Origin: Bacteroidales bacterium
GTDB taxonomy: Bacteria > Bacteroidota > Bacteroidia > Bacteroidales > PUMT01
Direction: 5' to 3'
DNA: 42,333 nt
Assembly: GCA_007123885.1 (NCBI GenBank)
Contig: SLGC01000016.1
Span: 1-42,333 of the forward strand
Notes under the pieces: model-generated
What the model was told of the DNA's origin: nothing
What the model saw: only the letters and a program-made list of their open reading frames with translations
Databases searched by the model: none
Shown: in pieces, positions 1-42,333 of the stretch
Numbering within the stretch: the stretch's first letter is position 1
How the letters are laid out: each line of letters begins with the position of its first letter
Translations under genes and position numbers: made by a program

Positions 1-1
1 A

Positions 2-616
2 AACAAAAACCAGTCCTGTAGTCGTCATCAATCCCTCGAATCCATGGGCAAAGAATGGCGAAAGATTTTGCAGGTACCTGTCTGTTGATTCTGTAAAAAA
101 TATCTCCCTTATTCCCTCTCCCAGAAAAAAGGCAAGTATAACAAGAAGTATAAATACCAGTAACTTTTGCAAGCCCGATGCCTTTTTAACTCCCAGGATA
201 TTCATTATCATGAAAACTATGGCAAAAATTATGGCAGTAAGCTTGACGGGAACATCAAAATAAATTGTCGCATATGCTCCGATGCCAACAAGGGCAAAGG
301 CTGTTTTCAGAATAAGAGCCAGGTAATTGCCTATTCCTCCAATAGTCCCGAAAAGAGGGCCGAGGCTCCTGTCAATGAAAAAATACCCGCCCCCGGCTTT
401 GGGAGTGGCAGTTGCCAGTTCGGCTATGCTGAACATGGCGGGCAGGATGAAAAAGGAAGCAAGTAAATATGCCAGGAATACCGATGGTCCGGATTGCTGA
501 GCGGCTATGCCGGGAAGAAGAAAAAATCCGGCACTGATCATTGATCCCATGCTTATTGCAATTACATCAAACAGGCCGAGTTCCTTTTTAAGCTTAATGA
601 TATCTTTCAACGACAT
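2..616 (-). CDS. APC-family amino acid permease (5' part; runs off the left window edge)
   Basis: Absent from the ORF track. Manual translation from the ATG at 616: MSLKDIIKLKKELGLFDVIAISMGSMISAGFFLLPGIAAQQSGPSVFLAYLLA...AELATATPKAGGGYFFIDRSLGPLFG. The LKKELG, G-x-x-I-x-A-G-x-F, AEL and P-x-A-G-G-x-Y motifs are typical of APC permeases. Confidence 0.9.
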   Translation of the reverse strand, partial: MSLKDIIKLKKELGLFDVIAISMGSMISAGFFLLPGIAAQQSGPSVFLAYLLASFFILPAMFSIAELATATPKAGGGYFFIDRSLGPLFGTIGGIGNYLALILKTAFALVGIGAYATIYFDVPVKLTAIIFAIVFMIMNILGVKKASGLQKLLVFILLVILAFFLGEGIREIFFTESTDRYLQNLSPFFAHGFEGLMTTTGLVFV

Positions 617-708
617 AATGTAAAGATATCAAAAACTTAAAAGGAATAAAACGGCTATCCTGGGGCTATACTCAGTAAAGCCCGGCATCAGAAAGGGACC
701 GGGAAAAA

Positions 709-2106
709 TTAATAATCCCAGCCAGAATCACCATCAAAGGGTGAATCTGGCTGAACGATCGTATCCAGTGGACGGTCATATTCCAGTTTTACAACCATGA
801 CCGTATTACACAATTCGTTGACAGGGAGGTTGATAAGATTAAGGTAGGCCCTTTGTTCCCGGTGGTCCGACGGGTTAAATCTCACTTTAAATTCCACCTC
901 TCTTCCATCATTCAACAGGGAAGCTTTTAAAGGGGCCGTATTTACAGGTCTTAACCTGACAGCGTTCCCGGGGGGTTCGCTGTTAAGATGCACATACAGG
1001 GTGGTACCCCTGCTGGTGAGCATTACATTGCGATTGGATGTTAACGGAGATGCAGGATTGACATCTTCAAGCGATTCTTTGACTTCAGCATACCATTTCC
1101 CAATTCGTTTAAGGATATCGGTGCTTTCTGCCGGCAGGGACCCGTCAGCCGCCGGACCGACATTCAGAAGATAGTTGGCATCCCTGGCAAGAAACCGGTC
1201 AATGCTCCGCATCAGGTGCCTGTCAGTATAAAAGTCTTCATCCTTGCGGTAACCCCAACTTTCCATGCCGACAGACTGGCAGGCTTCTGTAGGCCTGTCA
1301 AACGAGATGAAGTCATCGGACTGATAATCACGTTCAGGAGTGCCGAAATCACCGTCATCAAAACCCCTGTTGTTTATTACTGCATCAGGTTGTAATTTTC
1401 TTATCATCTGGTTTATTGAAGGATCCTTGTAGGCAGGCCGGTTAATATCCCACCAGAAACCATGAATTTTGCCATAGTTTGTACATAATTCGGTTACCTG
1501 GTTCTTTACGAATGACAGGTATTTGTACCAGTCAGGCGAATCCTGGGGCTGTGGTGGAAGTTCGTGTGCCCGCCCCTGGTTGGGATAGTATGGATTATTC
1601 CAGTCCGCTATCGAGTAATAGAGACAAAGGGGTATTCCTCTTTTTTGACAGGCTGCGGCGAGCATTCCGATAATATCCTTTCCATACGGGGTATTCATTG
1701 TGTTAAAATCAGTATGCTTTGTATCCCAGAGACAAAAACCATCATGATGCTTTGTGGTAATACACATGTATTTCATTCCTGTTTCCTCCAGCACATCAAG
1801 CCATTGTTCGGGGTTGAATTTCACAGGGTTCCACAGATCCTTCAATTTCACATATTCATCCCTTTCAATGCGACCACGCCATTGATGCTGCTCATGCCAT
1901 CCGGGAATAGCATAAAGTCCCCAGTGTATGAACATACCGAACCGTTTTTCAAAGAACCAGTCCCTGCCGTCACCAAAACGTTTTAATTTACCGGGGGCAG
2001 GAAGCTGATAGCTCCCGGTGGGCGTTTCTGAATGAGCGAGCAAGGGGTTCAGCATTGCAGCCAATGAAAACCCTGCGGCAGTCTGAACAAAATTCCTGCG
2101 TTTCAT
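709..2106 (-). CDS. Alpha-L-fucosidase, GH29, with Tat signal
   Basis: WF..RFGMFIHWGLYA, KHHDGFCLW, LYYSIADW, WWD nucleophile region, WGY and YLLNVGP motifs; N-terminal KRRNF twin-arginine motif. Confidence 0.9.
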   Translation of the reverse strand: MKRRNFVQTAAGFSLAAMLNPLLAHSETPTGSYQLPAPGKLKRFGDGRDWFFEKRFGMFIHWGLYAIPGWHEQHQWRGRIERDEYVKLKDLWNPVKFNPEQWLDVLEETGMKYMCITTKHHDGFCLWDTKHTDFNTMNTPYGKDIIGMLAAACQKRGIPLCLYYSIADWNNPYYPNQGRAHELPPQPQDSPDWYKYLSFVKNQVTELCTNYGKIHGFWWDINRPAYKDPSINQMIRKLQPDAVINNRGFDDGDFGTPERDYQSDDFISFDRPTEACQSVGMESWGYRKDEDFYTDRHLMRSIDRFLARDANYLLNVGPAADGSLPAESTDILKRIGKWYAEVKESLEDVNPASPLTSNRNVMLTSRGTTLYVHLNSEPPGNAVRLRPVNTAPLKASLLNDGREVEFKVRFNPSDHREQRAYLNLINLPVNELCNTVMVVKLEYDRPLDTIVQPDSPFDGDSGWDY

Positions 2107-2363
2107 AAGGTTTATGAATTAAATTACTGTACCAAGTTAAATATTTTTCGAAGAAAATTCAAAGAATAACCTGCTGGTATGACTTGATGTTATAACTTAG
2201 TATAGTTAATTGCCGTTTGGGTTAAAGATTTTTGTATATTGCTGAAATAGGAGCCATGGCAGGTTCGCGGTACAAGACCATTTAACGTCGGCAACTAACC
2301 ATACCTTTTACGCGATGTCATACCGTTTAGTTTAATTCGCAATCAGACATTAAATAAAATAAG

Positions 2364-2801
2364 ATGCAATACATTTTTGATAGTGGAAAAACATTGAGGT
2401 ATTCCTTTCCAACCCACATAAACGATCTTGTAATGGACAGGTCTGAAGCATCATATTCAGAGGTTTTCCTGGTACTGATTGAATCCGGTAAGGCCCCTCC
2501 CCTTCATAAACATGATGATACCGAACAGATTTTTTATATTATCGGGGGACAGGGTACACTGGTAACCGGCAATAATGACCAGCAGATGTTCGATGTTGAG
2601 CCCGGACACGTTATAAGGATACCTGTTTCAACATGGCATACCATAAGAGCGGATCGTGGGACTGATATCAGATATCTGGCAATTGATTGTTTTGGTTCCA
2701 TACTTAAAGATGATGAGCCTACCTGGGACGCACATGTAAGGACATTGTGCAGGGAACAGGGCTGGGATTACGATGAGGCTACAGATCCTGCTGAAAAATA
2801 A
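2364..2801 (+). CDS. Cupin domain protein
   Basis: PPLHKHDDTEQIFYIIGGQG (H-x-H-x3-E) and PG.VIRIP..TWHTI cupin motifs. Confidence 0.85.
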   Translation: MQYIFDSGKTLRYSFPTHINDLVMDRSEASYSEVFLVLIESGKAPPLHKHDDTEQIFYIIGGQGTLVTGNNDQQMFDVEPGHVIRIPVSTWHTIRADRGTDIRYLAIDCFGSILKDDEPTWDAHVRTLCREQGWDYDEATDPAEK

Positions 2802-2940
2802 ACCCTCAAATCATTGGTTTATTGATTAGTACCTGCATTATCCTTAAGTTATGCTGTAAATATCTACTGCTTTTCATTTCTTAATTACGAAAAAAGATAT
2901 ATTTCACCTGTAAAAACAAGAGTCAAAATTTCGTGAAAAA

Positions 2941-3059
2941 GTTACAAAATTTTGACAGACAGGAGGAACCGCTTCGCTTTCCCATAAAATTTTTTCATCC
3001 GTTTGTGTGTAATTTCGGATAAAAAAAATTCATGTACATTTGTGGAATAAATAATCTAA
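2941..3059 (+). repeat. Diverged direct repeat, copy A (contains promoter box)
   Basis: 3001-3059 matches 3560-3618 at 47/59 positions ungapped (hand count). The upstream blocks GTTA(C)AAAATTT(T)GA and CCGCTTCGC recur at the same ~559-bp offset. Confidence 0.7.
3035..3042 (+). promoter_or_regulatory. Bacteroidota sigma-A -7 box TACATTTG
   Basis: Matches TAnnTTTG; about 50 bp upstream of ORF 3091. Confidence 0.6.
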
Positions 3060-3090
3060 TTATAGTTCTGTTTTTACAACATCTTTTGTT

Positions 3091-3504
3091 TTGGCACTTG
3101 GAGAAATAAAAAAAATAGTCAGGACCGTAAGAACCTTCTCATTAAAAGGAGAAAAAAACTACACTCCGGATGAACTTCAAATCAATGATCTGTTGGATAC
3201 AATCAATGATTTCAAAAAGGAATTACTTGAAAAAAATGAAAGGCTTAACGAAATAAATCAGAGGATAGAGAGACTGAAGAACTACAAAAATACAGTTCTG
3301 ATCAGCGATGTGATTTCCTCAGCCAAAGATCTGTACTCATCACTGATTTGTCAATATGTAATAATGAATGCAATCCAGAAACGTGGGATTGCCAGGTTTG
3401 AAATAACCTGCTATAAAAATTCCATAATCAGATTAAAGGGTGCCTACGAGGAGTTGGAATCCCTGATACCCAAACCTTACATGTCCCATACAGGCTACCG
3501 TTAA
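3091..3504 (+). CDS. Hypothetical alpha-helical/coiled-coil protein, possibly degenerate
   Basis: 137 aa with a TTG start and no in-frame ATG before the upstream stop. Charged helical segment (INDLLDTINDFKKELLEKNERLNEINQRIERL). Preceded by a promoter box. Confidence 0.6.
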   Translation: MALGEIKKIVRTVRTFSLKGEKNYTPDELQINDLLDTINDFKKELLEKNERLNEINQRIERLKNYKNTVLISDVISSAKDLYSSLICQYVIMNAIQKRGIARFEITCYKNSIIRLKGAYEELESLIPKPYMSHTGYR

Positions 3505-3618
3505 AAATTTGAACGTCTGAATCACCCCGCTTCGCCGGTTGTTTTCCCATTTCCATCTAGTCTGTGTGTAATTTAGCTGAAAAAAATTTCATATATATTT
3601 GTGAAAATAACAATCTAA
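3500..3618 (+). repeat. Diverged direct repeat, copy B (contains promoter box)
   Basis: Partner of copy A; contains TATATTTG at 3594-3601. Confidence 0.7.
3594..3601 (+). promoter_or_regulatory. Bacteroidota -7 box TATATTTG
   Basis: TAnnTTTG about 30 bp upstream of the ATG at 3631. Confidence 0.65.
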
Positions 3619-3630
3619 AACATAAATATT

Positions 3631-4884
3631 ATGAGCAGCCTGATCAAGCCCTCTATTATTTCATGGTTAACCGCCTTTATATTGCAGGGTTGCATGGCAC
3701 CCGGACAGGATACGGAATCCCTGCTTCCCGCCCGCCCGGGAGAAACTGTCAGGGTATCAACTGAGCACGAACTCCATAGTGCCATCAGGGAAGCAGAACC
3801 CGATCAGACTATCATAATAGAAGATGGTGTTTACCAGCTTACACGGGAAGTTGTAATAGACGGCAAATACCGGTTAACCATTCGTGGTGCATCCGCTGAC
3901 GCTTCAAGGGTTGTGCTGAAGGCAGGCGGATGGGGAGATTATTACAATAACCGGGAGGCTTTTCAGCCCAACAATGCAATCGTGATTGTGAACAGCGATG
4001 ATATCACCATCGCCGACCTGACTATCGCAGAGGCAAGCCTTTATGGGATAAAACTTGAGGCCGGTGGAGACAATGTCAGGTTCAACCCTTCGAACATCAA
4101 TATACTCCGGTGTAACTTTATGAATATAGCAGTCAGGGCAATCAAGGGGACTGCTTCAAGAAACCAGGAACATCTTGTCGGTGGCTCGGTAAGGTTCTGC
4201 AGGTTTGAAAATACAAAGACACCCGAAAGTTCATGGCTGTTCAATGGAAACTACGTCTCTTCCATTGACATGATGTATCTCAGGGACTGGACCTTCAGTG
4301 ACAATGTCTTTTACAATATCAGGGGTGCAGGCGGCGGAGGGCGGGGTGCCATATTCATATGGAACCAGAGCCGTAATATTATTGCAGAGCGCAATATATT
4401 TGTTGGCTGTGACCGGAGTATATCCTTTGGCAACCCTTCCGAGCCTACCTTATGGCAACCGGGAACATTGCACAACTATGACGGGATCATAAGGAATAAT
4501 TTCATTGTATCCGAACGGGGAACCGGCATAGAGGTGATATGGGCCGATAATGTACAAGTATATCACAATACAATCCTTGGCCCTGATCTGCAATTCCGGG
4601 GCATCCGATATCTGCAAAAAATCAGCCGTCTTCATATTGCCAACAACCTGGTTCAGGGTCGCATTATCGGCGAAGATGCCAAAGCGCAAATGGATGGTAA
4701 CTATACGGGTAATCTGGATGGATATTTTATCAGCCCTGCTGTCGGGAATCTGCGTCTGACGGCACATGCTGTCAATGCCATGGGCAAAGGCATTCCCTTA
4801 CCCCCGGTTCAATATGATATCGACGGGATGAGCCGAAAAACCCCTCCTGATCCGGGAGCACATGAATTTCAACAAAACCAATAA
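3631..4884 (+). CDS. Right-handed parallel beta-helix lipoprotein (pectin lyase-like fold)
   Basis: Lipobox ILQG-C; GDT-like 'PDQTIIIEDGVY' start; Asn/Ile-rich repeats (SDNVFYNI, AERNIF, IRNNFI, VYHNTI); C-terminal D-I-D-G..R...PDPGAHE motif. Confidence 0.8.
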   Translation: MSSLIKPSIISWLTAFILQGCMAPGQDTESLLPARPGETVRVSTEHELHSAIREAEPDQTIIIEDGVYQLTREVVIDGKYRLTIRGASADASRVVLKAGGWGDYYNNREAFQPNNAIVIVNSDDITIADLTIAEASLYGIKLEAGGDNVRFNPSNINILRCNFMNIAVRAIKGTASRNQEHLVGGSVRFCRFENTKTPESSWLFNGNYVSSIDMMYLRDWTFSDNVFYNIRGAGGGGRGAIFIWNQSRNIIAERNIFVGCDRSISFGNPSEPTLWQPGTLHNYDGIIRNNFIVSERGTGIEVIWADNVQVYHNTILGPDLQFRGIRYLQKISRLHIANNLVQGRIIGEDAKAQMDGNYTGNLDGYFISPAVGNLRLTAHAVNAMGKGIPLPPVQYDIDGMSRKTPPDPGAHEFQQNQ

Positions 4885-4899
4885 TAAGGAGGTTTTCTC

Positions 4900-6879
4900 A
4901 TGAACAACAAAAACAAAATTATTTTTGCCGGTCTTGCAGTGCTGCTTATTTCTTCAGGTTGCAGGGAAGAGACCCTGGAAATTGCAATCTCGGATCCTAT
5001 GGTCAAGGTTTTTCCGGATACTTTTAACCGGAATGATGATACATTGCTGCTTAGATTCAAATGTGCAGCCAATGAATATGAGCCTGCACAATTCATATTA
5101 AGATCCAATGTCGATCTGGAAGGTGTCACGGTTGAGATCGGAGACCTGGAAAACAGCGATGGACATGTAATAACCGGCCTGACCTGGAACTTTGTTGGTT
5201 TCATACCACTGGAAACAAATACACCCGATACCGGCAGAATTAGCAGCTGCGGCACACACGCCCATGTTCCTGCCGGAAGGGAGTTGATCAGGCTGGCACC
5301 CTGTGAGATCCCCGATCCGTTGCTGGAAGAGAGGAAGATAGATCTGCAAGCAGGCCGGAGCCAGCCGGTCTGGGTCACCGTATATGTGCCTCCTGCCACT
5401 CCTCCCGGCATATATACAGGACAGGCCAGGGTATTAAATCCCCTGGGCGAACAGCAAATACCCATTGAACTGGAAGTTTATCCATTTGAACTGCCCGATG
5501 AAAGGAATATGTACCTGACAAACTGGTTCACACATGGCCATATTGCCAGGGCGCATGACCTTGAATTATTCAGTGAGGAGTTCTGGGATATGCTGGCCCG
5601 ATATGCAAAAAACCTGGCAGACCACAGGCAAAACGTTGCATATACACCATGGCAGATCATACAGATATTTCGCGAAGGGGGGATCTGGAACTTCGATTAC
5701 TCAAATTTTGACCGGTTTGTGGAAACATTTATTGAGGCAGGCGTTATCGGCAGAATTGAAATCCGGCATATAGGAGCACCTTCCCGGGGTGAGTATGTCG
5801 GAATGGGGCTTTATGACCTGACTGTCATTGACTTGTCGGCAGGAGATACTCTCAGAGTGCCGGGAGAAGAGGGAATGCCCTATTTGCTTGCAGATCTTCA
5901 AAGACATCTCGCTGCAAAAGGATGGCTTGAAAAAACACTGATCCATGTATCTGATGAACCTAATTACTATACGATAGGAGAATGGAAAAAGATCGCAAGG
6001 TGGGTTAAACAATACGCACCTGATATAAAAACCATCGATGCAATTTCTGCCACCGGCTTTGAAGGCTTGCTGGATGTAGGAGTGCCGCTTATCAGTAAGC
6101 TTCAGACAGAACCTCAAACATACAGGGGATTCCAGGAAGAGCCCGGAAGCGAGCTCTGGTTTTACACAGCCTGTGTTCCCTACGGACACTATCCTAACAG
6201 GTTCCTTGATTATCCTCTGACCGACATGCGGATCATGCACTGGTTAAACTACATGTTTGATATTGAAGGATATCTTCATTGGGGATTGACATACTGGGGA
6301 AGTGATCCATTTGGTCCCCAGAGAAATTTCCCTCCCGGTGATTCACATATAATTTATCCCGGAAACGAAGGTCCCCTGAATTCAATAAGGTGGGAAATCC
6401 AAAGGGAGAGTATCGAAGATTTTGAATATTTCCGTTTACTGGAAACCAAAACAGATGAGGTAAAGAAAATCCTGGGACCTGCCGCCGACAGGGTCCCTTC
6501 TGATTTCAGGAGCAAGGAAATTGGCGGCATGGTGGTAAAAAGCCTGGCGGAATATGTTATGGATCCTGAAGCGATCTCCAGGGCCAGGGATCTGCTGGCA
6601 TTTGAAATATCAAATATAGATCAGTCTCCCCTTATATTGTTCAGGACATACCCTGATGTTAACACACCGGTATTCATTGGACCCGCAAGAGTTACCATCT
6701 TTGGTGTGGCAGAAGACCATGCGGAAGTTGTGGTTAATGGCCGGCAGGTGGAAATATTGCCTGATGGCAGTTTTGTGGCGGTTGCAAATGTAGAATCCGA
6801 AAATAACAGGACAGTCAGGATTGAAGTGGAGAAAAACGGTCAGACGAAAATAATTGAAAGGGAATTTGAAGTAAGGTAA
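4900..6879 (+). CDS. DUF4091/GH123-like glycoside hydrolase lipoprotein (putative beta-N-acetylhexosaminidase) with C-terminal Ig-like domain
   Basis: Lipobox ISSG-C; NEYEPAQF, PDPL, QPVWVTVYVP...PPGIYTG; catalytic DEP (HVSDEPN); LWFY, GYLHW, PGD..IIYPG, SIRWE..RESIEDFEY (DUF4091). Confidence 0.8.
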   Translation: MNNKNKIIFAGLAVLLISSGCREETLEIAISDPMVKVFPDTFNRNDDTLLLRFKCAANEYEPAQFILRSNVDLEGVTVEIGDLENSDGHVITGLTWNFVGFIPLETNTPDTGRISSCGTHAHVPAGRELIRLAPCEIPDPLLEERKIDLQAGRSQPVWVTVYVPPATPPGIYTGQARVLNPLGEQQIPIELEVYPFELPDERNMYLTNWFTHGHIARAHDLELFSEEFWDMLARYAKNLADHRQNVAYTPWQIIQIFREGGIWNFDYSNFDRFVETFIEAGVIGRIEIRHIGAPSRGEYVGMGLYDLTVIDLSAGDTLRVPGEEGMPYLLADLQRHLAAKGWLEKTLIHVSDEPNYYTIGEWKKIARWVKQYAPDIKTIDAISATGFEGLLDVGVPLISKLQTEPQTYRGFQEEPGSELWFYTACVPYGHYPNRFLDYPLTDMRIMHWLNYMFDIEGYLHWGLTYWGSDPFGPQRNFPPGDSHIIYPGNEGPLNSIRWEIQRESIEDFEYFRLLETKTDEVKKILGPAADRVPSDFRSKEIGGMVVKSLAEYVMDPEAISRARDLLAFEISNIDQSPLILFRTYPDVNTPVFIGPARVTIFGVAEDHAEVVVNGRQVEILPDGSFVAVANVESENNRTVRIEVEKNGQTKIIEREFEVR

Positions 6880-6923
6880 GCCAATTCTGAACAAATTCGC
6901 GCCAACTTTTATATTGAAATTGG

Positions 6924-6931
6924 TAAATTTG
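6924..6931 (+). promoter_or_regulatory. -7 box TAAATTTG
   Basis: TAnnTTTG upstream of the ADH gene. Confidence 0.55.
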
Positions 6932-6982
6932 AGTGGCAGGAAAGTTTTATTGAAATTAATTTAAACTTTATAAAAATCAGAT

Positions 6983-8128
6983 ATGAACAATTTTATATAT
7001 CATAACCCAACCAGACTGGCCTTTGGAAAGGGACAGATTTCAACACTGTCTGAGCTTATTTCCGGGGAGAACAACCTGATGATCACATTCGGGGGCGGGA
7101 GTGTCAAAACCAATGGCGTTTATGATCAGGTCAGGAATGCACTTTCAAATCATGATTATATTGAATTCTGGGGAATCGAGCCCAATCCCACCGTAGAAAC
7201 ACTAAGAAAAGCAGTAAATACAGCCAAGGAAAATTCGATTGACTTTCTACTTGCCGTTGGCGGCGGTTCGGTTCTCGATGGAACGAAACTTATAGCTGCA
7301 GGCATCTGTTACGATGGTGATCCCTGGGAAATAGTCCTGAACCGCAATGGCGGAAGATCCGTACCCTACGGTTCAGTTCTTACCCTGCCCGCCACCGGTT
7401 CTGAAATGAACAGGAACTCGGTAATTTCACGCGCGGAAACAAATGAAAAATTTGCTTTTATAAGCAGCAGGTATCCTGATTTTTCAATTCTTGACCCGAT
7501 GGTAACCTTTTCCCTCCCACCCTACCAGATAGCATGCGGGTTGACTGATACCTATGTTCATGTGGTGGAACAATATATGACCTCTACGGGGCAGTCAAGA
7601 ATAATGGACCGCTGGGCAGAAGGCATAATGCTGACAATGCTGGAACTTGCACCACTGATCAGGGAAAATCACCGTGATTATGACCTGATGGCGGATTTTA
7701 TGCTGTCAGCAACTCTGGCACTGAACGATATGATCCGTATGGGTATCAGCGAGGACTGGACTACTCACATGATCGGACATGAGCTGACGGCCCTGCATGG
7801 AATTACCCACGGGGAATCGCTTGCAATGGTGCTGCCGGGAACATTGCGCACCCTGAAGGAACAGAAACGGGGCAAGCTTCTGCAGTATGCCGAAAGGGTT
7901 TTCGGCATAACAGAAGGATACGAAGAGGAACGTATAGAGCAGGCAATAGAGAAAACGGAAAACTTTTTCCGCTCCCTGGGACTTTCCACCAGGATTTCGG
8001 AAGCCGAGATAGGTATTGAAACGATTGAAAGTATCGCTGACAGGTTCAATAAAAAAGGTGTGACATACGGTGAAAACAAAAATGTTACCGGAGATGTTGC
8101 CAGACGAATCCTGATGGAATGCCTGTGA
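6983..8128 (+). CDS. Iron-containing alcohol dehydrogenase (YqhD/BdhA-like NAD(P)H aldehyde reductase)
   Basis: MNNF.YHNPT..FGKG, GGGS, GIEPNP, AVGGGSVLDGTK, TLPATGSE, DWTTHMIGHELTALHGITHG metal-binding His motif. Confidence 0.93.
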   Translation: MNNFIYHNPTRLAFGKGQISTLSELISGENNLMITFGGGSVKTNGVYDQVRNALSNHDYIEFWGIEPNPTVETLRKAVNTAKENSIDFLLAVGGGSVLDGTKLIAAGICYDGDPWEIVLNRNGGRSVPYGSVLTLPATGSEMNRNSVISRAETNEKFAFISSRYPDFSILDPMVTFSLPPYQIACGLTDTYVHVVEQYMTSTGQSRIMDRWAEGIMLTMLELAPLIRENHRDYDLMADFMLSATLALNDMIRMGISEDWTTHMIGHELTALHGITHGESLAMVLPGTLRTLKEQKRGKLLQYAERVFGITEGYEEERIEQAIEKTENFFRSLGLSTRISEAEIGIETIESIADRFNKKGVTYGENKNVTGDVARRILMECL

Positions 8129-8331
8129 TGGTGACCCATCCGGCCACTAATCCCGGTTTTACCCATATAGTCAGCTATATCAGCTTAATTACTCATTGGA
8201 ATCTGGTCAAACGGATCGATTTTACCGGAATGAATTTCATAAAGCCTCATGGCAGTTTCCGATACGGCCTCAACCATGTGGTTTTTCGGCATTTATATAA
8301 ATCTACGATGAAGTTCATGAAAATCAAAATT

Positions 8332-8362
8332 TTTGCAGCATCATGTTTCTTCATTACATTTG
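8332..8362 (+). promoter_or_regulatory. Full Bacteroidota promoter TTTG-N19-TACATTTG
   Basis: TTTG at 8332-8335 and TACATTTG at 8355-8362, canonical spacing. It lies inside the long ORF call, so it supports a start at 8421. Confidence 0.7.
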
Positions 8363-8420
8363 CAACAGGTCATTAGCAAATCGTTACGGCAGAATTGCAC
8401 CTGAACATAATAATATACCT

Positions 8421-9578
8421 ATGACATCAAAGGAACGGTTTCTTGCAGCCCTGAAAAACGAGAAGGCCGACAGGTTGCCCGTGACAACTCACCATGTTAT
8501 GCCATCGTTTTTGAAAAATTATCTGGACGGGGCTTCCAGTCAGGATTTTTTTGAAAGATTTGGTCTGGATCCGATAAACTGGGTCATGGCTTATGATTAT
8601 ACCCCGGGAAAAGGGGAATATTTTGATCCCGGACACACAGAAATGGGGTTCCTGGAAGCAAGAAGAGTGGTCTCGGATAACTGGCAGGTGAAAATTGCAA
8701 AACTGGAAGGCTTTTCCTGTCCCACAAGCAGATTCAGTATCATTACTCCCGAAAAAACACTTTCAATAGTATTGCAATCTGATCAGCATTCTACCTGGTT
8801 GAAGGAACCCCTTATAAAAAAGAAGTCGGATATCGATATCCTGGCTAAATATATGACCTATCCCAAATGCAAGGTGGAGGAAATAAACAAGACCGCTGAT
8901 GAATATGGAAACCGTGGATTGATACGGGGTCATATAATGGCTTTTGAAGGATTCGGCCAGCCCGGCTGCTGGCAGGATGCATCATGTTTATACGGCATTG
9001 AAAATCTGATCATGGCCGCTTTTGAGGATCCCCAATGGGTGCATAGCTTCCTTGGGATCCTCCGGGACCGGAAAAAGGTATATATTGAATCACTCAAAGG
9101 GGCAAAATATGACATCCTGGAGCTGGGCGGCGGTGATGCATCAACCACTGTTATCTCTCCGGATATTTTCAACGAGTTTGTGGCACCATACGATGCCTCA
9201 CTGATTGAATCAGCACATAAGGCAGGGCAGCGCATTGTCTACCATACCTGCGGAGGGATGATGCCTGTTCTGGAAGATATTGCAGCAATGAAGCCCGATG
9301 CTATGGAAACTTTTACTCCGGCAGGTATGGGTGGCGACGCGATCCTGAGTGAAGCCTGGAGGCGGATCGGTGATCAGGTATGCATGATCGGTGGTTTCGA
9401 CCAGTTTCATTATTTCACTGGCTGCAGCGAAGAAGAGGTAAGGAAGGAAGTAAGGCGTTGTTTCATGGAAGCCGGCGAAGGAGGCGGATTTATCCTGTCA
9501 CCGTCCGATCACTTTTTTGATGCCGAATTGAACCTGATTGAGGCTTATGCCGATGAAGCACGGAAATGCACCTACTGA
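8421..9578 (+). CDS. Uroporphyrinogen decarboxylase (URO-D)/MtaA-CmuA-like family protein
   Basis: MTSKERFLAAL...DRLPV N-terminus (start moved from 8343 to 8421), ISPDIFNEFVAPY, HTCG, GGFDQ, GGGFILSPSDH. Lacks the HemE W.MRQAGR motif. Confidence 0.85.
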   Translation: MTSKERFLAALKNEKADRLPVTTHHVMPSFLKNYLDGASSQDFFERFGLDPINWVMAYDYTPGKGEYFDPGHTEMGFLEARRVVSDNWQVKIAKLEGFSCPTSRFSIITPEKTLSIVLQSDQHSTWLKEPLIKKKSDIDILAKYMTYPKCKVEEINKTADEYGNRGLIRGHIMAFEGFGQPGCWQDASCLYGIENLIMAAFEDPQWVHSFLGILRDRKKVYIESLKGAKYDILELGGGDASTTVISPDIFNEFVAPYDASLIESAHKAGQRIVYHTCGGMMPVLEDIAAMKPDAMETFTPAGMGGDAILSEAWRRIGDQVCMIGGFDQFHYFTGCSEEEVRKEVRRCFMEAGEGGGFILSPSDHFFDAELNLIEAYADEARKCTY

Positions 9579-9602
9579 TCTTATTTCCTTACTCTGGTAA
9601 CA

Positions 9603-11000
9603 TCAATTTGTCCGCCAGGTTTCCTCGATCTCTTCAAGCGACAGTCCTTTTGTTTCAGGAATCAGTTTCAGTATGAAGGGAACCGGAATGCAACATAACG
9701 CAAAAACAATAAATGTTCCTGCCGGGGTGAGAACTGACAGCATCCACGGTACAACCTGACCGATTATGGCAGTTCCAATCCATAAAACAAGTGTGGCAAG
9801 GGACATGGCACGACCACGGATCCTTGTGGGATATATTTCCGAAAGCAAAACCCATATGACCGGGCCATACCCAATTGCAAATGAAGTAATGAAAGTGAGA
9901 ATAAAAAAAAGCAGGAGAATGCCCTGTGTATGACCTGTGAAAAATAAAATCCCCACAATGATCAGTGAAATGAACATTCCCTTAATACCTCCCATCATCA
10001 GCGTTTTCCTGCCGTAATTATCAATCTTCATTATGGCAAATATGGTTGCCAGCATATTTACCACCCCGATGATAACCTGACCGCCGATTGCATCACTGAG
10101 ACGGATACCAGCTTCTTCCATGATCCGCGGACCGTAATAGATAATCGCATTAATACCGGTAAACTGGGAAAGGATTGCCAAACCCATCCCGGTAAATACT
10201 GCCATTCTGACCCCTTTTGAAAACAACATTTTCCAGGATCCGGCATCTTCCTTTGCAATGGCTGATTTAATTGATTCCAACTCCAGCCTGGCCGTTTCGG
10301 CCGAATTTATTTTTGCCAGCACCTTGCCGGCTTTTTCATTTTTGTTTTTGGTAACCAGCCAGCGCGGAGTGGATGGCACAAAAAACATCATTATTAAAAA
10401 CAAAAGAGCCGGGACAGCTTCACTTCCCAGCATGGCCCGCCATACCTCACCTACAAATATCTGGTGTAACATTCCACCCGGACCGGGAAAAACAGGTGTT
10501 TCACTCAAACGCAAAAGGGAGGCATTTACAAAGTAGGCGCTCACTATACCTATGGTGATTGCAAACTGGTAAAGTGCAACCATCCGTCCCCGGATGTGTG
10601 CGGGAGAAATCTCAGAGATATAAAGGGGCGAAAGCATCGAAGCAATACCCACGCCCAATCCCCCCACCAAACGGTATATTATCAGTTGTGTTTGTGTGGC
10701 GCATACTGAACATCCCAGTGCAGAAATAAGAAAAAGAAACCCCGAAAGGATAAGTGAGCTTTTCCTTCCAAAACGGTCTGACATTTCCCCGGCAAAGCTT
10801 ACCCCGATTATACATCCGACAAGGGCAGAACTGACAAACCAGCCTTCAGAAACTATACTCAATCCAAACTGTGTTTTCACCATACTTATGGTGCCAGAAA
10901 TAATAGCGGTATCATAGCCGAACAAAAAGCCGCCCAGGGCGGCTGCAGAGGCTATAAAAAACAGGTATGGACGGTTAATCTTTTGATTTTGGCTAATCAT
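9603..11000 (-). CDS. Sugar porter family MFS transporter (XylE/AraE-like)
   Basis: GGFLFGYDTAIISG, SDRFGRK, PLYISEISPAHIRG, P-x-T-PRW, QFTGINAIIYYG, SEIYPTRIRG, PETKGLSLEEIE. Confidence 0.93.
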   Translation of the reverse strand: MISQNQKINRPYLFFIASAAALGGFLFGYDTAIISGTISMVKTQFGLSIVSEGWFVSSALVGCIIGVSFAGEMSDRFGRKSSLILSGFLFLISALGCSVCATQTQLIIYRLVGGLGVGIASMLSPLYISEISPAHIRGRMVALYQFAITIGIVSAYFVNASLLRLSETPVFPGPGGMLHQIFVGEVWRAMLGSEAVPALLFLIMMFFVPSTPRWLVTKNKNEKAGKVLAKINSAETARLELESIKSAIAKEDAGSWKMLFSKGVRMAVFTGMGLAILSQFTGINAIIYYGPRIMEEAGIRLSDAIGGQVIIGVVNMLATIFAIMKIDNYGRKTLMMGGIKGMFISLIIVGILFFTGHTQGILLLFFILTFITSFAIGYGPVIWVLLSEIYPTRIRGRAMSLATLVLWIGTAIIGQVVPWMLSVLTPAGTFIVFALCCIPVPFILKLIPETKGLSLEEIEETWRTN

Positions 11001-11626
11001 GGTTCTTCAACAGGTCAGGTATCGATGCCAATGCTATCTGGTTCCTTTTTTTCTCCGGCTTTCTTAATTAACATTGAATTTCCCGGAAAGCAGCAACATG
11101 ACTTCAAACTATATGATTTCCAAAGTTTTTTCAATATTAGCCGGTGGAAATTATTCGCAGAAAGGCAGATATCCAGCATACACTTTATATAATTTTTAGA
11201 AGGCAGCAAAATAGTAAATTCTTTTAGTGAATCGCTCACTTCTGACTTCTTTTTTCATCTTGCCGGATTAACCTTTTTTGCACCTTTTTGCATTCATTCG
11301 GGCGAATGCGCCATGAAACGGCTTCAGGGAATATGACCCCCGCATGAATTTTGACGAGGTTTGCCCGTGAACGGGGATTTTTACTTATTTTAGTAGCGCG
11401 TAGATAATGATAATAAACTCAATTGTCTCCATATTACCCTTTAATTCTTTTCCTGAAGTGACCAAATCTTTGCCGGAAAAAAATTGCATTATGAACTCGC
11501 CGGCATGTAAAATTTTGATCATTCCAAAATATTGGCTTAATTGCATAATCTTTAAGGTTAATTTATGGATAAAGACAAATATGCCCCAGGACTTGATTAT
11601 GCCAGTCTGATAAAATAGAATCCCTT

Positions 11627-13111
11627 ATGCACAACATCGATCTCCTGATCTTTATCACCTATTTCATAGGGATCATACTTTTTGGTGTTTCATTCCACAA
11701 AAAAGGAAGGACAGCCAATGATTATTCCACCGGTTCAGGAACTATACCGGCATGGGTGATCGGACTGTCAATTTTCGCAACTTTTGTCAGCAGCATAAGT
11801 TACCTTGCCCTTCCCGGAATTGCATTCCTGTCAAACTGGAATTCATATGTGTTCAGTCTTACCATACCATTTGCCATGTTGATGGCAATTAAATTTTTCA
11901 TACCGTTATACAGAAGCGTAGGAAGTCCCTCGGCATATACCTGGCTTGAACAAAGATTCGGCCCGTGGGCACGGATGTACGTTGCCTCTTTCTGGATGCT
12001 AACCCAGTTGATGAGGATCGCCACAATCCTTTATCTGCTGGCATTACCGATGTATGTATTGCTTGGCTGGGATATGAGGATAATAATTTTAATAACCGGA
12101 TCTGCCGTATTGATATATTCAGTACTTGGAGGTATAAAAGCCGTTATATGGACAGATGCAATTCAGGCAATCGTTCTGATATGCGGTGCAATTGTAACAA
12201 TAGGGATAATTATTTATTCATTACCCGGAGGAACCTCCCAATTCATACAGGTCGCAAACCAGCATGATAAATTCAGCCTGGGAAGCTTTGGAACAAGCCT
12301 GACAGAATCAACTTTTTGGGTAGTATTTGTCTATGGCCTGTTTATTAATCTGCAGAACTACGGCATAGACCAGAATTATATACAAAGATATATGAGCGCC
12401 AGGAACGAAAGAGAGGCCATCACTTCAGCACTCGGAGGTGGATTATTATATGTGCCCGTATCACTTTTATTCTTCATTATCGGAACCGGTCTGTTTGTTT
12501 ACTACCAGGTTTACCCCGATACTCTTCCTGCCGGGTTCAGGGAAACAGGCATGTCAGACAGCGTATTCCCCTGGTTCATAATAAATATACTGCCTACCGG
12601 GCTTACCGGCCTGCTTATAGCTTCAATATTTGCTGCAGGCATGAGCACTATCTCGACAAGCCTTAACAGCAGTGCTACTGTTTTTTTAAATGATTTCTAC
12701 AAGCGCTATAAAAAGGATGTTACTGAAAAAAAATCACTTTCTATCCTGTATATCTCATCAGCTCTAATAAGCATATTTGGCATAATAATATCATTTTATA
12801 TAATCAGGGTTGACAGTGCACTTGACGTCTGGTGGAACCTGGCCGGCATTTTCAGCGGCGGGATGCTGGGTATATTTCTCTTAGGTTACTTTGTAAAAAA
12901 GTCAGACAACCTATCAGTAATTACCGGGGTAATACTGGGGCTGCTGGTAATTGCATGGATGAGCCTTTCCCCGGTTTATTTTACAGGAGCATTAGAAAAG
13001 TACATGAATCCTTTGCATAGCTATTTTACTATAGTAATCGGAACAATGGTAATTTTCTTCACGGGATTAATAATAACTCTGTCCATTAATAAATACTACA
13101 AGAAAAAATGA
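11627..13111 (+). CDS. Sodium:solute symporter (SLC5, sialic-acid SiaT/NIS-like subgroup)
   Basis: GLSIFATFVSSISYL, SAYTWLEQRFG, GGIKAVIWTDAIQ, DQNYIQRY, AAGMSTISTSLNS; many predicted transmembrane segments. Confidence 0.9.
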   Translation: MHNIDLLIFITYFIGIILFGVSFHKKGRTANDYSTGSGTIPAWVIGLSIFATFVSSISYLALPGIAFLSNWNSYVFSLTIPFAMLMAIKFFIPLYRSVGSPSAYTWLEQRFGPWARMYVASFWMLTQLMRIATILYLLALPMYVLLGWDMRIIILITGSAVLIYSVLGGIKAVIWTDAIQAIVLICGAIVTIGIIIYSLPGGTSQFIQVANQHDKFSLGSFGTSLTESTFWVVFVYGLFINLQNYGIDQNYIQRYMSARNEREAITSALGGGLLYVPVSLLFFIIGTGLFVYYQVYPDTLPAGFRETGMSDSVFPWFIINILPTGLTGLLIASIFAAGMSTISTSLNSSATVFLNDFYKRYKKDVTEKKSLSILYISSALISIFGIIISFYIIRVDSALDVWWNLAGIFSGGMLGIFLLGYFVKKSDNLSVITGVILGLLVIAWMSLSPVYFTGALEKYMNPLHSYFTIVIGTMVIFFTGLIITLSINKYYKKK

Positions 13112-15318
13112 AGCATGAAATCCATCCGTTCTTAAACAAAAAACAGGTCAAACATCAATGCTTATCTGTACCCTTGTTTATTATAATAGCCTGTCTTTTA
13201 ACAAACATGTTATCATGTCAATCTGCTGCAAGAAGAACTAAAACCAGTGACATGCTTATTATATCTAAGGAATTTATCTATGAAGAAGCTCCATTTCCCA
13301 GCTGCCATGCATCCACCATTGAGGAAACCCCGGCAGGTCTTATAGCTGCCTGGTTTGGAGGAACCCATGAAAGGCATGAAGACGTGGAAATATGGATTAG
13401 CAGAAGAGAGGGAGGGCAGTGGACTGCTCCCGAATCTGTTGCTGATGGCATCCAGGACAGGGATAACAGGTATCCCTGCTGGAATCCGGTATTATACCAG
13501 GTGCCTGGCGGACCGCTTATGCTGTTTTACAAAGTCGGACCCTCTCCACGGGAATGGTGGGGCATGCTAAAAACTTCAGGGGATAATGGTAAAACATGGT
13601 CTGATGCCCGAAAACTTCCTGAAAATATACTGGGACCAATTAAAAACAAGCCTGTTATGGTTGATGGCAAATTACTCTGCCCTTCCAGTACAGAGCACGA
13701 TGGATGGCGGGTACACTTTGAAATTACAGAAGACTTCGGAGAAACCTGGAAAGTTACAGCTCCCCTGGATGATGAAAGGAAATTCAATATTATCCAGCCC
13801 AGCATCCTTTTCTATCCTGGCAATAAACTTCAAATGCTGGCCCGGAGCAGGGAAAATTATGTGATCAGCAGCTGGTCGGAAGATGGAGGTTATACATGGA
13901 CTGATCCCGAACCCACTTTCCTTCCCAATCCGAACTCAGGAACAGACGCGGTGACATTGCAAAACGGTTTGCAGCTAATAGTCTACAATCATTCATATAT
14001 TACGGAAGGAAGATGGGGCGGCTCAAGAACACCTTTAAAAGTCGCCGCATCAGTCGACGGTACGATCTGGGAAACAGTAGTTGTGCTGGAGGATGAACCC
14101 GGGGAATTTTCCTACCCGGCCATTATAGAGGGAAAAGATGGAACAATCCATATAACATATACCTGGAACAGGGAAAAGATCAAGTACGTGGCATTAAATC
14201 ACGAAAAACTTGATTATCATTCAGTACAAGGCCGTATAATCGATGAGGATAAAGTAAAACATCTGAAAATCTTTCATGAGCCCGGCAGGTTTGGCGGATG
14301 GCCCGCAAATCACGGAATATGGTCATGGGATGATGAAATACTGGTTGGCTTTTGTGCCGCTTATTACCAGGATCGCGGCAGGGGGCATCATGTTAATCCC
14401 GATAAGCCTGAACATCATGTGCTGGCAAGAAGCATGGATGGAGGTGAGACATGGAAGCTGGAATACCCCGAAGAACAGAAAGCTTTATTGCCCCGCGGAG
14501 CGATGCTTTTTGGAACTCCGATACCTGATGTGGAATATCCTTCCATTACTGAACCCGAAACCCCGATAAATTTTGCTCATCCGGATCTGGCTATGACTTT
14601 CAGGATGGAAGACCACAGGGGTACCGGTCAGTCCAGGTTTTATTACTCCTATGATCGTGGCAGGAACTGGCAAGGACCATATGAACTACCTTTATTTGAT
14701 ACACCGGGAATTGCTGCACGTACAGATTACATTATTGAGAGTGAGAATGAGTTGCTTGTTTTCCTGACTGCCGGGAAATCAAATGGATGGGAAGGAAGAA
14801 CCCTTGTAGTAAAAACCTCTGACGGAGGCCTGAACTGGGAATTCCTGTCCTGGATAGGCTCTGAACCGGATGGTTTCCGGATCATGCCCTCCTCAATAAG
14901 ACTACCAGACAATGAAATTTTAACAACAGTGCGCCGGCGTGAAGGCTCCCGGAGGTGGATTAAATCCTGGCTTTCAGTTGATCAGGGACAAAGCTGGAAA
15001 GCCCTGGGCAACGTGGCAACCGATGTGGCGGTTGGCAGTCCGCCCAGTATCTTAAAACTTGAAGACGGACGATTGGCTGTAATTTATGCCCGCAGGGGTG
15101 AACCTTTTGGAATGAGAGCCAGGATAAGTGAAGATAATGGCAGGACCTGGAGTTATCCTGTCATTCTAAGGAGTGATGGAGGAAGTTGGGATATAGGTTA
15201 TCCTGTTTCTGTTCAGCGTTCTGACGGGAAAATTGTTACTATCTATTATTACTGGGATGAGAAGACGGGACCGGAAAGATATATTGCTGCAACTATCTGG
15301 GATCCCGATGATTATTAA
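13108..15318 (+). CDS. Tandem BNR/Asp-box sialidase-like (GH33-like) lipoprotein with two propeller domains
   Basis: Domain 1: CHASTI, WFGG..E, WNPVL, GPIKNKP, IQP, PNPNSG, RTPL, SYP, Asp boxes (S.DNGKTW, EDFGETW, EDGGYTW). Domain 2: GWPANHGIWSW, further Asp boxes (S.DGGETW, YDRGRNW, DGGLNW, DQGQSW, EDNGRTW), DIGYP. Possible lipobox MLS-C. Confidence 0.8.
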   Translation: MKHEIHPFLNKKQVKHQCLSVPLFIIIACLLTNMLSCQSAARRTKTSDMLIISKEFIYEEAPFPSCHASTIEETPAGLIAAWFGGTHERHEDVEIWISRREGGQWTAPESVADGIQDRDNRYPCWNPVLYQVPGGPLMLFYKVGPSPREWWGMLKTSGDNGKTWSDARKLPENILGPIKNKPVMVDGKLLCPSSTEHDGWRVHFEITEDFGETWKVTAPLDDERKFNIIQPSILFYPGNKLQMLARSRENYVISSWSEDGGYTWTDPEPTFLPNPNSGTDAVTLQNGLQLIVYNHSYITEGRWGGSRTPLKVAASVDGTIWETVVVLEDEPGEFSYPAIIEGKDGTIHITYTWNREKIKYVALNHEKLDYHSVQGRIIDEDKVKHLKIFHEPGRFGGWPANHGIWSWDDEILVGFCAAYYQDRGRGHHVNPDKPEHHVLARSMDGGETWKLEYPEEQKALLPRGAMLFGTPIPDVEYPSITEPETPINFAHPDLAMTFRMEDHRGTGQSRFYYSYDRGRNWQGPYELPLFDTPGIAARTDYIIESENELLVFLTAGKSNGWEGRTLVVKTSDGGLNWEFLSWIGSEPDGFRIMPSSIRLPDNEILTTVRRREGSRRWIKSWLSVDQGQSWKALGNVATDVAVGSPPSILKLEDGRLAVIYARRGEPFGMRARISEDNGRTWSYPVILRSDGGSWDIGYPVSVQRSDGKIVTIYYYWDEKTGPERYIAATIWDPDDY

Positions 15319-15333
15319 TGCAAACCGTGAAAG

Positions 15334-16266
15334 ATGAAGGAAAATGAATTTGTAAGAATGGAAGGATTGATCGTACCGGTAATAACTCCTTTCACCAGGG
15401 AAGGAGATATTGACATTCCCCTGTTGAAAGATCATCTCGACTTTCTGGTAAGCTCAGGGGTTACATTTTTTTTCATTCTTGGAACAACCGGTGAGTTTTT
15501 TCTTCTTACAACGGATGAAAGAAAAAAATTATCCGAAATAATAATCGATCATATAGGCGATAGAGGTAAAGTCTATATTAATGTAGGATCAACAAGCACA
15601 ACTGCATCATGCGAACTGGCAGAACATGCCCAGGATACAGGTGCAAAGGGAATCGGTGCAATTACACCCTATTTTTTCAGAGCCAGTCAGAATGAACTGG
15701 AAAGGTATTACCTGGACATTGCCGGCAGTGTCGAACCGGAATTCCCGGTTTACTTGTACAATATACCAGAAAATACAGGAAATGATCTGTTACCTGAAAC
15801 CGTGCAAAAACTATCAAAAAAGGAAAACATTATCGGAATAAAAAACAGCATGAACGATATTGCCAGGATAAAAGCCCTGATAAATTCTACAGCACCTGGT
15901 TTTGATGTGATCACCGGATCAGATGATATCATATACCCCGGCATGTTATGCGGTGCGAAAGGGGCCGTATCGGGTACAGCCAACGTTTTCCCCGAGGTTT
16001 TTGTGAGATTATTCAAGTCATTTTTCAGCGGTTTGAATGAAGAGGCCCTGCAGCAGCAGATGATTGTCAATGATCTTGTACAAATTATGAACAGGGGAAT
16101 TCCTTCATTCAAGGAAGCTCTGCTCATCAGGGGCCATCAAAAATGCTACACTCGCAAACCGATCAATGAACTCACATCATCTGAAAAAAAATCCCTGAGG
16201 GACGGGATAAATAGTATTATCGGCAAGATAAATCCGGGGGAAAAGAAAAAAAATATCGAAATTTAA
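15334..16266 (+). CDS. DapA/NanA-family class I aldolase/lyase
   Basis: TPF..G.ID, GTTGEF, TPYFF, YLYNIP, Schiff-base Lys in IGIKNS, GAVSGTANVFP. Confidence 0.9.
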   Translation: MKENEFVRMEGLIVPVITPFTREGDIDIPLLKDHLDFLVSSGVTFFFILGTTGEFFLLTTDERKKLSEIIIDHIGDRGKVYINVGSTSTTASCELAEHAQDTGAKGIGAITPYFFRASQNELERYYLDIAGSVEPEFPVYLYNIPENTGNDLLPETVQKLSKKENIIGIKNSMNDIARIKALINSTAPGFDVITGSDDIIYPGMLCGAKGAVSGTANVFPEVFVRLFKSFFSGLNEEALQQQMIVNDLVQIMNRGIPSFKEALLIRGHQKCYTRKPINELTSSEKKSLRDGINSIIGKINPGEKKKNIEI

Positions 16267-16318
16267 GATAGCCTTCATCAGAACATCCCATAAAATATTC
16301 CTTAACCACATAAGACAT

Positions 16319-17821
16319 ATGCAAATCAGGAATAAATTAATACTTTCGGGACTACTCCCCGCCGCTTTGTTATCCATGGCAGACCAAACAACAGCAGAGG
16401 AAGGGGCCGGCAAAAAACCGAACATAGTTTTTATTTTTGCTGACGACATGGGATGGTCAGACGCTGAATACCAGGGATTCAAGACTGCCGGCCTGCACGA
16501 AACCCCCAATATTGACAGGCTCGCGTCCGAAGGTATGATACTCAACCGGTTTTATCCCTCAGCAGCAAACTGCGCACCAAGCAGGGCATGCCTGTTGACG
16601 GGCACCTATACCCCAAGGCACGGGGTTTATGTACCCCAGGGACTATCAAGGGGTGGCGATGTAAGCCGTATGCGCTGGAAAGTTCCCACACAGGGACAGG
16701 ACGATTCTTTCAATACCTTTAATGTTAGTATCAATAATGTTGATCCAGGGTTCATATCCCTTGCCGAAATGCTTAAAGAGGGTGGTTATGTAACGGCCCG
16801 CCTCGGGAAATGGCACATAGGCGATGATAACCAGGGCTTCGACCTCTCCTCTGCCGAGGGAACACCGAACTTCGTGACAAATCTCTGGGGACAGGAACGA
16901 CGATATTATACCGATGTTACAGTGGCCGAAAGATTAACCGATGCAGCGATTGATTTTATCCACGAAAACAGGGACAAACCATTCTTTCTCTACCTTGCAC
17001 ACTGGGAACCCCATACTCCTCTTGCTGCCAGACCTGAAAGAATCGAATATTTCAGGAAAAAGTTTGAGAAAATGGGAGCGGATGAGGTGGACCCGGCATA
17101 TGCGGCCATGATTGAGCAGCTTGATATAAGTACCGGAAGGATAACGGCACTTTTGAAGGCCCTGGGGCTTGAGCATAATACCATGGTGATATTCACCTCA
17201 GACAACGGGGGATTACACCGAATACCAAACAATTATCCCCTCAGGGCAAATAAAGGTTCATTTTATGAAGGAGGGATCAGGACCCCCTGTGTAATCAAGT
17301 GGCCGGGAGTTATTGAACCCGGATCAATAAGCTGGTACCCTGTGAACGGCGTTGATTTTATGCCAACTTTTGCTGAGATGGCCTCGGTCCCCGTGCCCGG
17401 CTCCCAGCCGGTTGATGGTTACTCGATCCTGCCGTTGCTTCGGGGAGAGGAAATGATCCCCTCCCACTCCGAAAGGACAATGTTCTTCCACTTCCCTCTT
17501 TATCTTGGCGGAACGGAATCCTCACTTCCGGTATACGGCGGAAGGGAGAAAAACTACTGGAGGGCCGTGCCAGGCACCACTATGATGGAAGGGGACTGGA
17601 AGCTTATATACTATTATGAATATGGGAACTTTGAGTTGTTTAACCTTGGTAATGACCTTTCGGAAGAAAATGACCTTGCTTCCGTGGAAACTGAAGTAGC
17701 AAAAAGACTGCTAAGGAAGCTGAATGCATGGACAAAAGAGGTTAATGCCCCAATTCCGGATGTGCCCAATGAAAAATTTGATCCTGACCAAACTGTCCTT
17801 AAAGAAAATTTTCAGATGTAG
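16319..17821 (+). CDS. Formylglycine-dependent sulfatase (S1), secreted
   Basis: PNIVFIFADDMG, CAPSRACLLTG, GKWHIG, SDNGG, KGSFYEGGIR; signal peptide. Confidence 0.95.
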   Translation: MQIRNKLILSGLLPAALLSMADQTTAEEGAGKKPNIVFIFADDMGWSDAEYQGFKTAGLHETPNIDRLASEGMILNRFYPSAANCAPSRACLLTGTYTPRHGVYVPQGLSRGGDVSRMRWKVPTQGQDDSFNTFNVSINNVDPGFISLAEMLKEGGYVTARLGKWHIGDDNQGFDLSSAEGTPNFVTNLWGQERRYYTDVTVAERLTDAAIDFIHENRDKPFFLYLAHWEPHTPLAARPERIEYFRKKFEKMGADEVDPAYAAMIEQLDISTGRITALLKALGLEHNTMVIFTSDNGGLHRIPNNYPLRANKGSFYEGGIRTPCVIKWPGVIEPGSISWYPVNGVDFMPTFAEMASVPVPGSQPVDGYSILPLLRGEEMIPSHSERTMFFHFPLYLGGTESSLPVYGGREKNYWRAVPGTTMMEGDWKLIYYYEYGNFELFNLGNDLSEENDLASVETEVAKRLLRKLNAWTKEVNAPIPDVPNEKFDPDQTVLKENFQM

Positions 17822-17998
17822 TAGCCTATTTGCTTCCTGGTCCGCACAGGGGGAGTGACTTAAGCAATGCAAATCCCGTGATAGTGGAGCAAATGATGGT
17901 TCTGCCGGAGCAATTTTTTGAAGGGAACAGGTCATTTAAAACCGCTCTTCCGGCACTTTGACAGGTAAATAAATTGTACAAATCATAAACAGAAAAAT

Positions 17999-19525
17999 AT
18001 GAACAAGTCAGCGCTGGCAATAAATGTTTTCTCAGGCTGCCTGCTATTTTCGGCCGGGGCAGGCTGCAGCAACCAGCATAAGGATGACCCGAAGATACCT
18101 GAGAGACCAAATATCATTTTTATTATGGCCGATGATATGGGATACGGCGATCCAGGGTGCTACGGGCAAACCAGGATAAAAACCCCCAATATCGACCGGC
18201 TTGCCGGTGAGGGCATCCGCTTTACCAATGCCTACTCAGGAAGTGCTGTATGCGCTCCTTCACGCTCAACATTGATGCAGGGTCTCCATACCGGGCGTGC
18301 ACGTGTAAGAGATAATATGTTTAACAGTTACAGGGAAACGCTTCGTGAAGGTGATTATACAGCTGCCATGATGCTGCAGGATGCGGGTTATAAAACCGGG
18401 ATGTTCGGGAAATGGGGACTCGGACTGCATGATCAGTATGGAATACCGCAAAGAATGGGGTTTGATGAGTTTTTCGGCTACCTGAACCAGCGGCATGCTC
18501 ATAATCACTATCCCGAATTCCTTTATCATAATGAAACACGGGTTTACTTCCCCGGAAACGGGATCCATCATACCAGCCGTGACCTTTACTACGGTGATCA
18601 TCCATACGATGAAAACGGGATCTGTCATCCCCTGGGCATCGATGACCCGTCAAAAGCCAAATATGCTTTTGATGTATATTGTGAAAGGTCACTGAAATTT
18701 GTCAGGAATAACAAGGACAACCACTTTTTCCTCTACCTCCCCTATACTCCCCCGCACGGCGCATTCGTCACCCCCGATCTGGGCATTTATACTCATGAAG
18801 ACTGGCCGCTGCCATACAGGGTATGGGCAGCCATGGTCACGCGTATTGACGATGAGGTGGGAAAACTACTTGATCTTCTTGTAGAGCTTGGAATTGATGA
18901 CAACACCCTGATATTTTTTACATCTGACAATGGAAATATAGACGGGCCCTCCGGACCGGACGGGATACCGGCGGGTGAATTCTTCAGTAACAGCTCTCCT
19001 ACCAGGGGGATGAAAGGAGGAATATATAACGGATCCTTCCATGTACCTTCAATTGCCCGATGGCCGGCGTATATTGAGCCCGGACAGGTAAGTGACCATA
19101 TATGGGCATTCTGGGATTTTCTGCCTACCGTTGCAGATATTATCGGGGTGCCTGTTCCGGAAAATATCGATGGGATTTCAATTCTCCCCACATTGCTCGG
19201 CATGAATGACAAACAAGAAAAGCACGATTTCCTTTACTGGGAAATAAACCGGCAACAGGCCGTCAGGATGGGCGACTGGTACGGAGTTAAAAACAGGGAC
19301 GGCAGACTTGAATTGTTTAACCTGATTGATAACCCTGCACAGGACAATGATATTTCTGCATTACATCCTGAAATAGTACAAAAAATTACAGGTATAATGC
19401 AGTCTCAGCATGTTCCCAGTGACGTATGGCCCAGTCCGGGTGAATCTGATGAGGCGTTTAAGCTCAGAATGGCCCGGCTGGGGATCAACCGCGAAGACAG
19501 GCCGGATAATGCAGGTAACTTTTAA
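17999..19525 (+). CDS. Arylsulfatase (S1) lipoprotein
   Basis: Lipobox AGAG-C; PNIIFIMADDMG, CAPSRSTLMQG, GKWGLG, SDNG, WDFLPT. Confidence 0.95.
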   Translation: MNKSALAINVFSGCLLFSAGAGCSNQHKDDPKIPERPNIIFIMADDMGYGDPGCYGQTRIKTPNIDRLAGEGIRFTNAYSGSAVCAPSRSTLMQGLHTGRARVRDNMFNSYRETLREGDYTAAMMLQDAGYKTGMFGKWGLGLHDQYGIPQRMGFDEFFGYLNQRHAHNHYPEFLYHNETRVYFPGNGIHHTSRDLYYGDHPYDENGICHPLGIDDPSKAKYAFDVYCERSLKFVRNNKDNHFFLYLPYTPPHGAFVTPDLGIYTHEDWPLPYRVWAAMVTRIDDEVGKLLDLLVELGIDDNTLIFFTSDNGNIDGPSGPDGIPAGEFFSNSSPTRGMKGGIYNGSFHVPSIARWPAYIEPGQVSDHIWAFWDFLPTVADIIGVPVPENIDGISILPTLLGMNDKQEKHDFLYWEINRQQAVRMGDWYGVKNRDGRLELFNLIDNPAQDNDISALHPEIVQKITGIMQSQHVPSDVWPSPGESDEAFKLRMARLGINREDRPDNAGNF

Positions 19526-19599
19526 TCTCGCTCCGGACAGGGTTTCCGGATTGCTGCTAGCTTTGGCCCGGCCCCTAAAGGTTAAGGGGATATGGGGCA

Positions 19600-21249
19600 T
19601 TAAACCGGTCCGCCCGTGATATGCTCCACTTCAACGCCGGACAGGCTTGCCCAGGCTTTAACAGTGTGCAGATGCCTGCCGTATGTCAGGATCTTGTGAT
19701 GCCCCCGAATATCCCTTACATCCCTGACATCATCCATTGCCATCACGAATGATGTCCGGCATCCCCCTCTACCGTCGTCCGGATGAGTATCGATGTTATG
19801 AAGAATAACACCCGTTGCAATCATCAGCGAACCCGGGGAGAGAAAACGCCATAAAGTAGCCGGCTGTTCTTCCCTGAACAATACCTGCGGAACGGCCCCG
19901 AAGCCTGCTTCATGGTGGCTTCTCAGTATATAGCGCTCGGGAGATTTATCGAATCCCGCCATTTGTGTAGGCGCTGTGCAATGGCCACCCGCATAAAGGT
20001 TTCTTGTGGTATCGAAGATCGGATTATGGAGAAAGCCGGGGCGGTCAAGAAGGTAGCGGCTCAGCAGCTGTGTAAGTCCGGGATAGACATCAGCCTCGCA
20101 CACTCCGACGCTGCCTTCATCGAGCAATTGCATGAAAGCAAGACATGGAGGTATCATCTGCCTGGTCGTGACGGGCCGGAAACAGTTTGTCGCAACGCCA
20201 TGGCAACCTGTTTCAGCCAACAGGCGGCGGTTGGCCACATATGCCCGTGCAGCCTGGATCAGTTCCTCACCGACCGGCTCAAGAATCCCGGCGGCAGTGT
20301 TCCTGTAAAGTCCGGCAATTTCGGTAACCTGCGGAGCGCCTTCAGTCTCCTTTTCCAGCTCCAGGTATCGTTGCATGGGGACATAGCATAATGTGGTTTT
20401 CAATGGGGCACCAAGCACCTCCTCACGTGACTGGTCGCCCGTTACAACGGCAAGCCTGGTATTGGCCATCAGCCAGCGTGCTTTTAAAATACGCAATCCT
20501 TCAGCCAACCAGTCCGCATCAGAGCTTCCTGCAAGAAAACAGTACTTTGAATCACGGAATGGTTGGTATTTATCCGGATTAGAGTGAAGAGTTCCATGAG
20601 GGATGAATCCCAGCACCGGCAAATCGAGATCTCCCCTTTTTTCAAGTACACGGTTAAGACCCTGCATTCCATAGGTCTGCGCTTCCATGTTTATCAGCAC
20701 TATTCCGTCGGCTTTCCTGGCGATTGCACGGGCAAGAAAGAGGTCAGCCTCCTCATCATTGCCAATTCGTGCATCCAGCACATCCAGGTTAACACCCATG
20801 TCCGCTGCGGACCGCCGGAGAGTTTCCGTGTATAATGCCTGACTGGCATCCGAGTCATATTCCCTGCCCGGCCATCCTGTTTCCATATATTCACCAGGAG
20901 CTGAACGTGAGAAACCCACACATACAAGCGGTTTATTATTACCAGTCCCGGGAACAGGCGGTAGTCCCTGTACCTTGCTTATTCTATGGCTCAGCGGACT
21001 TCCGGCAACCGGGGTTACATTGCCGGCGGTGATTTTGCCTGGCACACTGTTCACCCTGCCAGTTGCCAGTACACCACCGGTGGCACTGAAGGCAAGGGCA
21101 GCTCCTCCTGCCAGTCCGATCCTCGCCAGAAACTCTCTCCGCCCGGAGGAGGAACAACATCCGGAGGAAGAATGCTTATCATTAATATCCTGTGATTTAT
21201 AACCGGACCTTTTGTTGATCCGGTCAACATTTTTAGATGCTTTTTTCAT
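19600..21249 (-). CDS. L-fucose/L-arabinose isomerase-like protein with Tat signal
   Basis: GRREFL Tat motif plus hydrophobic stretch; NCF, PCL, CEAD, HCTAP, CRT, GHH motifs of FucI/AraA-like proteins. Start uncertain (21294 or 21249). Confidence 0.7.
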   Translation of the reverse strand: MKKASKNVDRINKRSGYKSQDINDKHSSSGCCSSSGRREFLARIGLAGGAALAFSATGGVLATGRVNSVPGKITAGNVTPVAGSPLSHRISKVQGLPPVPGTGNNKPLVCVGFSRSAPGEYMETGWPGREYDSDASQALYTETLRRSAADMGVNLDVLDARIGNDEEADLFLARAIARKADGIVLINMEAQTYGMQGLNRVLEKRGDLDLPVLGFIPHGTLHSNPDKYQPFRDSKYCFLAGSSDADWLAEGLRILKARWLMANTRLAVVTGDQSREEVLGAPLKTTLCYVPMQRYLELEKETEGAPQVTEIAGLYRNTAAGILEPVGEELIQAARAYVANRRLLAETGCHGVATNCFRPVTTRQMIPPCLAFMQLLDEGSVGVCEADVYPGLTQLLSRYLLDRPGFLHNPIFDTTRNLYAGGHCTAPTQMAGFDKSPERYILRSHHEAGFGAVPQVLFREEQPATLWRFLSPGSLMIATGVILHNIDTHPDDGRGGCRTSFVMAMDDVRDVRDIRGHHKILTYGRHLHTVKAWASLSGVEVEHITGGPV

Positions 21250-21502
21250 TTCAGATATGGTTATTATATTCGGAAGGCTTTTAGGTACCGTCATATATCA
21301 ATATTAACCAAACCTACAAAAAAAGAGCTAATTATCCCAACAAATCTTTTGGTGTCAGGTTACATTTTTATAACGTTCTTTGAAGCATCAACTATTGATA
21401 TATTCTCTAATCAGGGTCCGGCCAACAGAACGAAAAACCGGAAGCATACCCCGGACCGGATGAGGGGATGTGTTAAGTGTGTGTGTCCGCCAATTCCGGC
21501 TG

Positions 21503-22453
21503 TTATCCGAATGCCCTTCTCAGCAATTCAAGACTTTTGGGAACGGCTGTTTCAGGGTCTTCCCGTCCTTCAAATTCCAGGGATATAAACCCTCTGTAAT
21601 TATGCTTACGAAGCATTTCAGCATATTTGTCATAATCCAGGTCAAGTGAATACCAGCTGCCACCACCATAATAGGTCTTTGCCTGGACAAGTACGGCCTT
21701 TTCGGCTATCATATCAAATTGTTCATACTTGTCTTCAAAAAAATTACCAGTATCGGCAGTTACCTTGAGCCAGGGAGAATCAATATGATTCACTATCCTC
21801 ATTACTCCTGCGGCGGTTCTGCCCAGTCCCCAATGATTTTCCAGTCCCAGAACCACACCGTACTCTTCTGCCATTGGTATAAGTTGTTCAATTGAATCAA
21901 TGACCCATTCAAAGCCTTCTTCTTCGGTATATCCTTCCAGTATGGGTTCAATACCTTTTGCATCCATAAGATCAGAGAATGACCTTATTGTCCCCCATCT
22001 GCCGGTATTAATCCTGATTGTTGGAATGCCAAGCTTATGGGCAATATCGATCTGCTTTCTGGTCCGTTCAATATTGCTTTTTCTGACTTCCCTGTCAGGA
22101 GAGACAAACCCCTGATGGGTCGACATTCCGATAAGCGGAAGGCCGGCATGAAGGGACAGCCTTTTTAATTTCTGAAGATATGCATTATCCTCCCTGCTCA
22201 TTTGCACCTTTAATATCTCCACACCATCAGCCCCCATCCTGGCCGATCGTTCTATGCAATTTTCGATAGTTGCATCTTTCCGGGAACGGTCAAAATGCCA
22301 GAAGGAATAAGTAGAAACCCCTATCAGGTTAGTGTAGCCGCGCGGATGTATTCGGCTTTCCTGATTCACAGACTTTTTGTAAGTGGATCCTATTGAAACG
22401 CATGCGCCTGCAACAGCAAGATTTTTCAGAAACGATCTCCTTGTCTTTTTCAT
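21503..22453 (-). CDS. Sugar phosphate isomerase/epimerase (AP_endonuc_2 TIM barrel) with Tat signal
   Basis: TRRSFLK Tat motif; GVEIL, LGLENHWG, DTGNF, QAK, ISLEFEG. Confidence 0.88.
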   Translation of the reverse strand: MKKTRRSFLKNLAVAGACVSIGSTYKKSVNQESRIHPRGYTNLIGVSTYSFWHFDRSRKDATIENCIERSARMGADGVEILKVQMSREDNAYLQKLKRLSLHAGLPLIGMSTHQGFVSPDREVRKSNIERTRKQIDIAHKLGIPTIRINTGRWGTIRSFSDLMDAKGIEPILEGYTEEEGFEWVIDSIEQLIPMAEEYGVVLGLENHWGLGRTAAGVMRIVNHIDSPWLKVTADTGNFFEDKYEQFDMIAEKAVLVQAKTYYGGGSWYSLDLDYDKYAEMLRKHNYRGFISLEFEGREDPETAVPKSLELLRRAFG

Positions 22454-22603
22454 TTCAGTTCAGATTTTAAATTAATTCAAGTGCAAATTCGTATCTAAAG
22501 TACGAAAATTTTAATGCAGGGGAAAATTCTCAATTTTTCAGTATGCGGTTCAAGGTACCGGGCCCGTTTTAAATACCAGGGTTCCTCCGCCGGCAACCGG
22601 GGT

Positions 22604-24013
22604 TCAGTCCCAGTCGTCAGTCCGGAATGATGAAGCAGGCAAACCCTCAGTGTTGAAAAGTTCACCAATAACAAAATCTTCAAAAGCATATCTTACTGCT
22701 ACGGGATTTGCAACCTGTGGAGCAGACAAGGTTATTCCCTCCCTTGTGATAAATGCATTGGCATTATGGAAAATCCGGTTTTCTCCGGCTACCTTAAAAT
22801 TTACAAGTTCACGGCCAAATGTGGTAAGACCGTTTGCCGCGTGGTTAAATGTCAGTTTCACCATGCTACCTTCAATTTCCATTTCTTTCAATACGGGCCC
22901 TGAACATTCAAAACCGGACATATTATAGGTTTTAGCAAGTGCGAGATATGCAAGGCGCTGGCCTGCTGCCTTTTTACCGGCAGGATGGATGAAATTCTTA
23001 TCTCCTGCATCCATCAGGCTTGCCATTCCTGTATTAGGCAGTACAGTGGAAGCCTTCAGCTGTGCCTCCCGCAAGAAGGCAGAATTCACAGTTGAAACTC
23101 CGTAATCAAATGGGGCAATTTGCACGTAATAGAATGGCATCTCCCCTATTCCGAATTCATTGCGCCAGTTTTCGATCAACCCAGCCATTAACCCGGCATA
23201 ACGGTCAGGTTCAAGCCGGTTAGATTCACCCTGGTACCAAAGTACTCCCCGGGCAGAAAAGCCGGTAAGGGGCTTGATCATCGCGTTGTACAGTACTGTT
23301 GGCAGTTGTTGCGAAAAATCGCCGGTTTGACTTTTATCAGGAAGTGTAACCCAGTCAAACTTTTTAATACCCTGCTCACTCATCCATGGTTCAATACGAG
23401 TGCCTCCCCAGCTTGAATTAATCATTCCCACCGGTACTCCAAGTGCCTGATGTACCATTTTAGCGAAGAAATATGCTGTGGCACTGAATTCTGAAACATT
23501 TACCGGAATACATTCCTGCCATTGACCGGACAGATCATCGAGTGGATCGAGGCTTTTATTGCGGCTTACCGTAAATAGTCTTATGTTATCATTTCCTGAA
23601 GTGACAATTTCTTCATTTGATCCGGTAATCGGTTCATTCCGGTAACCCTTCATGGGCATAACCATGTTTGACTGACCTGAGCAGATCCAGACTTCACCAA
23701 TAAGAACATTGGAAAGCTTAAGCTCCTGACCATCTGATATAGTGATCTCATATGGCCCGCCGGCAGAAGGGGTTCTTACCCTGATTTCCCAGGAGCCATC
23801 ACCGCCAGCCCGGGTTTCATACATTTGATCATCCCATGAGGTAACAATATCAATATAGCCTCCGGGAGAAGCTTTCCCCCATATCGCCGCATCAGTTTGC
23901 TGCTGCAGTACCATATGGTCGCCAAATATGGCCGGCAATACTATTTCTGCCCTTAAGTTGAAGGCAAAAACTCCGGTAAAAAGAATACTAAAAAGGATCA
24001 GTCTGATTTTCAT
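22604..24013 (-). CDS. Sialate O-acetylesterase (SASA/SGNH family), secreted
   Basis: LP..FGDHMVLQQ, GEVWICSGQSNM, WGGTRIEPW, LYNAMI.P, WYQGESN, LREAQ, IHP, P.AVRYA, GLPASSFRTD. Confidence 0.92.
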   Translation of the reverse strand: MKIRLILFSILFTGVFAFNLRAEIVLPAIFGDHMVLQQQTDAAIWGKASPGGYIDIVTSWDDQMYETRAGGDGSWEIRVRTPSAGGPYEITISDGQELKLSNVLIGEVWICSGQSNMVMPMKGYRNEPITGSNEEIVTSGNDNIRLFTVSRNKSLDPLDDLSGQWQECIPVNVSEFSATAYFFAKMVHQALGVPVGMINSSWGGTRIEPWMSEQGIKKFDWVTLPDKSQTGDFSQQLPTVLYNAMIKPLTGFSARGVLWYQGESNRLEPDRYAGLMAGLIENWRNEFGIGEMPFYYVQIAPFDYGVSTVNSAFLREAQLKASTVLPNTGMASLMDAGDKNFIHPAGKKAAGQRLAYLALAKTYNMSGFECSGPVLKEMEIEGSMVKLTFNHAANGLTTFGRELVNFKVAGENRIFHNANAFITREGITLSAPQVANPVAVRYAFEDFVIGELFNTEGLPASSFRTDDWD

Positions 24014-24484
24014 GATTTTAATTTTCGTGTTCTTTGTATGATGAGGTCATTATTAACTGGTAAAAGTCGTAATATTTCATGACTGATAAATTACTTTAAG
24101 GAAATTTTTCAATTAAAAATAACCAAAAATAGAATTTAATATATAATAAGTGGTGAAATTACCAGACACAATCGATCTGGAAACAGTCTGATATTATTTG
24201 GAATGAACATAAAAAACCTGATAAACAGTCATTAAAATTGACTGAGAATAACGAGGGTTATTGCTGGCATTTTAGTGGTATCAGATTGTGGATAAATACT
24301 ATCTCTCTCTACTGATCCGCATTTATTAAAAAGTTCAGGCTTTCTGTAATATCATCACTGCCTGCTGAAATATGAAGTAAAAAAAACAAAACAAAAAAAT
24401 TTAATTTAGAGAGTATTTTATTAAACCGGTAATTTATTTATCTTGGCGTCATTTAATATTCTTACCAAACTCAAAACTTTAGCG

Positions 24485-25234
24485 GTGGAAACAGATTACA
24501 GAATAAGTTTTTTCAAACCTACCACGCAACAGGCCAAAATGAACAGAAATCTCATTATCAAACTATTCATAGCCTGGGCAGTTGCTATTTTCGGATTTCA
24601 GATCTTGTTGAAAATTATAGAAAAGCCGGTACCCGAGGAGGCACTTGTGAGGTTCATCCCTGCGTGGCATAGAATAGAAGCAGGCCTGGGAACTGATAAT
24701 GACCTGCAAGACATCGGTCGATCAATGGTTCAGGTAACCGGCAAACTGACCCTGGAACCTGGTGAATATGCCATACTTAAAGATGGCATAAGCTGGACAC
24801 TGTCTGAATTATTACCCGAACATGAGCTTGCTGACCTTCAGGAAAGTGTAATACGATTAAACAGGTTAAGAGAAGAGATAGTCTCATTGCAGGATCCTGA
24901 GTACCTGGCAGCAAAAGAATCTGTCATTTCAACGGCAGCACCCGCGCTTGATATTGGCGAGGGCACATTGTTAGCGCAGTTGCTGGCAATAGGTCTGGTT
25001 GAGAATATGGCTGTAATGGAGGATCAAAGCAGGGAAAGGATACCAGAGATAATGAGCCTTTACTTGACCCATAACCGGTCAGTGCTGACCGACACAATTT
25101 TCCTGGGGTTTCCTTTCCATTATTTCTACTCGGCAGTCTTCCTTCTCGTGTTTTTTATAGGATTGTGCTGGATCTATTGCCATCGCACCGATAAGCTGCA
25201 TGCCAGGCTTAACTTCCTTGAAGCTCACGATTAA
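24485..25234 (+). CDS. DUF4212-like solute:Na+ symporter small subunit with large extracytoplasmic insertion
   Basis: TM1 'NRNLIIKLFIAWAVAIFGF' and TM2 'LGFPFHYFYSAVFLLVFFIGLCWIYC.RTDKL' resemble the two halves of DUF4212, separated by about 160 soluble residues. Directly upstream of an ActP-like symporter. Start uncertain (TTG 24443, GTG 24485 or ATG 24539). Confidence 0.7.
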   Translation: METDYRISFFKPTTQQAKMNRNLIIKLFIAWAVAIFGFQILLKIIEKPVPEEALVRFIPAWHRIEAGLGTDNDLQDIGRSMVQVTGKLTLEPGEYAILKDGISWTLSELLPEHELADLQESVIRLNRLREEIVSLQDPEYLAAKESVISTAAPALDIGEGTLLAQLLAIGLVENMAVMEDQSRERIPEIMSLYLTHNRSVLTDTIFLGFPFHYFYSAVFLLVFFIGLCWIYCHRTDKLHARLNFLEAHD

Positions 25235-25265
25235 TCATAATTACAAACCATGGATTTAATTTAAC

Positions 25266-26933
25266 ATGAAAAAAATATATTTTCTCTTATTTATGTTTTT
25301 GCCGCTGGCAGCCAATGCAACTAATGATGCAACACAGCTGGAAGGCAGTTTTAGAGTAGGTCCGGCAATCATCCTTATCTTCATTTTGACTTTGTTTGTT
25401 CTCGTAGGCATATTGTTCCGTGCCAAAGATACGACCGACTATTACGCGGCGGGACGGGGAATTTCCCGCGTAGGTTCGGGTATGGCTATTGCCTCCAACT
25501 GGATGAGCGCAGCTTCTTATCTTGGAATGGCTGCACTGATGTATGGTACGGGGTATCACGGACTGGCATATGTTGTGGGATGGACAGGTGGATACGTGTT
25601 ATTACTGATACTGATGGCCGGCCAGATAAGGAGATACGGCAAATACACGGCGGCCGATTTTATAGGCGACAGGTATTATTCCCAGACTTTGCGGACCATA
25701 ACTGCAGGTATTGCCATTGTTATTTCAATTGCTTATGCCGTAGGACAATTCGGAGGCATAGGTTTAATGTTCAGGTGGGTACTGGGGATTGATTATATCA
25801 GTGCCGTGATAATTGGAGGTTCGGTTGTTCTGGCATATACACTTATATCAGGCATGCTTGGTGTTACAAAAAACATGCAGATTCAATATGTGATCATAAT
25901 AATTTCATTTTTAATACCCCTGTTTATCCTTACCGCCAGATTTGATTATTTTTGGCTTCTTCCCCAGATAGGCTATGGTTCTGTTGTGCAGGATATTGTA
26001 GAAGGGATCAGCATTGCCGATAAACCTGGCTTGTATAATTCGCTTGGTCATCATTTTGCCATCGTTCCCAGTCCGGAATATGCCATGCCCTGGGATCCTT
26101 CAACCAGGCAAACATTTTTTCAATGGATGGCTATAGCATTTTCTCTTATGATAGGAACAGCAGGGCTACCGCATGTAATACAGCGGTTTTATGTCGTGCC
26201 CAAAGCCGTCGATGCCCGCTGGTCGGTTGTGTGGGGTCTGTTTTTCATCTGCGTGCTTTACTGGAGTGCCCCGGTATATGCGGCTTTTGGGAAAATATTG
26301 TCTTCAAATCCTGAAGTAGGAAAACTTGCTCCCGACGCCATAGTAGTTTATACTGCCCAACTGGGTGCGGTAAATCCATTGATCGTCGGACTCCTGGCTG
26401 CAGGTGCGGTATCTGCCGCTTTCTCAACCACATCGGGTTTGCTTGTGGCAGGGGCATCTGCATTTGCTCATGATCTTTACGTTAAAGTGATCAATCCTGA
26501 GGCTAAACCAAAGACACAAATGATAATTGCCCGCCTGAGCACCATTCTTATGGCGATCATTATCGCGGCCATTGCCATGGCGAACCTGGCACTGATCGCT
26601 CAACTTGTTGCCATAGCCTTTTCAATGGCAGGATGTACAATATTCCCCATGTTTCTACTCGGTATCTGGTGGAGTGGTTCAAACCGGGCCGGTGCAAAGG
26701 CCGGACTGATTGCCGGGGGAATTGTGACTTTGGTATCGCTGACTTATCTGATTGGCGCCAGGGCAGGATGGGTCCTTCCATATAATGATTTTATCTCCTA
26801 TTATCTCGGGGCCTGGTATTTTGCATGGATAGGCGCACCCCTTGCTATTCTTGTCCATATTATCGTATCAAAATTAACGGAAGAGACACCCATTGAAATC
26901 AGGAAGTTCTTAATTGAAAAAGTGCACTCTTGA
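25266..26933 (+). CDS. Cation/acetate symporter, ActP-like (SLC5 YjcG/VC_2705 subfamily)
   Basis: DYYAAGR, GMAIASNWMSAASYLG, GWTGGY, YGKYT..DFIGDRY, GTAGLPHVIQRFY, AAFSTTSGLL, AHDLY, LLGIWW. Confidence 0.88.
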   Translation: MKKIYFLLFMFLPLAANATNDATQLEGSFRVGPAIILIFILTLFVLVGILFRAKDTTDYYAAGRGISRVGSGMAIASNWMSAASYLGMAALMYGTGYHGLAYVVGWTGGYVLLLILMAGQIRRYGKYTAADFIGDRYYSQTLRTITAGIAIVISIAYAVGQFGGIGLMFRWVLGIDYISAVIIGGSVVLAYTLISGMLGVTKNMQIQYVIIIISFLIPLFILTARFDYFWLLPQIGYGSVVQDIVEGISIADKPGLYNSLGHHFAIVPSPEYAMPWDPSTRQTFFQWMAIAFSLMIGTAGLPHVIQRFYVVPKAVDARWSVVWGLFFICVLYWSAPVYAAFGKILSSNPEVGKLAPDAIVVYTAQLGAVNPLIVGLLAAGAVSAAFSTTSGLLVAGASAFAHDLYVKVINPEAKPKTQMIIARLSTILMAIIIAAIAMANLALIAQLVAIAFSMAGCTIFPMFLLGIWWSGSNRAGAKAGLIAGGIVTLVSLTYLIGARAGWVLPYNDFISYYLGAWYFAWIGAPLAILVHIIVSKLTEETPIEIRKFLIEKVHS

Positions 26934-27700
26934 ATTTGAAGATAACTTCTGTAAATAGAGGAACGCTAATTGTCATTTCTATCATGACATTTCTGGCTGC
27001 AGCGGGTATAATTTTCGCCCGGTCGTACTATGGCGATATCAACCGCTCGGTCGATCCAAGGGTTAAACCTGCTAAAGTATTATACGGCCGGTATAACCTT
27101 TATGCTTCGGAAAATCAGCACAACAAAGTATTTGCCTTGCTTGACAGCATAAAAGATATTTATGCTGCCGTGCCTCATTACAGGGATTCATACGAGAAAG
27201 GAGTCATCGAGAATAACCGGGCATCGGTTTATCTTATGATGGCGCTTTCAGATTCACTGAATAAAGAGTTAAGGGAAATTTATTTTGCCCTTGCCGAAAA
27301 ACATCTGCTTGCGGGGATAGAATTATATGATCGATGGCTTGACTTTTTCGGCAGTCTTGCCATGGAGAAGATATTGCTTATCGTTGAAGATGAGTTCAGG
27401 AATGATGAAATACTTTCAGTAAATGAGAATCTCGATGCAATTATCAAAAACAGGGTAAAGGAAATCCAGACTGCACAATTTGAAACAAGAAGAAGGTTGT
27501 CGGTAAGTTATACCAACCTGGGGATTATAAGACGTCATGAGAACAACCTTGAAGAGGCATATAGCTACTATACGCAAGCCCTGGATATGTGGGCCGAAAA
27601 TCATGCCGCCAAAAATAATATCAATATCCTGTTTGGCCGGCCGGTTGAAAAACAAAGCTTCATGAAGAGATTGTTCCCGCCCGACAGGAATAAGGAATGA
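26930..27700 (+). CDS. Membrane-anchored tetratricopeptide repeat protein
   Basis: N-terminal transmembrane helix; TPR-like SYTNLGIIRRHENNLEEAYSYYTQALDMW...AAKNN; overlaps the symporter stop codon. Confidence 0.75.
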   Translation: MNLKITSVNRGTLIVISIMTFLAAAGIIFARSYYGDINRSVDPRVKPAKVLYGRYNLYASENQHNKVFALLDSIKDIYAAVPHYRDSYEKGVIENNRASVYLMMALSDSLNKELREIYFALAEKHLLAGIELYDRWLDFFGSLAMEKILLIVEDEFRNDEILSVNENLDAIIKNRVKEIQTAQFETRRRLSVSYTNLGIIRRHENNLEEAYSYYTQALDMWAENHAAKNNINILFGRPVEKQSFMKRLFPPDRNKE

Positions 27701-27722
27701 TAGTGCGCATAAAATTATTCAT

Positions 27723-28994
27723 ATGAGAAAATGTATAATACCGGTATTTTTGTTAATAGCAATCCTGGATCCATGTTTTACAAATGCCCAGGAAAACGGG
27801 CAGGATGGTTTTGCGGTAAAATTCGGCGGATTCATAAAAAATGATTTCTTTTATGATTCCCGCCAGACGGTCGCCGCGAGAGAAGGACATTTCATGTTAT
27901 GGCCGGCAGCACCCCTATACGATCTGGAGAACAGGGACACAAATGAAGCTTCGAGTTTTAACTTTTTGTCGATCCAAACCAGGTTAAATGCTGCCATTTC
28001 TATTCCTGACGCCTTTGGAGCTAAAACTTCAGGGATGGTCGAGGGTGCATTTTTCGGTCATTCCAATCCCGATATCAACGGTTTCAGATTGAGACATGCC
28101 TGGGTAAAATTTAACTGGGATAACACCGAACTATTATTCGGACAATTCTGGAACCCCCTGTTTGTTACTTCAAACTTTCCCGATGTTGTATCCTTTAATA
28201 CAGGCTGCCCCTTCCAGCCCTTTTCAAGAAACCCCCAGGTGCGCCTCACACAAAGTCTTGGCGATTTCAGGGTTATTGCCTCGGCTCTTTCCCAACGTGA
28301 TTTTGCAAATGTCGGGCCCTGGGGTGCGTCCTCATCCTACCTGCGTAATTCAACGATACCCGACCTGCACGCGCAGGTACACTACGTGCATGGAGGTGCA
28401 GGCATATTAACACAGTTTATAACCGGGGGAGGAATTTCATACAAGAAAATCGTTCCCGAACTTCTAACTCAGCAAGGGTATATAACTGATGCAGGGGTTA
28501 CGGGAATTACCTGGATGGCTTTCGCCAGGGCCGCTTTTCAACCGGTCACGGTAAAAGCGCAATTTATTGCAGGACAAAATGTGACCGACCTTCTTATGAT
28601 CGGTGGCTACGGTATAAGCAGGATTATCAACCCGGAGAGGGGATTGGTGGAGTATGTTCCATTGCAGACCACATCATACTGGATTGATATGCATACAAAC
28701 GGACAGACGCTGCAGTTCGGTATTTTTGGAGCAATATCAGAAAACCGCGGAGCAACGGATAATCTTGCTGAAGGTACAACAGTAACGGGATTTGGAACTA
28801 ATATAAAATCAACGTACCGGGTTTCACCGAGGATCATCTTTAATTCAGGAAGAGCCCGTTTTGCCCTCGAAGGGGAATATTCGGCTGCAAATTTCGGAAC
28901 TATCGATCTGGTAAGGAACAGCAAGGGTATCCCTGTCGATGTAGACCAGGTTGCCAATTTCCGTGTACTTTTAGGTGTGTATTTATTTTTATGA
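27723..28994 (+). CDS. DcaP-like outer membrane porin
   Basis: Signal peptide; FGGFIKND..YD, QTRL, EG.FFG, FRLRHAW, LLFGQFW.P, RNPQVR, PDLH; amphipathic C-terminal strand. Confidence 0.7.
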   Translation: MRKCIIPVFLLIAILDPCFTNAQENGQDGFAVKFGGFIKNDFFYDSRQTVAAREGHFMLWPAAPLYDLENRDTNEASSFNFLSIQTRLNAAISIPDAFGAKTSGMVEGAFFGHSNPDINGFRLRHAWVKFNWDNTELLFGQFWNPLFVTSNFPDVVSFNTGCPFQPFSRNPQVRLTQSLGDFRVIASALSQRDFANVGPWGASSSYLRNSTIPDLHAQVHYVHGGAGILTQFITGGGISYKKIVPELLTQQGYITDAGVTGITWMAFARAAFQPVTVKAQFIAGQNVTDLLMIGGYGISRIINPERGLVEYVPLQTTSYWIDMHTNGQTLQFGIFGAISENRGATDNLAEGTTVTGFGTNIKSTYRVSPRIIFNSGRARFALEGEYSAANFGTIDLVRNSKGIPVDVDQVANFRVLLGVYLFL

Positions 28995-29002
28995 TACTTT
29001 TG
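28995..29002 (+). promoter_or_regulatory. Internal -7 box TACTTTTG upstream of the phosphoesterase/NTase pair
   Basis: TAnnTTTG immediately after the porin stop and 19 bp before the ATG at 29022; TTTAG about 20 bp upstream. Confidence 0.5.
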
Positions 29003-29021
29003 CGGGGTTAATAAAATACTC

Positions 29022-29771
29022 ATGAAAATAGGATTGTTGTCTGATATTCATGAAGACGTTATATCATTGCAGAAAGCTCTCGATATCCTGATTCGTAAAA
29101 GTTGTGCCCCGATAGTTTGTCTTGGCGACATTACCGGGTTTTCCAATCCCTACTACCCGTTTGGCGACACCAGGGATGCAAATGCCTGTATCGATCTTAT
29201 AAGGCAAAACTGCCAGGTAGTTTTATCAGGCAATCATGATCTTTATACGGCAGGAAAATTAACCGGGTTCAGGTCGGGTATTGAGTATCCTGCTGACTGG
29301 TTCAGCAGGAAGATATGTGAAAGAACCGGTTTGCTCGGAGATAAAATATGGCTGTATGAAAAAGAAATCATGCCTGAGCTGACTGATGAGAACAGAGATT
29401 ATTTAAAAGCACTCCCGGAATACCATATTTTAAACACTGATGATGGTCTGAATATTCTGCTAAGCCATTTTATTTATCCTGATATTTCAGGATCTTTAAG
29501 AAAAAGGATCGATGATATTTGCGATTACCGCAGTCATTTCTCGTTTATGCTGCAAAACAATTGTAACTTGTCCTTTGCCGGGCATATGCATAAAGAGGGA
29601 TTTGAAATAGTCAACAAAACAGGATGCAGGGAATATGGGTTTGAAAAAAGAATTCTTAAACGAACCGGTTCATTTATCGGTTTGCCTTCGGTAGCCCGGA
29701 GCAGGAACAGAAACGGGATTGCGGTTTTTGACACAGAAAGTTTTGAGCTGGAAACTATAAGACTGAAATAA
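29022..29771 (+). CDS. Calcineurin-like metallophosphoesterase (Metallophos_2 type)
   Basis: SDIH, CLGDITG, GNHD, SH and GHMH motifs all present. Confidence 0.9.
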   Translation: MKIGLLSDIHEDVISLQKALDILIRKSCAPIVCLGDITGFSNPYYPFGDTRDANACIDLIRQNCQVVLSGNHDLYTAGKLTGFRSGIEYPADWFSRKICERTGLLGDKIWLYEKEIMPELTDENRDYLKALPEYHILNTDDGLNILLSHFIYPDISGSLRKRIDDICDYRSHFSFMLQNNCNLSFAGHMHKEGFEIVNKTGCREYGFEKRILKRTGSFIGLPSVARSRNRNGIAVFDTESFELETIRLK

Positions 29772-29852
29772 AACGTTTTTAATGACGGGTACATCTGTCT
29801 GAATTGCGGGGGACCGTAACGGATCATTAATAAAGGAATCAATTAAAATATC

Positions 29853-32312
29853 ATGAAGAGGGTATTTATCGCTAAAGTAATCGTGCCGGCCGTAATGGTT
29901 ATCGTACTTTTTGTTACCCTGTATTCAATGGTTTTCCTTCCAATGGTCGAAAAGGGATTCATGGACCGGAAAAAAGAGATGATAAGGGAATTGACCAATT
30001 CGGTTTGGAGCGTCATTGACGAATACCATCAGGAAATTGAAAGGGGAAATCTTTCTGAAGAGATGGCAAGGGAAATGGCAGTGAACAGGGTGAAATTTAT
30101 CAGGTATGGGGATGAAGGCAAAGATTATTTCTGGATCACAGACATGGAGCCAGTAATGATAATGCACCCTTACCGTACCGAATTAAACGGTGCGAATATT
30201 TCTGAATATACCGATCCCCAGGGGACCATGCTGTTTGCCGAGGCGGTTGAGAAAGTCAGGGATACCGGAGACGGCTATATAGATTACTGGTGGCAATGGA
30301 AAGATGACAGCACCAGGATTGTTCCCAAACTTTCGTACGTCAGAGGCTTTGAGCCATGGAACTGGATAGTTGGTACAGGTATTTACCTTGAGGATGTAAA
30401 GGATGAGATGAACATGATAAGAGGAAGCCTTGTCAGGACCACTCTTCTTTTCGCTGTACTCATCGCTGCAATAGTTTTTTATATTACCCGGCAAAGCTTG
30501 GTTACAGAACGGGGGCGTATCGATGCCGAGGAAAAACTCAAACAATCCCGTCTGAAATACAAAAAGCTTGTGGAAGCTTCTACCGAAAGTACAATGATGT
30601 GGCTTAACGGCTCATTGATTTATTTTAACAAGCCGATCCTTGAGCGTACGGAATACTCTGAACAGGAGCTCCTGACGAAGAGTATGGGTGAATTGTTCTG
30701 CCTGCAAAATGGCGTCATTGAAGAATTTTGCCATACCATCGATCAAACCCGTAACACCGAAGCCATGCTTATTACCAGGAAAGGTGAAAAGGTTGGTGTT
30801 GTGTTAACGGTATCGAGAATAGAAATTAACGACAGGCAGGGATTCATTTTTATAGTTAAGGAGGTAACACGTCATCTGCTCAGGGATAAATCGGTCCAGA
30901 TGCTTCAGGAGGAGATGCGGTCTTCCATGCTGCTTATGAACTCGCCGGTCAGGATGTTTGTCCGCGGTCCCGAAAAGATTGACATGGACCAGTCTATTTA
31001 TGAAGCAGCTGACATAATGGGCAGGAAGCAGACAGATTTGCTTTTTGTAACAAGAAAAAGGAAGGAGATAATCGGCATTTTGTATAATGATATTATTATC
31101 TCAGGGATCGTGGCAGGCAGAATGGATCATGACACGAAGGTTTTTAATGTGATGAGGTCACCTGTTAAATATATCCGGGAAAATCTTCCGCTTTTCGAGG
31201 CACTGTTATTAATGGAAAATGAAGACCTGGAATACCTGGCCGTGAGGAATGACGAGCTACAGGTAACTGGATACATTGGGAAAAAAGAGCTTCTCGAAGC
31301 GCAGCAGAACCACTCGCTGATATTGATCAGGAAAATTGAAAAGGCTGAGACGATCGGCCAACTTCAATCATTATATGATAAGCTGCCCGGAATAATATCC
31401 CTGCTTCTTGGCAATGATTCAAATTACCGGAATATAGCACAGGTTTCAACGGCCGTATCAGATGCAGTAACTAGAAGGTTGATTGAACTTACAATTGAAC
31501 GGACAGGTGCCCCGCCTGCCGGCTTCGCCTTTGTTTCTCTTGGAAGTGAAGGAAGAGAAGAACAGACGCTTAAGACAGACCAGGATAATGCTCTCATATA
31601 TGAGGGTGAGAAAACTAACGAGGCTGATGAATATTTTCACGAACTGTCTGAAAGCATTAACAAAGGGTTAAACGATATTGGCTACGATTATTGCAGGGGG
31701 AAAATAATGGCGGGCAATCCCCGGTGGTGTCAGCCGGTATCAGTGTGGAAGGAATATTTTAGCGAGTGGGTCGAGAATAGTGATCCTGAAAGTATCCTTG
31801 ACACCTCCGTTTTTTTTGACCTGCGTTATGTTTATGGCGACAGGTCGCTGGTTGATGAACTAAAAAAAGAGATAACAACCATAACCGATTCCAGGGCGGT
31901 TTTTTATACCCATTTGGCCCAATCGGTGCTCCGGCATAAAACGGTCACCTATTCAGAGAAACAGGAAACCCTTGATCTGAAAAGGGCAATAATGCCGATA
32001 GTTGGTTTTGCAAGGGTTTATGCCTTGAAGAATAATGTGCACGAAACAAATACCATTTACCGGTTGAAAGGGATAATTGGTCTGGAAAAAATCAGCAAGT
32101 CATTCGTTGAAGAAATTATCGAGGCCTACCAGTATCTGATGTTCCTGAGATTCAGGCTGCAAACACAGAAAATTCTTTCCAATGAAAAGCCTGATAATCT
32201 TTTGAGGCCCGATGAACTGTCCAATATCGAAAAGGCTGCCCTCAAGACTGTTTTATCAGGAATTACATCAATACATACACAGCTGAGTTTCGATTTTGAT
32301 GTGACGATATAA
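29853..32312 (+). CDS. Membrane sCache_2-PAS-CBS-DUF294 nucleotidyltransferase-like signalling protein
   Basis: TM1; sCache_2 (RYG..GKDYFWI..MIMHPY..LNG...D.QG...F...G.GYIDYWW....PKLSYVRGFEPWNWIVGTGIY); TM2; PAS (KYKKLVEAS..N...TEYSEQELL); CBS pair; DUF294 NTase (LGSEGREEQTLKTDQDNAL, C.GKIMAGNPRW); DUF294_C (FFDLR, DLKR, TNTIYRL, AYQYL..LR). Confidence 0.88.
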   Translation: MKRVFIAKVIVPAVMVIVLFVTLYSMVFLPMVEKGFMDRKKEMIRELTNSVWSVIDEYHQEIERGNLSEEMAREMAVNRVKFIRYGDEGKDYFWITDMEPVMIMHPYRTELNGANISEYTDPQGTMLFAEAVEKVRDTGDGYIDYWWQWKDDSTRIVPKLSYVRGFEPWNWIVGTGIYLEDVKDEMNMIRGSLVRTTLLFAVLIAAIVFYITRQSLVTERGRIDAEEKLKQSRLKYKKLVEASTESTMMWLNGSLIYFNKPILERTEYSEQELLTKSMGELFCLQNGVIEEFCHTIDQTRNTEAMLITRKGEKVGVVLTVSRIEINDRQGFIFIVKEVTRHLLRDKSVQMLQEEMRSSMLLMNSPVRMFVRGPEKIDMDQSIYEAADIMGRKQTDLLFVTRKRKEIIGILYNDIIISGIVAGRMDHDTKVFNVMRSPVKYIRENLPLFEALLLMENEDLEYLAVRNDELQVTGYIGKKELLEAQQNHSLILIRKIEKAETIGQLQSLYDKLPGIISLLLGNDSNYRNIAQVSTAVSDAVTRRLIELTIERTGAPPAGFAFVSLGSEGREEQTLKTDQDNALIYEGEKTNEADEYFHELSESINKGLNDIGYDYCRGKIMAGNPRWCQPVSVWKEYFSEWVENSDPESILDTSVFFDLRYVYGDRSLVDELKKEITTITDSRAVFYTHLAQSVLRHKTVTYSEKQETLDLKRAIMPIVGFARVYALKNNVHETNTIYRLKGIIGLEKISKSFVEEIIEAYQYLMFLRFRLQTQKILSNEKPDNLLRPDELSNIEKAALKTVLSGITSIHTQLSFDFDVTI

Positions 32313-32356
32313 GCTGAACAAACCGGAACAACCCGAAGATACTTCCCTGGTTCGGC

Positions 32357-33205
32357 TTAAGGAATGTGAATTTTACTGGCAGATGATACAGATGAGACCT
32401 GGAAAAAGCCCCTGGCCCCCTCGCTCAGGTTGGTGGGGATATTGGCGGGAGGGGCTCCGGCAAAAGGATTGCCGGAAAGCTCGGACTGGGAAAAGAAATC
32501 ATTATAAAAATTGTATTGTTCCCTTGATATGCTTCTCATTTTAAGGGTAATTTTGTCTCCACGGCTTAAATCGCTCCGTCGTATTGGCCTGATATACATT
32601 GACGTATAACCCTTAAGATGTGTATCATTAATAACGGTTTTTTGCGACGGGGTATACGTTTGGATGTCATCGTTGACATAAAGGTTTATAAGATAAAAGT
32701 TTCCCCGGTCAGGTAAATTTTCAAAATGAATATATATATCAATCAGTTCTTCATTTATTATTCCCAGGCGTGAAAGAAGATTGACCCTGGTCGTGACCGA
32801 ATCGATTTCTGGAACAGGTTTTATGGTGCTGCTGGCGGTATATGTCCCGCCTGCATCATGGACGGTAAGGTAATATTTATTACCTGTTACCAGGGATGAA
32901 CTCAGTTCATAATTATAATATCTTTCCTTGTGGGAGTTCTTTTGGGTAAAGTAATAATTTTTTTTGCCGTCAGTGATCAAAACAACTGCATCACTGGCGG
33001 GAAACCACTTTCCGGAATCATAAAAGGATGTGGAATGGCGCAGCCTTACCTCCTGCCTGACGCCGGAATCATCTATATTGGCCTCTACAATAAGATACTT
33101 ACCCTCTGTGTCAGATAAATCAAGTATGACATTCTTCTCACATGAAAGAAGAACGACAGCCAGAAAAAATACTAATAACCCGGTTATATATTTTATAAAA
33201 TCCAT
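32357..33205 (-). CDS. DUF4249 family lipoprotein
   Basis: Lipobox LLS-CEK; IVEANI, VPEIDSV, PPANIPTNL..GARGFF; downstream of a TBDR. Confidence 0.85.
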   Translation of the reverse strand: MDFIKYITGLLVFFLAVVLLSCEKNVILDLSDTEGKYLIVEANIDDSGVRQEVRLRHSTSFYDSGKWFPASDAVVLITDGKKNYYFTQKNSHKERYYNYELSSSLVTGNKYYLTVHDAGGTYTASSTIKPVPEIDSVTTRVNLLSRLGIINEELIDIYIHFENLPDRGNFYLINLYVNDDIQTYTPSQKTVINDTHLKGYTSMYIRPIRRSDLSRGDKITLKMRSISREQYNFYNDFFSQSELSGNPFAGAPPANIPTNLSEGARGFFQVSSVSSASKIHIP

Positions 33206-33210
33206 AACTC

Positions 33211-35559
33211 TTAAAAATTAAAATTCCACGTGACTGAGGGAAGAGGACCGGGAATATATAGGAACGAAGTACTCTGGGTGCTGTAGTCTGCGCTTCTGTT
33301 GAATGACACTGAAATGGGATTGATTCTCCCGTACACGTTAAAAATCGCGAAATACCAGGTACTGCTGAATCTCCTGGTTCCTTCATCTCCTCCGGGGGAA
33401 TACCTGAATGAAATGTCGAGCCTGTGATAATCGGGAAGGTTGCCGGAGTTCCTCCCGGCAAATATGGGGGCCGTATCCCCCTGATACCGCATTGTTCCTA
33501 CAGGAAAAGTGAATGCCCTGCCTGATGAATATACAAAATTCATAGACATGCTAAGTCTGTCATTAACCAGATATCCACCTGAAAAGCTGAAATCATGACG
33601 CCTGTCATTTGGGGAATAATAAGATCTCCCCTCATTTATTCCATCAATTTTTCTCCTGGTCCTGGACCAGGTATATCCTGCAAAACCGTTAAACCGGTCG
33701 CCTTCCCCCCTGACCATGAATTCATAACCGTACGACCATCCTTTACCTATCCTTAGTTGGCTTTCAATAAACTCATTCCCAAGGATCTCGGCATTATCAA
33801 TAACGTCTGAAATATTATTGATATCCTTGTAGTAGATTTCAACTGAAGTCTCGATCCGGTTTGAAAGAAAATTTCTGAAATACCCCAGTGCCAGTTGATC
33901 TGCTGTCTGAGGCGGAATATTATTGCTGCTGATATGCCAGACATCATAAGGTACCACTGACTGAGCACTCTGGGTTTGCTGAATGTACTGCATCATCCTG
34001 TTATAGCCGGCCTTCACCGAGCTGTTCTCACCGAGTCTGACACGAAGGCTTAAGCGGGGTTCCAGGCCATTAAACCTGTCATACAAATGACCTTTTTCAA
34101 GGATAAGTGTATCGGTCACCTCCCATTGCAAAGGATTTCCTTTATAGAACCCGTATTGTTTCCCGGGGCCTGTAACCTGAAAGAGCGACATCCTGATCCC
34201 GTAGTCAAGTGCCAGCCGGTCATCCCATAAGCTCTGTTTGTTCATTAAATAAACGCCATGTTCAAAGGCATTTGAAGGTGACATTGGGCGATTTATCGCG
34301 GTTGCTTCCTCAAAATCAAGATTCAGGCTACCCGGAACAAGATTGTGATACATGCTGCTTGTCCCGAACGAGATACTGCTGTTCTGGCCTGGCAGGTATG
34401 TAAATTCACTCTGAAGGTTAATATTGCTTAAGGCTGATTGCCAGCTGAGTGTTGATGGTTCAATATCTCCGGAGATGTTAAATCCATAACTGCTGTACGA
34501 CAGCGAAACATTCCCGCTGAAAGAGCCGGAAAACATCCTTAGCCACCGGATACTGCCCATGGTATTCCCCCAATCAGATGCAAAAATATCGCGGAAGGCA
34601 GTAATATCACGTCCGTGATAGATCGAAAAAGAAACATGGTTTCTTTCGCCAATAACGTAGGTGAGCTTAGAATTGATATCATAAAAATATAGCCGGGTCT
34701 CCCTCTGGTTTTCATCCGGGGAGAGTTTAAGAAACAAATCGGCATAGGTTCTCCTTCCTGCAAAAATAAAACTGCTTTTTCCCCTTTGTATTGGTCCCTC
34801 GGCACTCAACCGGCTGGAAATAAGACCAATTCCTCCACTGAATTTATAGTTTTCAATATTCCCCTGTTTCATCTTTACATCAAGGACCGATGATAATCTG
34901 CCACCATAGGAAGGATGGATGCTTCCCTTGTAAAGCTTAACATCGTTGATGGCGTCAGGATTGAAAACGGAGAATAAGCCTAACATGCGTGAAGCATTAT
35001 ATATCTGTGCATTGTCAAGCAAAATCAGGTTCTGGTCAGCATCGCCTCCGCGGACAAAAAAACCGGTGTTGCCGTCGCCGGCCGATAAGACCCCAGGCAA
35101 TAATTGTATCGTTTTAAGTACGTCAACCTCACCCAGAAACGCCGGAATATTTCGGATTGTATTCATATCCATCGAAATGGTTCCCATTTCAGTGTTTTGG
35201 GTATCCTGAATTGACTGATCGAAACTCATAGTTACCTCTTCAAGCTGCAGGTTTTCCCTGGCAAGTTGAACATTCAGGGAAAGATGATCATTCAGGGAGA
35301 TCAAATGCTCCTGCGTCTCGTAGCCAATGAAGGAAAATTTTATTTTATGACTGCCCGTGCTCAGGGAAAGACGGTAATGTCCGATCGAATCGCTTACTAC
35401 GCCTATTTTCCGCACATCCTCGTATACATTGACGCCGGCAAGAGTTTCACCCGTCTCTTTATCGGTCACTCTACCTGTGATAGAATAATCTTGTCCCAAT
35501 GACACAAGTGTTGGTAAAAAAAGAAGAATGAATATATTTATTGATCCCGGAATACTCAT
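33211..35559 (-). CDS. TonB-dependent receptor with carboxypeptidase-regulatory-like N-domain (not SusC)
   Basis: ITGRVTDKETGETL.GVNV, GEVDVLKTIQLLPGV, VRGG..DQNLILLD, YGGRLSSVLD, PDYHRLD, C-terminal WNFNF. Confidence 0.93.
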   Translation of the reverse strand: MSIPGSINIFILLFLPTLVSLGQDYSITGRVTDKETGETLAGVNVYEDVRKIGVVSDSIGHYRLSLSTGSHKIKFSFIGYETQEHLISLNDHLSLNVQLARENLQLEEVTMSFDQSIQDTQNTEMGTISMDMNTIRNIPAFLGEVDVLKTIQLLPGVLSAGDGNTGFFVRGGDADQNLILLDNAQIYNASRMLGLFSVFNPDAINDVKLYKGSIHPSYGGRLSSVLDVKMKQGNIENYKFSGGIGLISSRLSAEGPIQRGKSSFIFAGRRTYADLFLKLSPDENQRETRLYFYDINSKLTYVIGERNHVSFSIYHGRDITAFRDIFASDWGNTMGSIRWLRMFSGSFSGNVSLSYSSYGFNISGDIEPSTLSWQSALSNINLQSEFTYLPGQNSSISFGTSSMYHNLVPGSLNLDFEEATAINRPMSPSNAFEHGVYLMNKQSLWDDRLALDYGIRMSLFQVTGPGKQYGFYKGNPLQWEVTDTLILEKGHLYDRFNGLEPRLSLRVRLGENSSVKAGYNRMMQYIQQTQSAQSVVPYDVWHISSNNIPPQTADQLALGYFRNFLSNRIETSVEIYYKDINNISDVIDNAEILGNEFIESQLRIGKGWSYGYEFMVRGEGDRFNGFAGYTWSRTRRKIDGINEGRSYYSPNDRRHDFSFSGGYLVNDRLSMSMNFVYSSGRAFTFPVGTMRYQGDTAPIFAGRNSGNLPDYHRLDISFRYSPGGDEGTRRFSSTWYFAIFNVYGRINPISVSFNRSADYSTQSTSFLYIPGPLPSVTWNFNF

Positions 35560-35575
35560 CTCATTTCTGAAAGTT

Positions 35576-35623
35576 ACAAGTCAGGATAAAACCTAAAAAC
35601 AAGTCAGGAATAAAACCTAAAAA
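35576..35623. repeat. Tandem 23-24 bp duplication ACAAGTCAGGA(A)TAAAACCTAAAA x2
   Basis: Read directly; lies in the TBDR 5' leader. Confidence 0.85.
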
Positions 35624-35873
35624 TTAAATGCTGAAAAGGGGCAAGTGAAATGGCACAACTAATGGATCCATCTTCCACCCATCTGCCAATTGCCGCATGA
35701 AGCTGAGGCTTTATTATAAATTTATGACATTTATATGGGATAACAAATGTTTCTAAAAAATGTTTTTAGATGTTAACCTCAAAAAACAACCATTTCCAGA
35801 TGTGGGTTAAAGGGGTTTGCCCGCAAGGCCATGCATCTATCCCTCCGGTAATCTAACCAGTAACTGAACAACC

Positions 35874-35912
35874 AAAATAAAAATGTGCCTTGCCGTTAAG
35901 GCAAGACACATT
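35874..35912 (-). terminator. Intrinsic terminator, second copy
   Basis: Minus strand AATGTGTCTTGCC-TTAAC-GGCAAGGCACATT followed by TTTATTTT. Confidence 0.7.
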
Positions 35913-36005
35913 CGTTGCGACCCCGGAGGGATTGATGCATGCAGGGGTTTGCCCGCAAGGCCATGCATCTATCCCTCCGGTAATCTAACCAGTAACTGAA
36001 TAACC

Positions 36006-36044
36006 AAAATAAAAATGTGCCTTGCCGTTAAGGCAAGACACATT
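36006..36044 (-). terminator. Intrinsic terminator of tRNA-Arg
   Basis: 13-bp stem (one G-U pair), 5-nt loop and U-rich tail, starting 5 nt after the tRNA 3' end. Confidence 0.8.
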
Positions 36045-36049
36045 CGTTG

Positions 36050-36123
36050 CGACCCCGGAGGGATTCAAACCCCCAACCTCCTGATCCGTAGTCAGGTGCT
36101 CTATTCAGTTAAGCTACGGAGTC
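36050..36123 (-). tRNA. tRNA-Arg(ACG), CCA not encoded
   Basis: GACTCCG TAGCTTAACTGAATAGAGC A CCTGA CT-ACG-GA TCAGG AGGTT GGGGG TTTGAAT CCCTC CGGGGTC G folds as a cloverleaf. Confidence 0.97.
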
Positions 36124-36135
36124 AATTCAGGTTTG

Positions 36136-36143
36136 CAAATATA
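36136..36143 (-). promoter_or_regulatory. -7 box TATATTTG of the tRNA-Arg promoter
   Basis: TAnnTTTG 12 bp upstream of the mature 5' end; TTG about 21 bp further upstream. Confidence 0.7.
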
Positions 36144-36370
36144 AACATTTTTCATCAAAATATTCAACAACTCCTTAAGTCCAAAAGTCCAAAGGCATGA
36201 AGAGTCGATCCCTTCCGTTGCATTAAGGGAATGCAGTTATATCAGCCGGTTCAGGACAACAATAAACACTTTATTGAAAAAAAACCTGATTTTGGTTATT
36301 TTTTTTTAAATTGTACATTCTAACACACTGCTAAATAGTGTCAATTATTAACCTATCCGACTGATTACAA

Positions 36371-37723
36371 ATGAGAAAGAAAACCAATGATCTAAGCCGG
36401 CGGGAATTTATCGGTGATGCTGCCAAAATCAGTGCCCTGGGAGCCATGGGCATTGGAGCTGTTGTCTCATCCTGTCAAAGAAAACCTGAATACAGTGCAC
36501 CTCTTTTCCCTGACCAGGCTCCGGATGGTCCTGTTTTAAGGGCAGGGCTGATAGGCTGCGGAAACCGGGGTACAGGTGCTGCCATGAACTTTCTGGATGC
36601 GGGTCCAAATCTTCAGATCGTTGCACTTGGTGATGTTCTCCAGGACAGGATGGATAGCTGCAGGAACCAGCTAAAAGAGAGAAGAAATGTCGAAATACCT
36701 GATGAAAATTGTTTTCTTGGATTTGATTCATACATGAAAGTAATTGATTCAGGAATAGATATTGTTCTATTATGTGAACCGAGTCACTTCCGGTCGGTGA
36801 GCCTGAGATATGCCATTGAGAAACGGAAACATACATTTGCTGAAAAATGTATTGCAGTTGATCCGGTTGGGATACGCTCTGCAATGGCGTCAGGCAAAAC
36901 GGCAGATGCGGCCGGCCTGAATGTTGTTGTCGGCACACAGAGGCGGCATCAGTATGATTATGTCAAGACCTTTGAAATGATCAAGAACGGTGCTATCGGC
37001 GATCTTATATCGGCAAATATCTATTGGAACCAGGGCTTGATCCGGCATGTATTCCCCCAGCCTGGCTGGTCTGATATGGAAGCAATGTTGCGTGATTTTT
37101 TTAGTTGGCGCTGGCTTAATGGAGATCACATCCTTGATCAGCATGTTCACAATATTGATATAGTAACCTGGTTCTTTGAAAAACATCCTGTAAAAGCGCT
37201 CGGATTTGGAGGCAGGCACCGCAGACCTACAGGCAACCAGTTTGATTTCTTCAGCGTCGATTTTGAATTTGATGATGGCCGCCATTTTCACGCCATGTGC
37301 AGGCAAATTGATGGTTGTTCCAATAATGTATCCGAATTGATATATGGTACCAGGGGCTATACCAACGCACGAAATACAATATGGGATAATAACGGCAATG
37401 TTATATGGGAATACGAATATCCCATGGGAGAAGATGGACAGCAGCTGAACAGGGTCCCGATAAGTCCTTATATCCAGGAACATATTAACCTGGTTACTGC
37501 CATCCGTACAGGCAATCGCATAAATGAGATACCCGGGATATGTGAATCAAATATGGCGGCTATTATGGGCCGGGAATCGGCCTATACAGGCAGGCAGGTT
37601 ACCTGGGATGAGATGATGGCTTCAAATATGCGGCTCGGACCCACAGAATACAGCCTGGGCACTATCGGTCCGGATTTAGTCCCACGCACCCCTCCGGTAC
37701 CGGGAACAGCTCCCGCAACTTAA
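36371..37723 (+). CDS. Gfo/Idh/MocA oxidoreductase with Tat (lipo)signal
   Basis: LSRREFI, VVSS-C; GLIGCGNRGTGA, AEKC, GTQRRH, GDHILDQHVHNID, AIMGRESAYTG. Confidence 0.92.
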   Translation: MRKKTNDLSRREFIGDAAKISALGAMGIGAVVSSCQRKPEYSAPLFPDQAPDGPVLRAGLIGCGNRGTGAAMNFLDAGPNLQIVALGDVLQDRMDSCRNQLKERRNVEIPDENCFLGFDSYMKVIDSGIDIVLLCEPSHFRSVSLRYAIEKRKHTFAEKCIAVDPVGIRSAMASGKTADAAGLNVVVGTQRRHQYDYVKTFEMIKNGAIGDLISANIYWNQGLIRHVFPQPGWSDMEAMLRDFFSWRWLNGDHILDQHVHNIDIVTWFFEKHPVKALGFGGRHRRPTGNQFDFFSVDFEFDDGRHFHAMCRQIDGCSNNVSELIYGTRGYTNARNTIWDNNGNVIWEYEYPMGEDGQQLNRVPISPYIQEHINLVTAIRTGNRINEIPGICESNMAAIMGRESAYTGRQVTWDEMMASNMRLGPTEYSLGTIGPDLVPRTPPVPGTAPAT

Positions 37724-37798
37724 TCCGCGTTAATTGACCATATAACCCTGCAGCAATAACCTTTTGTTCTTATAAAATAATATTAAAACAAACAAACT

Positions 37799-39010
37799 AT
37801 GAATGGTTTAAAAATAAATTCAGCAATTATTTCTGCCCTGATGGCAGTTTTTACCGTGGCCATGACCTTTATCATTTTAGGTGCAATATCTGTTGAACTT
37901 ATTGACTCTATCGGAATTACCCCGAGTCAATTCGGAACTCTTATTCTTGGATTTTTTCTTTCATGTTGCATTATCCAGCTTTTTGTGGGACCATTGGTTG
38001 ACAAGGTGGGATTTAAACCGGTCGCCATACTTGGATTTATCTCCACGGCTGTCAGCTTGACCCTACTTTCGCTTGCAACAAGTTTTGGTTTTGCCCTGTT
38101 TGCCTGCATATTAATGGGGTTGGGTGCAATATCTCTGAGTACGGTCGGGAATACACTGATGCCCGTAGTGCTGTTTGAAGGTAAAGATCCCGCACGCGCA
38201 AGTAATTTTGGTAATGGCTTTTTCGCATTAGGGTATGTAGTTACACCCCTGCTGGTTGTTTTTATGCTTAATTCACTTAACATGAGCTATAACAGTTCCC
38301 TTATTGTCATGAGCATACTGATGCTGGTTTTTCTGGCAGTTACTTTTAGTGCCACTTTCCCGAAAGTTTCGATCGGGTTTAAGTTCAATACGGCCTTCAG
38401 TCTCCTGTTTAAACCGGCAGTTATAATTGCAGCTCTCGCATTATTTTGCTACATTTCACTGGAAATCACAATGGGTACATGGATAAGATCTCTGATGAAT
38501 GAGCTGTATGCAGGTGGTGCGGGCGGAGCTGCCTCCTCAAATTTTTCAGGCGTGGTACTAAGCTTTTTCGGTGTGGCAATGATGGTAGGAAGATTTATGT
38601 CTGCCTCAATCAAAAACCTGACAAAGATCGGGGCCAGGTTGATAATAATTATGTCACTTGTATCTCTTGGCGCAATTACACTTATGGTAGTTGCCACCAG
38701 TCCCCTTGTTGGCATAATTGCCGTAATACTTGCCGGCCTGGCATTTGCACCTATTTTCCCCACTATTATCGGCATTACTTTTTCCAAGTTTGAACCCGGT
38801 TTATATGGAAGTATATTCGGTATTATATTTTCGTTCGGTTTGCTTGGAGGTACATTTATCCCGAATATAATCGGCAATCTCAGTGAAGGTGCAACCGTAC
38901 AGCAAGGTTTAATGATTGCAGGAATAATGGCCTTCATCCTGCTTGTTATTTCCCTGTTTATCGGCCGGGTAGGCACGGCAACAGGTGCAAGAAAGGTGGT
39001 GCCTGATTAA
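37799..39010 (+). CDS. MFS transporter (FucP/TsgA-like)
   Basis: About 12 hydrophobic segments; GPLVDKVGFK, YISLE, GRF, APIFPT. Confidence 0.85.
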   Translation: MNGLKINSAIISALMAVFTVAMTFIILGAISVELIDSIGITPSQFGTLILGFFLSCCIIQLFVGPLVDKVGFKPVAILGFISTAVSLTLLSLATSFGFALFACILMGLGAISLSTVGNTLMPVVLFEGKDPARASNFGNGFFALGYVVTPLLVVFMLNSLNMSYNSSLIVMSILMLVFLAVTFSATFPKVSIGFKFNTAFSLLFKPAVIIAALALFCYISLEITMGTWIRSLMNELYAGGAGGAASSNFSGVVLSFFGVAMMVGRFMSASIKNLTKIGARLIIIMSLVSLGAITLMVVATSPLVGIIAVILAGLAFAPIFPTIIGITFSKFEPGLYGSIFGIIFSFGLLGGTFIPNIIGNLSEGATVQQGLMIAGIMAFILLVISLFIGRVGTATGARKVVPD

Positions 39011-39077
39011 GACTAAAGGTCCAAAGTTCAACCAACAGCAGCAACCGGAAATCAGGTAAACGGCATTCTACCGCTTA

Positions 39078-39132
39078 TGCAAGTCTGGTTCCCGGAAAGG
39101 AAATGCCGGGAATCATTTGCAGGAGTTTTTTT
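39078..39132 (+). terminator. Possible terminator hairpin after the MFS gene
   Basis: TGCAAGT..GGTTCCCGG-N10-CCGGGAATC-ATTTGCA, then a T7 run 4 nt later. Confidence 0.4.
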
Positions 39133-39350
39133 GTCGAAATTTCAAGCACTGAAAGGACATTGTCTCGCGGGGCGTTACAACCTGCCGTTATTAACTAACC
39201 ATGACTCGCTTCCGGTGGACTTAGCCTTTCCGGGCAGGATTGGATACCCGCAGGGAAACTGAAGGTGTTTCATCAATTGTCACCACAAGTCCTCCTTAAA
39301 ATCCCAACCTCACGGATCTATCACGGCGCCTTTATGCTTCACATTGACAG

Positions 39351-40463
39351 CTAGCTCACAGGAATTTTCAGTTCAAAGGAATTACCATCCCCGTGATTAC
39401 TTTTTGCTGATACCTCTCCCCCGTGGGCTTCCACTACCTCCTTTACAAATGCCAGGCCAATTCCCCAGCCACCTCCCGCTTCATCAATTTTATAATAGCG
39501 GCCGAAAATAGCATCAAGGACATCAGCCGGGATTTGCCTGCCAAAGTTATGTACCGTTAATTTGAAAGAGTTGTTTTCTATATCACAGTAAACAGTTATT
39601 GTGGATGATTCGTTACCATGCCTGATTGCATTACCCAGTAAATTATTGAAGGCACGGATAAGCAAATTATTATCAAGCTCCACAATAATTTCATTTCGAT
39701 TGGATCTTAGCTCTATTTTTCTTTTATGAGCAGTCTTAAAAATGTGGATCTCTCTTTCCAGTTCATCCAGAATATTGGTTTTTACTTTATGTAAAGGAAG
39801 CTTTGCAGACGGGGTAACTGTGGCTGCATCCAGGAAATCCTTAATTAATAATTCCGCCTGATGAAGGCTGCCTTTTAATATCTGCAATATTCTATTTACC
39901 TGGTCAACCTCAAGATCATCTTCGAGCAAATTAATGCAGCCTTTGATATTATTTAGTGGTGTATTCAAATCGTGTGTGATCGACTGAATGAAATCTTCAC
40001 GATTTTCATCCTGCAGCTCCAACTCATCTGCCTTTTTTTCGGCGATACTACGCGCATTTATATATACCTCCTCCCTGATCCTGAAATAAGTTTCAGCAGC
40101 CTGTTCAATAGCGTTGTCCATCACCAACATGATAGTATCTCTTTCTGCCGGATCAATATCTTCATATTCGCCGGCAACACGAAATATCTCATTTTTTAAC
40201 AGATTATATTCCCGGATAACCTGTTTTAATGAATAAATCCTAAGGTCACTCCTTTGCATGGCGTGCTGTTGGGAATAAACCGGAATGCGGCTGGTATCAG
40301 GATTTTCCAGTGCGTAAATAATTGCATCTATCAGATCCGGAATGCTGTTTTTAATAATCGATTCATCATAGTTAGTAACTTCCGGAATTTCCCCTGCAAT
40401 CCTCTCCAGCCACCTCCTGATTATCTCCTCCTTATGTTTCCTGACAACTTCGGCAATTTTCAT
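39351..40463 (-). CDS. Cytoplasmic histidine kinase, RsbRD_N + HisKA + HATPase
   Basis: N-terminal 'EEIIRRWLERI...IPDLIDAI...HAMQR....YSLKQVIREY..L'; H-box THDLNTPL; N-box NLLGNAIRHG; GWGIGLAFVKEVVEAHGG; no transmembrane segment. Confidence 0.88.
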   Translation of the reverse strand: MKIAEVVRKHKEEIIRRWLERIAGEIPEVTNYDESIIKNSIPDLIDAIIYALENPDTSRIPVYSQQHAMQRSDLRIYSLKQVIREYNLLKNEIFRVAGEYEDIDPAERDTIMLVMDNAIEQAAETYFRIREEVYINARSIAEKKADELELQDENREDFIQSITHDLNTPLNNIKGCINLLEDDLEVDQVNRILQILKGSLHQAELLIKDFLDAATVTPSAKLPLHKVKTNILDELEREIHIFKTAHKRKIELRSNRNEIIVELDNNLLIRAFNNLLGNAIRHGNESSTITVYCDIENNSFKLTVHNFGRQIPADVLDAIFGRYYKIDEAGGGWGIGLAFVKEVVEAHGGEVSAKSNHGDGNSFELKIPVS

Positions 40464-40791
40464 AATAGATTGTTTGGCTGGAAATTTGAACTACCTATAT
40501 AACAATTGCTATTTGGATTTTGTTTTAATAATGTCATTTAATTTGCGTATTGATCACACATGCCTATAAGGCAATGCCAGGCCAGGAAATGACCGCGCCC
40601 AAAGGACCGGGATTTTAAACTAAATATTCACTGTTATATCCTCCCCTGCTGCAGGTACCGGACGAGGTAATAATCAGAATTACTTGCCGGACGATCGTTA
40701 ATAGTTATCACCCTAAGGTTTATCTCTTCAATTACGAGCTCAGCGAACAGAAAATTATATATCATACTTATCTTATAGGCATTTATTTATA

Positions 40792-40829
40792 TAGCAATGC
40801 TAGTAGATATAAATATAATTTTACATTTG
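40792..40829 (+). promoter_or_regulatory. rrf2 promoter: -7 box TACATTTG with palindrome TAGCA-A-TGCTA near -33
   Basis: TACATTTG at 40822-40829; palindrome at 40792-40802. Confidence 0.55.
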
Positions 40830-40849
40830 CACTATTAAATCATACCAAT

Positions 40850-41275
40850 ATGATGCGATTTTCTAACAGGATTAAATATGGTCTTCAATTCCTGGTATTC
40901 CTGAGCACGAATAATGGAATTTTTACAGATATTCAAAAAGCATCCATTTCTTGCACCATTCCATATAAATTTCTTGAAGCCATTGCTGTTGATCTAAAAA
41001 AAGGAGGAATTTTGAAAGTTAAAAGAGGGGCCGGCGGAGGTTATCAGCTAAACCGGCATCCAGAAGAAATATTGCTTTCTGATATAGTACGGGCTCTTGA
41101 AAAATCAGGAACCAGATTACACTCCGGAGAACAGGATATTTTGGCCAGGGTTGTAAAAGAAACACTTGATGAAGTAACGGAAGGTTTCTGGAGGTTGATG
41201 CAAAACATATCCCTGGGTAATATTCAGCAAAAATATCTTGAAAACATAGATAAAAATATAATGTTTTACATTTAA
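40850..41275 (+). CDS. Rrf2 family transcriptional regulator, CymR-like
   Basis: FSNRIKYGL, IPYKFLEAI..LKKGG...KRGAGGGYQL.RHPEEI.L.DIVRALE; no Fe-S Cys triad; ends in MFYI. Confidence 0.9.
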   Translation: MMRFSNRIKYGLQFLVFLSTNNGIFTDIQKASISCTIPYKFLEAIAVDLKKGGILKVKRGAGGGYQLNRHPEEILLSDIVRALEKSGTRLHSGEQDILARVVKETLDEVTEGFWRLMQNISLGNIQQKYLENIDKNIMFYI

Positions 41276-41296
41276 TAGTTCCTGACCAGAAAATAA

Positions 41297-41398
41297 ATGT
41301 ATTCAATAGCACCGATTAAATATCAAAGAGAATCGGTGCCTGAAGCCGGCACAGAGATAGTCAATACAAAAGATGTATCCGGAAAACCAGTAAAGTAA
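41297..41398 (+). CDS. Possible 33-aa small ORF
   Basis: MYSIAPIKYQRESVPEAGTEIVNTKDVSGKPVK*; A-rich upstream; stop is 1 nt before the DUF2061 ATG. Confidence 0.35.
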   Translation: MYSIAPIKYQRESVPEAGTEIVNTKDVSGKPVK

Positions 41399-41399
41399 T

Positions 41400-41684
41400 A
41401 TGGAAAACAATCCTGAAATAAAAAAGGCCGGTGAAAATAAACAACCATTTAAGGCAATCGGCGAACATCCTCATCGAAGCATTCTGAAGGCAGTATCCTA
41501 CCGGTTCGCCGGAACATGCTTTACTTTTACGGCAGCATACCTTTTTACCGGGAAATTTATTATTGCCGCATCTATAGGGGGAGTTGAGGCAATTTCGAAG
41601 ATACTGCTGTATTACCTGCATGAGAGACTATGGGATAGAATCAGGTTTGGAAAAGAGCCGGAAAGACCTGAATATGAAATCTAG
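41400..41684 (+). CDS. DUF2061 membrane protein
   Basis: RSILKAVSYR..GT..T...AYLFTG....A.SIG.VE..SK..LYYLHERLW..I.FG. Confidence 0.9.
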   Translation: MENNPEIKKAGENKQPFKAIGEHPHRSILKAVSYRFAGTCFTFTAAYLFTGKFIIAASIGGVEAISKILLYYLHERLWDRIRFGKEPERPEYEI

Positions 41685-41818
41685 ATCAGATGCCTTGATG
41701 CAGCCTGAAAGTCCATTATAAAAACCTGCACATCGATCTGGTTGTCGTAAAGGCATGAAAAGTGAACCTCTGGCATGCATTTTGAACTTCTATTGAGAGA
41801 ATTACAAATAGATGTGAT

Positions 41819-42322
41819 ATGAAAAGGTTACTTGCTTTAATATTTGCCATAGCATTTGCTCCGGGTACATTAACAGACGCTGTATCTGGGGAAATGCAGA
41901 TCAATTCTGAGGATGGAAGAAAGGGGCAGTACCAGGAGATAGCAGATCTGGTTGAAGAAGGCAATTTTATTTTCCGGGCCAGACGAGCTTTCCCGCAAAT
42001 CGGGGGCTCTATAGATTTAACCGGCCATCATGGCGTTATTGAATTTTCAGAAAACCATGCAAAATCCGCTCTTCCATTTTTTGGAAGGGCTTATACTCCA
42101 CAATACGGAGCGCCGGGCGGCATCAGGTTTAACGGCGAAATGGACAACCTTGAAATTTCCAGGGATCCTGACAGAATGAGGATAAGGTATTCTTTCGAAG
42201 TCAGGGACATCGACCATTACCGGGTTTCGATGGATATAAGCTCTGACGGCAGGGCCACGGTAAGCATAACAAGCAACAACAGAAGTCCCATGAGGTATGA
42301 GGGCAATATTTTGCCTTCCTGA
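41819..42322 (+). CDS. DUF4251 family secreted protein
   Basis: Signal peptide; F.F.A.RAFP, LPFFGRAY...YG..GGI.F.G, SNNRSPMRYEG. Confidence 0.85.
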   Translation: MKRLLALIFAIAFAPGTLTDAVSGEMQINSEDGRKGQYQEIADLVEEGNFIFRARRAFPQIGGSIDLTGHHGVIEFSENHAKSALPFFGRAYTPQYGAPGGIRFNGEMDNLEISRDPDRMRIRYSFEVRDIDHYRVSMDISSDGRATVSITSNNRSPMRYEGNILPS

Positions 42323-42333
42323 CTTCTCACTGG

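Follow-up and report, generated by a model that had tools for sequence, protein, structure and literature searches.

A membrane-bound sCache_2 receptor with a predicted DUF294 nucleotidyltransferase output in a putative carboxylate-uptake operon of a Bacteroidales bacterium

The closest described relatives of the receptor presented here are the soluble COG2905 proteins, which comprise a cytoplasmic cNMP_binding domain, two CBS domains, DUF294 and DUF294_C, and are accompanied by an adjoining RNase_T-like exonuclease. Examples are Pflu5625 of P. fluorescens, PP_0354/PP_0353 of P. alloputida and the PA3232-PA3235 cluster of P. aeruginosa. Two sources place Pflu5625 (PMC5715377) and PP_0354/PP_0353 (10.64898/2026.09.07.749794) in the CrbS/R (MxtR/ErdR) short-chain-acid regulon. 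According to the same texts, deletion of the soluble homologue in Pseudomonas had a negligible effect on acetate (PMC5715377), and on propionate or pyruvate the deletion mutants showed no more than a moderate defect (10.64898/2026.09.07.749794). The latter, a preprint of September 2026, still calls the function of DUF294/COG2905 enzymes unclear. Symporters of the DUF4212 type are reported to be important when cells grow on lactate and D-alanine, and to show cofitness with an adjoining COG2905 gene (10.1101/072470).

Three other groups of proteins offer partial comparisons. The sCache_2 chemoreceptors PscD, McpP and Adeh_3718 (PDB entries 5G4Y and 4K08) couple a carboxylate-binding sensor domain to an MCP signalling output. 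GlnE, GlnD and the AMPylation domain of DrrA combine a Pol-beta nucleotidyltransferase (NTase) core with a helical C-terminal domain. MctS/MctR and CrbS/CrbR are histidine kinase and response regulator systems linked with monocarboxylate transporters. In a literature search whose coverage excluded most subscription journals, none of the titles listed for DUF294 dealt with Cache-fused forms, and no paper on Cache domains with nucleotidyltransferase output was found.

The window analysed is the whole 42,333-nucleotide stretch. Its initial annotation did not touch on the operon context of the receptor gene, its kinship with COG2905 or the abundance of the architecture.

Architecture of the receptor

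The receptor gene (29853..32312, forward strand, as are all features described here) is an open reading frame that remains open across 819 aa. Pfam profiles identify an sCache_2 domain (aa 37-189; 29961..30419; E 6e-40, 137.1 bits against a cut-off of 25), a CBS pair matched in two stretches (aa about 366-486; 30948..31310; 42 bits against a cut-off of 24), a DUF294 nucleotidyltransferase core (PF03445; aa 512-646; 31386..31790; E 2e-45, 154.3 bits) and a helical DUF294_C domain (PF10335; aa 699-815; 31947..32297; E 6e-28, 97.9 bits), the last two each exceeding its own cut-off. Between the second membrane segment and the CBS pair lies a cytoplasmic PAS domain (aa about 235-339; 30555..30869), recognised both by PAS_9 (residues 252-339; E 5e-8, 33.7 bits against a cut-off of 27) and by TIGR00229 (28.9 bits against a cut-off of 22.9). 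Together with hydropathy, these matches bear out the TM-sCache_2-TM-PAS-CBS-NTase order that had been proposed for the protein. The accompanying claim, that cNMP, kinase, GGDEF and MCP output domains are absent, also held in Pfam searches up to E = 1. A whole-genome profile search returned the receptor as the sole DUF294 match in the source genome, with coordinates in agreement with the ORF-level match.

Hydropathy indicates two membrane segments (about residues 1-34 and 188-218), and the AlphaFold model (pLDDT 81.6), which was used for all fold comparisons of the receptor, places long helices (residues 2-63 and 179-242) at these segments. Basic residues are found at the N-terminus and after TM2. 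The sCache_2 domain is predicted, and only predicted, to lie outside the cytoplasm between the two membrane helices. In the model, the CBS pair resembles solved CBS pairs such as 2EF7, with Z 16-17.6. By their domain names only, the PAS domain may serve as a signal input and the CBS pair as a reader of adenylate energy charge.

By sequence, the Cache domain aligns with two carboxylate sensors in the PDB, 4K08 (acetate-bound; E 1e-33) and 5G4Y (propionate-bound; E 5e-29), and its predicted fold superposes on both (4K08: Z 24.6, rmsd 1.2 over 144 residues; 5G4Y: Z 24.2). Identity to PscD, McpP and Adeh_3718 is 35-37%, and the likeness extends over the whole sensor domain (Z about 24). The reported ligand contacts of PscD are Y90, W92, H103, F126, Y143, W145 and K156 (PMC5062169). 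In a HMMER alignment to 5G4Y, all seven are identical in the receptor (Y92, W94, H105, F128, Y145, W147, K159), and all seven are invariant in an alignment of 48 homologues. The YFW, MHP, DYW and PK residues singled out in the initial annotation are present and align with 4K08 and 5G4Y, and a pocket of the C2/C3-carboxylate type is supported by the alignment. The receptor therefore shares its pocket with sensors of small carboxylates and probably detects acetate-like acids outside the cell. The affinities of PscD and McpP differ although their pockets are identical (PMC5062169); sequence therefore does not fix the precise ligand. The chemoreceptors diverge from the protein described here in their output, which is an MCP signalling domain in the former and a nucleotidyltransferase in the latter; the response therefore cannot be chemotaxis via CheA.

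The N-terminal 230 residues also resemble the sensor region of MctS (E 6e-28), although the match, at 97 bits, is far under the family cut-off of 700. Assignment of the receptor to the chemoreceptors or to the histidine-kinase sensors, on account of its likeness to MctS and CtpM, was considered and rejected because it has no MCP or kinase domain. Like MctS/MctR and CrbS/CrbR, it is linked with a monocarboxylate transporter; unlike them, it comes without histidine kinase or response regulator, and its control would be enzymatic and not transcriptional.

Within DUF294, the catalytic motif (31542-31586) reads G564-S565-x10-D576-x-D578 and fits the general Pol-beta NTase pattern G-[SG]-x(9-13)-D-x-[DE]. 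It is intact, as previously claimed, but the spacing given at that time (x11) was miscounted by one. A bare GS-x(9-12)-DxD pattern arises in 551 of 20000 shuffles of the receptor and is weak evidence on its own. What strengthens the motif is its position within the DUF294 match, together with the invariance of G564, S565, D576 and D578 in 48/48 aligned homologues. The same alignment shows no variation at D656, which may supply a third carboxylate.

A sequence search of the PDB with the whole receptor yielded no solved relative of the DUF294 half, and fold comparison alone found one. Over the core and DUF294_C, the model matches GlnE (1V4A: Z 28.6, rmsd 3.1 over 333 residues; 3K7D: Z 26.3) and DrrA (6YX5: Z 26.0 over 290 residues), with Foldseek E-values of 7e-9 to 6e-8. 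The C-terminal part thus does model as a Pol-beta NTase fold of the GlnE/DrrA type (Z 26-29), as the initial annotation had supposed. GlnE and DrrA are the only NTases among the best 50 fold matches, a list that for the 819-residue model consists mostly of CBS and Cache structures and so leaves room for other NTase families. Motif and modelled fold together predict that the NTase half is catalytically intact. The metal-binding G-S ... D-x-D motif is common to the receptor and to GlnE, GlnD and DrrA, and sensor-controlled, reversible protein nucleotidylation of the kind these proteins represent is proposed for it below. Nevertheless, identity to GlnE and DrrA is only 12-14%, and the NCBIfam scores for GlnD and GlnE are far under their cut-offs (12.8 against 631 bits and 10.8 against 625 bits). 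The receptor also differs from GlnE and GlnD in having no ACT, HD or second NTase domain, and nucleotide removal in its system would fall to a separate phosphoesterase.

The module of CBS pair, DUF294 and DUF294_C is common to the receptor and the soluble COG2905 proteins, and representatives with a cNMP domain are matched over the C-terminal 475 residues at 33-36% identity (E about 1e-71 to 1e-80). The two types differ at the N-terminus, where the cytoplasmic cNMP domain of the soluble form has its counterpart in a membrane-anchored periplasmic sCache_2 domain and PAS.

The operon and its metallophosphoesterase

The receptor gene is the last of an operon of six genes on one strand, separated by intergenic gaps of 31, -4, 22, 27 and 81 bases. 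The first (24443..25234) encodes a DUF4212-like small subunit of a symporter, 263 aa in length if the TTG at 24443 is its start, which is uncertain. DUF4212 is matched at residues 218-255 (Pfam E 5e-10) and TIGR03647 at 30.4 bits (cut-off 26.05). Hydropathy identifies membrane segments at 36-60 and 218-249, and about 150 residues are inserted between these two helices. This long form is kept in relatives, in which tblastn matches span query residues 16-260 at 35-45% identity. The second gene (25266..26933) encodes the large subunit, a sodium/solute symporter of the VC_2705 family (TIGR03648, 479.5 bits against a cut-off of 320.75; Pfam SSF, E 4e-46); the runner-up families, ActP and MctC, both score far under their own cut-offs. 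It is overlapped by 4 bases by a gene for a TPR-like, membrane-anchored protein (26930..27700) with one N-terminal hydrophobic segment (residues 10-33, hydropathy) and weak TPR matches, all under the Pfam cut-offs. In related loci, this gene goes with the DUF4212-type symporter.

The fourth gene (27723..28994) encodes a probable outer-membrane porin. No family in Pfam or NCBIfam matched it; among PDB sequences, its residues 85-186 aligned with the DcaP-like protein 6EUS (E 3.7e-4), and hydropathy reveals an N-terminal hydrophobic, signal-like segment. Between the porin and receptor genes lies that of a calcineurin-like metallophosphoesterase (29022..29771; Pfam Metallophos, E 1.6e-10). In the region 23900-32500, neither promoter-like sites (22 against 19.0 +/- 4.8 in shuffles) nor terminator-like sites (11 against 7.7 +/- 3.2) are raised, so these counts say nothing about transcription units.

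The operon resembles those of COG2905 proteins in its tie to short-chain carboxylate uptake genes, in the presence of a sodium/solute symporter with a small membrane subunit (TIGR03648 and TIGR03647 here) and in the pairing with a phosphodiester-cleaving enzyme. It differs in the identity of that enzyme, an exonuclease in the soluble type and an upstream calcineurin-like metallophosphoesterase here, with no RNase_T/DnaQ-like neighbour, and in the addition of the DcaP-like porin and the TPR protein.

The metallophosphoesterase has no membrane segment by hydropathy and is taken to be cytoplasmic. Its metal-site residues (D8, H10, D36, N71, H72, H149, H188, H190) are invariant in 33 orthologues. 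By sequence, no PDB entry matched the enzyme below E 0.38. The nearest solved folds to its model (pLDDT 93.9) are 3RQZ (Z 21.8), 1NNW (Z 18.2) and 3QFM (Z 18.0), the last of which is SapH, an Ap4A hydrolase/phosphodiesterase and the nearest characterised fold; the phosphodiesterases MJ0936 and YfcE follow at Z 15.4. Phosphodiesterases and phosphatases are the best matches overall (Z 14-22), and Mre11/SbcD nucleases score lower (Z about 10-11). The protein is a candidate for the enzyme that reverses the NTase reaction. Prediction of a complex between receptor residues 360-819 and the metallophosphoesterase, from aligned inputs, scored 0.00 against a mark of 0.32, a result that counts neither for nor against binding.

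Distribution and partner genes of the family

Relatives of the receptor are encoded at no fewer than 575 loci across species-representative genomes, most of them from Bacteroidota and the rest from a few other phyla. The initial annotation had called NTase an unusual output class for Cache receptors; it is uncommon among them, but at this number of loci it is not rare. The search for DUF294 (COG2905) enzymes returned 4072 clusters at 50% identity (E up to 1e-3); of the 148 nearest representatives at this identity level, 98-99 have a Cache N-terminus.

Partner genes recur across these loci. Among 16 Cache-form loci from the same order of bacteria, a Metallophos gene adjoins in 12 and an SSF symporter is present in 11; one locus has RNase_T fused at the N-terminus in place of a separate partner. 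Two soluble cNMP forms in the order each have an adjoining RNase_T gene, and RNase_T partners in same-order loci are confined to the relatives L047, L048 and L049. In 80 related loci from named genomes, an adjoining phosphoesterase was found in 56 (54 Metallophos, 2 PHP) and porin homologues in 32. For the 33 of these loci flanked by 5 kb or more on each side, the counts are 24 for the phosphoesterase, 25 for the symporter and 18 for the porin; nine have no BLAST-detectable adjoining phosphoesterase and eight no symporter within 8 kb. Pfam recovered a divergent Metallophos in only 2 of 13 loci that lacked a BLAST partner and had at least 1 kb on both sides. The partner symporters fall into two types, VC_2705/DUF4212 and ActP-like/DUF485, and acetyl-CoA synthetase adjoins at one related locus.

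An N-terminal PHP domain is fused in 17 of the 148 nearest representatives (checked by Pfam in five forms) and RNase_T in one. Three unrelated phosphoesterase folds, Metallophos, PHP and RNase_T, therefore fill the same partner position. A FastTree analysis of 143 C-terminal regions gathers 16 of the 17 forms with a fused PHP domain into a single clade of 30 rows, and the cNMP forms into a single group of 20; many forks are weakly supported and the root is a midpoint root only, so the tree gives groupings and no order of events.

Proposed mechanism and significance

The arrangement suggests a carboxylate-gated, reversible nucleotidylation switch on carboxylate uptake, to which we assign a probability of roughly 45%. 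The periplasmic sCache_2 domain, to judge from the identity of its pocket, would bind a C2/C3 monocarboxylate such as acetate, propionate, pyruvate or lactate, and the VC_2705/DUF4212-type symporter and DcaP-like porin would be expected to import the same chemical class. The architecture suggests that the signal would pass from TM2 through PAS and the CBS pair to the GlnE/DrrA-type NTase, which may then place AMP or UMP on a protein that takes part in carboxylate uptake or activation. The metallophosphoesterase encoded just upstream would take the nucleotide off, rendering the switch both ligand-gated and reversible. Read as such a switch, the receptor would be a membrane-bound variant of the cNMP-CBS-DUF294 and exonuclease modules of Pseudomonas short-chain-acid regulons.

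The partner enzymes weigh against a switch that acts on proteins. The families RNase_T and PHP are known chiefly from enzymes of nucleic acids or free nucleotides, which suits other readings at least as well. As for the metallophosphoesterase, the folds closest to it are either uncharacterised or those of nucleotide/diester hydrolases, with no known de-AMPylase. The well-flanked loci that lack a symporter or a phosphoesterase, and the slight deletion phenotypes of the soluble homologues in Pseudomonas, also speak against the proposed switch. The carboxylate-triggered NTase could, though we consider this unlikely, make a small nucleotide signal (for instance an oligonucleotide, linear or cyclic, or a metabolite bearing a nucleotide) that the partner phosphoesterase degrades. 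Cleavage of phosphodiester or pyrophosphate bonds in nucleotides is known for all three recurring partner folds, and the metallophosphoesterase lies closest, of characterised folds, to the Ap4A hydrolase/phosphodiesterase 3QFM and then to MJ0936 and YfcE. The Pol-beta superfamily includes messenger synthases too, and the synthase/phosphodiesterase pairs of known second messengers are a parallel. Such a product is, however, at odds with the protein-AMPylating function of the closest solved NTase folds, GlnE and DrrA, and no effector or receptor for a nucleotide messenger is evident in the operon by Pfam. The more specific proposal, that the receptor synthesises a new nucleotide messenger for which Metallophos, PHP and RNase_T serve as interchangeable degraders, is less probable again; if true, it would represent a new one-component transmembrane signalling class, parallel to diguanylate cyclase/phosphodiesterase systems.

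We are similarly doubtful of an RNA substrate, whereby the NTase would tail an RNA 3' end and the partner nuclease trim it to control expression of the symporter operon. The RNase_T-type 3'-5' exonuclease found as partner in the soluble and some fused forms is consistent with this, and the likeness of PP_0353 to RNase T is remarked on in the preprint (10.64898/2026.09.07.749794). Here and in 54 of the 80 related loci, however, the partner is a small calcineurin-like phosphoesterase that resembles phosphodiesterases and phosphatases more closely than Mre11/SbcD, and the NTase half looks like GlnE and DrrA. Finally, the gene order might be incidental, with the receptor a general sensor unconnected to the transporter or the NTase a non-catalytic scaffold. 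The loci devoid of a nearby symporter (8/33) and the weak phenotypes of the soluble homologues' knock-outs would accord with this, but it is highly improbable given symporters of two subfamilies at 25 of the 33 well-flanked loci, the acetyl-CoA synthetase neighbour, catalytic residues invariant throughout the 48 homologues and the cofitness of a COG2905 gene with its neighbouring DUF4212-type symporter, reported by Price et al. (10.1101/072470).

The receptor family is widespread. DUF294 (COG2905) enzymes are numerous, and in Pseudomonas they are part of the core short-chain-fatty-acid regulon. Over the soluble forms, the Cache-fused branch adds an input with a ligand predictable from a solved pocket, a fixed membrane topology, and a partner that some members carry as a fusion and others as a separate protein. 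It thereby makes the switching ligand, the modified target and the remover directly testable questions. Should the target of the proposed nucleotidylation switch be the symporter or acetyl-CoA synthetase, the system would place organic-acid uptake under post-translational control in Bacteroidota and in other anaerobes that live in sediments and digesters.

Receptor architecture and ligand pocket

The receptor ORF (29853..32312, + strand) comprises 819 open codons and is the only DUF294 gene in its genome. Pfam matches place sCache_2 at residues 37–189 (E = 6e-40), PAS_9 at 252–339 (5e-8), two CBS stretches, the best at 432–484 (1.2e-10), DUF294 at 512–646 (2e-45), and DUF294_C at 699–815 (6e-28). 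Hydropathy indicates two membrane segments (residues about 1–34 and 188–218), with which long helices of an AlphaFold2 model coincide (48 homologues as input; mean pLDDT 81.6, pTM 0.50). These assignments bear out the TM-sCache_2-TM-PAS-CBS-NTase architecture proposed in the initial annotation, as well as the absence of cNMP-binding, kinase, GGDEF, and MCP families, none of which is matched by Pfam up to E = 1. The N-terminus and the stretch following TM2 both carry basic residues, consistent with an N-in topology in which the Cache domain lies outside and the remainder inside.

A PDB sequence search with the receptor returned four sCache_2 sensor domains: Adeh_3718 (4K08, E 1e-33), PscD (5G4Y/5G4Z, E 5e-29), 2QHK, and 4EXO. 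In PscD, the carboxylate is described as hydrogen-bonded by Tyr90, His103, Tyr143, and Lys156 and sandwiched by Trp92 and Trp145, with Phe126 closing the pocket; these seven residues are identical across PscD, McpP, and Adeh_3718, all three of which bind C2/C3 carboxylates (PMC5062169). The receptor is alike at all seven ligand-contact positions (Y92, W94, H105, F128, Y145, W147, and K159 by HMMER alignment), and each is invariant in the family alignment (48 homologues). Structure comparison superposes the modeled Cache domain on 4K08 with a Z score of 24.6 (rmsd 1.2, 144 residues) and on 5G4Y with a Z score of 24.2. Given the retained contact residues and the superposable fold, the ligand is likely a C2/C3 monocarboxylate. 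As affinities can differ between identical pockets (PMC5062169), the exact ligand is not readable from the pocket.

The left half of the window (709–24013) holds a sialic-acid and sulfated-glycan utilization cluster, encoding an alpha-L-fucosidase, GH123, an SSF transporter, a BNR_2 sialidase, a DHDPS-family (NanA-like) lyase, two sulfatases, and a SASA sialate O-acetylesterase (22604–24013, −), the last divergent from the carboxylate-symporter operon. Enzymes of this cluster would release acetate and pyruvate, the predicted receptor ligands. A 564-aa ORF at 19600–21294 (−) has no Pfam match with an E-value up to 1e-3. Elsewhere, 39351–40463 (−) encodes a soluble histidine kinase with RsbRD_N ahead of HisKA and HATPase_c; no response regulator gene for it was seen among the window ORFs scanned.

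The nucleotidyltransferase half

The motif described in the initial annotation as GS-x11-DxD is intact, but its spacing is one residue shorter, G564-S565-x10-D576-x-D578. This loose pattern also arises in 551 of 20000 shuffles of the receptor, so its weight comes from context: it falls within the DUF294 match, and G564, S565, D576, D578, and D656 are invariant in 48/48 aligned homologues (41–91% identity). The PDB sequence search found no solved relatives of the C-terminal half. Structure comparison clearly assigns the model of this half to the Pol-beta NTase fold, as had been anticipated. The closest matches are the GlnE N-terminal domain (1V4A: Z 28.6, rmsd 3.1, 333 residues aligned), the GlnE adenylylation domain (3K7D: Z 26.3, rmsd 3.5, 325 residues), and the DrrA AMPylation domain (6YX5: Z 26.0, rmsd 3.2, 290 residues), with Foldseek E-values of 7e-9 to 6e-8. 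By sequence, the receptor is neither GlnD nor GlnE, reaching 12.8 and 10.8 bits where the cut-offs exceed 600. Many CBS structures align with the CBS pair (Z 16–17.6), a fold match that carries no ligand information.

Family distribution and genomic partners

The receptor family is not confined to the genome of the window. Over 120 clusters defined at 90% identity (40–100% identical to the receptor) have the full architecture, and they carry only generic names such as 'DUF294 nucleotidyltransferase-like domain-containing protein' and 'PAS domain S-box protein'. In a sample of 201 genomes of the same order, 49 have matches at E up to 1e-20, a figure that takes in partial and cNMP-type matches; a single alignment spans the whole receptor in 17 of the 201, the window's included. 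At least 575 relatives are encoded among 600 candidate stretches from species-representative genomes. The 80 loci kept are mostly from Bacteroidales and other Bacteroidota, joined by Ignavibacteria/Melioribacteraceae, Chlorobiota, Desulfobacter latus, KSB1, Sumerlaeota, Elusimicrobia, Victivallales, and Planctomycetaceae. The D. latus locus (NZ_JACADJ010000008.1, 6163–18458) contains approximately four paralogous receptor-gene matches on both strands within ~12 kb, three with a Cache match and one with the NTase part only.

The C-terminal 475 residues match 4072 clusters at 50% identity (E up to 1e-3), 1382 of them at E up to 1e-30. Among the best 148 representatives (P0122–P0269, excluding the nearest two, P0003 and P0059), local phmmer labels give 80 Cache-NTase, 17 PHP-Cache-NTase, one RNase_T-Cache-NTase, 13 cNMP-NTase, and one GDSL-NTase form, and 36 with the NTase region alone (fragments or PAS-only forms). 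A laxer threshold places a Cache domain in 99, and Pfam confirmed the architectures of 22 sampled representatives, including five PHP forms. In P0241 (702 aa), a GDSL-like lipase/acylhydrolase domain is fused before CBS-DUF294, in the place that a cNMP domain takes in other relatives.

Upstream of the receptor lie five genes on its own (+) strand, the successive intergenic distances being 31, −4, 22, 27, and 81 bases. They encode a DUF4212-like small subunit (24443–25234; TIGR03647 at 30.4 bits, cut-off 26.05), a VC_2705-family sodium/solute symporter (25266–26933; TIGR03648 at 479.5 bits, cut-off 320.75), a TPR-like membrane-anchored protein (26930–27700), a candidate DcaP-like porin (27723–28994), and a calcineurin-like metallophosphoesterase (29022–29771; Pfam Metallophos). 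The small subunit, 250–263 aa here and in four further loci (L032, L033, L036, and L038), compares with about 80 aa for the family (79 positions in the Pfam DUF4212 model); ~150 residues are inserted between its two membrane helices, and this long form is conserved among Bacteroidota loci at 35–45% identity. The candidate porin (423 aa, signal-like N-terminus) has no Pfam family, its sole PDB sequence match being the DcaP-like porin 6EUS (E 3.7e-4).

The metallophosphoesterase (249 aa) has no membrane segments by hydropathy, and its metal-site residues are invariant across 33 orthologues. Nearest in fold to its model (pLDDT 93.9) are 3RQZ (Z 21.8) and 1NNW (Z 18.2), both uncharacterised; SapH, an Ap4A hydrolase/phosphodiesterase, comes next (Z 18.0), then MJ0936 and YfcE (Z 15.4), with Mre11/SbcD nucleases lower (Z about 10–11).

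Such partners recur. In 18 same-order neighborhoods (16 Cache and two cNMP forms), a Metallophos gene adjoins 12 of the 16 Cache forms, eight detected via BLAST and four via Pfam; in these four, the Metallophos gene is convergent with a receptor of the longer, two-PAS type. One further Cache form (L047, 1150 aa) carries RNase_T fused at its N-terminus, both cNMP forms adjoin an RNase_T gene, and an SSF symporter is present in 11/16 Cache loci. Across the 80 named loci, a phosphoesterase is adjacent in 56 (54 Metallophos, two PHP), a symporter present in 41, and a porin in 32; where at least 5 kb is available on both sides (33 loci), the counts are 24, 25, and 18, with small subunits DUF4212 in 19 and DUF485 in five. 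The symporters comprise two subfamilies, VC_2705 (paired with DUF4212) and ActP-like (paired with DUF485). One ActP-like/DUF485 locus (L043), which also encodes a metallophosphoesterase and a porin, has an acetyl-CoA synthetase gene (ACAS_N and AMP-binding, 6596–8518) directly upstream of a long-form receptor.

Thirteen loci had flanks of 1 kb or more but no partner by BLAST; of their 26 flanking ORFs, 19 were scanned with Pfam, the other seven being already labeled as porin or DUF485. Two loci have a divergent Metallophos gene, and four have an AP_endonuc_2 (xylose-isomerase-like TIM barrel) gene downstream of and convergent with the receptor (L076 10903–11724; L082 7668–8594; L088 9842–10648; L101 10874–11695), which may represent a fourth partner type or be coincidental. 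No phosphoesterase-like gene was found among the scanned ORFs of the remainder. Three unrelated phosphoesterase folds therefore fill one partner position, fused or adjacent, and this recurrence argues most strongly for an NTase product with a phosphodiester bond that has to be removable.

Proposed function and soluble relatives

The architecture, pocket, fold, motif, operon, and partner recurrence are observed features of the receptor. In our preferred reading, a periplasmic C2/C3 carboxylate would gate a GlnE/DrrA-like NTase via the PAS and CBS modules, the NTase would nucleotidylate some protein involved in taking up or activating carboxylates, and the neighboring metallophosphoesterase would undo the modification. 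Its ligand, nucleotide, and target, like the direction of regulation, are inferred, and we place the probability of the whole at roughly 0.45.

Two other readings stand because nucleotides or nucleic acids are the usual substrates of RNase_T and PHP enzymes. The NTase/phosphoesterase pair might make and degrade a small nucleotide messenger, which we consider unlikely; that it tails and trims RNA 3' ends, controlling symporter expression, seems a little less credible again. An incidental neighborhood or a dead enzyme would be very improbable, since the catalytic residues are invariant and conservation spans phyla.

Soluble cNMP-CBS-DUF294 proteins (COG2905) are already recognized and uncharacterized. 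We take the DUF294 protein of PA3232–PA3235 to be PA3233. Propionate is reported to raise these genes about 16-fold (10.1101/2022.08.25.505149), and MxtR/ErdR dependence to be strongest for PP_0353/PP_0354 (10.64898/2026.09.07.749794). In P. fluorescens, Pflu5625 is a member of the CrbS/R acetate regulon; deleting it is described as having a negligible effect on acetate growth, and the authors call for its detailed characterization (PMC5715377). Price et al. report that DUF4212-type symporters are important for using lactate and D-alanine and that they cofit with the neighboring COG2905 gene (10.1101/072470). In one locus (L049, 8584–17484), a soluble cNMP-CBS-DUF294 gene and an adjacent RNase_T gene lie ~4 kb from that of an 820-aa Cache-containing protein followed by a LuxR-type response regulator, which may form a carboxylate two-component system beside the soluble module.

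Compared with the COG2905 module, the receptor is a membrane-bound, Cache/PAS-gated variant in which the exonuclease partner is replaced by a metallophosphoesterase; in the window, it shares an operon with genes for a VC_2705-type symporter, a TPR-like protein, and a candidate porin. A search reaching few subscription journals found no publication on the Cache-fused form. This receptor makes the DUF294 question approachable by experiment.
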